NCBI GenBank assembly: GCA_000092065.1
Contig: CP000590.1
Origin: Ostreococcus lucimarinus
Taxonomy: Eukaryota
DNA: 64,000 nucleotides
Strand: one strand, 5' to 3'
In this document: positions 1-64,000 of the stretch, piece by piece
Layout of the letters: every line of letters starts with the position of its first letter
Position numbering within the stretch: the stretch's first letter is position 1
The notes under the pieces: model-generated
Database searches by the model: none
What the model was told of the DNA's origin: nothing
Seen by the model: the letters and a program-made list of their open reading frames with translations, nothing else
Translations under genes and position numbers: made by a program

Positions 1-135
1 CGTCGTCGTCGTCGTCGCCGTCGCGGTTCGTCCGTCGTCGTCGCTCGCGCTCGCGTCGCTCTCCGCGCCGGCGTCGCTCGCGTCCGAGTCCTCGAACGCG
101 TCGCCCCATCCGAGGTCGTCCGCGACGTCGCGCAT
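1..135 (-). CDS. 5' end of an unidentified gene that runs off the left edge (acidic N-terminus MRDVADDLGWGDAFEDSDAS...)
   Basis: ATG at 135-133 on the minus strand. The frame stays open to position 1 with mostly G/C-ending codons. It is too short for the ORF track and has no recognisable domain. Confidence 0.3.
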   Translation of the reverse strand, partial: MRDVADDLGWGDAFEDSDASDAGAESDASASDDDGRTATATTTTT

Positions 136-186
136 CGCGTCGCGCAGTCGCGCGGCTGTCGCGACGGATTCGAATCGCGCGCGCGC

Positions 187-400
187 CGACCGACCGCGAT
201 TCTGACTGTTCGCGCATACGACACGCGACCGACCGACCGCGATTCTGACTGTTTGCGCATACGACACGCGACCGACCGACCGCGAGTCTGACTGTGTGCG
301 CATACGACACGCGACCGACCGACCGCGATTCTGACTGCGTGCGCATACGACACGCGACCGACCGACCGCGATTCTAACTGTTTGCGCATACGCACGACGC
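187..400. repeat. 43-bp tandem repeat, 5 copies (first unit 39 bp), unit cgaccgaccgaccgcgattctgactgtttgcgcatacgacacg
   Basis: The gattctgactg core recurs at 198, 241, 284, 327 and 370, an exact 43-bp period with 1-3 substitutions per unit. It lies between two diverging genes (ATGs at 135 and 501). Confidence 0.95.
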
Positions 401-500
401 GGACCATTATCCAAACCTCGCGCCGTCGCGCCGTCGCGACGCGCGCGCGCGCCACGCGGCGACGCCGCCGAAGGACGCGACGCGAGGACGCGCGCGGACG

Positions 501-1265
501 ATGGCGACGGTTCGCGCGGCGACGCCGACGACGCGCGGAGCGACGACGGCGACGCGGACGACGACGACGACGACGACGACGCGATGGACGGGACGACGAC
601 GACGCGCGGGCGCGGCGGCGCGCGCGACGCGCGAGGACGCGGCGCGACCGGTGGTGATCATAGACAACTACGATAGCTTTACGTATAATCTGTCGCAGTA
701 CCTCGGGGATTGCGGGTGCGCGCACGCGGTGTATAAGAACGACGAGGTGACGGTGGAGGAGGTGCGCGCGATGCGGCCGCGCGGCGTGATGGTGTCGCCG
801 GGACCGGGACGACCGGAGGACTCGGGGATCTCGCTGGACGTCGTGCGAGAGCTTGGACCGGAATTCGGCGTGTTCGGGGTGTGCATGGGACATCAGTGCA
901 TCGGACAGGTGTTCGGGGGGGACATCGTGCGCGCGCCGACGGGGTTGATGCACGGCAAGTCGTCGCCGGTGACGCATCGAACGGATTTGGACACGGTGCT
1001 GAGCGGACTGCCGAGCCCGTTTCAGGCGGCGCGGTATCACTCGTTGGTGATATCGCGGGATAATTTTCCCGAGGATGCGCTCGAGGTGACGGCGTGGACG
1101 GAGGACGGGACCGTCATGGCGGTGAAGCACAAGGCGTATCCTTGGATTCAGGGCGTGCAGTTTCATCCCGAGTCCATCATCACCGAGAACGGGCTGTTGA
1201 TCGTGAAGAATTGGGTGAAAATGATCAACGACAGGGCGGCGGAATCGGAGTTAGCGCGCGCGTAG
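501..1265 (+). CDS. Class-I glutamine amidotransferase, anthranilate synthase component II type (TrpG/PabA), with a Thr/Arg-rich presequence
   Basis: VVIIDNYDSFTYNL, GVCMGHQ (nucleophile Cys) and VQFHPES motifs. ATG at 501. TrpG and PabA cannot be told apart by eye. Confidence 0.9.
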   Translation: MATVRAATPTTRGATTATRTTTTTTTTRWTGRRRRAGAAARATREDAARPVVIIDNYDSFTYNLSQYLGDCGCAHAVYKNDEVTVEEVRAMRPRGVMVSPGPGRPEDSGISLDVVRELGPEFGVFGVCMGHQCIGQVFGGDIVRAPTGLMHGKSSPVTHRTDLDTVLSGLPSPFQAARYHSLVISRDNFPEDALEVTAWTEDGTVMAVKHKAYPWIQGVQFHPESIITENGLLIVKNWVKMINDRAAESELARA

Positions 1266-1545
1266 GCGCGGGAAAGAGCGCGGGAAAGAGCGCGGGAAGC
1301 GCGGGCGGAAATCTCGCTTCGCGAGCGCCGCGCCGCCATCGATTCGTCGCGCGTTTCCTTCGCGTTCACGAGCGTAATGGTACTTAATTCAAAAACCACC
1401 GCTTTACCCGCTCGCGTCGTCGCGACGCATCGCGCGCGCGCCCCGGCGTCGTCGAATCGCGCGCGCGTCTCGTCTCGCGTCCACCCTCGGTCGGCACCGC
1501 GGGTCGGCACCGCGGGTCCCGCACTTTTCCGCGCGTCCGCCCGCC

Positions 1546-2004
1546 ATGATCACCGCTCGATCGCTCGCCGCGCTCACGCGCGCGTGCGCGCGCACCGCGC
1601 GCGCGCCGTCGGCGTCCGCGTGCGCCCGTCACGCCGTCGTCGCGCGCGCGACGCCCCGCGCGCGCGCCTTCGCCGCCGGCGCGCCGTGGGCGAACATCGA
1701 CGTCAGCGCGCTCAAGGACATGCTCGACAGCGCGAGCGACGACGACACGATGTTCGTGGACGTGCGCGAGCGCGACGAGTGGGACGCCGCGCGATTGCCG
1801 CGATTCGAGCTCAAGCCGCTGAGCGCGGCGGGGGAGTGGTTGGAGACGCTGCCGAGGGATAAAAAGTTGGTCGTCATGTGCAAGGGAGGCGTGCGAAGCG
1901 AAAAGGCGTGCGCGGCGCTGGCGCAGTGCGGATACGACGATTTGGTGAACGTCGAGGGGGGGATCATGACGTACGCGCAGGCGTACGGGCTGCCGGCGCC
2001 GTGA
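1546..2004 (+). CDS. Single-domain rhodanese-like protein with an N-terminal targeting-like extension
   Basis: DVRERDEW ... VVMCKGGVRS (active-site loop CxxGxR) ... NVEGGI. ATG at 1546. Confidence 0.8.
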   Translation: MITARSLAALTRACARTARAPSASACARHAVVARATPRARAFAAGAPWANIDVSALKDMLDSASDDDTMFVDVRERDEWDAARLPRFELKPLSAAGEWLETLPRDKKLVVMCKGGVRSEKACAALAQCGYDDLVNVEGGIMTYAQAYGLPAP

Positions 2005-2086
2005 GCTCGAGGCGAATTTTCTCGACCGGTTTTACGAGGCCGTTTAATATACAAACAAAACCGCTAATCGCTCTGCACTACGATCG

Positions 2087-2227
2087 CTACTGCTGAGGGC
2101 TAGGTCGTTCGCGGTGATCGCTCTGCGGCCACGGGGTTCCTATGGGCGTTCGTTCGGGGGCTTTCGGAAGGAGACACTCGTGCCAAATCTCAAACGAATA
2201 CGCGTAGCGCCCATCGCGATGTTTGCC

Positions 2228-2272
<45 letters not shown>

Positions 2273-3409
2273 CTGCGTGACTTTGACGTCCAACACGTAC
2301 TCGTCGAAGAGAAGGACGTTCTGGAAATAGTCCATTGTGTAGACGTCTTCGGTGTTGAAGTAATACTCCTCATTTTCGCTCGGGTCAGAAAATATCGCGC
2401 ACCGCTCGTCAATCGTCTTCGGCGTCGCGAACCGACCGCCGAATCGGCGCGTGTCTTCGCCGATCTCCGCCGTCGGCTCCGGCGCGTCTTCTTCTGCGTG
2501 AGCCGCTAACACGCTCAGCGTCGAACCTAGCGGTGCGTAGTAGTACGGCACATCGCACAGCATGTCCACCGAAAGCCCGGGCGTGAGAAGCTTGAAGAAT
2601 TGCTCGCCCGCGAACACCAAAGTGCGCGGCGGGATGTTCTCAAACGCGCGATCGAATTCTCCGCCCGTGAGCATGTCGCTCACCTTGACTTTTTCCTTAA
2701 ACTTTCCCTGGACCAACACTTGAAACGTGCACTTTTTCACCCGATAAAACTCGCTCGACGTCTTCGTGTGCGCGTCCTCCACGCCTTTAAATCGACACAC
2801 AATCTTCCCGCGGAACAACTCCGTCTCGAATTCCATCGCGCTCTCCGTGTTCACCGGCGCGTTGGCGTCGATCGCGCTCGGCGCCTTCACCCCTCGACCG
2901 CGTTCGCTCTTCAGCACCGGTCCGCGTTCGGACGCCCATCCGTCGAGCGCCGTCGTCTTCGTCCGCGGGCTCGCGCGCACGAAAATCGGTCGGTGCGGCC
3001 ACGTCGTCGCCGGCGGCAGCGCGCATCGTCCCCGCGTCGCCGCCGTCGTCCTCCCGAACGATTCGCGCCCGACGGCGTCGCTCGCCGTCTCGTCTCGCCG
3101 CGCGCGCGCGTCGCCGCGCGCGCTCCAAAACGCCGCCGCGTTCCCGCCGCCGCTTCGCGTCGCCGCCGCCGCTGCGACGTCGCGCCACCGCCAACCGCGC
3201 GCGCGCATCCGCCCCAGCGCGTCGCTCGGGACGAGCAGCGACCAGAACACGCCCGCGCACGGCGCGAGGCACACCGCGACGTCGACGCGAAGCGCCGACG
3301 CGAGCGCGAGCGCGAGCACGAAGAGAATCAGCGTCCCGCACGCGACGTGCGACGTCCACGCGAGCGCGACGAGCGCGTCGCCGAGCGTGCGCGTCGCGGC
3401 GCGCGCCAT
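2087..3409 (-). CDS. Membrane-anchored DUF1769-family protein
   Basis: The C-terminal 250 aa (FRGKIVCRFKG...TFQVLVQGKFKE...YYFNTEDVYTMDYFQN...) match my memory of DUF1769. Hydrophobic helices follow the ATG at 3409. The upstream part of the 748-aa track ORF is antisense to the next gene and was trimmed. Confidence 0.6.
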
Positions 3410-3506
3410 CGCGTCGCGAGCGTCGCGCGGCGTCGCGCGCGCGCGCGTGTGCGGGCGAGACGGTTCGGTTCGCGCGCCCATCGGTCGGTCGGGACATCGC
3501 GACGCG

Positions 3507-4597
3507 ATGCGCGCGCGCGCCGCTCGAGCGCGCGTCGGCGTCGCGCGCGCGACGCCGCGCGATCGTCGCGCGCGACCGCGACCGCGCGCGGACGCCGAGG
3601 CGCGCTCGAACGGCGCGCGCGCGGCGAATGAACTTCCAACCGTCTTGCGAGAGGTTGACGACGCGGCGCGCGCGCTCGACGCGGCGCGCGCGGCGATCGC
3701 CGTCGCGATGCGCGCGCGCGGACGGAACGCCGTCGCGGAACGCAAGCGCGATTCGACGATCGCGACGGTGGCGGACGTCGCCGCGCAGGTGGCGTGCGCG
3801 AGGGCGCTGCGCGGCGGCGAGGGCGAAGATTTCGTGGGCGAGGAGACGACGCGAGCGCTGGACGGTGACGCCGACGTCGTGACGGCGATTTTGACGGCGT
3901 GTGGGGCGGGAGTGGACGAAACGGAGGCGAGGGAACGGCTGAGGGAGACGTCGGGGGGGATCGGGCGGTACTGGGTGTGCGATCCTCTGGACGGCACGAA
4001 GGCGTTCGCGGCGAGCGACGACGCGGATAAACAATACGTGCTCGGATTGGCGCTCATGAGCGACGTCGGGACGCCGGAGATCGCGGTGATGATAGCGCCG
4101 AAGTGGCCGGGCGGAGGATTGGAGGTGGTCGCCGCGCGCGGTCGCGGGTGTTTCGCTCGCTCGCGCGACGACGAGACGAGCGCGTTTCGGCGCGTTTCGT
4201 GCGCGCAGCCGAAAGCGTTGTCGGACGCGAACGTCGTCATTTCGGCGCACGAATCGTTCGAGTCTTTGCCGCTCGGCCGGGCGGGCGTGTCGCCGGCGCG
4301 GGTGCGCCGATTGTGTTGCGGGAGTCTGTGCAAATACGTCGACGTCGTCGCTGGCTCGTCGTCGATTTTTATTCAACACGCAAAGGAGGGCGGCGACGAC
4401 GCGTGCGTCAATTCTTGGGATCACGCCGCGGGTGTTTTATGCGCCGAAGAGGCTGGTTGTGTCGTGACGGATTTACACGGACGCTCGCTCGGGTTTCTCG
4501 GTCGCGACGGCGACAGACGGCGTTTCTCGCCGGGCGGCGGCGGCGTGATTTGTGCGGCGAAAAGCGTTCACGAGAACGTCGTGCGAGCATTTCGAGA

Positions 4598-4619
<22 letters not shown>
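3507..4619 (+). CDS. SAL1: 3'(2'),5'-bisphosphate nucleotidase / inositol monophosphatase family (SAL1/HAL2-like)
   Basis: WVCDPLDGTKAF and WDHAAG motifs. The start is placed at ATG 3507, ahead of an Arg/Ala-rich presequence. It diverges from the 2087-3409 gene with a 97-bp gap. Confidence 0.8.
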
Positions 4620-4642
<23 letters not shown>

Positions 4643-4677
4643 GTGGCTGTGTACGTAGTATCAATAGCTTAGAATGG

Positions 4678-6154
4678 CTAACACACGCTAAGATACGCCT
4701 GCGCACGTCTGAGCGACTGCGTGAGGTGCGGATGCTGGTTGATTTCATAGCGAATCGCCGCGCTCAGATTGTCGCGCTTTGACTCCAACCGCGAGATTAA
4801 GTGTGCGTACCGTTCACGCTCGTCATTCGATCGCTCGACGTTTTCATCCGTGCCTTCTCCGCCTTTACCAAGTTTTTCAAATCGTTGCGCCATCTTTTGC
4901 AAACTGCTCGTGCCGAGGAGCGCGCGTTCGTACTTTTCGTTTAAACGCGTGGTGGCGTCGACGCGAAGATAATCACGTCGATCGCTCAAGTCGGACATTA
5001 TCGCCGCGATTTTACCGTGCGCGTCTTGCGTTTCCAGATACTCTTTCTCCAGTGCGTCGAGCTTTGGTTTTAGGTCCGCCGTCGCTTTCTGCGCCTCCGC
5101 TAACCGTCTTCGCACGTCGCTCCGAGCGCGCTTCGCAGTCGCCACCATTTCAGCCTCTCGAGCTTCTTCGCCGTCGGCGTCGATTTTGGATTGAATCACA
5201 TCGCCTTTTGCGACGATTATCTCTCGACGCTTGACGCAAGACTCTACCTTCGCCGCGATGTTGCTTCGAGTCGATTCGAGTTTGTGCAAAACGACGGCGA
5301 GCTTGGCGTTTTCCTGCTTGGCGCTCGCCACCTCGCTGTTTCCTTTCGTCGGATCGAGCATGATTTGGGCGTGACGTTCAAACTCAATTCGTCTTTCGAG
5401 ATCTGCGATGGCTCGGTTGATGCGATCGGCGTCCAGATGCGCAGTTCGCACGGCTTCCTCGCGATTGGAAATTTCCACGCGCAACTTCAAATTCTCTCCG
5501 CTGAGCGCGTCGATCTCACCTGCGCGCGCGTTCTCGACTTCGAGCGATCGAATCGCATTTTCGCGCGCACTGGATTCTGTTTGCGCGATTTTCTCATCGA
5601 TTGCGCAAAGCTTGCGTCGTTGACGCTCGATTGTTTTGTTCATGGATTCGCATTCTTCGGCGTAACGACGCGAATTTCTCTCATGTCGATCCCGCTTCTT
5701 CGTCAGTACGTTGTTGTCTTGCACATGCCGGTCGAACTGTTCGATCGCATCTCGACATCGTTCCTCATGGGATACAATGACTTTTTGTGCTCTGAGCCAA
5801 ATCTCACGAAGCCGCCGACAGTTTTGTTCGTTCGACTTAATCTCGTTTCGTAAATGCGCAATTTGTGCCTCGAGCGGGCCAACGTGCTCGGGCGAGACAT
5901 CCCGCAACTTTTCGAGTGTCTTGTTAAGTGCGTCCATCTTTGAAGTGTTATTTTCGATTGCCTCGACGTTACGTGCGATTTCTCTTTCGCACGCGTCGAT
6001 GGCGACACGCCTCTCCGCAACGTTCTTCTCCACGTCAGCCAATCTTTCCCGAATTGTTGACTCTTCTCCCGAGCTGCGCAACATCTCAATCTTGGTTTTT
6101 GCAACTTTGTGCTTCACCACTGTTGATTCATTTCTCGCGACACGTGCGCGCTCT

Positions 6155-6199
<45 letters not shown>

Positions 6200-7488
6200 G
6201 TCGTCATCTTTTCTGCGACGTGCAATAACGCGCGCTCTTGGAGCTCGAAAAGCGCGTGCGTGTGCACCACGTAAGATTGATCGACACGTTCGATCTCGAC
6301 GTCGATTTCGTTCGCGCGGCGCTCCTCGCCGCGCGCGATCTCGTCGTGGTTTCTTGCGCCCAGTTGTACGGCATCACTTTGAGACTTCTTGTCGTCGATA
6401 GCCGCCCTTAAGGAAACGATGAGCGCATCCGCGACTTCAATATCTTTGTCTAGTCTGCTCAGCACTTCAACGTGCGTGCTTTGCGTCGCGTACGCGTCAA
6501 CGAGGCCTTCTTTCACGCCGTCGCGTTCAGCGTCGAGAAGGCGACACGATTCCTCCAGTTCGCGTACTTCTGTTCTACTCCGCTCTAGCATCTCGTCCTC
6601 TTTACCGACTTGCTGAAGCACAAACTTCCACCTCTTGCACGACGCGTCCATACTCGTGTTGATGCTCGAAATTGCATAGTCGCACGTTTCGATTTGCGCC
6701 TGAATCGCCGCCGCGTCTCGCTCAGCGTCTTCGGCGGCTTTGACGTTTTCGAGCGCCGCCGCTCTGGCGCGCTCCACGCACTCCTTCACGTATTTGATAC
6801 GAATCTCACGATTTAACCGCTCACGCTCGGCCGTGTCAACCATATCCGAAGTGACGCTCGCAATGCGTTGAATCACGGCCGTGACGCCTTCGCGATCTCT
6901 CGCCACGGCGCCGTCCTCACGCGTGGCGAGCGCCAAATCTTCCAACTCCACTCGACGTTTCATCGCGCGTCCACGCGCTTCCTCGAGCGCGCGCGCCGCA
7001 CCCTCAGCGTCGCGCTCAAACGCTTCAGTATCACGCTCGGCCGTTTCCCGCGCTTCCCGACAGCGTCGTCGCGTCTCGTCCGTCGACACCCACTCCGCGC
7101 GCGACCTCGCGAGCTCGCCTTGCAGCGCGTACAACTCCACGCCGACGTCCTCGCGCTCGCGCTTTGCCGCGCGCAGCGCGCGGTCGGCGTCGACTGACTT
7201 TTCATTCAACTCATGTAGCCTCGCTTCGAGCTGCGCGCGAAGCGAGGTTTGCGCCGCGCGCACGCGCGCCATCGCATCCGTCTCGACATCACGCATCTCG
7301 GTCCGCGTCACGTCGGCCTCGCGCCTCCCCCGCGCGCGTCGATTCGCGTCGACGCGCGTAGATTCACGTCGACGCGACGATTCGATCGACACGCGCGGCT
7401 CGCGCGGCGCGCGTCGCGGCGCGTCGCGTTCTCTCGTGCGCGCGCTCGCGTGACGGTTGGTGTAAATACGGAACGCCTTTTTTGGCAT
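4678..7488 (-). CDS. 936-aa coiled-coil protein, possibly an axonemal CCDC39/CCDC40-like ruler protein
   Basis: Uninterrupted ORF with ATG at 7488 and heptad-rich E/R/K/L sequence throughout. The family assignment rests only on overall resemblance. Confidence 0.55.
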
Positions 7489-7597
7489 TTTCGGTCAAAG
7501 ACTGAGTCAACGACGACGCGGCGAACGCGGCGACGCGCTATTTATAGTCGCGCGCGACGCTCGCCGCGCGCGCGAGGCGATCGCGCGCGAAGAGCCG

Positions 7598-8788
7598 ATG
7601 TCCGCCGTCGCCGTCTCGGCGGTGGACGCGCTGGACGACGCGCGACACGCGTCGTCGCGCGCGAATGAGCATAAAGTGCACCAGCGTTGGCGCGAAGTCA
7701 TGCGCGCGCGGCGTCGACGCGCGACGCGCGAGGAGATCGAGAGCGCGGCGAAGGCGCACGATGATGCGTTGGATGATCGCGAGCGTGCGCTCGCGAACTT
7801 GGACGCGGCGATGGACGAGAGCGAACGCACGCACAGGGTCGAGGCGGAGGCGCAGGCGAGACGGTTGGAGGAGGCGTCGACGCGCGCGGACGCGGAGACG
7901 GCGACGATCGATGCGCGCGCGACTGGACGGTTGCGCGCGCTCCGCGAGACATTTGAAAGTGAGGACGCGCGCGCGGACGAACGGTGGCGAGAAGACGTTC
8001 AAGAGGCGTTGGAGCGCGCGGAGGCGGGACGCACAGCGTTTGAGCGAGAACAAGACGCGAGGCGCGCGAGTTTTGAAGACAAACGAGAGGAGATTCGGAA
8101 TCAGCACGGCGAGGACGTGTCGACGATGAAAATTATGTATGAAAACAAAATCAAAGAGCTCGAGAGCGAGCTCGCGCGAGTGACCGCGCCGAGCGTCACG
8201 AAGGGAGAATTAGGATGCGCCGACAATCACTGGGACGCCGAAGAAGAGCTCGACCACGAACGAGCGTACGAGCTCATTCGCGCGCGTGACGACGCGGACG
8301 CGAAACGCCTGGCGAACACAAAGCGCCAGATCCAGAAACTCCAATCCAAAGTCGATCATTGGCGCGAGAAGACGCACTCGCGAACTTCTGAATGGAACGC
8401 CTCGCACGCTCGCCGCGTCGCCGAGCGAGACCAACTCCTTCGTCGATACGACGACGTGAAATCCGGCGTCACCGCCATGCGCGACGCCCGCGCATCGGCG
8501 CTGCGCAAAATGTGCGTCTCAAGCGAGCACGCCATAAAAGAGCTCACGAGAACCTTGGAGCACGCTCGCCGCGTGCTCCGCGTGGAATCGCTCAACGCCG
8601 ACCTTCGTCGCCGGCACGGCGTCGACGTCGAAGCGTCCACACATTCGCCTCGCCGTTCCTCGCGCGACGCCGCGAGCGACGCCATCGCCGACTATCATTT
8701 CTCCGACGCACCTATGGATTACGCGCAGAGCGTCCTCGAGCGGTTTTACGCCCGCAGAACGGCTCAATCTTCCCCTCGCGCGCCGTAG
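7598..8788 (+). CDS. Coiled-coil protein with an NYD-SP28-like N-terminus (dynein regulatory complex DRC1/DRC2-like)
   Basis: HQRWREVMRARRRRATREEIE... resembles the WR-x-[IV]-x-R...EIE start of CCDC65/DRC-type proteins. ATG at 7598, 109 bp from the diverging coiled-coil gene. Confidence 0.5.
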   Translation: MSAVAVSAVDALDDARHASSRANEHKVHQRWREVMRARRRRATREEIESAAKAHDDALDDRERALANLDAAMDESERTHRVEAEAQARRLEEASTRADAETATIDARATGRLRALRETFESEDARADERWREDVQEALERAEAGRTAFEREQDARRASFEDKREEIRNQHGEDVSTMKIMYENKIKELESELARVTAPSVTKGELGCADNHWDAEEELDHERAYELIRARDDADAKRLANTKRQIQKLQSKVDHWREKTHSRTSEWNASHARRVAERDQLLRRYDDVKSGVTAMRDARASALRKMCVSSEHAIKELTRTLEHARRVLRVESLNADLRRRHGVDVEASTHSPRRSSRDAASDAIADYHFSDAPMDYAQSVLERFYARRTAQSSPRAP

Positions 8789-8936
8789 CCAAATCCAAGC
8801 CATTTGTAGCGCGCACGACCGCCCAGCACATCAGCACACGCTCGCGCGCGCGACAACGCGAACGCACCCGCGCCGCCGCGACGCGACGCGAGGAAGCGAA
8901 ACGAAAGAACGCTTTTCGAGCGTCGGCGCGCGCGCC

Positions 8937-11285
8937 ATGTCGCGCGACGACGACGATGCGACGAAGAAATCGACCAAGACGAAGAAACCAAAGTTTGGTG
9001 GCGGCGGCGGCGCGCTGAATCAAAATGACGTCGTCACGGACGCCCGTTTCAGCGCCATGCACCGCGACCCGCGGTTCATGGCGATGCCGAAGAAGACAGG
9101 CGCGGTGCAGATCGACTCGAGGTTCGCGGGAGTGTTCGATGATCCGAATTTCGCGAGCGGAGGAGGCACGAGCGGGACGGACAAGCGCGGGAGACGCGCG
9201 GAGGATGAAAGAGGAGCGAAACTGGACGCACGCGCAAAGCAAAGGAAGGAGATGCGAGCGTATTACAAAATGGACGATGAAGATGATGATTCCGACGGCG
9301 ATGAGGGGTTGGAAGAGCGCATGGAGAAGTCGATGGATCGAATGCGCGGGGTCGGTTTGGAATCGTCAAGCGAGGAGGAGAGCGACGAAAGCGAGGACGA
9401 GGAAGGCGTCGATGAAGAGGATGAGGGGGTGCTGCCGACGATGCTCGTCGGAGAGGCGGATAAAGATATACCCACCATCGACGCAACGCGTCGGCTGGCG
9501 ATCGTGAATTGTGAATGGCAACATATTCGGGCGTGCGATTTGTACGCGGTGTTGCGATCCTTTGCGCCAAAGGGCGGGTCATTGGAGCGCGTGACGGTGT
9601 ACCCGAGCGATTTCGGGTTAGAGCGCATGGCGGTGGAGAATAAATACGGTCCTTTAAGCGCGTTTCAAAAAGATGAGTCGAAAAAGAAGTCAACGTTGAA
9701 CGCGGCGACGACGAAGAGAAAGGCGTCGGGGAACGAAAGCGACGACGCTGACGCGGCGGATAACGAACAAATGCGACAGTACGAGCGTGATAGATTGCGC
9801 TATTACTACGCTATCGCAGAATTCGATACAGTGAAGACCGCAATGGGGGTATATCACGAGTGCGATGGGATCGAGTACGAGCGATCGAGTTTTAAACTCG
9901 ATTTGCGTTACGTCCCGGACGACCAATCGTTTGAGGAACGCGAGGTTCGCGATACCGCCACGGATATTCCTCCCGATTACGAAGCTCCCGAGTTTCAAGT
10001 CAAGGCGCTGCAGCACTCGAACGTCAAGTTATCGTGGGACGATGATGACCCGACTCGGCGTAAAACGTTTCGACGTAAAATCACCGAGGACAATCTCAAG
10101 GATGAAGATTTCGCCGCCTATCTCGCGTCTGACTCCGACGACGAGGACGAATCCGAGCAATCCGAGGATGAAGAAAATGAAGCAGACGCCAAGGCAGCGA
10201 AAAAAGCGTACTTGGCTAAACTTCTCGGCGGGAGTGGTGACGCCGACGTTGATGCCGATGCCGGTGCGGAGAAGGATGACTTTTTTGTATCTGACGACGA
10301 CGACGACGACGGCGAGGACACCGCCAAGGCGTCCACGAAGGCGTTTAAAACGAAACGCGATAAACAGCGCTACGGCTCGAAAAGCAACGCAGGTGACATG
10401 GAAGTGACATTTCACGCCGGTCTCGAAGAGTTCGGTGCGCGCATTAAGAAGAAACAGAAAGACGGAAAGCTCGGCGCGCAGGAGACGGTTTACGAACGGC
10501 AAGAGCGCCTGCGCAAGGAAAAGCGCGAAGCGAAACGATTAGCGAATAAGGATAAAGGAGAAGTCAATGAAAAAGAGTCCGACGACGTTGCGGGTGGCGC
10601 CGACGGCGAGCCAGCGACGTTTGACGACCCGTTCTTCATGGACGATGGTGGTGACGTCGACTTTGACGCCGAGTACGATTCTGAAGACGGCGCCCCGAAG
10701 GCCAAGAAGAAGGCGAAAAGTAAGTTTACGGACGACGACGACGCGCCGAGCAAGACGAACTTGAAAAAGGCGAAGAAAGCTGCTAAGCGCGGTGAAGTAG
10801 ATGAACAAGCTCAAGCCGATTTGGAGCTGTTGATGATGGACGAGAAGGAAATTCTCGGCAAATCCGACGGCGTCTCCGCTCGTCGCGCTGCTATTAAGCC
10901 TGCCGACGGCGGAGAGCCGACCAAGAAGAAGTCGCGAAAAGAGCGTCTCGCCGAGAAACGCCGTCTCCGCGGCAAAGCCGCACGGCGTGCTGAGAGTGAT
11001 GACGACGACGACGGCGAAGTGAACAAGTTGGACACGGCGGACGATCGCTTTGCCGGATTGTACGAGTCGCATCACTTCAGTCTCGACCCCACGGATCCAC
11101 GTTACAAAGACGTGCAGAATAAGACGCTCATTATTAGTGAAAGAGACAAGCGGCGCCAGAAGAAAGCGGAAAAGAAATCTAGCAAGACTGTCAGCGCGCT
11201 TGAGTCGCAGGCGAAGGAAATCGGGTCGTCTGAACTGCAGAACATGATGGCGTCGCTCAAGAGGAAATCCAAAGTCAAGAAGTGA
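8937..11285 (+). CDS. ESF1: ESF1 homologue (nucleolar pre-rRNA processing, NUC153 domain)
   Basis: RLAIVNCEWQHIRACDLYAVLRSF, RLRYYYAIAEFDTVKTA, the DPRF/DSRF boxes and the C-terminal DDRFAGLYESHHFSLDPTDPRYK. Confidence 0.85.
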   Translation: MSRDDDDATKKSTKTKKPKFGGGGGALNQNDVVTDARFSAMHRDPRFMAMPKKTGAVQIDSRFAGVFDDPNFASGGGTSGTDKRGRRAEDERGAKLDARAKQRKEMRAYYKMDDEDDDSDGDEGLEERMEKSMDRMRGVGLESSSEEESDESEDEEGVDEEDEGVLPTMLVGEADKDIPTIDATRRLAIVNCEWQHIRACDLYAVLRSFAPKGGSLERVTVYPSDFGLERMAVENKYGPLSAFQKDESKKKSTLNAATTKRKASGNESDDADAADNEQMRQYERDRLRYYYAIAEFDTVKTAMGVYHECDGIEYERSSFKLDLRYVPDDQSFEEREVRDTATDIPPDYEAPEFQVKALQHSNVKLSWDDDDPTRRKTFRRKITEDNLKDEDFAAYLASDSDDEDESEQSEDEENEADAKAAKKAYLAKLLGGSGDADVDADAGAEKDDFFVSDDDDDDGEDTAKASTKAFKTKRDKQRYGSKSNAGDMEVTFHAGLEEFGARIKKKQKDGKLGAQETVYERQERLRKEKREAKRLANKDKGEVNEKESDDVAGGADGEPATFDDPFFMDDGGDVDFDAEYDSEDGAPKAKKKAKSKFTDDDDAPSKTNLKKAKKAAKRGEVDEQAQADLELLMMDEKEILGKSDGVSARRAAIKPADGGEPTKKKSRKERLAEKRRLRGKAARRAESDDDDDGEVNKLDTADDRFAGLYESHHFSLDPTDPRYKDVQNKTLIISERDKRRQKKAEKKSSKTVSALESQAKEIGSSELQNMMASLKRKSKVKK

Positions 11286-11316
11286 TTGTAGTGTAAAACT
11301 AACCTAAAATCTACTG

Positions 11317-12708
11317 CTACGTCGCCACACTAGCGCCTACGACGTCCATGAGCGCGATATCAAATCCGCGCTTTAAACCCGCGAGCAAATCTTCCTTCGT
11401 TTCTAACCCCACGGACAGACGCAACAGACCACCCGGCACGTGCGGCTCCTTTTCGCCCGGCGCGCACTCGACCGAATACCTGTGTTCGATGAGCGACTCG
11501 AAACCGCCGAGCGACGTGGCGCACGTCCAATAGTCGCAACTAACGGCCATAGTTTTACAAAACTTGACGACTCGCGACAAGTTTGATCCAGTGTGTTCGG
11601 GATAAAGATGCGGAAGGAAGTCAAAGAATACGAGCGAAAGCATGCCGCCGTACACGCCGTTTGGACACATGCGATTTACGATGTCGTAATGCGCGTTCTT
11701 CGACTCCACCGTTGTATCGGTTTGAAGCCCCGGGTATAGAACGATAGCGCCGTGAGGAATTCGACTGCGCAAGTACTGTTCGAACTCGTGCGCGATCCAC
11801 ATTGCGCTTTCGCTTTGTCTGCGCACGCGCAGCTCTAGCGTACGCATGCCTCGCGAGAGCAAGTACGCGTCCATCGACCCCATCGTCGCCCCGCCGAGCT
11901 TACGCTCATGCAAGATCCGCTGCCATCGATCATCGCATTCGCGCGTCACCAAAGCTCCCGCGACGACGTCCCCGTGTCCGTTCAAATATTTGGTCGCAGA
12001 GTGCATCACGACGTCGACGCCGAACGACAACGGCTTGGTACAAATCGGCGTCAATACCGTCGAATCCACACACACGCACCCCGCATCGCACGCCCTCGCC
12101 ACGGCCACGACCTGTTCTAAATCCATCACGTCCCACGTGGGATTCGCCGGGGATTCCACCCACACCAACGCCGCTTTTCGCCCTCTCGCCGCCTCTTCCT
12201 CCAACGCGCGCTTCAACGACCGTCCCGCGTGATGCGCCGTCCCCTTCGCGTCCTCGTCTCGCCTCGCCAGCGTGTGTCCATCGACGTCACATATCACATA
12301 CGGCACATCGGGGTCGTATTCCACGACCTCCACGCCTCGCGCGGCGCACCACTCTCGAATTCGCGCGCGCACCGCGAAGTACCCGCGGCTCGGCGAGCAC
12401 GCGAACGAACTCGCGTCCGACGTCCCGCGCACCGCGCCCTCGAGCACGGCGTTCACGGCCGCCATGCCGGACGAGAACAAAGCGCAATCGCTCCCGCGCT
12501 CGAGATCGCGCAGCGTGCGCTCGCACGCGCGCACGGATGGATTATCCGGCCGAGCGTAGCACAGCGTTCGGTCGCGAAAACGCGGAAGTTCGTGCGCGTC
12601 GTCGCGCGCGTACGTCGTCGATGGGTATATGGGCTGGATGACCGAACGCGTGGGGTCGTCGGCGGCGTCGGCGGCGCCGCGGACGAGCAAGGTGCCGTGG
12701 TCGAGCAT
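11317..12708 (-). CDS. Cys/Met-metabolism PLP-dependent enzyme (cystathionine gamma-synthase / beta-lyase family)
   Basis: HSATKYLNGHGDVVAG (PLP lysine motif) and family-typical N- and C-terminal blocks. ATG at 12708. Confidence 0.85.
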   Translation of the reverse strand: MLDHGTLLVRGAADAADDPTRSVIQPIYPSTTYARDDAHELPRFRDRTLCYARPDNPSVRACERTLRDLERGSDCALFSSGMAAVNAVLEGAVRGTSDASSFACSPSRGYFAVRARIREWCAARGVEVVEYDPDVPYVICDVDGHTLARRDEDAKGTAHHAGRSLKRALEEEAARGRKAALVWVESPANPTWDVMDLEQVVAVARACDAGCVCVDSTVLTPICTKPLSFGVDVVMHSATKYLNGHGDVVAGALVTRECDDRWQRILHERKLGGATMGSMDAYLLSRGMRTLELRVRRQSESAMWIAHEFEQYLRSRIPHGAIVLYPGLQTDTTVESKNAHYDIVNRMCPNGVYGGMLSLVFFDFLPHLYPEHTGSNLSRVVKFCKTMAVSCDYWTCATSLGGFESLIEHRYSVECAPGEKEPHVPGGLLRLSVGLETKEDLLAGLKRGFDIALMDVVGASVAT

Positions 12709-12771
12709 CGCGAACGCGTCTGCGAGTGCGGCGACGGCGCGACGAAACTAAATGAATGAGCTACAACGTCG

Positions 12772-13917
12772 TCAGCGGGCGAGCGATAAGGATGCTAAAT
12801 GAACGTCTACGTCGACGCTCGCGACGTCGCGATCGATGGCGGGCGCGGCGGGTGAACTCGATTTGAATCCACGGTTCGCCGCGCGTAATGCGGCGGCGAC
12901 GTCGGGACGCGACAGATTCGGAGGCGTGAACGGCGATGTTCGGAACTGCACCGTCGGTTCCGCGGACTCGTCCACGTTTACCGTCAATCCACACGCTTTT
13001 ACGTAAGTCTCGGCGTCGCTGGCGTAGTCGAGGCGCAGGACGCGCGCCAACTCGTCGAGCTTCATCGGCGTCGAGTTCAGCGCGCAGTTGAGCGATCGCA
13101 GCGCATCGATGCGCGCGACGGCGAAGTGCCGCTCGAGGCAGCACGCGTGTTCGTACGACGCCTCGTCGACGATGGCGAAAAAACGACGCCAGTTTCCCGT
13201 CGCGAAGGCTGCTCGACACGTCATCGCGAATCTCGCGTCCTTCGTCGCCAACGTCCGTACTCCGACGCGTCTCAAGTCCCCCGCCAACTCGCTCGTCCCG
13301 TCGCGCAGGCGCACGCACAGCAGCATCGACACAAACCTTCCAACGCGTTCGACGTGCAGGTCGTCGTCGAATCCCAACTCCGCGTACGCGCTCAGCAACA
13401 TTCCAAACGTCTTTCCGAGCTGTCGCTCGCGCAGCGCCGCCGCGCCGAAATCGTCGTCGCTCGCGTCCGCCTCGCGCTCCGCCTCGCTCGTCACCGCGCG
13501 CACGATCATGCGCTCGAGCAACGCGCAGCACCTTCCGCACGCCACCGGATCGTCCGCGAACAACCCTTGCATCGCTAAATCTTGTCGCACCGCGCGCAGT
13601 CGGTCCTCGCAGAACGCGTGCGCGCTCGCGAGCGCGTTCGCCGACGCCGACGCCGACGCGCGCGTCGACGCGCGACGCGCGTCGTCGAGCGCGCGGAATA
13701 AATGGTCCACCGTGCGTTCGCACGCGTCCAGCGTTCGCACGCGCGCCGCGTCCTCCGTTCCCGCGACGACGGTGCGCGCGAACCGTTTCACCATCCTCGA
13801 CGCGTCGGCGTCGCCCGCGCCGTTCGCGCCGCCGCGCTCGAGCGCGTGCGCGTCGCCGCGCGTCGCGCGCGCGCGCGCCTCGGCGTCGGGGCACATCGCC
13901 TCGCACGCGCCGCGCAT
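12772..13917 (-). CDS. SAC3/GANP/THP3-family (PCI-like) protein
   Basis: GACEAMCPDAEARAR (the C-x-x-MCP-x-x-E-R motif), RMVKRFARTVAG and LRAVRQDLAMQ. Start at ATG 13917. The upstream part of the 669-aa track ORF is antisense to proA. Confidence 0.7.
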   Translation of the reverse strand: MRGACEAMCPDAEARARATRGDAHALERGGANGAGDADASRMVKRFARTVVAGTEDAARVRTLDACERTVDHLFRALDDARRASTRASASASANALASAHAFCEDRLRAVRQDLAMQGLFADDPVACGRCCALLERMIVRAVTSEAEREADASDDDFGAAALRERQLGKTFGMLLSAYAELGFDDDLHVERVGRFVSMLLCVRLRDGTSELAGDLRRVGVRTLATKDARFAMTCRAAFATGNWRRFFAIVDEASYEHACCLERHFAVARIDALRSLNCALNSTPMKLDELARVLRLDYASDAETYVKACGLTVNVDESAEPTVQFRTSPFTPPNLSRPDVAAALRAANRGFKSSSPAAPAIDRDVASVDVDVHLASLSLAR

Positions 13918-13989
13918 GGCGACGCGCGACGCGCGCCGCCGGACACTGGCGCGCGCGTCGTCGCAACCCCAACGACACTTCCCGTCGTC

Positions 13990-15378
13990 ATGCCCGACGA
14001 TCCCGCCACGCTGGCCCGCAAAGCGCGCGATGCGAGTCGTAAACTGCAACAGCTCCCCTCGCGCGAGCGCGCCGCGCTGCTGCGCGCCGTCGCGAACGCG
14101 CTCGAACGTCGCGAGAGCGAAATCCAAGCCGCGAACGACGAAGATTTGCGACGCGCTGAATCGTCCGATGACGTCGAAGAAGCGCTGCTGCAGCGGTTGA
14201 AACTGAAACCTGGAAAGGTGAAGCAGCTGGCGGACGGCGCGCGGGCGATCGCGAACATGGAAGAGCCGATCGGGAAGCCGCTGAGCGCGATGGAGTTGGC
14301 GAAGGGTTTGACGCTGACGAAGGTGACGGCGCCGTTGGGGGTGCTTTTGATCATATTTGAAAGCCGGCCGGACGCGCTGCCGCAGATCGCGTCGTTGGCG
14401 CTGCGGACGGGGAATGGACTGCTGCTCAAGGGTGGGAAGGAAGCGGCGAGCTCGAACGCGAAACTGCGGGAGGTCATCGTGGACGAATTTGAGGCGTTCG
14501 GCGTACCGAAGGAATGCGTGTGCCTGATCGAGGGTCGAGAAGCGGTGGCAGATCTGCTGAAGCTGGATGACGTGATCGATTTGGTGATTCCGCGCGGTTC
14601 GAACTCGTTGGTGACGTACATTCAGAATAATACGAAGATTCCCGTGCTCGGGCACGCGGACGGCGTGGTGCACGTGTACGTCGACAAGGACGCGAATGTT
14701 GACATGGCGGCGAAGTGTGCGATAGATTCGAAGATTGATTATCCCGCGGCGTGTAACGCGTTGGAGACTTTGCTCATTCACGACGATCTTGTCGCGAATG
14801 GAGGCGCGGCGGAACTCATGACGGCGTTGCGCGCGGCGGGCGTCGAACTCTTTGGCGGACCGCGCGGGACAAAGGAACTCAACCTACCAGCGGCACCGGC
14901 GCTCCGACACGAATACGGTGGCATGCAATGCTCGGTGGAACTCGTGAGCTCTATGGATAACGCCATCGATTACATCCACGCCAACGGTTCGGCGCATACT
15001 GATTGCATCATCACGTCGAACCAAAAGACGGCGGATGAATTCATCGCTCGCGTCGACAGTGCGTGCGTGTTTCATAACGCCTCCACGCGCTTCAGCGATG
15101 GATTTAGATTTGGTCTCGGCGCTGAGGTTGGTATATCTACTTCGCGAATCCATGCCCGCGGGCCCGTGGGCGTCGAAGGATTGTTGACGACGCGCTGCTT
15201 GTTGCGAGGCAAGGGGCAAATTTGCAACAAGGACAAGGGCGTGGAGTTCACGCACAAGCGACTACCGCTTCCCAAGCGCGAAGGGTTGTTTAAACCCGGT
15301 GTATTGCAACAAGTTGCGTCGAGCGTGGCGCTCTTGGCGAATAGCATCGTCGTGTTCCGAGCGATGATGAAGAAATGA
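13990..15378 (+). CDS. proA: Gamma-glutamyl phosphate reductase (stand-alone ProA, not fused to ProB)
   Basis: VLLIIFESRPDALPQI, LLLKGGKEA, IPRGSNSLV, YPAACNALETLL (catalytic Cys) and ASTRFSDGFRFGLGAEVGIST. ATG 13990 lies 72 bp from the diverging SAC3 gene. Confidence 0.9.
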   Translation: MPDDPATLARKARDASRKLQQLPSRERAALLRAVANALERRESEIQAANDEDLRRAESSDDVEEALLQRLKLKPGKVKQLADGARAIANMEEPIGKPLSAMELAKGLTLTKVTAPLGVLLIIFESRPDALPQIASLALRTGNGLLLKGGKEAASSNAKLREVIVDEFEAFGVPKECVCLIEGREAVADLLKLDDVIDLVIPRGSNSLVTYIQNNTKIPVLGHADGVVHVYVDKDANVDMAAKCAIDSKIDYPAACNALETLLIHDDLVANGGAAELMTALRAAGVELFGGPRGTKELNLPAAPALRHEYGGMQCSVELVSSMDNAIDYIHANGSAHTDCIITSNQKTADEFIARVDSACVFHNASTRFSDGFRFGLGAEVGISTSRIHARGPVGVEGLLTTRCLLRGKGQICNKDKGVEFTHKRLPLPKREGLFKPGVLQQVASSVALLANSIVVFRAMMKK

Positions 15379-15489
15379 ATCACGCATTAGACGAGTTGAC
15401 GCCGCAATTTTTCTGAACACGACGGTGTAAAAGCTTTCAAAAATCATTTTGATAACAAAGTACAAACAACGTAAAGTAGCGCACCTAAG

Positions 15490-16974
15490 TTAAATCGTCT
15501 CCAATGCGGCGATACCCTCAAGATGTTTGTAGTTCTTCTTCAGGATGTCGCGCGAATCGGAGATTCTAAAATCGTATCCGTGTTTCTGGGCCCATTCCTG
15601 CATGATGGGACGAAGCTTGTGAAGCTTGTAACGCGGCATGGTGGGGAATAAGTGGTGAATGAGCTGCGTGTCCATACCACCCCACAACCAACGCTCGAGT
15701 GGATTCTTCACGTCCGCTTCGCGAGTGCTTCTAAACTGAATATCGACGAAGGAACCGTCTTCATACATGATTTCCTCGCTCTGGTGCGTAGCGGTGACGA
15801 GAGAGCCTACCAAAAACCCACCGATGAGCATGGAGCCGATGGCGACACCCAAAGGAAGCGTGCCGAACAACCACGCGTAGTGGCCGACGAGCAAAGCGAG
15901 CTCAGTCTTATCCTTGCGCGCCCACGCACTCGCGACGCTGTGTCGGCGCCAGAGCACGTACGTCATCGCGTAGAGCGGATAGCCGTAGATGTGCTGGTAC
16001 TTGCGCAACCAGCTATCCGGGCGCCCACTGGTCTCCGGCGGCGACAAGTAATACAGAGGCTCGAGTTTGATGTCGCCGTCCTTACCGTCGACGTTCGTGA
16101 ACGAGTGGTGCATGTTGTGCTTGTGCGACCACCATTCGGCGGAAAACCCATTCGTCAACGCGCCAAAGCAGCGCATCATCGAGCACCACTTCCCGCGGCC
16201 GTGAACGTAGTCGTGCGCGAGCCATCCGGCTTGTTGCATCCCTATCCCGATCGAGATCGCGGCTAAGATCGGGTGCGTCGCCGCGATGGCTTGTCCGACG
16301 ACGTAGCATCCCAAAACTTGCGCCAACACCGAGAGTTCGGAGAGCGCGTTGCGTTTAAACCAGCCCTCCGCCTCCAACTTCCCTCGCAACTCCCCGAACT
16401 CGGCGTTCGCCGTCGTCAGCCTTTGCGTTTCGTACTCTTCCGTATCATACGGTGCATCGCACTTCGGCAACGCGCGCAAGCGTTTCAACGCCTCGTCGCT
16501 CCCGTTCGGCCCGTACGAGTGCAGCGCGTAAAACACATCCGTCGCGTCTTGTCCGTTCAACAACCGCACGAACCCCGCCCCACCGGGATGCGCCAGCGCC
16601 CACCCCGTCGCATCGTACCACTGTCCATCGACCTTCAGCTTCACTTCCTCCGTCCGTCGCCGGCGCCCGCTCTGCTTCTCGTTCGCTTCCGCCGCCTGTT
16701 CCAGCACCGCCGCGCTCGCGCCGAACGGGCTCAGGAACCCCCACGGCTTCTTCGCCTTCCCATCGTCGCCCGCCGCCGTCGCCGTCGCCGTCGCGTCGTC
16801 CGCGCTCTCGTGTCCCATCGCGTCCGAGATCGCGTCGATCCGCGTCGTCGTCGTCGTCGTCCTCGCGCGCGGTCGCCGTCGAATCGTCGCCGACGTCACG
16901 GCGACATCTTGTCGCGCGCGCGCGCGTCTGCGCGTCGTGAGCGCGCGCGCGTCGCACGTCGCGACGGCGGGCAT
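15490..16974 (-). CDS. Cytochrome b5-fused front-end fatty-acid/sphingolipid desaturase
   Basis: HPGG heme motif and His boxes HDYVH, WWSHKHNMHH and QLIHHLFP (the Q-x-x-HH box is typical of front-end desaturases). Start is either ATG 16974 or an internal M (MGHESADD). Confidence 0.85.
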   Translation of the reverse strand: MPAVATCDARALTTRRRARARQDVAVTSATIRRRPRARTTTTTTRIDAISDAMGHESADDATATATAAGDDGKAKKPWGFLSPFGASAAVLEQAAEANEKQSGRRRRTEEVKLKVDGQWYDATGWALAHPGGAGFVRLLNGQDATDVFYALHSYGPNGSDEALKRLRALPKCDAPYDTEEYETQRLTTANAEFGELRGKLEAEGWFKRNALSELSVLAQVLGCYVVGQAIAATHPILAAISIGIGMQQAGWLAHDYVHGRGKWCSMMRCFGALTNGFSAEWWSHKHNMHHSFTNVDGKDGDIKLEPLYYLSPPETSGRPDSWLRKYQHIYGYPLYAMTYVLWRRHSVASAWARKDKTELALLVGHYAWLFGTLPLGVAIGSMLIGGFLVGSLVTATHQSEEIMYEDGSFVDIQFRSTREADVKNPLERWLWGGMDTQLIHHLFPTMPRYKLHKLRPIMQEWAQKHGYDFRISDSRDILKKNYKHLEGIAALETI

Positions 16975-17310
16975 GCTTTCCGCGTCGCGTCGCGCGTCGC
17001 GTCGTCCGTCGCTCGGCCGCGCGCGCGCGTGTGCGGCGCGCGCGCGCGCGCCGTATCCTCCGACGCGCGAAGATAAGACGTCGATTCGTATGCGTTTAAA
17101 CATCATTAAATGCGAAAGATCGCGCCGACGTCGATTGAATTCGCAGACGATAAATACTCGATTCCAAACCCTGGATGTAACACGGAACAGACACACGACT
17201 CGACGGCGCGACGGCGCGACGGCGCAGTGCGCGCCGCGGCGCGGCGAACGACGCGCGCGCGCGGCCGAGCGCGCGTCGCGCCGCGATCGTCGACGCCGCG
17301 ATCGCCGACG

Positions 17311-17778
17311 ATGATTCGATTCGCGCTGTTATTCAGCAAACAAGCGAAGATTCGCCTGAGCAAGTACTACGTCCTGACGAACCAAAAGGAGCGGAAGAGG
17401 ATCGAGCGCGACGTCACGTCGCGAATCATACCGCGCGCGAACAAGCTGTGCAACGTCGTCGAGTACCGGGACGTGAAGCTGGTGTACAGGAAGTACGCGA
17501 GCCTGTACTTTTGTCTGGCGGTGGACCGAGGCGCGAACGAGCTCGCGACGCTGGAGATGATTCAACACTACGTCGAGATCTTGGACAAGTACTTCGGGAA
17601 CGTGTGCGAATTGGATTTAGTGTTCAACTTTCACAAGGCGCACTACGTGTTGGACGAGGTGTTCATCGCGGGGCATCTGCAGGAGACGTCGAAGAAGTTG
17701 ATCGCGCGGTTGGTGGGCGAGCACGACGCGCTCGTGGAACGCGTCAAATTGGGCGGCCCCGCGGCCGAGGACGCGTGA
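17311..17778 (+). CDS. Adaptor-protein complex sigma (small) subunit
   Basis: MIRFALLFSKQAKIRLSKYY..., LYFCLAVD and ELATLEMIQHYVEILDKYFGNVCELDLVFNF. Which AP complex it belongs to is unresolved. Confidence 0.85.
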   Translation: MIRFALLFSKQAKIRLSKYYVLTNQKERKRIERDVTSRIIPRANKLCNVVEYRDVKLVYRKYASLYFCLAVDRGANELATLEMIQHYVEILDKYFGNVCELDLVFNFHKAHYVLDEVFIAGHLQETSKKLIARLVGEHDALVERVKLGGPAAEDA

Positions 17779-17965
17779 TTGGCGAGCGCGCAATTCGCGC
17801 GCGCGCGCGCGCGTTTTTTTTCGCGACGCTCGCGCGCGGTGTATTTTCCTAGGTTAGCGATGCGAGCAGGCCAGGGCGCGTTCGTTCGCGCGCGCTCGGC
17901 GGCTCTGGCGGTTGTAGCGTAGCAAAAGCTTCTGATCGTCATTCGCACGCGCGCGACGCGATCCG

Positions 17966-18774
<809 letters not shown>

Positions 18775-18778
18775 GACA

Positions 18779-20113
18779 CTACACAGAGAGCGTACCTTTG
18801 CTCGACGCCACGGAGCCCGCGCGTCGCGGATCAATCGCCGCGCACTGTCGCAAGCACTTACCGAAAGCCTTCGCCGCGGCTGTGGCAACTTCGGCTTCGT
18901 CCGCGCCGCGCGCGTGCTCGACCAAGTGCACCGTCATTTGCCCGTTGAACGTCAAACTCATGAACATGTGCTCGACCATCTCCACGCTGAGGTCGCCCAC
19001 TTTGTCGCTCTCGAGCTCGAGTCCGTACCCCAAGTACGGGCGATTGCTAAGATCCATGACGCACTCCACCGTGGCCTCACCCTCGGTGGACATCGCGCTC
19101 CCCATGCGATTACACCCTTTCTTAGTCCCCAGCGCCTTGTTCAGCGCTTGGCCGACGGCGATGGACACGTCTTCCGCCGTGTGGTGGTCGTCTATCCACA
19201 AGTCTCCCGTGGCGGCGATGTTCAGCGCCACCCCGGCTTCGCGTTGAATCGCGGTGAACAATCCATCGAGGGCGACGATACCGGTGCTGATCTTCGATCC
19301 CTCGACGTCATCGCGACTGGCGTCTAAATCCAGCTTCACGTCGATGGACGTCTCCTTCGTCGAGCGTTGAATCGCGCTTCGCCGCGTCTCCTCGCTCGCG
19401 GCGGCGCCCGCGTACACGTCGATCCCTTCCGCCGCGTCCATCGCCGCGCGAACCCCCCGCGCGAACGCCTTGAACGTCGATTCGACGATATGATGCGCGT
19501 TATCCCCGCGCTCTTTCACCAACCGCACGCTCACCCCCGCTTCCTCCGCTAACGCTCGCCAAAACGTCTCCGTGAGCGCCGTCGGATACGTCCCGATGCT
19601 CGCGCGTCCCGCCGTCCCCGGCTTCCCATACGGCGCCAGCGCGAACGTCTCCAGCCCTCGCTCGCCGTACAGCTCGATCCCACACGTCGCGTACGCCTCG
19701 TCCAACGGCGCCGCGAACCGCGCCTTCGCCCGCTCCCCGGCGCCTCTCCCGTCTCCCAGCGTCTCTCGCAGCGCCGCGCCCAGCGCCGCGCCCGCGCACC
19801 GAAACGCCTCCTCGTCGCTCACCCCTCCCGCGTCGCGCGCCTCCTCGCACGTCACCCCGCGTCGCGTCAGCACGCAGTGCACGCCCAACTGCGCGTGCGC
19901 GGTGAGCTGATCGATCATGTGATCCAGGAACGGCGCGCCCGTCGCGATCGTCCCGCGCGCGCCGTTCGCATCGATCACCGCGACGCCCTGGACGTCCCCG
20001 CACGCGCGCTCCGCGCGTCCGACCGCCCACGGCGACGTCGCGCGCGTTCGCGCGCGTCGTCTCCCGGCGTCGCGGCGTCGCGGCGCGCACGGCGCGAGGC
20101 GCAGCGTCGCCAT
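18779..20113 (-). CDS. hisB: Imidazoleglycerol-phosphate dehydratase with two tandem IGPD domains (444 aa) and a presequence
   Basis: N-copy (aa ~31-226): TGAPFLDHMIDQL, FAAPLDEAY, GDNAHHIVESTFKAFARG. C-copy (aa ~245-444): STKETSIDVKLDLD, GDLWIDDHHTAEDVSIAVGQAL, DLSNRPYL, VASSKGTL. ATG at 20113. Confidence 0.85.
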   Translation of the reverse strand: MATLRLAPCAPRRRDAGRRRARTRATSPWAVGRAERACGDVQGVAVIDANGARGTIATGAPFLDHMIDQLTAHAQLGVHCVLTRRGVTCEEARDAGGVSDEEAFRCAGAALGAALRETLGDGRGAGERAKARFAAPLDEAYATCGIELYGERGLETFALAPYGKPGTAGRASIGTYPTALTETFWRALAEEAGVSVRLVKERGDNAHHIVESTFKAFARGVRAAMDAAEGIDVYAGAAASEETRRSAIQRSTKETSIDVKLDLDASRDDVEGSKISTGIVALDGLFTAIQREAGVALNIAATGDLWIDDHHTAEDVSIAVGQALNKALGTKKGCNRMGSAMSTEGEATVECVMDLSNRPYLGYGLELESDKVGDLSVEMVEHMFMSLTFNGQMTVHLVEHARGADEAEVATAAAKAFGKCLRQCAAIDPRRAGSVASSKGTLSV

Positions 20114-20137
20114 TCGTCGACGCGTCGCTCTTTGCCG

Positions 20138-20806
20138 ATGCACGCGGGGACGCCCTCGGCCGAGGGCGCGCACGCGCTGCTGTGCGTCGCGCTCGCGTGC
20201 GTGATGAGCGCGCGAACGTTTCGCGACGCGCTCGCGCGCGACGCGCGCGACGCGACGCCGCGGGCGCGAGAGGCGCGCGCGTGGGTCGCGGGAGGGGTGC
20301 TGTGTGTGTTCACAGTGAGCTATTGGATTTTGGCGCGCGGAGAAGGCGCCGCGGCGAAAGCGCGGGCGCCGGGAACGGCGGCGCACGTCGCGTGGACGCT
20401 CGCGCCGTCGAACGCGATGTATGTGATCGCGATGGCGCGACGAGGGGGGATGACGCGGCGAGGGACGGCGTACATGGTGAGCGGCGCGTGCGCGAGCGCC
20501 GTCGGCGCGATTACGGGACGGCGAAGCGCGGGACGAATGGCGGCGCTGTGCGCGGGATTCGCGACGACGAGGACGGGAGAGGGAGATTGGCGCGCGTTCG
20601 GGATTGCGATGACGTGGTACGTCGCGCTGAGGTTGTGCGTGGAGGATGGGGAGGAGGTGTATTTTGTGAACTGGGCGGGGACGATTTTGTGCGAGACGGC
20701 GGCGCTCGCCATGGTCAAGTTCGGCAAGTTCGGCAAGTTCGGCGGCGCGGGGAAGCGCGCGGGCGGTCTCGCTTCGGGTGGAGTCGAGACGAAGAAGGCG
20801 CGGTAG
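20138..20806 (+). CDS. Multi-pass membrane protein of unknown family with a KFGKFGKFGG C-terminus
   Basis: Several hydrophobic segments and G/C-ending codons. ATG 20138 is only 24 bp from the diverging IGPD ATG. No family recognised. Confidence 0.45.
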   Translation: MHAGTPSAEGAHALLCVALACVMSARTFRDALARDARDATPRAREARAWVAGGVLCVFTVSYWILARGEGAAAKARAPGTAAHVAWTLAPSNAMYVIAMARRGGMTRRGTAYMVSGACASAVGAITGRRSAGRMAALCAGFATTRTGEGDWRAFGIAMTWYVALRLCVEDGEEVYFVNWAGTILCETAALAMVKFGKFGKFGGAGKRAGGLASGGVETKKAR

Positions 20807-20858
20807 TTAGCGATCGTGTTTTATTCAATGTCATTAAATGTAGCGCGTCGTGACGGCA

Positions 20859-22676
20859 TCATTGCGGTCGACTGTCGATTTCTTTGTAGAGCGCGTTGAG
20901 CAGAGCCACTCCATAGCCAGAACCTAAACCGTCTTTAAAGTTACCAGGACCAGCCATGTCGAGGTGAATCCAAGCCGTGTCATCGCGAGCGACCCAGTCT
21001 GGGTGTAAGTGATTGGCGATGAATTGACCGGCGCAGCTCGATTGCGCGTTGGCGCGGTCGGCGACGGAGTTTTTCATGTCGGCGACTTTGGAACTGAACT
21101 CACTCTTGAACATTTCCGGAGCGTAGGGCAGGGCGTGCGCCAGATCTCCGGTGATTCTGCCCAATCGCACGATGGTGTGCTCCATGTCTTCGCTATCGGT
21201 CACAAGTCCGGCGTGTTTACGCCCGGTGGCGATCATTTGCGCTCCGGTGAGCGTGGCCATGTCGACGATGATGCGCGGCTTGCACGCGGCGTTCGCGGGA
21301 TCGGAGCAATACGCGACGCCGTCCGCGAGCACGAGGCGCCCTTCGGCGTCGGTGTTGTTGATTTCCACTGTCTTTCCGCTCTTGCCGACGAGAATGTCAT
21401 CCGGGCGAATCGCGCCCGAGCCAATTGCGTTTTCGGCGATGCACAGCACGAGGTCGAGTGGCGTCTTGAAATTCGATTCGGCGTCCTCGCGAGCGATGGA
21501 CTCAAACGCGCACAGCATACCCGCGGCACCGCCCATGTCCGTCTTCATACCGCACATGCCGTCTTTAGATTTCAGCGAAAGCCCACCGGTGTCGAACGTG
21601 ATACCCTTGCCCACGAACGCGATGGACGGCGCGTCCGGGTCGACGCAACCTTTCGGCGTAAATCGCAAGTGCACGAGCGCGGGATCACGACCGTCGCGAC
21701 TCGAAGCGCTTCCGACGCCCGCCAGACATCCGTAGCCCTCCTCGACGAGTTGCGCGTAACGTTTAATCTCGACAACCTTAACGCTCGCGCCGAGCTCGCC
21801 CGCGACGACCTTCGCCTCGTCCACAAACGCGTCCGGCGACAGCTCGTTTGGCGCCATGTCGACGAGCGCCTGGCATCTGCGCACCGCCTTTGGCAACGAC
21901 CGCGTCTCCGCCCCGTTCCAAATCTCCCCTCCGCACACGACGCCCACGTACACTTCCCCGTCCACAACCGCGTCCGCCGCTCGAAACTTATTCGTATACG
22001 GCGCACTAATCCTCGCCAACGCCGCCAACGCCCCGACGCGGTGCGCCTCCTCGTCCACCGCCGCGAGCACCACCGCTCTTCTCTTCTTCCGATCCCCTAT
22101 CGCCGCTTTCGCCGCCGCCGTCATCGCGTGCGCGGCGATCGGCGAATTATGTCTCGACATCTTCGATTTCTCCGGCATCACGCACACGACGAGCTCCAAC
22201 AGTCCCTCGTCGTCCTCGCTCGCCGTCTCGAGCACCGTGCTCCGCGTCGCGTTCGCGTCGAGGCTCTCGACCAATCGCTCGAACGTCCGCGCTGCGCGCT
22301 CGTTCGTCCCGAACGCGCGCCGCGCGAACGCGCCGTTCTCGAGCAGCGCATCTTTCGCGCCGACGACGACCCATTTCGCGTCGTTCGTGCGCCGCGCGGC
22401 GTCGCAATCGTCGTTCGTTTCGATCGTTTTCAGCGTCGACGCGCCGCGCCATCGGTCGTCGTGATGCGTCGTGGACATGCGCACGCGCGCGGAGGAGGCT
22501 CGACGCGAACGAACGCGGTGTGCGCGCGCGGTGTGCGCGCGGTGAGCGATTCGGGAGGGCGCGAAGGGCGCGCGGGCGCGCATGCGCCGTGGTGTGAGGC
22601 GGCGAGGGCGGCGCGCGCGGCGGCGTCGGCAACCGCCGCGAGCGCCGAGGAGAGCGAGTCGCGTGAGTTGAGTCAT
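20859..22676 (-). CDS. Leucyl aminopeptidase (peptidase M17)
   Basis: VGKGITFDTGGLSLK and NTDAEGRLVLAD signatures. It has an Arg-rich presequence, and internal starts (MSTTHH...) are possible. Confidence 0.9.
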   Translation of the reverse strand: MTQLTRLALLGARGGCRRRRARRPRRLTPRRMRARAPFAPSRIAHRAHTARAHRVRSRRASSARVRMSTTHHDDRWRGASTLKTIETNDDCDAARRTNDAKWVVVGAKDALLENGAFARRAFGTNERAARTFERLVESLDANATRSTVLETASEDDEGLLELVVCVMPEKSKMSRHNSPIAAHAMTAAAKAAIGDRKKRRAVVLAAVDEEAHRVGALAALARISAPYTNKFRAADAVVDGEVYVGVVCGGEIWNGAETRSLPKAVRRCQALVDMAPNELSPDAFVDEAKVVAGELGASVKVVEIKRYAQLVEEGYGCLAGVGSASSRDGRDPALVHLRFTPKGCVDPDAPSIAFVGKGITFDTGGLSLKSKDGMCGMKTDMGGAAGMLCAFESIAREDAESNFKTPLDLVLCIAENAIGSGAIRPDDILVGKSGKTVEINNTDAEGRLVLADGVAYCSDPANAACKPRIIVDMATLTGAQMIATGRKHAGLVTDSEDMEHTIVRLGRITGDLAHALPYAPEMFKSEFSSKVADMKNSVADRANAQSSCAGQFIANHLHPDWVARDDTAWIHLDMAGPGNFKDGLGSGYGVALLNALYKEIDSRPQ

Positions 22677-22716
22677 CGGGGATGAAATGAAAGCTACGCG
22701 CCGTGCGTCGCGAGCG

Positions 22717-23559
22717 CTAAGGAGAGTAATCGTCGATCGTGGTGGTGGTGTCGTCGGTGGAATCGGCGCGCTGGGGGTCGTCGGCGACGGCGTCTCGCGC
22801 TTCTTCGGCCGGCGCTTCGGCGGCGTCGAGGAGCACGGCGCCGCACTCGCCGACGCGCGAGGGGTCCACGGGGATGCCGTTTCCGACGACGTCGTCGCGC
22901 CAGCATCCGCTAAAATACGTCTCAGATGCGCGCGCGGCGTCGAGCTCGGGCTTCAGCGCGGCGTAGAGCGCGGCGTGATCGCCGAGCACGCGGCCCTTCT
23001 TATCGACGCGGACATCGTACTTTCGGCCGTGGGAACCCAGGCGCAGCGAGACGGTTTCGAGGTTGACGCGCTCGACCGTCGCCGTAGCTGGGTATATCAC
23101 CAAGTGCTTGGACGTATCTGAATCGTACGAAACGCAGTAACCATCCGACCAGCTGGCTTCGCTCGATGGGTTGTCGTCTTCCCAAAGTACGCTGACGAAG
23201 TACCCCACCCAACGACGCCCTTTTGGCTTGACGACGACGGGTTTCGTGTTCAGCCCGCCGACGTGTTCGCCGTACAGCGTGGAAACCCGCACCCCGTGTG
23301 GTGGGTGCGCGGTGGCACGCATGGATTCAGGCAACAGTACCCAACGTCGCAAGTCGTCGAGAACCGTTTCGAGTTCATCGCTCGAAATGGTTTCGACTTT
23401 GCGCTCTCGTCGCGAATTCTCAAGCGCCTTTTTCACCTCCAGACGACTCGACTTCTTCCTCGCCGTGCTTTCCCACGCAATCCGTTCTTGTTCCGCACGC
23501 GCTCTGGCATCGCTTCTGGCTTGGACGCGCTCCAGCTCTGCCAGCTGCTGCTTCATGCG

Positions 23560-23604
<45 letters not shown>

Positions 23605-24021
23605 TGCCAACTCTTTCTTGTTCGTCGTGTTCTGCAACGTGTTCTTCAACGCGATGACTTCCAACAGAGTCACGAACGGCGTCGACCAAAGTGGATCCGC
23701 GCGCGCTCTCGGGCCTGCGTCCGCCGCCACCTTTTCAGCTCGGCAAATCCGAGCGTCCAACGCCGAGACGTAGTACGCGCGACCCTTAGCGTCGTATCCG
23801 ATCGGCTCGCCGTGCACGCCGCGCTTACACATCTGAAGCTGTTCGACTTTATTTCGCCGTCGCGCCTTGTCAAACTCATCCGAGCACTGTTCCGCGACGT
23901 TAGAAAACGAGCGAGACTCGACCAAATCCTCGCACAACCGGTACAACACTTCTAATCGCGCCAGCGCGTCGATGTCGAAAAATCCCGCCTCATCGTCCAC
24001 GCCGTCGCCCAATATCTCACG

Positions 24022-24066
<45 letters not shown>

Positions 24067-24492
24067 CGTCTCGCCGTGTCCCAACGCGCTCGGCGCCGGC
24101 GCCCACACGCGCAAGAAAAAATCTAAAATCCACGCGTGCTCGCGCGGTTCGCACAGCGCGCGTTCCCACGCCTCCCCATCCTTCCTCGGCATCCACATCG
24201 CCTCGAACGTCTCACAAAAGCTCTGCAAGGCGTAAAACTTGTGTTCGCTTCGCAGCGCCACGACGCGTTCGCGCATCTCTTTCCCCATGTTTCGCGTCGA
24301 CGCCGTCGACGACCCTCGCGCGTCGCGTCCCTTCGCCTCCTTCGCCGTCCCACGCGCGCCGTTCCTCGCGCCGCGCGCGCCGCGTCCACCGCGCGCACCG
24401 CGCCCGCGTCCCGCACCGCGTCCATCGCGCGCGCCGCGCGCGTCCGGCGTCGCGTCCGTTTTCATCTTTTTCGTCGCCGGCGCGCGCGGCAT
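22717..24492 (-). CDS. Chromatin-type protein with DDT/WHIM-like motifs and a C-terminal Tudor/Agenet-like module
   Basis: LEVLYRLCEDLVE, PIGYDAKGRAYYVSALDARICR and the C-terminal WVGYFVSVLWEDD...SWSDGYCVSYD. The assignment is by resemblance only. Confidence 0.5.
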
Positions 24493-24677
24493 CGCGCTCG
24501 AAGCGATCGACGCCGCGCGCGCGTCCGATCGCGTCGTCGGCGCGGCGCGACGCCGACGACGCGTCGACGCGCGCGCGACCGCTCGCGCGGCCGACCGCGC
24601 GCCGTCGTCGCGCTGTGCGGCGCCGCGACGGCGCGCGACGTCGACGACGCGGAACGCCGCACACGCGCGCGCACGCG

Positions 24678-25247
24678 ATGCCGACGCTCGCGCGCGCGAC
24701 GCCGATGGCGCGCGCGATGACGCTCGCGCGCGCGCCGTCGTCCGCGACGCGCGCGCGCGCGACGGCGACGCGCCGCGGCGCGACGACGCGCGAGACGACG
24801 ACGATGCGGCGCGACGAGAGATCGAACGCGACGGCGACGACGCGGGAGAGCGACGACGCGCGACGCGATCGAACGCTGGCGCTCACGGCGCTCGCGGCGT
24901 GCGTCATCGCGAGCGGATGCGCGGACGGCGCGGACGCGATCGCGGCGATGGCGGGGACGATGGCGGACGGCGCGGATAACTCGGCGGCGGCGACGACGAC
25001 GCCGAACGAATTGTTCGCGCTCGCGGGCGGGGAGGTGCCGTTTTGGGCGAACATGGTCAAGTACGCGCGATTTTCGATCAGCATCATGGTCGGATTCGCG
25101 TACATGTTCGGAAGGCCGGTGGCGGCGCTGCTGAAGAAGCCGCAGACGGCGGCGGCGGTGGTCGCGGTGGGCGCGGGAGGGTACGTGTTCTTTAAGTTTA
25201 CGATCGAAACCATGCTCGGGATGAACGATCCGTCGACCATGGGCTAG
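24678..25247 (+). CDS. Ycf33/DUF751-like small plastid membrane protein
   Basis: FWANMVKYARFSISIMVGFAYMFGRPV resembles the FW-x-N-x-x-RYPRYFIS core. The N-terminus is Ala/Arg/Thr-rich, and the start could be 24615-24720. Confidence 0.55.
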   Translation: MPTLARATPMARAMTLARAPSSATRARATATRRGATTRETTTMRRDERSNATATTRESDDARRDRTLALTALAACVIASGCADGADAIAAMAGTMADGADNSAAATTTPNELFALAGGEVPFWANMVKYARFSISIMVGFAYMFGRPVAALLKKPQTAAAVVAVGAGGYVFFKFTIETMLGMNDPSTMG

Positions 25248-25260
25248 GGTTGGGTTGTAA

Positions 25261-25310
<50 letters not shown>

Positions 25311-25330
25311 AGGCTGCGAGAGCGAGAAGG

Positions 25331-26995
25331 TTAAAAACGTTGCCACTCGATTTCGCCGACGGCGACGGGGGGCGCGGTGTTTTCGACGTCGTCGCTGAAA
25401 TGCGCCGCGCCGATGCGAGCGCGCCACGGCGCGAATGCGCGTTTCACGCGCCACGTATCTGCGAGTTCCATTGCGGCGTATCGTCGTCGCTGCGCGAAGA
25501 CGAAGGAGCGCCACATCGCAAAGCAATTCGCGTCCAGATACTTGTCGCTGAACGTGATCGCTTGTGAATCGCGGTAAAACGTCGCGCGCGCGTTCAGTTG
25601 TGACGCGTGTTCCTTCATTGATCTCCAATGCGCGAATACGCGTGTTTTTAGTGACCTGTTCTCTCGTTTCGCTTGACTCGTCGCCGCTCGCCAGGCGTAA
25701 AACGCGCTCGCCGCGAGCGACAGGCGATGAAATTTTGCCGCACGCGCCAGCTCGGCTCGGTGCTCTTTCGCGGCCCAGACGACCGCACACCACCGCGCAA
25801 AGGCGCCGACCGTGACACGCGCGTCGTCGTAGCTTGAAGCGAATCGCATGCGCTCGCGCTCTCGTCTCTCGTCTCGCACTCGTCGACGCCAACGCGAAAA
25901 TTTTACCGCGACGACGGCACGTTCGGCGCGACGTTCGGCGTGAATGACTCTTACACGCCACACACGCGTGACCGACCGTTTGACGTAGCGCTGGCGAGCG
26001 AGACGTGCGGCATCGATCGCGCGTCGCTCAGATTTCCACGCCCGCGCGACCGCAGACCAAGTATCCAGCGCCGTCGACTCGAGTTTGATTCGTCGCCACA
26101 CGTCCGCGCTCTCGCGCGCAACGCGCGCTCTCGCGCGCGAACGCCACGCGTTAAACGCCGCGAGCATCGCTCGACGGTTTCGTCGCGTTTGAGTCTGCCT
26201 GAAGGCTTCGAGTCGTCTCGCCGCGTCGTCTCGCGCGATTCGCGCCCACGCGCGAGCGACCGCTCGGCCCGTGGTCGCGAGCTCGCGTCGAGCGCGCTTC
26301 GCCGCGAACGCGCGCAATCGCACACGTTTGCGCGCATTCGTGCGCCACGCGCCAATCGCCGCCAGAGCCATCTTGCGCGCGCGGCGGCCGGTGGAGAAAG
26401 CGCACAACGACTCGATTTCGCGTTCTCTCGCTCGCCGATACTTTTCCTTCACCGCCTCGCGTCTCCACGCCGCGAACGCGCGCTTAATGGCGTTCATTTC
26501 GCACAACGCTCGAGCGATGAGCTCGCTCTCGTCGTCGTCGAGCGTGGCGCCTTCCGAATCCGCTCCCGTCGGCGTCGCGACTCGCGCGCCGTCGCCCACC
26601 GTCGTCTCCAAATACGCCTCGTCGTCCACCGCCACCAGCGCCTCGATCGAGCTCATCTCGCGCGTCGTCGCCGATTCGCCCGCCCCCCTCGCCTCCCCCC
26701 GCGCCGCGCCGCGCTCCAACGCCGCCGCCTTTTCCTCCCACGTCGTCTCGACGTCCAGCCCGAGCGCGAACGCCATCGCCCTCGCGCGCCCTCGCGCCGC
26801 CGCGTCCGCCCCTCGCGCCCGCCTGACCTCCTCGTCCACCGCCGCGCACACGTCCCGCAGTCTCGGCTCGCGCGCGCGTCCGCTCGCGTCGCGCGCGCGT
26901 CGCACGCCGCGCGCGACGACGCGCTCGAGCCAAACGGCCTCGCCGTTCGCGTCCGCGTCCGCGTTCGCGTCGCTCGCGCGCGCGCGCGCCGCCAT
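25331..26995 (-). CDS. Sfi1-like centrin-binding repeat protein
   Basis: About 12 repeats of [FLV]-x2-W-[RK] spaced about 30-35 aa apart (AFAAWRRE, IGAWRTNA, AFNAWRSRA, FARWCAV, FYAWRAAT, FAHWRSMK, FAMWRSFV, FAPWRARI and others). Confidence 0.55.
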   Translation of the reverse strand: MAARARASDANADADANGEAVWLERVVARGVRRARDASGRAREPRLRDVCAAVDEEVRRARGADAAARGRARAMAFALGLDVETTWEEKAAALERGAARGEARGAGESATTREMSSIEALVAVDDEAYLETTVGDGARVATPTGADSEGATLDDDESELIARALCEMNAIKRAFAAWRREAVKEKYRRAREREIESLCAFSTGRRARKMALAAIGAWRTNARKRVRLRAFAAKRARRELATTGRAVARAWARIARDDAARRLEAFRQTQTRRNRRAMLAAFNAWRSRARARVARESADVWRRIKLESTALDTWSAVARAWKSERRAIDAARLARQRYVKRSVTRVWRVRVIHAERRAERAVVAVKFSRWRRRVRDERRERERMRFASSYDDARVTVGAFARWCAVVWAAKEHRAELARAAKFHRLSLAASAFYAWRAATSQAKRENRSLKTRVFAHWRSMKEHASQLNARATFYRDSQAITFSDKYLDANCFAMWRSFVFAQRRRYAAMELADTWRVKRAFAPWRARIGAAHFSDDVENTAPPVAVGEIEWQRF

Positions 26996-27138
26996 CTCGC
27001 GCTATCGCGTCGTCGCGTCGCGATCGCGCGTCGTCGCGCCCATCGCCGCGCGTCGCCGTCGCGCGCGCGCGTCGCGGTGCGCCGTCGCGTCGCGTCGCGC
27101 GTCCGCACTCGTCGTCTTCCGCGCTCGACGACGACGCC

Positions 27139-27885
27139 ATGGCGCCGATCGCGCGCGTCGCCGTGCTGTTCGCCATGGACGCCGAGGCGCGACCGCTGAT
27201 CGACGCCCTCGGGCTGACGCTCGACGCCGACGCGTTCGCGCGCGTCGGCGGCGACGTCCCCATGCGCGTGTACTCGGGAACGCTGAAGTCGGGCGCGCGC
27301 GTCGACGTCGTCTGCGCGGGGTCGTGCGCGAGGCACAACGTGTGCAACGTCGGCACGGTCGGCGCGGCGCTGTCGACGTACGAGACGTGCGCGACGCTGC
27401 GACCGGACGTGATCGTGAACGCGGGCACGGCGGGAGGGTTCGCGAAGCGCGGCGGCGAGGTCGGCGACGTCTACGTGGCGACGAAGTTTAAGAATCACGA
27501 TCGACGAATACCGATCCCTGGATACGATAAATACGGCGTCGGTGAGTACGATGCGTGGCCGACGCCGCGGTTGATCGAGGCGCTGGGATGCAAGACCGGG
27601 GTGGTGTGCACGGGGAACTCTCTGGACGCCACGGAGACGTGCCGAGCGCTGCTGGACGAGTTCGAGTGCAGCGTGAAGGAGATGGAGGCGGCGGCGATCG
27701 CGCACGTCGCGCACCTATTTAACGTGCCCGTGATCGCGGTGAAGACGATCACGGACATCGTGGACGGGCCGCAGGCGACGGAGGAGGAGTTTTTGCGAAA
27801 TTTATCGTCGGCGGCGGACGCGCTGCGCGACGTCGTGCCGCGCGTCGTCGAATTCCTCGACGGCAAGTCCGTGGACGAGCTGTGA
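27139..27885 (+). CDS. MTN: 5'-methylthioadenosine / S-adenosylhomocysteine nucleosidase
   Basis: VAVLFAMDAEARPL and KEMEAAAIAHVAHLFNVPVIAVKTITD. Confidence 0.85.
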   Translation: MAPIARVAVLFAMDAEARPLIDALGLTLDADAFARVGGDVPMRVYSGTLKSGARVDVVCAGSCARHNVCNVGTVGAALSTYETCATLRPDVIVNAGTAGGFAKRGGEVGDVYVATKFKNHDRRIPIPGYDKYGVGEYDAWPTPRLIEALGCKTGVVCTGNSLDATETCRALLDEFECSVKEMEAAAIAHVAHLFNVPVIAVKTITDIVDGPQATEEEFLRNLSSAADALRDVVPRVVEFLDGKSVDEL

Positions 27886-28029
27886 GGGTCGGCGTTTCCG
27901 TCGTCACGGAGTCGATTCGAGCGCGCGTCGCGAGCCGGTGTTGTTGTAGTGAGACGATAGAACCAGTCGTCCGTCCTTCGTCCGCGCGTCCCGCGCGTCC
28001 CGAGACGGTTAGGCGGCCGGCGTCAAACC

Positions 28030-28785
28030 ATGCCTCGCGACGCCTCGCCGCGCGCGTACGACGCCCTCGATGTCGCCGTGACGCTGCTGAAGAAGCGCGA
28101 GGGCATCGATAAGACGCTGAAACTCGCGCGCTACGCCGCGCTGTTCGCGCTCGGCGAAGCGAAAGCGCGCGCGAGGCCGAGCGCCGAGTCGAGCGAGTTC
28201 GTGCGCGCGACGACGGCGCTGGAGCGCTCGATCGGCGACGCGAGGCGCGCGTACAGGCTGGGAAAATTTTTGGGTAACGTTCGGGACTTTCGCGATGAGG
28301 TGCGGGAGAACGAGGGCGCGGGCAAGCGCGGCCGCGCGCGATGGCTCACGGCGGCGGCGGCGTGCGCGGCGCTCGAGGGCGCGTACTACTTCATCGAACA
28401 GGGCGTGTGGTTGAGCAAGGCGGGGGTGGCGATGCGACGACGATCGACGCTTGAACGGTTGGTGCGCTGGAGCGCGCGGGCGGAGGTTGCGTCGTACGCG
28501 TTTTCAATCGCGTGTTCGCGCGAGGACTGGCTCGAGGCGGACGCCGCGGCGAGAGCGGCGAGAGCGCGATTGAGGGACGTCGAGACGGCTAAAGCGAGCG
28601 CGCTCGAGCGTGGAGATGACGAAGACGTCGTTATTAGTTTGACGGCAGACGTGAACGAGGCGGAGAAGGCGAAGCGCAAGGCTGTGCTGGCGATTTGTCA
28701 AGACGTCGCCGACGGCGTCTTGTCGTTTGAGGACGCCGTCGACGTCGCCGGGTTCGAAATCCCGAACGAACGCCTCGTCAATTTC

Positions 28786-28830
<45 letters not shown>

Positions 28831-28866
28831 GACGCGATAGAATCGCTCGACGAGTCTTCGCGATAG
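28030..28866 (+). CDS. PEX11: Peroxin 11 (PEX11) family protein
   Basis: REGIDKTLKLARYAALF, RRAYRLGKFLGNV and EGAYYFIEQGVWLSKAGV. Confidence 0.65.
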
Positions 28867-28951
28867 CGCGCACGCAGTACGCAACATTTCTGCTCTCTTC
28901 ATTAAAACAAACAAACGCGCTCGACGGCGGTCGTGTACAAACTTATTCCAT

Positions 28952-29500
<549 letters not shown>

Positions 29501-29587
29501 GGTTCGTGAACCGAGCGCGAGGGACTCCGATCGCCGTTCCCGCCAAAACGGATTGTCAGCGCGCGATGGGCGCGCGACGACGACAGA

Positions 29588-31079
29588 ATGCGACCCTCGA
29601 CGACGGTCGCGGCGACGCTCGCGGCGCCGCGAGCGGCCGGGAGCGCGCGCGCGTCGGCGCGCGCCGACGCGCGGTCGCGCGCGAGACGCGCGCGCGCGGG
29701 AGGCTCGACGAGGAATTTCGACGCGGGGCGCGGCGATCGAGGGATGCTCGCGCGCGAACTGCGGCGACGATGGCGCGGATCGGTGTCGATCGGTGGCGCG
29801 GACGCGCGAGCGGTGATGCGAGCGGGCGCGCGCGGGACGCGAGCGAGCGCGAGGGAGGACGGGGGGGAGGCGGGCGAGGGACGCGCGTCGACGTCGTACG
29901 CGTCGTCGGCGTCGTACGACGCCGACGACGAGTTCAACGAGCGCTTGGCGAAGGGATACGCGGACGATGACGTCGAGCGATTCGCGCGGGGGTTGTCCAG
30001 ACTATCGGTCGCCGGTGGGGGGGCGCCGAGTCGAAACGGCGCGCGGACGTTCGCGTCGCAGGCGTCGCCGGCGTACGAGGAGGAGGCGCTCGCGTCGAGC
30101 GCGCCGAGGATTCGAGGTGAGATCAAGCGCGTGACGTTTCATTCGAGAGAAAATGGGTACACCGTGGCGCGCATGGAGGTTGACAGCTCGTGTGAGCTTC
30201 CTCCAGGCGCGCTCGCGACGCCGAAGCGGCGAAGGAAGGGCGCGGCGCCGACGCCGACGGTGACCGTCGTCGGCACGCTTCCGGGAGCGAGCGAAGGACA
30301 AATGCTCGAGCTTATCGGACAGTGGAAGGAAAACACAAAGTATGGTGTCGAGTTCCTCATCACCGGTGCGCCCACGGAACTGAAACCATCGAGCGAGGAC
30401 GGGATGTTGCGATACTTGAGCGGCGGCGCGTTGCCGGGCTGCGGCAAAGTCACCGCTCAGCGCCTCGTCGATCACTTTGGCGTGGACCTGATGGACGTCT
30501 TGAACTCGCCCGACGCGGCGAAAAAGTTGTGCGCGTGCGATGGGATCGGGCCGAAGACGGCGATCAAGTTGAAGACGAATTGGGACGAGTCGCGCGGCAA
30601 GCGAGACGCCGCAGTGTTTTTAGAAAAACACGGCGTGCCGTTGGCGCTCGCGCAACGCGCAGCGGCACAATACGGTCCCATGACGGAGGATTTGATTCGC
30701 GACAACCCATTCGAGGCGTTAGGGGCGGTGCGAGGGGCGACGTTCCATCGCGTCGACGCCTTGGCGTCTCGACTAGGCAAGGCGCCGAACGATCCGGCGC
30801 GTCTCGGCGCCGCCATCATCGAAGTTTTGAGCGCGGCAGCGGTGAGCAGCGGGCATGCGTACTTGCCGTGGAGCAAAATCGTCGACGGTGTACGTGCTCT
30901 GCTCGGACAATCGACGATTACGGACGAGTTGAGCATGCAAGCCGCCGCGGACGCGATGCGAACCAAGGGTGAAATTCGTGTGCAGCGCCTGCCGACAGCA
31001 AGCACGGCGGCGGGATCGATTGAGGTTTTCGAAGGCGATTGGAGCACTGCGGCGCTTTACACGAGCGCCATGCACAGTG

Positions 31080-31124
<45 letters not shown>

Positions 31125-31353
31125 CGAAGATCAAGGTTGACTCGGCACGCGTGGAGCGTTGGCTCGAAGCCGCCGCGCAAAAGGAAGGGTGGCGCACGCT
31201 GAGCGAAACGCAAAAAGACTTTGTTCGATTAGCGCTTGAATCGCCAGTTTCTATTCTCACGGGTGGCCCGGGGACTGGGAAGACGTTTGCCACGCACGTG
31301 ATCGTCCGTCTGTGGCGCGCCATGGGCAAGAGTGTGGTAATGTGCGCGCCCAC

Positions 31354-31398
<45 letters not shown>

Positions 31399-32614
31399 AG
31401 ACATCGCCAATCCGGTGACGAGCTCGACGATTCATCGATTGTTGGAGTTCAAGGCTGCGGATGCGCTCGAAGGCATGGAAGATGACGGGCCGATGCAAGC
31501 GCTTTCATACAAGGGTAGATTCTCGCGAGACGCGAAGAATCCCATCCAAGCGGACGTTGTCGTCGTGGACGAAAGCTCCATGCTCGACTTGCCGCTGGCT
31601 GCCGCGCTCCTCGCCGCCGTGCCTCCCTCAGCGCAAGTCGTATTTGTGGGTGACGCCGATCAGCTTCCGTCTGTCGGACCTGGTAGTCTATTGCGAGATT
31701 TGCTCGCCGCGCGCAACGTTCCGAGCATCGCGTTGACGGACATCTTCCGCCAAGCGGCGGCGAGCGGCATCGTTCGCGCCGCGCACGCGATCAACTCTGG
31801 AGCGTTCCTACCGTTGGACATCAGAGAGCAGCGCCACGATGTGGACATGAATGAGCTTCGCATCGTCGCTGACGCGCAAGACGTCGATTTGCCGCCGATC
31901 GATCCCGATCTCAAGCCCGACTGTCTTTGGGTGAGCTTGCCCAGCGAAACGAACGCGAGCGTAGAGGCGGTGCTTGACCACATTCTCAGCGACATCTTAC
32001 CCGCTCGTGGATTCTCCCCAAAAGATCTTCAAGTCTTATCTCCAATGCGCCGCGGCGTCGCGAGCACTGGATCGCTCAACAACTGGCTCCAAACGTCGCT
32101 CAATCCGAGCTGTGAGAGCAAGAAGGAGGTCGCCGTCGGTGGATTTTCCGGCGACGTTACGTTTCGCGAGGGCGACCGCGTGCTGCAACAGCGCAACGAT
32201 TACGACAAAGAAGTATTTAACGGCGACTTGGGCGTGATTCAAAGAATCGACACCAAAGCTGGCACCGCCATCGTGAGCTTCGGCGCTGATTTCAAGGAAG
32301 TTTCGTACACCAAAGGCGAGCTCAGAGACTTGATACCGGCGTACGCCATGACGATTCACAAAGCCCAAGGCAGCGAGTATCGCGCCGTCGTTCTCGTGAT
32401 GACGAACGCGCATAAGCCATTACTCCGCCGTGAGCTCCTATACACGGGCGTGACGCGCGCCAAGGAGCTTCTCGTCATCGTCGCTCCCCGCACGGCGCTC
32501 GCCGCCGCCATCGACACCGCCGGCAAGGACCGTCGGTGCACGGGCCTCGTCGACCGACTCGCCGCCGCGCCCCAACCCAAGATCGCGGCGACGCGCGCAA
32601 ATAGCCCGCGATAA
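29588..32614 (+). CDS. recD2: RecD2-type SF1B DNA helicase (bacterial type) with a long N-terminal extension
   Basis: ILTGGPGTGKTF, MCAPTGRAAQRL, VVVDESSM, VGDADQLPSVGPG, TIHKAQGSEY and LLYTGVTRAKELL. ATG 29588 lies 152 bp from the diverging HU gene. Confidence 0.85.
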
Positions 32615-32917
32615 TTATTCAAGCGTTTGTAAATCGAACTCTTCCACGCTCGTTCGAGCGATTTCAAAGCCGTCCCGTCTGAGCGAGTCCCGAAGCCCGA
32701 ACGAAGCCCAAGGCAACAAACAGACCGCGCGCCTCGGGCACCCCCTCAGACGAGCGCGCACGGCGACGCCGACGTCCGCCGAAGCGCACGGACGATCCAA
32801 CACGCTCGCGAGGACGCGTTGGATCCGGCGCGGACCGTTCGCACGCCCTCGCGCGCGCGCGCGCCTCGTAAACGCGACGTAATTGGCTCGTTAACCTGTC
32901 GAACGCGTTTTTGAGCG

Positions 32918-33274
32918 ATGTCGACGCCGCTGACGCGCATCGCGACGCGTCTGGCGCGATCGAGCGATCGCAACGCGTGGACCATGACAGCTAGGACGTT
33001 GTACGCCGATGCGAGCGCGGCGAGCGAGCGGGTGGCGACGTCGAGGGGGGACTCAAACGGCGCGGCGGCGAACGCGAGGCGACTGGACGAGTCGGCGAAC
33101 GCGAACTCGAGCGCGACGAGGGATGAGGGCGCGCGAGCGCCCGTTGATGCGACGAGCGCGGCGAAGACGGGAACAAAAAGCGCGTCGTCGGGACGTAAGC
33201 TCGGGGAGAAATTTTCAAAGGATGTCGTGGACGACATCTATCGCGGGAGCTTTCGAAGCCAAACCGGGGTGAGC

Positions 33275-33319
<45 letters not shown>

Positions 33320-34300
33320 TTGATGGTGAGCGCGCAATTTTTGCACAACGAACTTCCGGTGCGATTAGCGCATCGCGTGGCGGAGTTGGAGAACTTGCCG
33401 TTCGGGTTGAGCGATATGGCGCAGGTGCTCGACGTGCGGGACTGGTACGTGGAGTCGTTTCGAGAGCTTCGTAGCTTTCCTCCGATTGAGAACATGGAGG
33501 ACGAGGAAAAGTTTACGAACATCTTGAAGAGAATCATGTACAGGCACGAAAATGTCGTGCCCATGATCGCGCGAGCGGTTTTGGAGCTGAAGGAACAACT
33601 CGAGGCGCAACGGCCGAAGGAGTCCCAGCGACCGGCGACGGCGAGACGAGGAGGAACGTACGCCACGACGGATTTGAACGAGTTTCCCGAAGTGCACCAA
33701 TTCCTGGATGGGTTTTACATGAGTCGCATCGGAATGCGGATGCTTATCGGTCAGCACGTAGCTTTGCACGACCCCCCTAAAGACGGGTACATTGGGCTGA
33801 TTTGCACGTCCCTGAGCCCACTCGAGGTGGCTCGAGACGCCATTGCAGACGCGAGGGCGATCTGCATGCGCGAATACGGCGACGCACCGGAAGTCGAACT
33901 ATTCGGCGAGGAGGGTTTCACGTTCGCGTACGTTCCAGGTCACTTGCATCAAATGTTATTCGAGCTTGTGAAGAACTCGCTTCGGGCGGTGAGCGACAAG
34001 TACGCGGATAGCGACGTGACGCCGCCGCCCATACGCATCGTCATCGCCGAAGGCGCGGAAGACGTCACGATCAAGGTATCAGACGAAGGTGGTGGGATTC
34101 GTCGAAGCGGTTTGGCGAAAATCTGGACCTACCTGTACAGCACGGCGCGCAGTCCTTTGAAGGACATGGACGCTGACTCAGCGGGTCCCGTCGTCTTGGC
34201 AGGGTACGGATACGGCTTACCGCTTTCAAGGCTCTATGCGAGATACTTCGGAGGCGATCTTCAAGTGCTTTCGATGGAGAACTACGGCACGGATGCGTAT

Positions 34301-34345
<45 letters not shown>
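32918..34345 (+). CDS. PDK: Mitochondrial pyruvate dehydrogenase (or branched-chain ketoacid dehydrogenase) kinase
   Basis: LPVRLAHRVAELENLP, ELVKNSLRA (N box), SDEGGGI (G1) and AGYGYGLPLSRLYARYFGGDL (G2). Confidence 0.9.
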
Positions 34346-34562
34346 TTAGGGCGGCGGCAGCGCGTTTCGCGCGAATATTGAATTGTAACATCACCACTCA
34401 GTTGTTTTTACGCATCGAATTTCTCTTACAATTCGCTTTCTATCTGATGTGGGTCTCTAACAGACACCATGCAGCCGGGGCTCGTTTGCACGAACACACA
34501 CGCTATAAAAAACCGCGTTATGCGTTCCGAGTTCCACTGAGCTGTGCGAGAGTTCGCCGCCC

Positions 34563-48000
<13,438 letters not shown>

Positions 48001-48055
48001 GTGAGTCATTCACGCCGTTAGTGTCACCGAAGGCTCAAGGTAGAGCGCATGAATG

Positions 48056-48098
<43 letters not shown>

Positions 48099-48100
<2 letters not shown>

Positions 48101-48106
48101 GGGTTT
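48099..48106 (+). promoter_or_regulatory. Telo-box (TAGGGTTT, the reverse complement of AAACCCTA) upstream of island gene 2
   Basis: ccaTTAGGGTTTAGtg lies 140 bp upstream of ATG 48246, in the same sense-strand orientation as in the minus-strand island genes. Confidence 0.5.
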
Positions 48107-48245
48107 AGTGAAAACTGACGGGGACAACCCCACCGCGTCGCTCGCCCGCGTCACACCGCCTCAACCGCGCCGTCACACCATGCCACTCGCGACGTGGCAT
48201 GTGTGTGATCTCTTTGGGTAGTGCGTGATCCCGCGTGTACGTCAA

Positions 48246-48717
48246 ATGGCTGCTATCGTTACGTGGCTCGCATCGAGCGCACTCGCGTCGACTATGACGA
48301 GTGCGGCGAAAGCACTCACGCGGCGATCGTGGAAGCGCGCGGTCCGCTCGATGCTGGATGTGTACTGCGAATCGTATGCCTGGGACGAAGAGAGCGAGCA
48401 AAATGACCTGTCTGTCGTCGTCAAGGACGTCATATTGAAGAAATCAGAGCTGGAGGCGCTGCTCCTCACCTTCGGCTTGCACTTGGGGGAGGGCGGCTGC
48501 ACGTTTGGGAAAATTCGCTTCTGCATCTCTCTCGGTCTGAACATGGACATGGAGCTCTTCACAAAGCCGTGGCGTATTGAAGTGGACCATTTTCGACTGA
48601 ACATAGGCTGTGGTGCACGTGCTGAGTGCGATGTTCGCACAGAGGTGAACTCTCAATTTGATTGCTCGTCGGAAGGGTCTTCAAGACCAACGAAAATGGA
48701 AGAATGGCTTCCCCTTC

Positions 48718-48762
<45 letters not shown>

Positions 48763-49802
48763 TCACTCTTCACTCCATCAACCTTGCCGGGAGTTTGATA
48801 TTCAAGCTTGATACTGTCAAATATACCACAACCAATGAACATTGGTCGCCGATGGCTACCATAACGACTAGCGCTGACTATGCTGGAGGTATCTTACATA
48901 AGTTACTAACGTTTGAGGGCTTCGAAGCATATACAGATCGAGCCGTGTCGCCTTCGGATAGTGCTTCCGTAGACTGCTCTGGGCCTTGGGACCTTCCTTT
49001 TGAGGATGGCACACTTCTTCCTGTGCCTCAACTGACCCGCGTGAAGGTCTTGTTCAACGGATTACAAGGCAACATGAAGATTATTAAGAAGCTCAAAAGT
49101 AGCCTGACGGGACGCGTGGTGACCGATTTCTTTGGGGATGTATACACCTTTCAACTGTGTCTGGTTTCGGGTGGTGTACCAAAAGTGCGTATTCCACACA
49201 TTGCATTGCGCTTGGAATGGTCTGAACACATTGGGACGTACGTTCTCAACATGGAAGAAGCAGTTCAATTCTCGATTAGCCATCAGATCGACGCAGAAAT
49301 CCTAGCAGAAACCAATGCATGGCTAGTCCAAATTTTAGAAGCACATGCGGAGGTTGCGGCGTCCACTGAAACACAGCTTTCTTACGAGCGTGCTCGTCGC
49401 TTTCAGGAGCAAGCTTACGTTGGACGATTACATAAGCGACTCGATGAAGTGAAAGAAACCTTCCGAGAGAAATTCCTCGTTTGGCGCTCTGGGACGAAGA
49501 GTGCGATAGACGAGTTAAATATGGCTTTGTCGGAAGAGCAGCAACGACGTGAAGCGTTGGAAAAGGCCATGAAAGCGCAACAAGAAGTACTATCACAAAT
49601 GTACCAACAGCTGCAAGCACAGCTTGTTGATGCATCCCCGGTTGAACAAGTCAACGCTGTCTCACAAGCTATGCGCGCTATGAGTATGTCACTTGATCCG
49701 AAGTCAAACTCAACGCTGCCTCAGCGGGTGCCCTTTGAGGGAGGCTACCAGTTCGGAGATGTTTCGCGGAAAGCTCTTCGATGGTTCTCAAACATTGTCT
49801 AA
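48246..49802 (+). CDS. Island gene 2: 518-aa protein, N-terminus weakly chorein-N-like, C-terminal half coiled coil
   Basis: Uninterrupted ORF. The DLSVVVKDVILKKSELEAL...FGKIRFCISLG...KPWRIEVDHFRLNI pattern recalls VPS13/ATG2-type chorein-N, which is speculative. The 3' end and extra exons are unresolved. Confidence 0.55.
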
Positions 49803-49896
49803 ACCGCATCTCATGGGCAAGAGAAAGAGACGCTCTACAAATTCTTAGATTGAGTAACATTATCAAGAACGAATTCAAGAATAGTGAGTGGAGCAG

Positions 49897-49941
<45 letters not shown>

Positions 49942-50172
49942 CTCATACCGGTGCTCGTCAAGTCAAACCAGGAGCTGCACGAACGAATCGTTCATCTAGA
50001 GAGGGCACTCGAAATTCAACAGCAACACGACGCTCAAATCGCCGATTTAGAGGCCGCCGTTGCCTCGAGAGATCAGCAGATCGACGAACTCGTGGAGAGC
50101 TCAGTGACATCGTCTCGAGACTGGAGGCGGTGGAAACTTAAATTGTTACACTTTTCATTCGTCATGTCGCTT

Positions 50173-51154
50173 CTATGTGTCAGCCAAATCACCCATTTCT
50201 ATTTCTTTGTCAAGTGTTTCATCGGCAAACACTTGGTACTTGAACGGCTTTCGTGACCAAAACTTGACGTACAAACAGAGCGATACACCGCCAATGACAC
50301 ACGCCGTGAACAGCAAAATGAACACTGTGGCGACAAACTTCCATGGATTATGAGGAGTATCAGGCGCAAACTTTTCACGGAGCTTTTCGCATTGCACGGT
50401 CGCCATACCCACACGGGAATTCTCGAGGTCATACTCGACAAACGTGTTTCTCAGCGTTTGCTGACCCAGTATGATCTGTTCACCATTTGCTAGTGCAGCA
50501 TCGCTCGCCGACATTATCCCTGCACAAAACGCATGCAAGTTGACAGTGTCTGCAAACAAGTAATTCTCGGGACGTAGGACCAGAGTGACGTCCGGATCGT
50601 ACGTGATTGTAAGACTTGGGAACCATCGCGTGAGTGTGTACTGAGTCAGTGACGATTGCCTTTGGTTCTCGTAAAAGCAATGTGTTCCTCTCACAACCAC
50701 ACTTAGGCCGGCACTGCGCGCCGTTTCATTGAGATGTGTCATGAAATCGTGGTGCATTGCGCTCGGTAACACTGTCAGCGTCGTTCCACTGTCGAGAACT
50801 GTGTACACGTTCGATGAGCTAGCGATCGTTTTGTCACCAAGTTTCCAAGACATCGTGCGAACGGCTAAGTCGTCTTCCCCGAGCATGCGAGTCCACGCAA
50901 GCTCCGGGACGCGCCTTCCAAAGTTGTAACGACCCAGTGTAAGCATCGCGGTCGATGTTTCCATACCTTCGCTACAGAATCCGAATACGTGCGCGTCGAT
51001 GACACCCGCCTTTGCCAACTGTGTGTGAAATGCAGTGTTGCCCCGACTGAACCCAGCCATACCATCTTGGCGGAGATTGCTCCCATCGGGGTAATACATG
51101 CCACCGCAGCCGAAAGTGATCTTCGCAGGAGCCAACTCATCACCCAGTGTAAAC

Positions 51155-51199
<45 letters not shown>

Positions 51200-51750
51200 C
51201 CGATTCCAAACAAACATGTGTTTGTGTACGATATGTTTGTATCACACAGAAGGACATTCGGTTGCGCATTGCAGTACGCCGCATCCTCAGTGCTTGTTGT
51301 ACAGTTGAGTTTTCGAAATGTCTTAGACATGTCGTAATCGTAGTATGGATGTTCGTGAATCCCACACACTTCAAGTGGACATCCCTTACACGGGAAGTAA
51401 GTCAGCGGACTCCCGGTGTCCACTTCAAGGTCAAACTTTTGCTTGCCCGCAAGCTCCACCGTCAAGAAGAACTCGTGGCCCGATGAGTACAAACCTATGA
51501 GGTCCGCACCGTACGAGTGGAGCGGGATCGCGTCCGCTTTGGACAACAGACGCCGCCCCGCCCCCGCGGTAGCCCTTGGTTTTCTCTTAACGGCGATCGC
51601 GAACGAACCTTTTCCGGACGCGTGCGCGCCCAAAGCGACGAGTGCTACGTACACGACGAGAACAATCATCGTCTCCCTCCACGCGCGCTGTGTTTGCCGC
51701 TCATTGTTGGGTGCACGGTCGTGCACACGCGCCGAACGGCGGGGACGCAT
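50173..51750 (-). CDS. Island gene 3: A1-family aspartic protease with a signal peptide and a C-terminal transmembrane anchor
   Basis: LEVDTGSPLTYF and VLDSGTTLTVLP catalytic motifs. Signal-like MIVLVVYVALVALGAHASG and a C-terminal helix FVATVFILLFTACVIGGVSLCLYV. Start at ATG 51750 or 51669. Confidence 0.85.
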
Positions 51751-51776
51751 GCGTCGCGGACTGCCGCCGTCTCCGC

Positions 51777-51811
51777 CGGAAAAACGGAGATTGCCAAACC
51801 CTGCAGAAATC
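51777..51811 (-). promoter_or_regulatory. Degenerate third copy of the island module (ccggaaaaacggagattgccaaaccctgcagaaatc)
   Basis: It aligns with cggaaaaccggagacgctaaaccctatcaaaaatc of copy A and lies 27-61 bp upstream of the aspartic protease ATG. Confidence 0.55.
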
Positions 51812-51878
51812 TATAACGGGTCCAAGCCTGCTTGAGAATAATAACCATGATGGCATAGCCGAATACATTTTTACATCT

Positions 51879-54193
<2,315 letters not shown>

Positions 54194-54197
<4 letters not shown>

Positions 54198-55393
54198 GCG
54201 TCGCGATCGAGCTGAGATACGGCGTCGAGCGGTGCGGGGGGACGTTTCCGAGCGACGGCGACGTGGGCGCGCTGGTGGAGCGCGCGCGAGGCGCGTTCGA
54301 GGGCCTGCGAGGGGTCGCCGCGGGGCGGTTGACGCTGCTCGCGAGAGGCGGCGCGAGGATTCGAGGCGACGATCGAGGGTTTGATTTGCGCGGTCGAGTG
54401 CTCGCGAAACACGAAAGGACGGGGAAGGTTTTGAAAATTATGGTGGTGGCGAGCGGCGCGGAGGGCGCGGGGGCGGGAGGGACGTCTCGAGGCGCGGAGG
54501 CGTTGCGGGCGACGCGGTTGAAGAAGGAAGCCGACGCGAAGGCGAAGGCGGACGCGGACGCGGACGCGGACGCGGCGCGCTCGCGCGACGGTGCGTCCGA
54601 CGAGACGAACGAACGTTTCGCCGCGTGGGCGGCGACGGGGATCGTCGGCATGCGCGGATGCGCGCGGAGGGAGGTGGCGTCTCGCGCGTTCGATTTAGGA
54701 GGCAAAGTGCGCGTGCTCGATTACGGCGCGAATCGCCTCGAAACGGTTTCGCCTCGGATCAGCGAGTTGAGCAACGTCGCGCGCATCGTTTTGCGAGATA
54801 ACGCGTTGAGATCGATGCCGTGGTCCGCCATCGCCTCTTTGACGCGCTTGACGCATTTGGATTTGAGCGGAAACGCGGCGTTGGGGAACGACGTCGCGAC
54901 CGCGACGCCGACGTGCGCGTCGCTCGAGACGCTCTCGCTCGCTCGGTGCGACATCGCGGGAGAAGTTTGCGATGATTTCTTCCGGGGACTTCCCAGGCTC
55001 AAGCACGTGTCGCTCGTCGCCAACAGACTCGAGCGTTTACCCGCGTTCGAGACGAACGGACTGCTCGAAGTCGTCGACGCAAGTCGCAACGCCGTCGTGT
55101 CGATTCCAGCCTCGTACGGCGCGCTCGCGTGTTTGCGCTCGCTGAATCTCGTGGGCAACCGCATTGAACTCGAAGGCATTCCCGTGGAGCTGTTGAAGCA
55201 CGCGAAAGCGCTCGTCGAGTTGAACTTACGCGAGAACCCGATTCTCGTAGAGGCGTTGCGCGAACGCGACGGGTGGAGCGAATTCGAGGGGAGAAGGAAA
55301 CGCCGAGCGGATAAGGCGCTCGATTCTCGCGTCATGCTCGGTGACAACGTCTTCGACGAGGGTGCGGATAACGATAGATTCGTGCGACACTGA
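54194..55393 (+). CDS. Leucine-rich-repeat protein with a ubiquitin-like N-terminal region
   Basis: LRR units (LDYGANRLETVSPRISELSNVARIVLRDNALRSMP, LTHLDLSGNAALGN, LKHVSLVANRLERLP, LRSLNLVGNRIE). ATG at 54194. Confidence 0.7.
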
Positions 55394-55495
55394 TTAGCTG
55401 TAGTAGACGCCGCGCGATGAAACGGTAATAATGTGTGTTACAAAAGAAGATGTGCTGCGTGGGAGTAAACGACGAGTCGCGCGACACTACACTGA

Positions 55496-56699
55496 TTAGC
55501 GAGCTTCGGCGATGACGTCTTCGTCGTCGTCGAAGAACTCTTCGTCGTCATCCTCAGCCTCGGTCGCCTTGGGCGCGATGGTACCGTTCAAGAGGCCCAT
55601 TTTTTCGGCGAGACGCGCGCGCACGTCCGTCTCAATCGTCGCTTTCATCTCGGGGTTCTCGTCCAAGAACGACAGCGTCTTTTCGCGACCTTGACCGAGT
55701 TTTTCGCCGTTGAAGTAGTAGTAGGCGCCCTTGCGTTCGATCGTGCCGACTTGTTCGCCCGCGTCGAGCATGCAGCCATCGCGAGAGACACCGCGACCGA
55801 ACAGCATGTCGAATTCGGCAATCTTGTACGGCGGAGCCACCTTGTTCTTCGCCACCTTGACCTTGCATCGAACGCCGGTGTCGTCTTCGCCAGCCTTACC
55901 CTTGATCACTTCCTTGCGGCGAATGTCGAGGCGGACGCTCGAGTAGTACTTGAGCGCGTTACCGCCCGTGGTGACCTCGGGCGAGCCGTAAATGACGCCG
56001 ACTTTGGAGCGCAACTGGTTCAAAAAGATGATCGTCGTCCCCGCCTTGGCGGCGTTGACGTTAATCTTACGCAGCGCCTGGGACATCAAACGCGCGTGCG
56101 CGCCGACTTGCACCATACCGATCTCACCTTCGATCTCGCTTCGCGGCACCAGCGCGGCGACCGAGTCGACGCAAATCAAATCAACCGCCGACGATCGCAC
56201 GAGCGTATCCACGACCTCGAGCGCCATCTCACCCGTTTCCGGCTGGCACACGATCACATCGTCGACGTTCAACCCGAGTCTTTGGCTGTATTCCGGATCA
56301 AACGCGTGTTCCGCGTCGATCATCGCGACCGTACCGCCGAGTTTTTGCATCTCCGCCATCGCGTGCAGCGCCAGCGTCGTCTTCCCCGACGATTCCGGGC
56401 CGTATATCTCAACGATTCTCCCGCGCGGCAATCCACCGCCGAGCGCGATGTCCAGCGTCATCGCTCCGCTCGGAAACGTCGCCACTTTCGCCTTTCCCGC
56501 CTCGCCCAGGCGCATGATCGCCCCGGCGCCAAAGTTACTGTCGATCTCATCGAGCACGCGCGCGAGCGCCTTCTTTTTCGCCTCCGCGCTCCCGTCGCCC
56601 TTCATCGCTTTCGCGTCTTCGCTTCGCGTGCTTCCGCTTCGCGCCGCTCGCGCTCGCACCGCGTGGCGCTGCGTGGAGATCGCGCGTCGTCGTTCGTCG

Positions 56700-56730
<31 letters not shown>

Positions 56731-56824
56731 CGAGCGTCGCCGGCGTCGTTCGCATCGCGCCGCGCATCGTGAGTGCTTCGTGTGTCGGTGCGCGCGCGAG
56801 ACGGACGAGCGTTCGCCGGAGCAT
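55496..56824 (-). CDS. recA: Organellar RecA recombinase
   Basis: [19 protein letters not shown] (Walker A), [24 protein letters not shown] and [15 protein letters not shown]. The presequence has poly-Thr. The track start is TTG, and the first ATG is 56824. Confidence 0.9.
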
Positions 56825-56991
56825 GCACTCAAGGCGTCGCGTGATGGCGCGATCGAGCGATGATTGATTCAAATCAAACAAGGAAAAAGGCGCGAAAACG
56901 ATCTATTCCGCGGGCGGCTGGGTCGGTCGCGGCGCGAACGGACGTCGTTACATCGAAGAGCGAGCGAACGGAAGGAGCGCGCGAACGCGAT

Positions 56992-58236
56992 CTATTCCGC
57001 GGGCTTGTAGTACGTCGTGTTGACGAAAGGCATCTTGGTCGTCACGGCGGGCGTGCGCTTGCCGCGCGTCTCGACCAAGAGCTCGGTGCCGGCTTTGGCG
57101 AAGGCTTTGGCGACGTAGCCCATGGCGATGTTCTTTTGCAACACCGGAGAGAAGCCGCCGGAGGTGACTTCGCCGATTTGGTTGCCGTCCGTGTCGAGGA
57201 TCAGAGAGTGCTGTCTCGCGGGGGCACCCTTGCCGGTGAAGGTCAAACCGACGCGACGCTGGGGAATCGCCTTCGGGTCTTCGAGCTGCTTTTTGATGAT
57301 TTCGCCGCCGGTGAAGTCGCAGAGCTCGCGGCGAGCCTTGCCGATGGTCCACGCCAAACCAGCCTCGGGCGGAGTGATGTCTTCGTTCAAATCGTTACCG
57401 TACAGGCACAATCCGGCTTCGAGGCGCAAAGAATCGCGCGGGCCGAGGGCAGCCATGCGCACTTCCTTCTCAGACTCCAAGCGCTCGGCGAGCTTCATCG
57501 CGTCGGCGTTCGGGACGGAGATCTCGAACCCGTCCTCGCCCGTGTAACCGGTGCGCGTGACCCAGCAATCGGCGCCGTTGATCTTCATCGACGTAAACAT
57601 CCCGAAATACAGCTTGCTCAGGTCGAAATCGGTCAGGCGTTGAAGCACGGACATGGTCTTCGGTCCTTGGAACGCCAACAGCGAGCGATCCGAGTGCACG
57701 ACGAATTCGACGTCCATCCCCTTCGCCTTGGCCTTCGCCAGCGCCGCGTTGATGTGCGCTTGATCCTTCTCCGCGCAACCAGCGTTCAAGACGACGTAAA
57801 AATCATTAGAATTAACCTTCGTGATGACGGTATCGTCGATGATACCACCCTTTTCGTTCGTCATCACGCTCAGCGTCCCCGTGCCGTCCTTGAGCCCCTT
57901 CAAATCCGCCACGACGAGCGACTCCAAAAACGCCGTCGCGTCCTTCCCCCTGACGCTGCTCCCGAGCATGTGACTCACGTCGAACAACGACGCTTCGCTC
58001 CGGCAGTGCTGCGTCGCCTCCATGATGGAATCTTCGTACTGTATCGGCAGCGCGTACCCCGCGAAGTCGACGAGCTTCCCGCCGCGCCTCGCGTGCAAGT
58101 CGTACAGCGGCGTCCGCTTCAGGCTCGCGATGTCCGCGTACGCGCGCGCCGGCGCCGCCGTCGCGCGCGGCGCCGCGTGCGGTCGCGTCGCCGCGCGCGT
58201 CGCGCGCTTCGCGCATCGTCGCAGCGCCGCGCGCAT
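56992..58236 (-). CDS. gcvT: Aminomethyltransferase (glycine cleavage system T protein)
   Basis: KRTPLYDLHARRGGKLVDFAGYALPIQY, LFDVSHM and GYTGEDGFEISV. Confidence 0.9.
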   Translation of the reverse strand: MRAALRRCAKRATRAATRPHAAPRATAAPARAYADIASLKRTPLYDLHARRGGKLVDFAGYALPIQYEDSIMEATQHCRSEASLFDVSHMLGSSVRGKDATAFLESLVVADLKGLKDGTGTLSVMTNEKGGIIDDTVITKVNSNDFYVVLNAGCAEKDQAHINAALAKAKAKGMDVEFVVHSDRSLLAFQGPKTMSVLQRLTDFDLSKLYFGMFTSMKINGADCWVTRTGYTGEDGFEISVPNADAMKLAERLESEKEVRMAALGPRDSLRLEAGLCLYGNDLNEDITPPEAGLAWTIGKARRELCDFTGGEIIKKQLEDPKAIPQRRVGLTFTGKGAPARQHSLILDTDGNQIGEVTSGGFSPVLQKNIAMGYVAKAFAKAGTELLVETRGKRTPAVTTKMPFVNTTYYKPAE

Positions 58237-58571
58237 CGCGACGACGCGGTGACGCTTCCAAAAGTGTCCCGAAAAGTGTCCCGGTCGACGACGATTCGCG
58301 ACGACGACGACGACGCGAAGGCGCGACGCGCGACGAAAGGGCGCGTGTGCGCGCGACGAACGACGACGGACGCGTCGACGTGCGCGCGAGGGCGTGTGCG
58401 GCGCGACGCGGCCGAACGATCGAACGATGACGCGCGATGGCGATGATCGACGTCGACGACGAGGCCCCCTGTTGGGCTGCGGATGACGCGGCGCCGGGGC
58501 GCGGGGATCGCGAGGCGCGCGCGGCGAAGCGAATGATGACGCGCGCGCGATCGCGATGACGATGGATCACA

Positions 58572-60018
58572 TCACGCGAATTCGTCGAGCGCGGCGCGGA
58601 CGCGGGCGTGGAGACGGCCGGCGGTGGGACGCGCGGAAGGCGTCGGGGACATGGCGTCGAGGACGAACGCGTGGACGCGCGCGGGGACGTCGACGCGCGG
58701 GACGACGCCGCGGCGAAGCGACTGGTACTCGGCGCCGTGCGAGGGGAGGGAGGCGCCCAAGGCGAGCTCGTAGATGGATGCGCCCAATGAAAATATGTCG
58801 GCGCGGTCGAGGGCGGAAAAGTCGTCGTTCAAAACCTCGGAGGAGAGGTATCGAGCGTCGCCCTCGTCGACGGCGGCGTCGCGGCGGTCGCCGTTGAGGA
58901 GCGCGACGCGGCCCCAGTCGCCGAGCTTGTATCCTTGGTTGTGAATGAAGATGTTATCGGGCTTGATGTCCATGTGCGCCAAACCTCGGGCGTGCGCGTA
59001 GGATAAGGCGGCGGAGACGTCGAGGAGGCATCGCATCAACGCAGCCTCGCTCGCGCGTTCGCCGCTCTGCGAATCCACCATCTTGGACGCGCTCCCGTCG
59101 CACAGTTCCATTTGAATGTACAGATGGTCGTTCTCCCACCACGCGCTTTGGTAGCGCACGATCTCCGCGCACTGCGTCAAACTCGCCAAAACTTGCACCT
59201 CGCGCAGCGCCTCCGCTCTCTCGCGCTCGGTCTGGAGCTTTTTATCCGTGCGCTTGAGCGCGTACCGACACCCGTCCAAGCGCCCGATGACTTTGTGCAC
59301 TTTGGAAAATCCGCCGCGCGCGATGCACCCTAGGTCGACGAAATCCGCGCGAAACCTCGACATGGTGGCCAACTGCGCCGCGCTCGTACAATTCGCCCTC
59401 CGCGCGTGCGCGCTCGTCTCCGGAGGCTGCTCATCATCCGGCAAGAAGGCGTTTCTCGCGCACGGCGGCGACGTCGCCGCGCGCGGCAACCCCGACCTCG
59501 ACCCCACCCCTCGCGTCGGTTCCCGATTCCTCGGCACGCGGAACCCGCCCCCGAACTCCCCTTGCGACTGCGACGGCTGCGTCGCGTCCAGCGGCTGACT
59601 CGCAAACTCCTGCGTCCCCTGCGACGCGCCTAAATCCAACCCGAACCGCGGCCGTTTATTCCTCGCCGGCGACAGCGCGCACGGCGACCGCGCGCCTCGA
59701 AAGTTTTCCTTATCCTCGTACCCCCCGTACGCGTCGAACTGCGCGTCCGCGGGCGTTATAAAATCCGGTCCTCCGAATTCCTGACTCTCTCCGTTCCCCT
59801 GCGACCGCGCCGTCCCTCGCGTCGCGCCTCGTCGTTCGTCCCGCTGCGATTGACTGCACCCCGCGAAATCAAACGATTTATTCGTCCCATCCTCGTCCGC
59901 GCTCGCGCTCGCGCGCGTCCCGCCCGACCGCGCGTCTCGCGCGTCGTCGTCGTCCCGCGCGCGTCTCTCCCCGTCCATCGCGTCGTCGTCGTCGTCCATC
60001 GCGTCGTCGTCGCGTCGT

Positions 60019-60049
<31 letters not shown>

Positions 60050-60149
60050 TCGCGCGCGCGTTCGGCGTCGCGACGTTCAGCGTGCGCAGCGCTCTGGACA
60101 GCCCGCTGGACGGCGTGCACAGAACGCTTCGCGATTTCAGTCGGAGCAT
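58572..60149 (-). CDS. WEE1: WEE1/Myt1-family protein kinase
   Basis: GGFSKVHKV, YALKR, LAHMDIKPDNIF, LGDWG and GDARYLSSEVL. The track start is GTG, and the first ATG is 60149. A poly-Asp tract is encoded by (GTC)n at 60001-60052. Confidence 0.8.
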
Positions 60150-60353
60150 GACGACCGCGTCGGACGTCGCGCGCGCGTCGCGGTGTCGCGCGCCGCGGCG
60201 AACGGGGCGGTCGTTTGAATTCGATGCCGAATGTCGTGGTATCGTACGTCTCACTGTTTACGCATACACGCGGTCGGTCGGACGCGGTCGGTCGGACGCG
60301 CGGCGCCAGACGCGCGACGCCAGACGGCGCCGGCGGCCGCGACGGCGCGCGCG

Positions 60354-61175
60354 ATGGCGCGAGACGACGCGCGCGCGCGACTCGCGCGCGTCGCGCTCGC
60401 CGTCGTCGTCGCGGTCGTCGCGGTCGTCGCGCGTCGGCGCGACGCGAACGCGAACGCGAACGCGAACGCGCGCGTCGCGATGGTCGCGCCCGACGCGCTC
60501 GCGCGCAGGGTCGATCGCGCGCGGCGAAGCGACGCGTCGACGTGGACGCGCGCGCGCGCGGCGCTGCGACGACGGCCGCGCGTGTGGCTGGCGGTGCTGG
60601 GCGAGTGCTTCGACGTGTCGGCGGGGCGACGGTTTTACGCGGGCGACGGCGACTACGCGACGTGCTTCGCGGGACGCGACGCGAGCCGCGCGTTCGCGAC
60701 GGGAGACTTCAGCGAGAGTGGGTGCGTGAGCGACGTCTCGGGGCTGACGGACGGGGAGTTGGCGGCGATCCGAGGGTGGAGGGATTTCATGCGCGACAAG
60801 TATCGCGCCGCGGGCGTCTTGGCGAACGGCGAGTTTTACGACGCCGAGACGGGGGCGGCGACGGCGTTGACGCTCGAGATTCGAGCGCGGTTGGAGCGGT
60901 ACGACGCGGGTGCGGCGGCGCGCGAACAGCGCGCGCGCATGTTCCCGGATTGCGATTCCACGTCGGACGGCGACTTCGTCGACGTGCGCTGCCGCGAGGA
61001 CGACTCGGGACCGCGATACCCGCGCAACGAAACCACGACGGACGCCGAAGGGCGCGCGAGCAGTCGATGCGCGTGCTACGGCGATTTGGGTGTCTCCGAC
61101 GCGCGCCGCGCGTATCCCGGTTGCGACTTGACGTCGACGCGATGTCGCGCGCCGCTCGGCGCCGGCGTCGGTTGA
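60354..61175 (+). CDS. Cytochrome b5-like heme/steroid-binding (MAPR/neuferricin-like) protein with an N-terminal signal anchor
   Basis: VWLAVLGECFDVSAGRRFYAGDGDYATCFAGRDASRAFATGDF. The (AACGCG)4 repeat encodes ANANANAN. Confidence 0.65.
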   Translation: MARDDARARLARVALAVVVAVVAVVARRRDANANANANARVAMVAPDALARRVDRARRSDASTWTRARAALRRRPRVWLAVLGECFDVSAGRRFYAGDGDYATCFAGRDASRAFATGDFSESGCVSDVSGLTDGELAAIRGWRDFMRDKYRAAGVLANGEFYDAETGAATALTLEIRARLERYDAGAAAREQRARMFPDCDSTSDGDFVDVRCREDDSGPRYPRNETTTDAEGRASSRCACYGDLGVSDARRAYPGCDLTSTRCRAPLGAGVG

Positions 61176-61428
61176 CGCCGAACGCGCGTCGGCGCGAGTC
61201 GCGGCGTCACACCGTCGCGCGCACCGGCGCTCGCGCGCCGATCGCGCGTCGTTTCGGTGTATGCTCATCCCCGCGCGCGTTTCAGCGCGCGCGTCGTCCT
61301 CTGCGTCCGCGCGCGGTCGCGCGTCGTCGGTCGCGGTCGCGGTCGCGTCCCGGTCGCGCGCCGCGCTCTCGCGCGCGCGCCCGCCCGCGCGCGTTCTCGC
61401 GCTCGCGCGCGCGCGCGGCGTCGCGCGG

Positions 61429-62514
61429 ATGGGCAACAAACCCAGGCTCGTGTGCGCCAAGTGCGCGTCGACGTTCAAGCGTCAGACCGCGCAGTCGACG
61501 CGGTTTTGTAAGCCGTGCCGAGCCGCCGCCTCGGCGAAGGGCGAAACGCTCGACGACGACGACGACGCGTACGGCGGCGTCGTGCTCGGATTCAAGCGCG
61601 CGAACGGCGATGATTCGTCTGGCCTCGAACGCGGCGCGCTCGAGGGCGGCGGTAAGCGCGCGGAAGCCGGTGGGTCCGGCGGCGCGGCGAAGAAGAAGAA
61701 GAAGCGACGGAAAAAGCCGGCGGCGCCGACGAACGCGAAGTCGGATCCGATGTGCCTCGAGATCGTGAACACGCTGGATCAACGGTGCGAAATCATCGAC
61801 GCGACGAATTATGAAATCAAAATGCCGGCATGCGTGGAGACGATCAAGGCGTCGAGCGTCGTCGCGGTTGATTGCGAGGGAGTGCGAATGTCGCGCACGG
61901 GTCCGGTGACGGTGGTGCAGTGCGCGACGCGCGACGCGATTTACTTGATCGACGTGCAGTCGCTCGGGGGACGAGCGTTCGGAGACAGAAACGCGGGAGG
62001 GTTGCGGGATGTCCTGGAGTCGAGTGAGGCGCCGATGAAGCTCATGTTTGATTGTCGCATGGATTCGGACGCGTTGTTTCATCAATTCGACGTGCGATTG
62101 GAAAACGTGATGGACGTGCAGGTGCTCGACGTCGCCGCGCGTCGGGCTCTCGGGAAGATGATCGATCGCGTCGCGGGGATCGTGAAGTGCGCGGGAACGC
62201 ATCTGACGAGCGCGGAGACCGCGGTGGCTGATGACTTGAAGGTTCGCGTGAAGAAGTTGTACGCCGTCGAGGAATCGACGCTTTGGGCGGATCGTCCGTT
62301 AACAGATGACGTTCGACGGTATGCCGCGCTAGACGTGTATTTGCTCTTAAAGCTTCATGAAAAAATTATGTTCGATCTGAGGGAAGACAAGGACGACTGG
62401 GTCGCGCGCACGTTGAAGGAGTCTTCCAGACGCGTGTTGGCGTTTCGAGAATTGGACGTCGCAGTAGAGCAGGGCGTGTTCACGGAAGAGTCCACTATCG
62501 CGCCGACGTTTTAG
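61429..62514 (+). CDS. DEDDy-type 3'-5' exonuclease domain protein (RNase D/WRN-exo/EXD-like)
   Basis: VVAVDCEGVRMSR, LMFDCRMDSDAL and RYAALDVYLLLKL. N-terminal C-x2-C...C-x2-C pair. ATG at 61429. Confidence 0.7.
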   Translation: MGNKPRLVCAKCASTFKRQTAQSTRFCKPCRAAASAKGETLDDDDDAYGGVVLGFKRANGDDSSGLERGALEGGGKRAEAGGSGGAAKKKKKRRKKPAAPTNAKSDPMCLEIVNTLDQRCEIIDATNYEIKMPACVETIKASSVVAVDCEGVRMSRTGPVTVVQCATRDAIYLIDVQSLGGRAFGDRNAGGLRDVLESSEAPMKLMFDCRMDSDALFHQFDVRLENVMDVQVLDVAARRALGKMIDRVAGIVKCAGTHLTSAETAVADDLKVRVKKLYAVEESTLWADRPLTDDVRRYAALDVYLLLKLHEKIMFDLREDKDDWVARTLKESSRRVLAFRELDVAVEQGVFTEESTIAPTF

Positions 62515-62664
62515 TGCTAGGTGCGTACACGCGATGATCGAACCTGTTCTCGCCCTCGTGGTTTCCGATGATGTTTCAAATAGCTTAATCTTTGCTGACC
62601 ATCCTCATGAAGATGATTCATGACAACTCGACTGAGGAATCCGTGGCGCGCTGTTGGCTTTCCG

Positions 62665-62709
<45 letters not shown>

Positions 62710-62757
62710 CGTTGTGTGTTTGCAATGAATGTAAAATATACTTCTACTACAGTACAG

Positions 62758-63093
62758 CTATCGTCGCCAACTCGTTTTGCTCACGTCAACCTTACTCACA
62801 CCGCTGGCGAGCGAAACCCGAGTACTGATCCGACCGAGCTTGACGGTGATTTCGTTCGCATCTGGGTGGACTTCGATGACTTCTGCCTCTGCGCTCCCTA
62901 GCTGACGGACGACGACGAGCGTGCCAATTTTGGGAATCCATCGCGAGGACGCGCTGTCAAGGCTGTCGCCCGGGACGGCTTCGCCGCTCGCGTCGACGAC
63001 CCATCCGGCGGGAAGCGACGCGCCGACGACATCGTCGATGTCCTCTCGCGTGTCGCACGCCGCCAATAACTCGCGAGCTTCTTCAATCTTTCG

Positions 63094-63138
<45 letters not shown>

Positions 63139-64000
63139 ATCCAAGTGCGCAGATTTACTCCTGACTTCGTCGAACAGCGCGCGCGTCTCTTCGAGCGTCG
63201 CCGCCGCCGCGGCTCGGCGGGCGAGCTGCACGTCGCATTCTTCATCAAGTGCGCTGGCCAACTTCGCGCGATTTTCCCGCGCGATCGCGCCACTGGCGTC
63301 TACCTCTGCGTTGGCATCCGCCTTGGCTAGCGCGATGCGCGCCTCGGCGAGTATCCACGGTTCTAATCCGAGCCCCGCTGCGATGTGCAACGCGTTGCTC
63401 TTGCCGGTTTCGCCCCACAGCAACCGATACGTCGGCTGCAGCGACTGAAGATCGAACTCCACCGCCGCGACTTGAGCTGTGTCGGATGCGAGTGTGGCTT
63501 CCTTGACTTCTTCGTAGTGCGACGTCGCGATCGTCAAACGAGACGTGCGTGAGAGTTTGTTCAGGACGGCGACGGCGAGAGACGCGCCCTCCGCCGGGTC
63601 GGTGCCGCTCCCGGGCTCGTCCAGCAAGACCAATGTATCGTCGGTCGCGGCGTCCAAAATGCGTTGCAGACCTTTGAGGTGCGCGCCAAAGGTGGACAAG
63701 CCGCCGTCGAGCTCGAGGGTTTGCGAATCTCCTAAATCGGCGATGACGTGACGAAAGAATGGAATCTCGCAACCGGATTCGCATGGCAGATATAAACCAG
63801 CGCGCGCCATCAAACACGCGACGCCGATCGCTTTCAACGACGCGGTTTTACCGCCCGTATTCGGACCGGTGATAGTGACGCATTTGATAGACGAATCGAC
63901 GTTGAAATCAATCGGGACGACCACATCGCGCACATCTCGACGATTGACGTGTCGCTGCGAATGCGCCGAATCGTCTTCGGAGGCGTCGTTCTCGCCGAAC
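62758..64000 (-). CDS. mutS2: MutS2-type protein (C-terminal part; the 5' end is beyond the window)
   Basis: ITGPNTGGKTASLK (Walker A), VLLDEPGSGTDP, TSHY and a KOW-like C-terminus. The frame stays open to position 64000. Confidence 0.8.

Follow-up and report, generated by a model that had tools for sequence, protein, structure and literature searches.

A putative tandem imidazoleglycerol-phosphate dehydratase (IGPD) is encoded on the minus strand of the 64,000-nucleotide stretch of Ostreococcus lucimarinus DNA that was analysed (contig CP000590.1; hereafter the window). In the window translation its open reading frame of 444 amino acids runs without interruption from an ATG at 20113 to a stop codon at 18779-18781, and the protein is 100% identical to the database protein P0001. 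The parts of the gene are collected in Table 1. The N-terminal extension is not conserved even in close relatives, the AF2 model has a pLDDT below 55 over residues 1-20, and the segment is presumed to be a chloroplast transit peptide. The linker between the two domains is poorly conserved across the family and varies from 12 to 48 residues (median 17). An earlier, sequence-only reading of this DNA had assigned coordinates to a series of motifs, and every one of them translates as it said. Those of the C-copy include ALDGL at 19259-19273 and ADEAEVA at 18884-18904; PLDEA, STEGEA and TETFW are also found in the translation. Elsewhere in the window, two 525-aa reading frames at 48-52 kb were considered as an inverted duplicate and rejected, as they are mutually unrelated.

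Table 1. Features of the tandem IGPD gene, in window coordinates (At, Arabidopsis IGPD2 numbering).
Feature	Coordinates	Strand	Remarks
Complete tandem IGPD coding sequence	18779..20113	-	444 codons + stop
Arg/Ala-rich N-terminal extension, residues 1-35	20009..20113	-	presumed chloroplast transit peptide
N-type IGPD domain, residues 36-229	19427..20008	-	Pfam 89.2 bits, residue mapping, AF2 secondary structure
FLDHM, His65 = At His47 (Mn1 ligand, chain A)	19916..19930	-	kept in 87/87
SDEEAFRC, first (D/N)xHHxxE box of the N-domain in degenerate form	19796..19819	-	translation, residue mapping
DNAHHIVES, His207/His208/Glu211 = At H169/H170/E173	19478..19504	-	kept in 87/87
Inter-domain linker, residues 230-244	19382..19426	-	adjoins the Met225 region
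C-type IGPD domain, residues 245-444	18782..19381	-	Pfam 152.2 bits, At IGPD2 155 bits, Foldseek, residue mapping
DDHHTAED, Mn ligands His310/His311/Glu314	19169..19192	-	kept in 87/87
VEHMF, His382 = At His145 (Mn2 ligand, chain A')	18962..18976	-	translation, residue mapping, solved structures
SSKGT C-loop, Ser437/Lys439 = At S199/K201	18791..18805	-	translation, residue mapping

The profile PF00475 matches the whole protein in two stretches (235 bits). When the halves are scanned separately both are recognized well above the cut-off of 27 bits, the N-half with 89.2 bits (E = 3.5e-25) and the C-half with 152.2 bits (E = 1.3e-44), which confirms the earlier claim that one reading frame of 444 amino acids contains two IGPD units. 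The C-half is also nearer to Arabidopsis IGPD2 (155 bits, 42% identity) than the N-half (78 bits). In the AF2 model of the tandem protein (pLDDT 91.2, pTM 0.91) the element order β-β-α-β-α, occurring twice, is the same in both halves, and the pTM implies that the two domains would form a fixed unit. A Foldseek comparison of one half with the Arabidopsis IGPD2 structure 4MU4 gave a TM score of 0.93 and an rmsd of 1.6 Å. Both halves have the IGPD-superfamily fold (PF00475 / IPR000807; a duplicated β-β-β-α-β-α unit with a four-helix bundle between two sheets), that of the N-half being judged by secondary structure and Pfam only.

Among the NCBIfam HisB equivalogs, the protein passes NF002111 (253.5 against a cut-off of 231) and NF002114 (215 against 189); the other 11 models remain under their cut-offs, including the top-scoring NF002108 (272 against 328). 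The Pfam scan found no HAD domain, and with the model for bifunctional HisB, NF003937, whose cut-off is 443, the protein reaches only 249, the match being confined to the IGPD part. Duplication during assembly, which the sequence-only reading had named as a way in which it could be wrong, is excluded because the halves have no DNA 12-mer in common and have diverged so far that BLASTP fails to align them in register; what BLASTP picks up between them is the older α1/α3 half-domain repeat.

Neither half has the two (D/N)xHHxxE motifs of a canonical domain: the N-domain has only the second (DNAHHIVE) and the C-domain only the first (DDHHTAE). The eight Mn ligands that a canonical domain would carry are likewise divided, four to each half and complementary in 87 of 87 homologues, so that the set is complete only when the domains are taken together. 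To place this on a residue-by-residue basis, 17 catalytic and ligand positions of Arabidopsis IGPD2 (whose numbering is used below unless the O. lucimarinus protein is named) were mapped onto 87 full-length homologues. The N-domain retains H47, Q51, H55, H169, H170, E173 and K177 in all 87 and D108 in 86; the C-domain retains E21, H73, H74, E77, R99, R121, H145, S199 and K201 in all 87. Not one of the 17 positions is retained by both domains, and the two sets together cover all 17. The loss had earlier been called largely reciprocal; the reciprocity stands, and the qualifier can be dropped.

In the O. lucimarinus protein, the residues kept by the N-domain are H65 (H47), Q69 (Q51), H73 (H55), D138 (D108), H207 and H208 (H169 and H170), E211 (E173) and K215 (K177). 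The DDHHxxE box, R99, R121, H145, E21 and the C-loop are absent from this domain, and its positions 73, 74 and 77 are variable among family members. The C-domain keeps E254 (E21), H310, H311 and E314 (H73, H74 and E77), R336 (R99), R358 (R121), H382 (H145), and S437 and K439 of the C-loop (S199 and K201), and it is without H47, Q51, H55, H169, H170 and E173. Clusters at 50% identity with a match to an N-type profile at E < 1e-30 number about 100, and every member of sufficient length among them shows the same partition. Positions conserved at 95% or more number 36 in the N-domain and 53 in the C-domain; both domains are under constraint.

The higher scores of the C-half against Pfam and Arabidopsis IGPD2 could be taken to mean that one half is a fully competent enzyme and that the other, a catalytically dead pseudo-domain, serves as scaffold or regulator, after the pattern of the 100-kDa hexokinases. 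This is hardly credible in view of the residue map, as no half has the full ligand set in any of the 87 homologues: the C-half, for all its likeness to the canonical enzyme, is without H47, H169, H170 and E173, and the N-half is without H73, H74, E77, H145, E21 and the C-loop.

The partition follows the chain boundaries of the solved IGPD structures. In these, Mn1 is bound by H74 of chain A' and by H47, H169 and E173 of chain A, and Mn2 by H73, E77 and H145 of chain A' and H170 of chain A; the phosphate site is made up of K177 and H55 of chain A and R99, R121, S199 and K201 of chain C, with a water held by D108 of chain A (PMC6029752; PMC10978614). The N-domain set thus appears to correspond to the role of chain A and the C-domain set to the roles of chains A' and C, with the exception of E21. 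This correspondence supports the proposal of the sequence-only reading that each half supplies one side of an inter-subunit site, as a pseudo-heterodimer. The same reading had counted the survival of the histidine of the E-H-F-F block in the C-copy alone as a flaw in the complementarity. It is not one: His145 comes from chain A', the same chain as His73, His74 and Glu77 (PMC6029752; PMC10978614), and the Mn-ligand split is for this reason exactly four plus four.

In canonical IGPD both the E21Q substitution and deletion of the C-loop abolish activity (PMC4509728), and so the C-domain must keep E21 as well as the C-loop, each being invariant in the C-domain and absent from the N-domain. The assignment of E21 to a chain is less straightforward. 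The legend to Fig. 2 of Bisson 2015, the sole label found in the literature checked, gives the catalytic glutamate as 'Glu21A', that is, in chain A. This conflicts with the tandem family, in which E21 is invariant in the C-type and missing from the N-type domain. The label may have lost a prime; otherwise the intact site of the tandem family would be without the canonical E21.

The tandem IGPD is present in Mamiellophyceae, Pyramimonadales, diatoms and dinoflagellates, so that the survey of other algae that the sequence-only reading had called for recovers the same fusion in Mamiellophyceae and beyond. In phylogenetic trees the domains of each type, N and C, group in a clade of their own with 100% bootstrap support, and the two subtrees are congruent. 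This points to a single origin of the tandem architecture, and, as far as can be judged from such trees, fits one ancient duplication and fusion after which the two halves co-evolved as a unit. A sister relationship of the N and C clades would be proof of internal duplication, and it was recovered in 0 of 100 bootstraps; long branches are a likely cause. Because N and C are not sisters in the tree, an internal duplication and a fusion of two paralogues are both compatible with it. Of the earlier suggestion of subfunctionalisation after internal duplication, the ancient duplication and fusion fit the trees, and the word 'internal' goes further than the trees do.

The N-type profile was searched against 1.84 billion representatives, among which no convincing stand-alone N-type or C-type half was found. 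Five short matches (P0204, P0217, P0236, P0250 and P0268) were rejected as separate halves; they end at the linker or in intron read-through and look like truncated gene calls. Matches of 600-1200 aa, checked for fused histidine-pathway enzymes, contained only IGPD. Some of these carry unrelated domains (Nucleoporin_FG, SPEF2), which suggests merged gene models.

The reference annotation of O. lucimarinus gives a different picture of the gene. RefSeq XP_001420174.1 / A4S3Y5 consists of residues 225-444 (220 aa), starting at Met225 (nt 19439-19441), and its 90% cluster includes many other partial gene calls from the databases. Taken at face value, these entries would make the N-half either what remains of a decaying pseudogene or a gene of its own lying upstream, with the real protein beginning at Met225. 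The probability of this is very small. The reading frame continues through both halves without interruption; the 36 conserved N-domain positions are shared by green algae, diatoms and dinoflagellates and include the eight chain-A residues; and a C-half without four of the eight Mn ligands, Q51 and H55 could not by itself be an IGPD. Many taxa have full-length models and complete transcripts, and in diatoms, dinoflagellates and Pyramimonas complete MMETSP and EukProt transcripts run across the two halves, which speaks against the case of two separate genes that the sequence-only reading had named as refuting the fusion. The RefSeq model is a version of the protein cut down to its C-half.

As a reading of these data, we propose that the product is a chloroplast-type IGPD made of two fused IGPD domains that act as an obligate pseudo-heterodimer and between which the work of a single inter-subunit active site is divided, each polypeptide having one composite di-Mn site. 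We put the probability of this at about 75%. The N-type domain would play chain A, with H47, H169, H170 and E173 as Mn ligands, Q51, H55, K177 and D108 in the phosphate site and proton relay, and E173 as the proposed base. The C-type domain would play chain A' through its Mn ligands H73, H74, E77 and H145, and chain C through R99, R121 and, in the C-loop, S199 and K201; the acid-base residue E21 would also lie on this domain. At an N/C interface of the two-fold type, one canonical di-Mn site would then survive and its symmetry mate would be stripped of all ligands, so that neither half is expected to be active alone and two domains would share one site. The predictions of this reading are IGPD activity itself, which is the dehydration of IGP to IAP (EC 4.2.1.19), two Mn per polypeptide and the 12-mer geometry described below.

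A neofunctionalised tandem protein, with another activity or metal site, while a different IGPD gene serves histidine synthesis, would account for the invariants peculiar to the N-type family (Q75, R202 and the LAPYG motif). We consider this improbable, since the residues that the two domains keep between them make up exactly one complete canonical site, with its metal ligands, phosphate pocket, acid-base residues and C-loop, as would be expected if the original chemistry had been conserved. The source databases also name the protein as IGPD in O. lucimarinus and Bathycoccus.

The particle is most likely the usual shell of 24 domains, built here from 12 polypeptides. Such a shell would have 12 active sites and tetrahedral (23) in place of octahedral (432) symmetry, and its trimers would be homotypic, N3 and C3; the model requires that A' and chain C be three-fold mates. 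On the residue map, a particle with 24 sites would be impossible. It is doubtful, though conceivable, that the same split site is housed in another assembly, such as a dimer or hexamer of polypeptides whose sites are each made by the N and C domains of one chain. In favour of this, the tandem protein has lost half of the Mn bridges by which canonical trimers are driven to join into a 24-mer, and the pTM of 0.91 describes a tight intrachain N/C unit. Against such small assemblies, R99, R121 and the C-loop, which come from a third chain in canonical IGPD, stay invariant. Their invariance is an argument for completion of the site by a third domain that belongs to another polypeptide, and hence for a higher-order assembly that persists.

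The tandem design would have come about by complementary degeneration following duplication and fusion, more plausibly as a neutral ratchet than as an adaptation. In its widest form, the proposal is that the sole IGPD of these marine phytoplankton is a cage whose symmetry was broken in nature, a tetrahedral 12-mer mimicking an octahedral 24-mer, composed of N3 and C3 trimers, with 12 of its di-Mn sites live and the other 12 extinct, and that it arose once by duplication, fusion and complementary degeneration before gene transfer carried it between green-algal and secondary-plastid lineages. We consider this wider proposal evenly poised between right and wrong.

Herbicides and antimicrobials are aimed at IGPD, a textbook 24-mer metalloenzyme that has been studied well. 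The published structural and evolutionary accounts that we found describe a homo-oligomer with both HHxxE motifs in each subunit, a rule that the tandem family breaks in ecologically dominant phytoplankton. The partition of 17 residues amounts to a natural mapping experiment that reproduces the crystallographic chain assignments, and it makes two predictions for canonical IGPD: that E21 is contributed by A' or C, and that chain C is the three-fold mate of A'. If the proposed mechanism is true, the protein would be an unusually clean natural case of a three-chain active site split residue by residue between two fused paralogous domains, and a clean model of how an interface-site oligomer, once duplicated and fused, is made irreversible by complementary loss. 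The architecture links prasinophytes with diatoms and dinoflagellates and so bears on the debate over 'green genes in chromalveolates'. For annotation, the O. lucimarinus reference model is a half that is predicted to be inactive alone; for inhibitors, half of the two-fold-related site pairs used for symmetric design in plants would be missing in these algae. No tandem IGPD structure is present in the PDB, and no paper on tandem, double or duplicated IGPD, or on IGPD in these algal genera, was found, consistent with the earlier impression that the architecture had not been described.

The nearest known system is canonical monofunctional IGPD (HISN5 / At IGPD2, yeast His3 and bacterial HisB; 4MU4, 2F1D, 6EZM, 6FWH), whose fold is shared by both halves and whose chemistry-defining residues equal those of the two halves taken together. 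Unlike it, the tandem protein has one box and a complementary subset of residues per domain, the domains are fused in pairs, and 24 of them would provide 12 sites at most. Duplication and fusion had already shaped the family once, when an ancient, pre-LUCA half-domain duplication (gene elongation) made the single IGPD domain of about 200 residues (Sinha 2004; Del Duca 2020, PMC7284861); in the tandem protein the whole domain is doubled again, and the generalisation that all IGPDs have HHxxE in both halves (PMC7284861) is contradicted. Bifunctional HisB is also a fused, IGPD-containing polypeptide of histidine biosynthesis, but its partner is a HAD histidinol-phosphatase, which the tandem protein does not have.

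A 426-aa protein of Canna indica (P0347) likewise carries two IGPD units within a single gene model, and its losses run the same way: its N copy has lost six of the nine A'/C residues and none of the eight A residues, and its C copy two A residues and no A'/C residues. Unlike the algal protein, it is recent, plant-type and of independent origin in the tree. It adjoins a canonical IGPD copy at a locus with further degenerate IGPD exons, and may represent decaying duplicates merged by annotation. Pairs of paralogues that split or share an interface site include the trypanosomatid deoxyhypusine synthase heterotetramer, AdoMetDC/prozyme and yeast NAD-IDH1/IDH2. In these an interface-site oligomer was duplicated and complementary degeneration led to mutual dependence, the genes being separate and the folds unrelated. 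In the tandem IGPD, by comparison, the copies are fused, and what is partitioned between them is a three-chain site of a cage-like 24-mer.

The gene encodes 444 residues carrying two imidazoleglycerol-phosphate dehydratase (IGPD) domains, here called the N- and C-domains. PF00475 (IGPD) matches the O. lucimarinus ORF in two stretches in a Pfam scan, and when the halves are scanned apart, the N half (residues 36-232) scores 89.2 bits and the C half (residues 240-444) 152.2 bits, each passing the gathering cut-off of 27 bits by itself. The sequence-only reading of two homology units in one ORF is thus borne out, and every motif and coordinate that it listed translates as stated. No 12-mer is common to the N and C halves of the gene, and BLASTP of one half against the other picks up just the old intradomain alpha1/alpha3 repeat. 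An assembly artefact is ruled out on both grounds, and on the same sequence evidence the tandem is an ancient duplication.

Tandem IGPD gene and its neighbours in the window
Feature	Position	Strand	Remark
Tandem IGPD ORF	ATG at 20113, stop 18779-18781	-	444 residues, uninterrupted
Cytochrome-b5-fused fatty-acid desaturase	15493-17196	-	IGPD neighbour
Clathrin adaptor small chain (sigma subunit)	17311-17775	+	IGPD neighbour
M17 leucyl aminopeptidase	20862-22676	-	IGPD neighbour

The full protein is 100% identical to one database entry. Residues 225-444 are also 100% identical to XP_001420174.1 / A4S3Y5 (O. lucimarinus CCE9901), a 220-residue model that starts at the internal Met225 (window 19439-19441), ends at 18779 and represents the C-type half alone, without four of the eight Mn ligands. 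The RefSeq/UniProt model is almost certainly truncated. The genes on either side are of an ordinary eukaryotic nuclear kind, and no histidine-pathway genes are clustered with the tandem among its neighbours in the window. Elsewhere in the window, positions 46001-52000 have a lower G+C content (0.51-0.53, compared with ~0.62-0.70 in the remainder); this block holds an aspartyl-protease ORF (50176-51750, minus strand) and ORFs without a Pfam match, and two 525-residue ORFs in it are unrelated to each other.

The active site of canonical IGPD is formed by three subunits, denoted A, A' and C. In the Acanthamoeba enzyme (PMC6029752), whose numbering is that of Arabidopsis (At) IGPD2 minus 7 and is converted to At numbering here, Mn1 is bound by H74A', H47A, H169A and E173A, and Mn2 by H73A', E77A', H145A' and H170A; the phosphate pocket draws on K177A, H55A, R99C, R121C, S199C and K201C, and D108A holds the Mn2 water. 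The metal ligands, and the contribution of R99 and R121 by a third chain, are the same in the Medicago enzyme (PMC10978614) and in the structures of Bisson 2015 (PMC4509728). Using At IGPD2 numbering, taken from a PDB sequence alignment and then checked, 17 functional positions were located in each half of 87 full-length homologues (phmmer, MAFFT). The N-domain retains H47, Q51, H55, H169, H170, E173 and K177 in all 87, and D108 in 86; the C-domain retains E21, H73, H74, E77, R99, R121, H145, S199 and K201 in all 87. Each position is retained in one domain and none in both, which upholds the reciprocal motif loss noticed from the single sequence. Lost positions carry variable, non-ligand residues (such as S, T, P or V at position 145 of the N-domain, and M, L or T at position 173 of the C-domain).

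Given the structural chain labels, the N-domain therefore holds exactly the chain-A set and the C-domain the A' and C sets, with the exception of E21. The presence of the EHFF histidine (H145) in the C-copy only had been read as imperfect complementarity; this is not so, since one chain supplies H145 together with H73, H74 and E77, and a clean split requires it in the C-copy. Canonical IGPD is inactive without E21, and likewise without the C-loop (PMC4509728), which accounts for the invariance of both in the C-domain. For E21 a single chain label was found, 'Glu21A' in the legend to a figure (PMC4509728), and it conflicts with the retention of this residue in C-type domains only; the label may have lost its prime, or else the chain assignment of E21 is in doubt. 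The possibility that one half is live and the other dead is contradicted by the absence of a full ligand set from either half. A neofunctionalised tandem protein, with a second, canonical IGPD elsewhere in the genome, is disfavoured, as the residues jointly retained by the two halves are precisely the canonical set.

A first database search with the tandem gave 426 clusters (90% identity level); the 120 that matched best are all two-domain proteins of ~400-540 residues or fragments of such proteins. An N-type profile, run against 1.84 billion representatives, found 102 clusters at E < 1e-30 that stand clearly apart from canonical IGPDs, and every match of sufficient length has an N-type followed by a C-type domain. 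Among named sources, the fusion is present in Bathycoccus as well as Ostreococcus (Mamiellophyceae) and in Cymbomonas tetramitiformis and Pyramimonas obovata (Pyramimonadales); it also occurs in diatoms (Thalassiosira oceanica, T. antarctica, Mediolabrus, Ditylum, Extubocellulus, Odontella, Nitzschia, Cylindrotheca) and dinoflagellates (Effrenium voratum, Yihiella). Several were recovered as full-length ORFs from transcriptomes, which places both halves on one mRNA. That the N-half is a pseudogene or a separate gene is contradicted by these full-length transcripts, by the intact ORF and by the deep conservation of precisely the chain-A residues in the N-domain. Some members of 600-1200 residues (database proteins P0233, P0241, P0247, P0238) have long extensions ahead of the tandem; Pfam finds IGPD alone or unrelated domains (Nucleoporin_FG) in them, and rather than new fusions they are probably merged gene models.

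Single-domain canonical IGPDs are found in land plants, Mesostigma, the chlamydomonadalean Sanguina and the red alga Compsopogon. Many canonical single-domain enzymes (among them P0307, P0316 and P0323; Compsopogon included) carry a Glu where At IGPD2 has H145, so that this Mn2 ligand is H or E across the superfamily. In a neighbour-joining tree the N-type domains form one clade and the C-type domains another (bootstrap 100/100 each), with congruent internal topologies, which indicates that the tandem arose once and that the fused unit was afterwards passed on by vertical descent and by gene transfer. The Pyramimonadales are basal in both the N and the C clade and least diverged. Their proteins (P0300 from Cymbomonas, P0345/P0346 from Pyramimonas) show the same N/C split and are far less diverged, scoring 143-146 (N half) and 192-197 bits (C half) to At IGPD2, compared with 78 and 155 in Ostreococcus; they should be of use for reconstructing the early steps.

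An AlphaFold2 model from the 87-sequence alignment (mean pLDDT 91.2, pTM 0.91) arranges strands and helices in the IGPD order in both halves, and a pTM this high indicates that the two predicted domains are fixed in their orientation to each other. Foldseek against the PDB returns single-domain IGPDs only (TM 0.93 to 4MU4, ~199 aligned columns); neither this nor a sequence search found a solved tandem structure in the PDB.

Each polypeptide would present an A-face from its N-domain and an A'/C-face from its C-domain. The tetrahedral group is the sole index-2 subgroup of the 432 symmetry of the 24-mer. Three-fold rotations would preserve domain type, and four-fold and edge two-fold rotations would exchange it. 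The trimers of a symmetric 12-mer built from tandem chains would consequently be N3 and C3, all inter-trimer contacts being N-C. The three chains round a two-fold edge would form a 'snub triangle', with chain C related by a three-fold to either A or A' and by a four-fold to the other; given the conservation pattern of the family, its three-fold partner would have to be A'. We infer that such a 12-mer would have 12 intact and 12 extinct di-Mn sites, with 2 Mn per polypeptide, and that the covalent linker (12-48 residues in the algal family) would stand in for half the Mn bridges by which trimers are normally driven to assemble into the 24-mer. Another oligomer with the same split site is possible. 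There is no obvious selective gain, since Mn per active site would be unchanged, and the most economical account is a neutral ratchet of complementary degeneration after fusion.

The enzyme family is known, and the tandem architecture and split site appear to be undescribed; in line with the sequence-only reading, to which the architecture was not known, literature searches turned up no account of an IGPD in tandem or double form. A survey of 535 IGPDs published in 2020 reported HHxxE in the two halves of every sequence (PMC7284861), and a 2024 network analysis of 12,710 IPR000807 sequences mentions the HAD fusion as the only fusion. In Canna indica (CP136895.1; positions 3001-10930 of the locus examined), an annotated 426-residue tandem (P0347) of two plant-type copies adjoins a canonical copy. 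Its N copy has lost H73, H74, R99, R121, H145 and K201 (6 of the 9 residues with A'/C roles) and keeps all 8 chain-A residues; in its C copy the losses are confined to Q51 and H169, both A-role, and all A'/C-role residues are retained. By our own post hoc calculation, the losses would sort in this way by chance roughly 1 time in 700. As the locus holds further degenerate IGPD exons, the model may represent decaying duplicates merged by the annotator. The Canna losses run in the same direction as those of the algal family. In the tree the Canna tandem is independent of that family.
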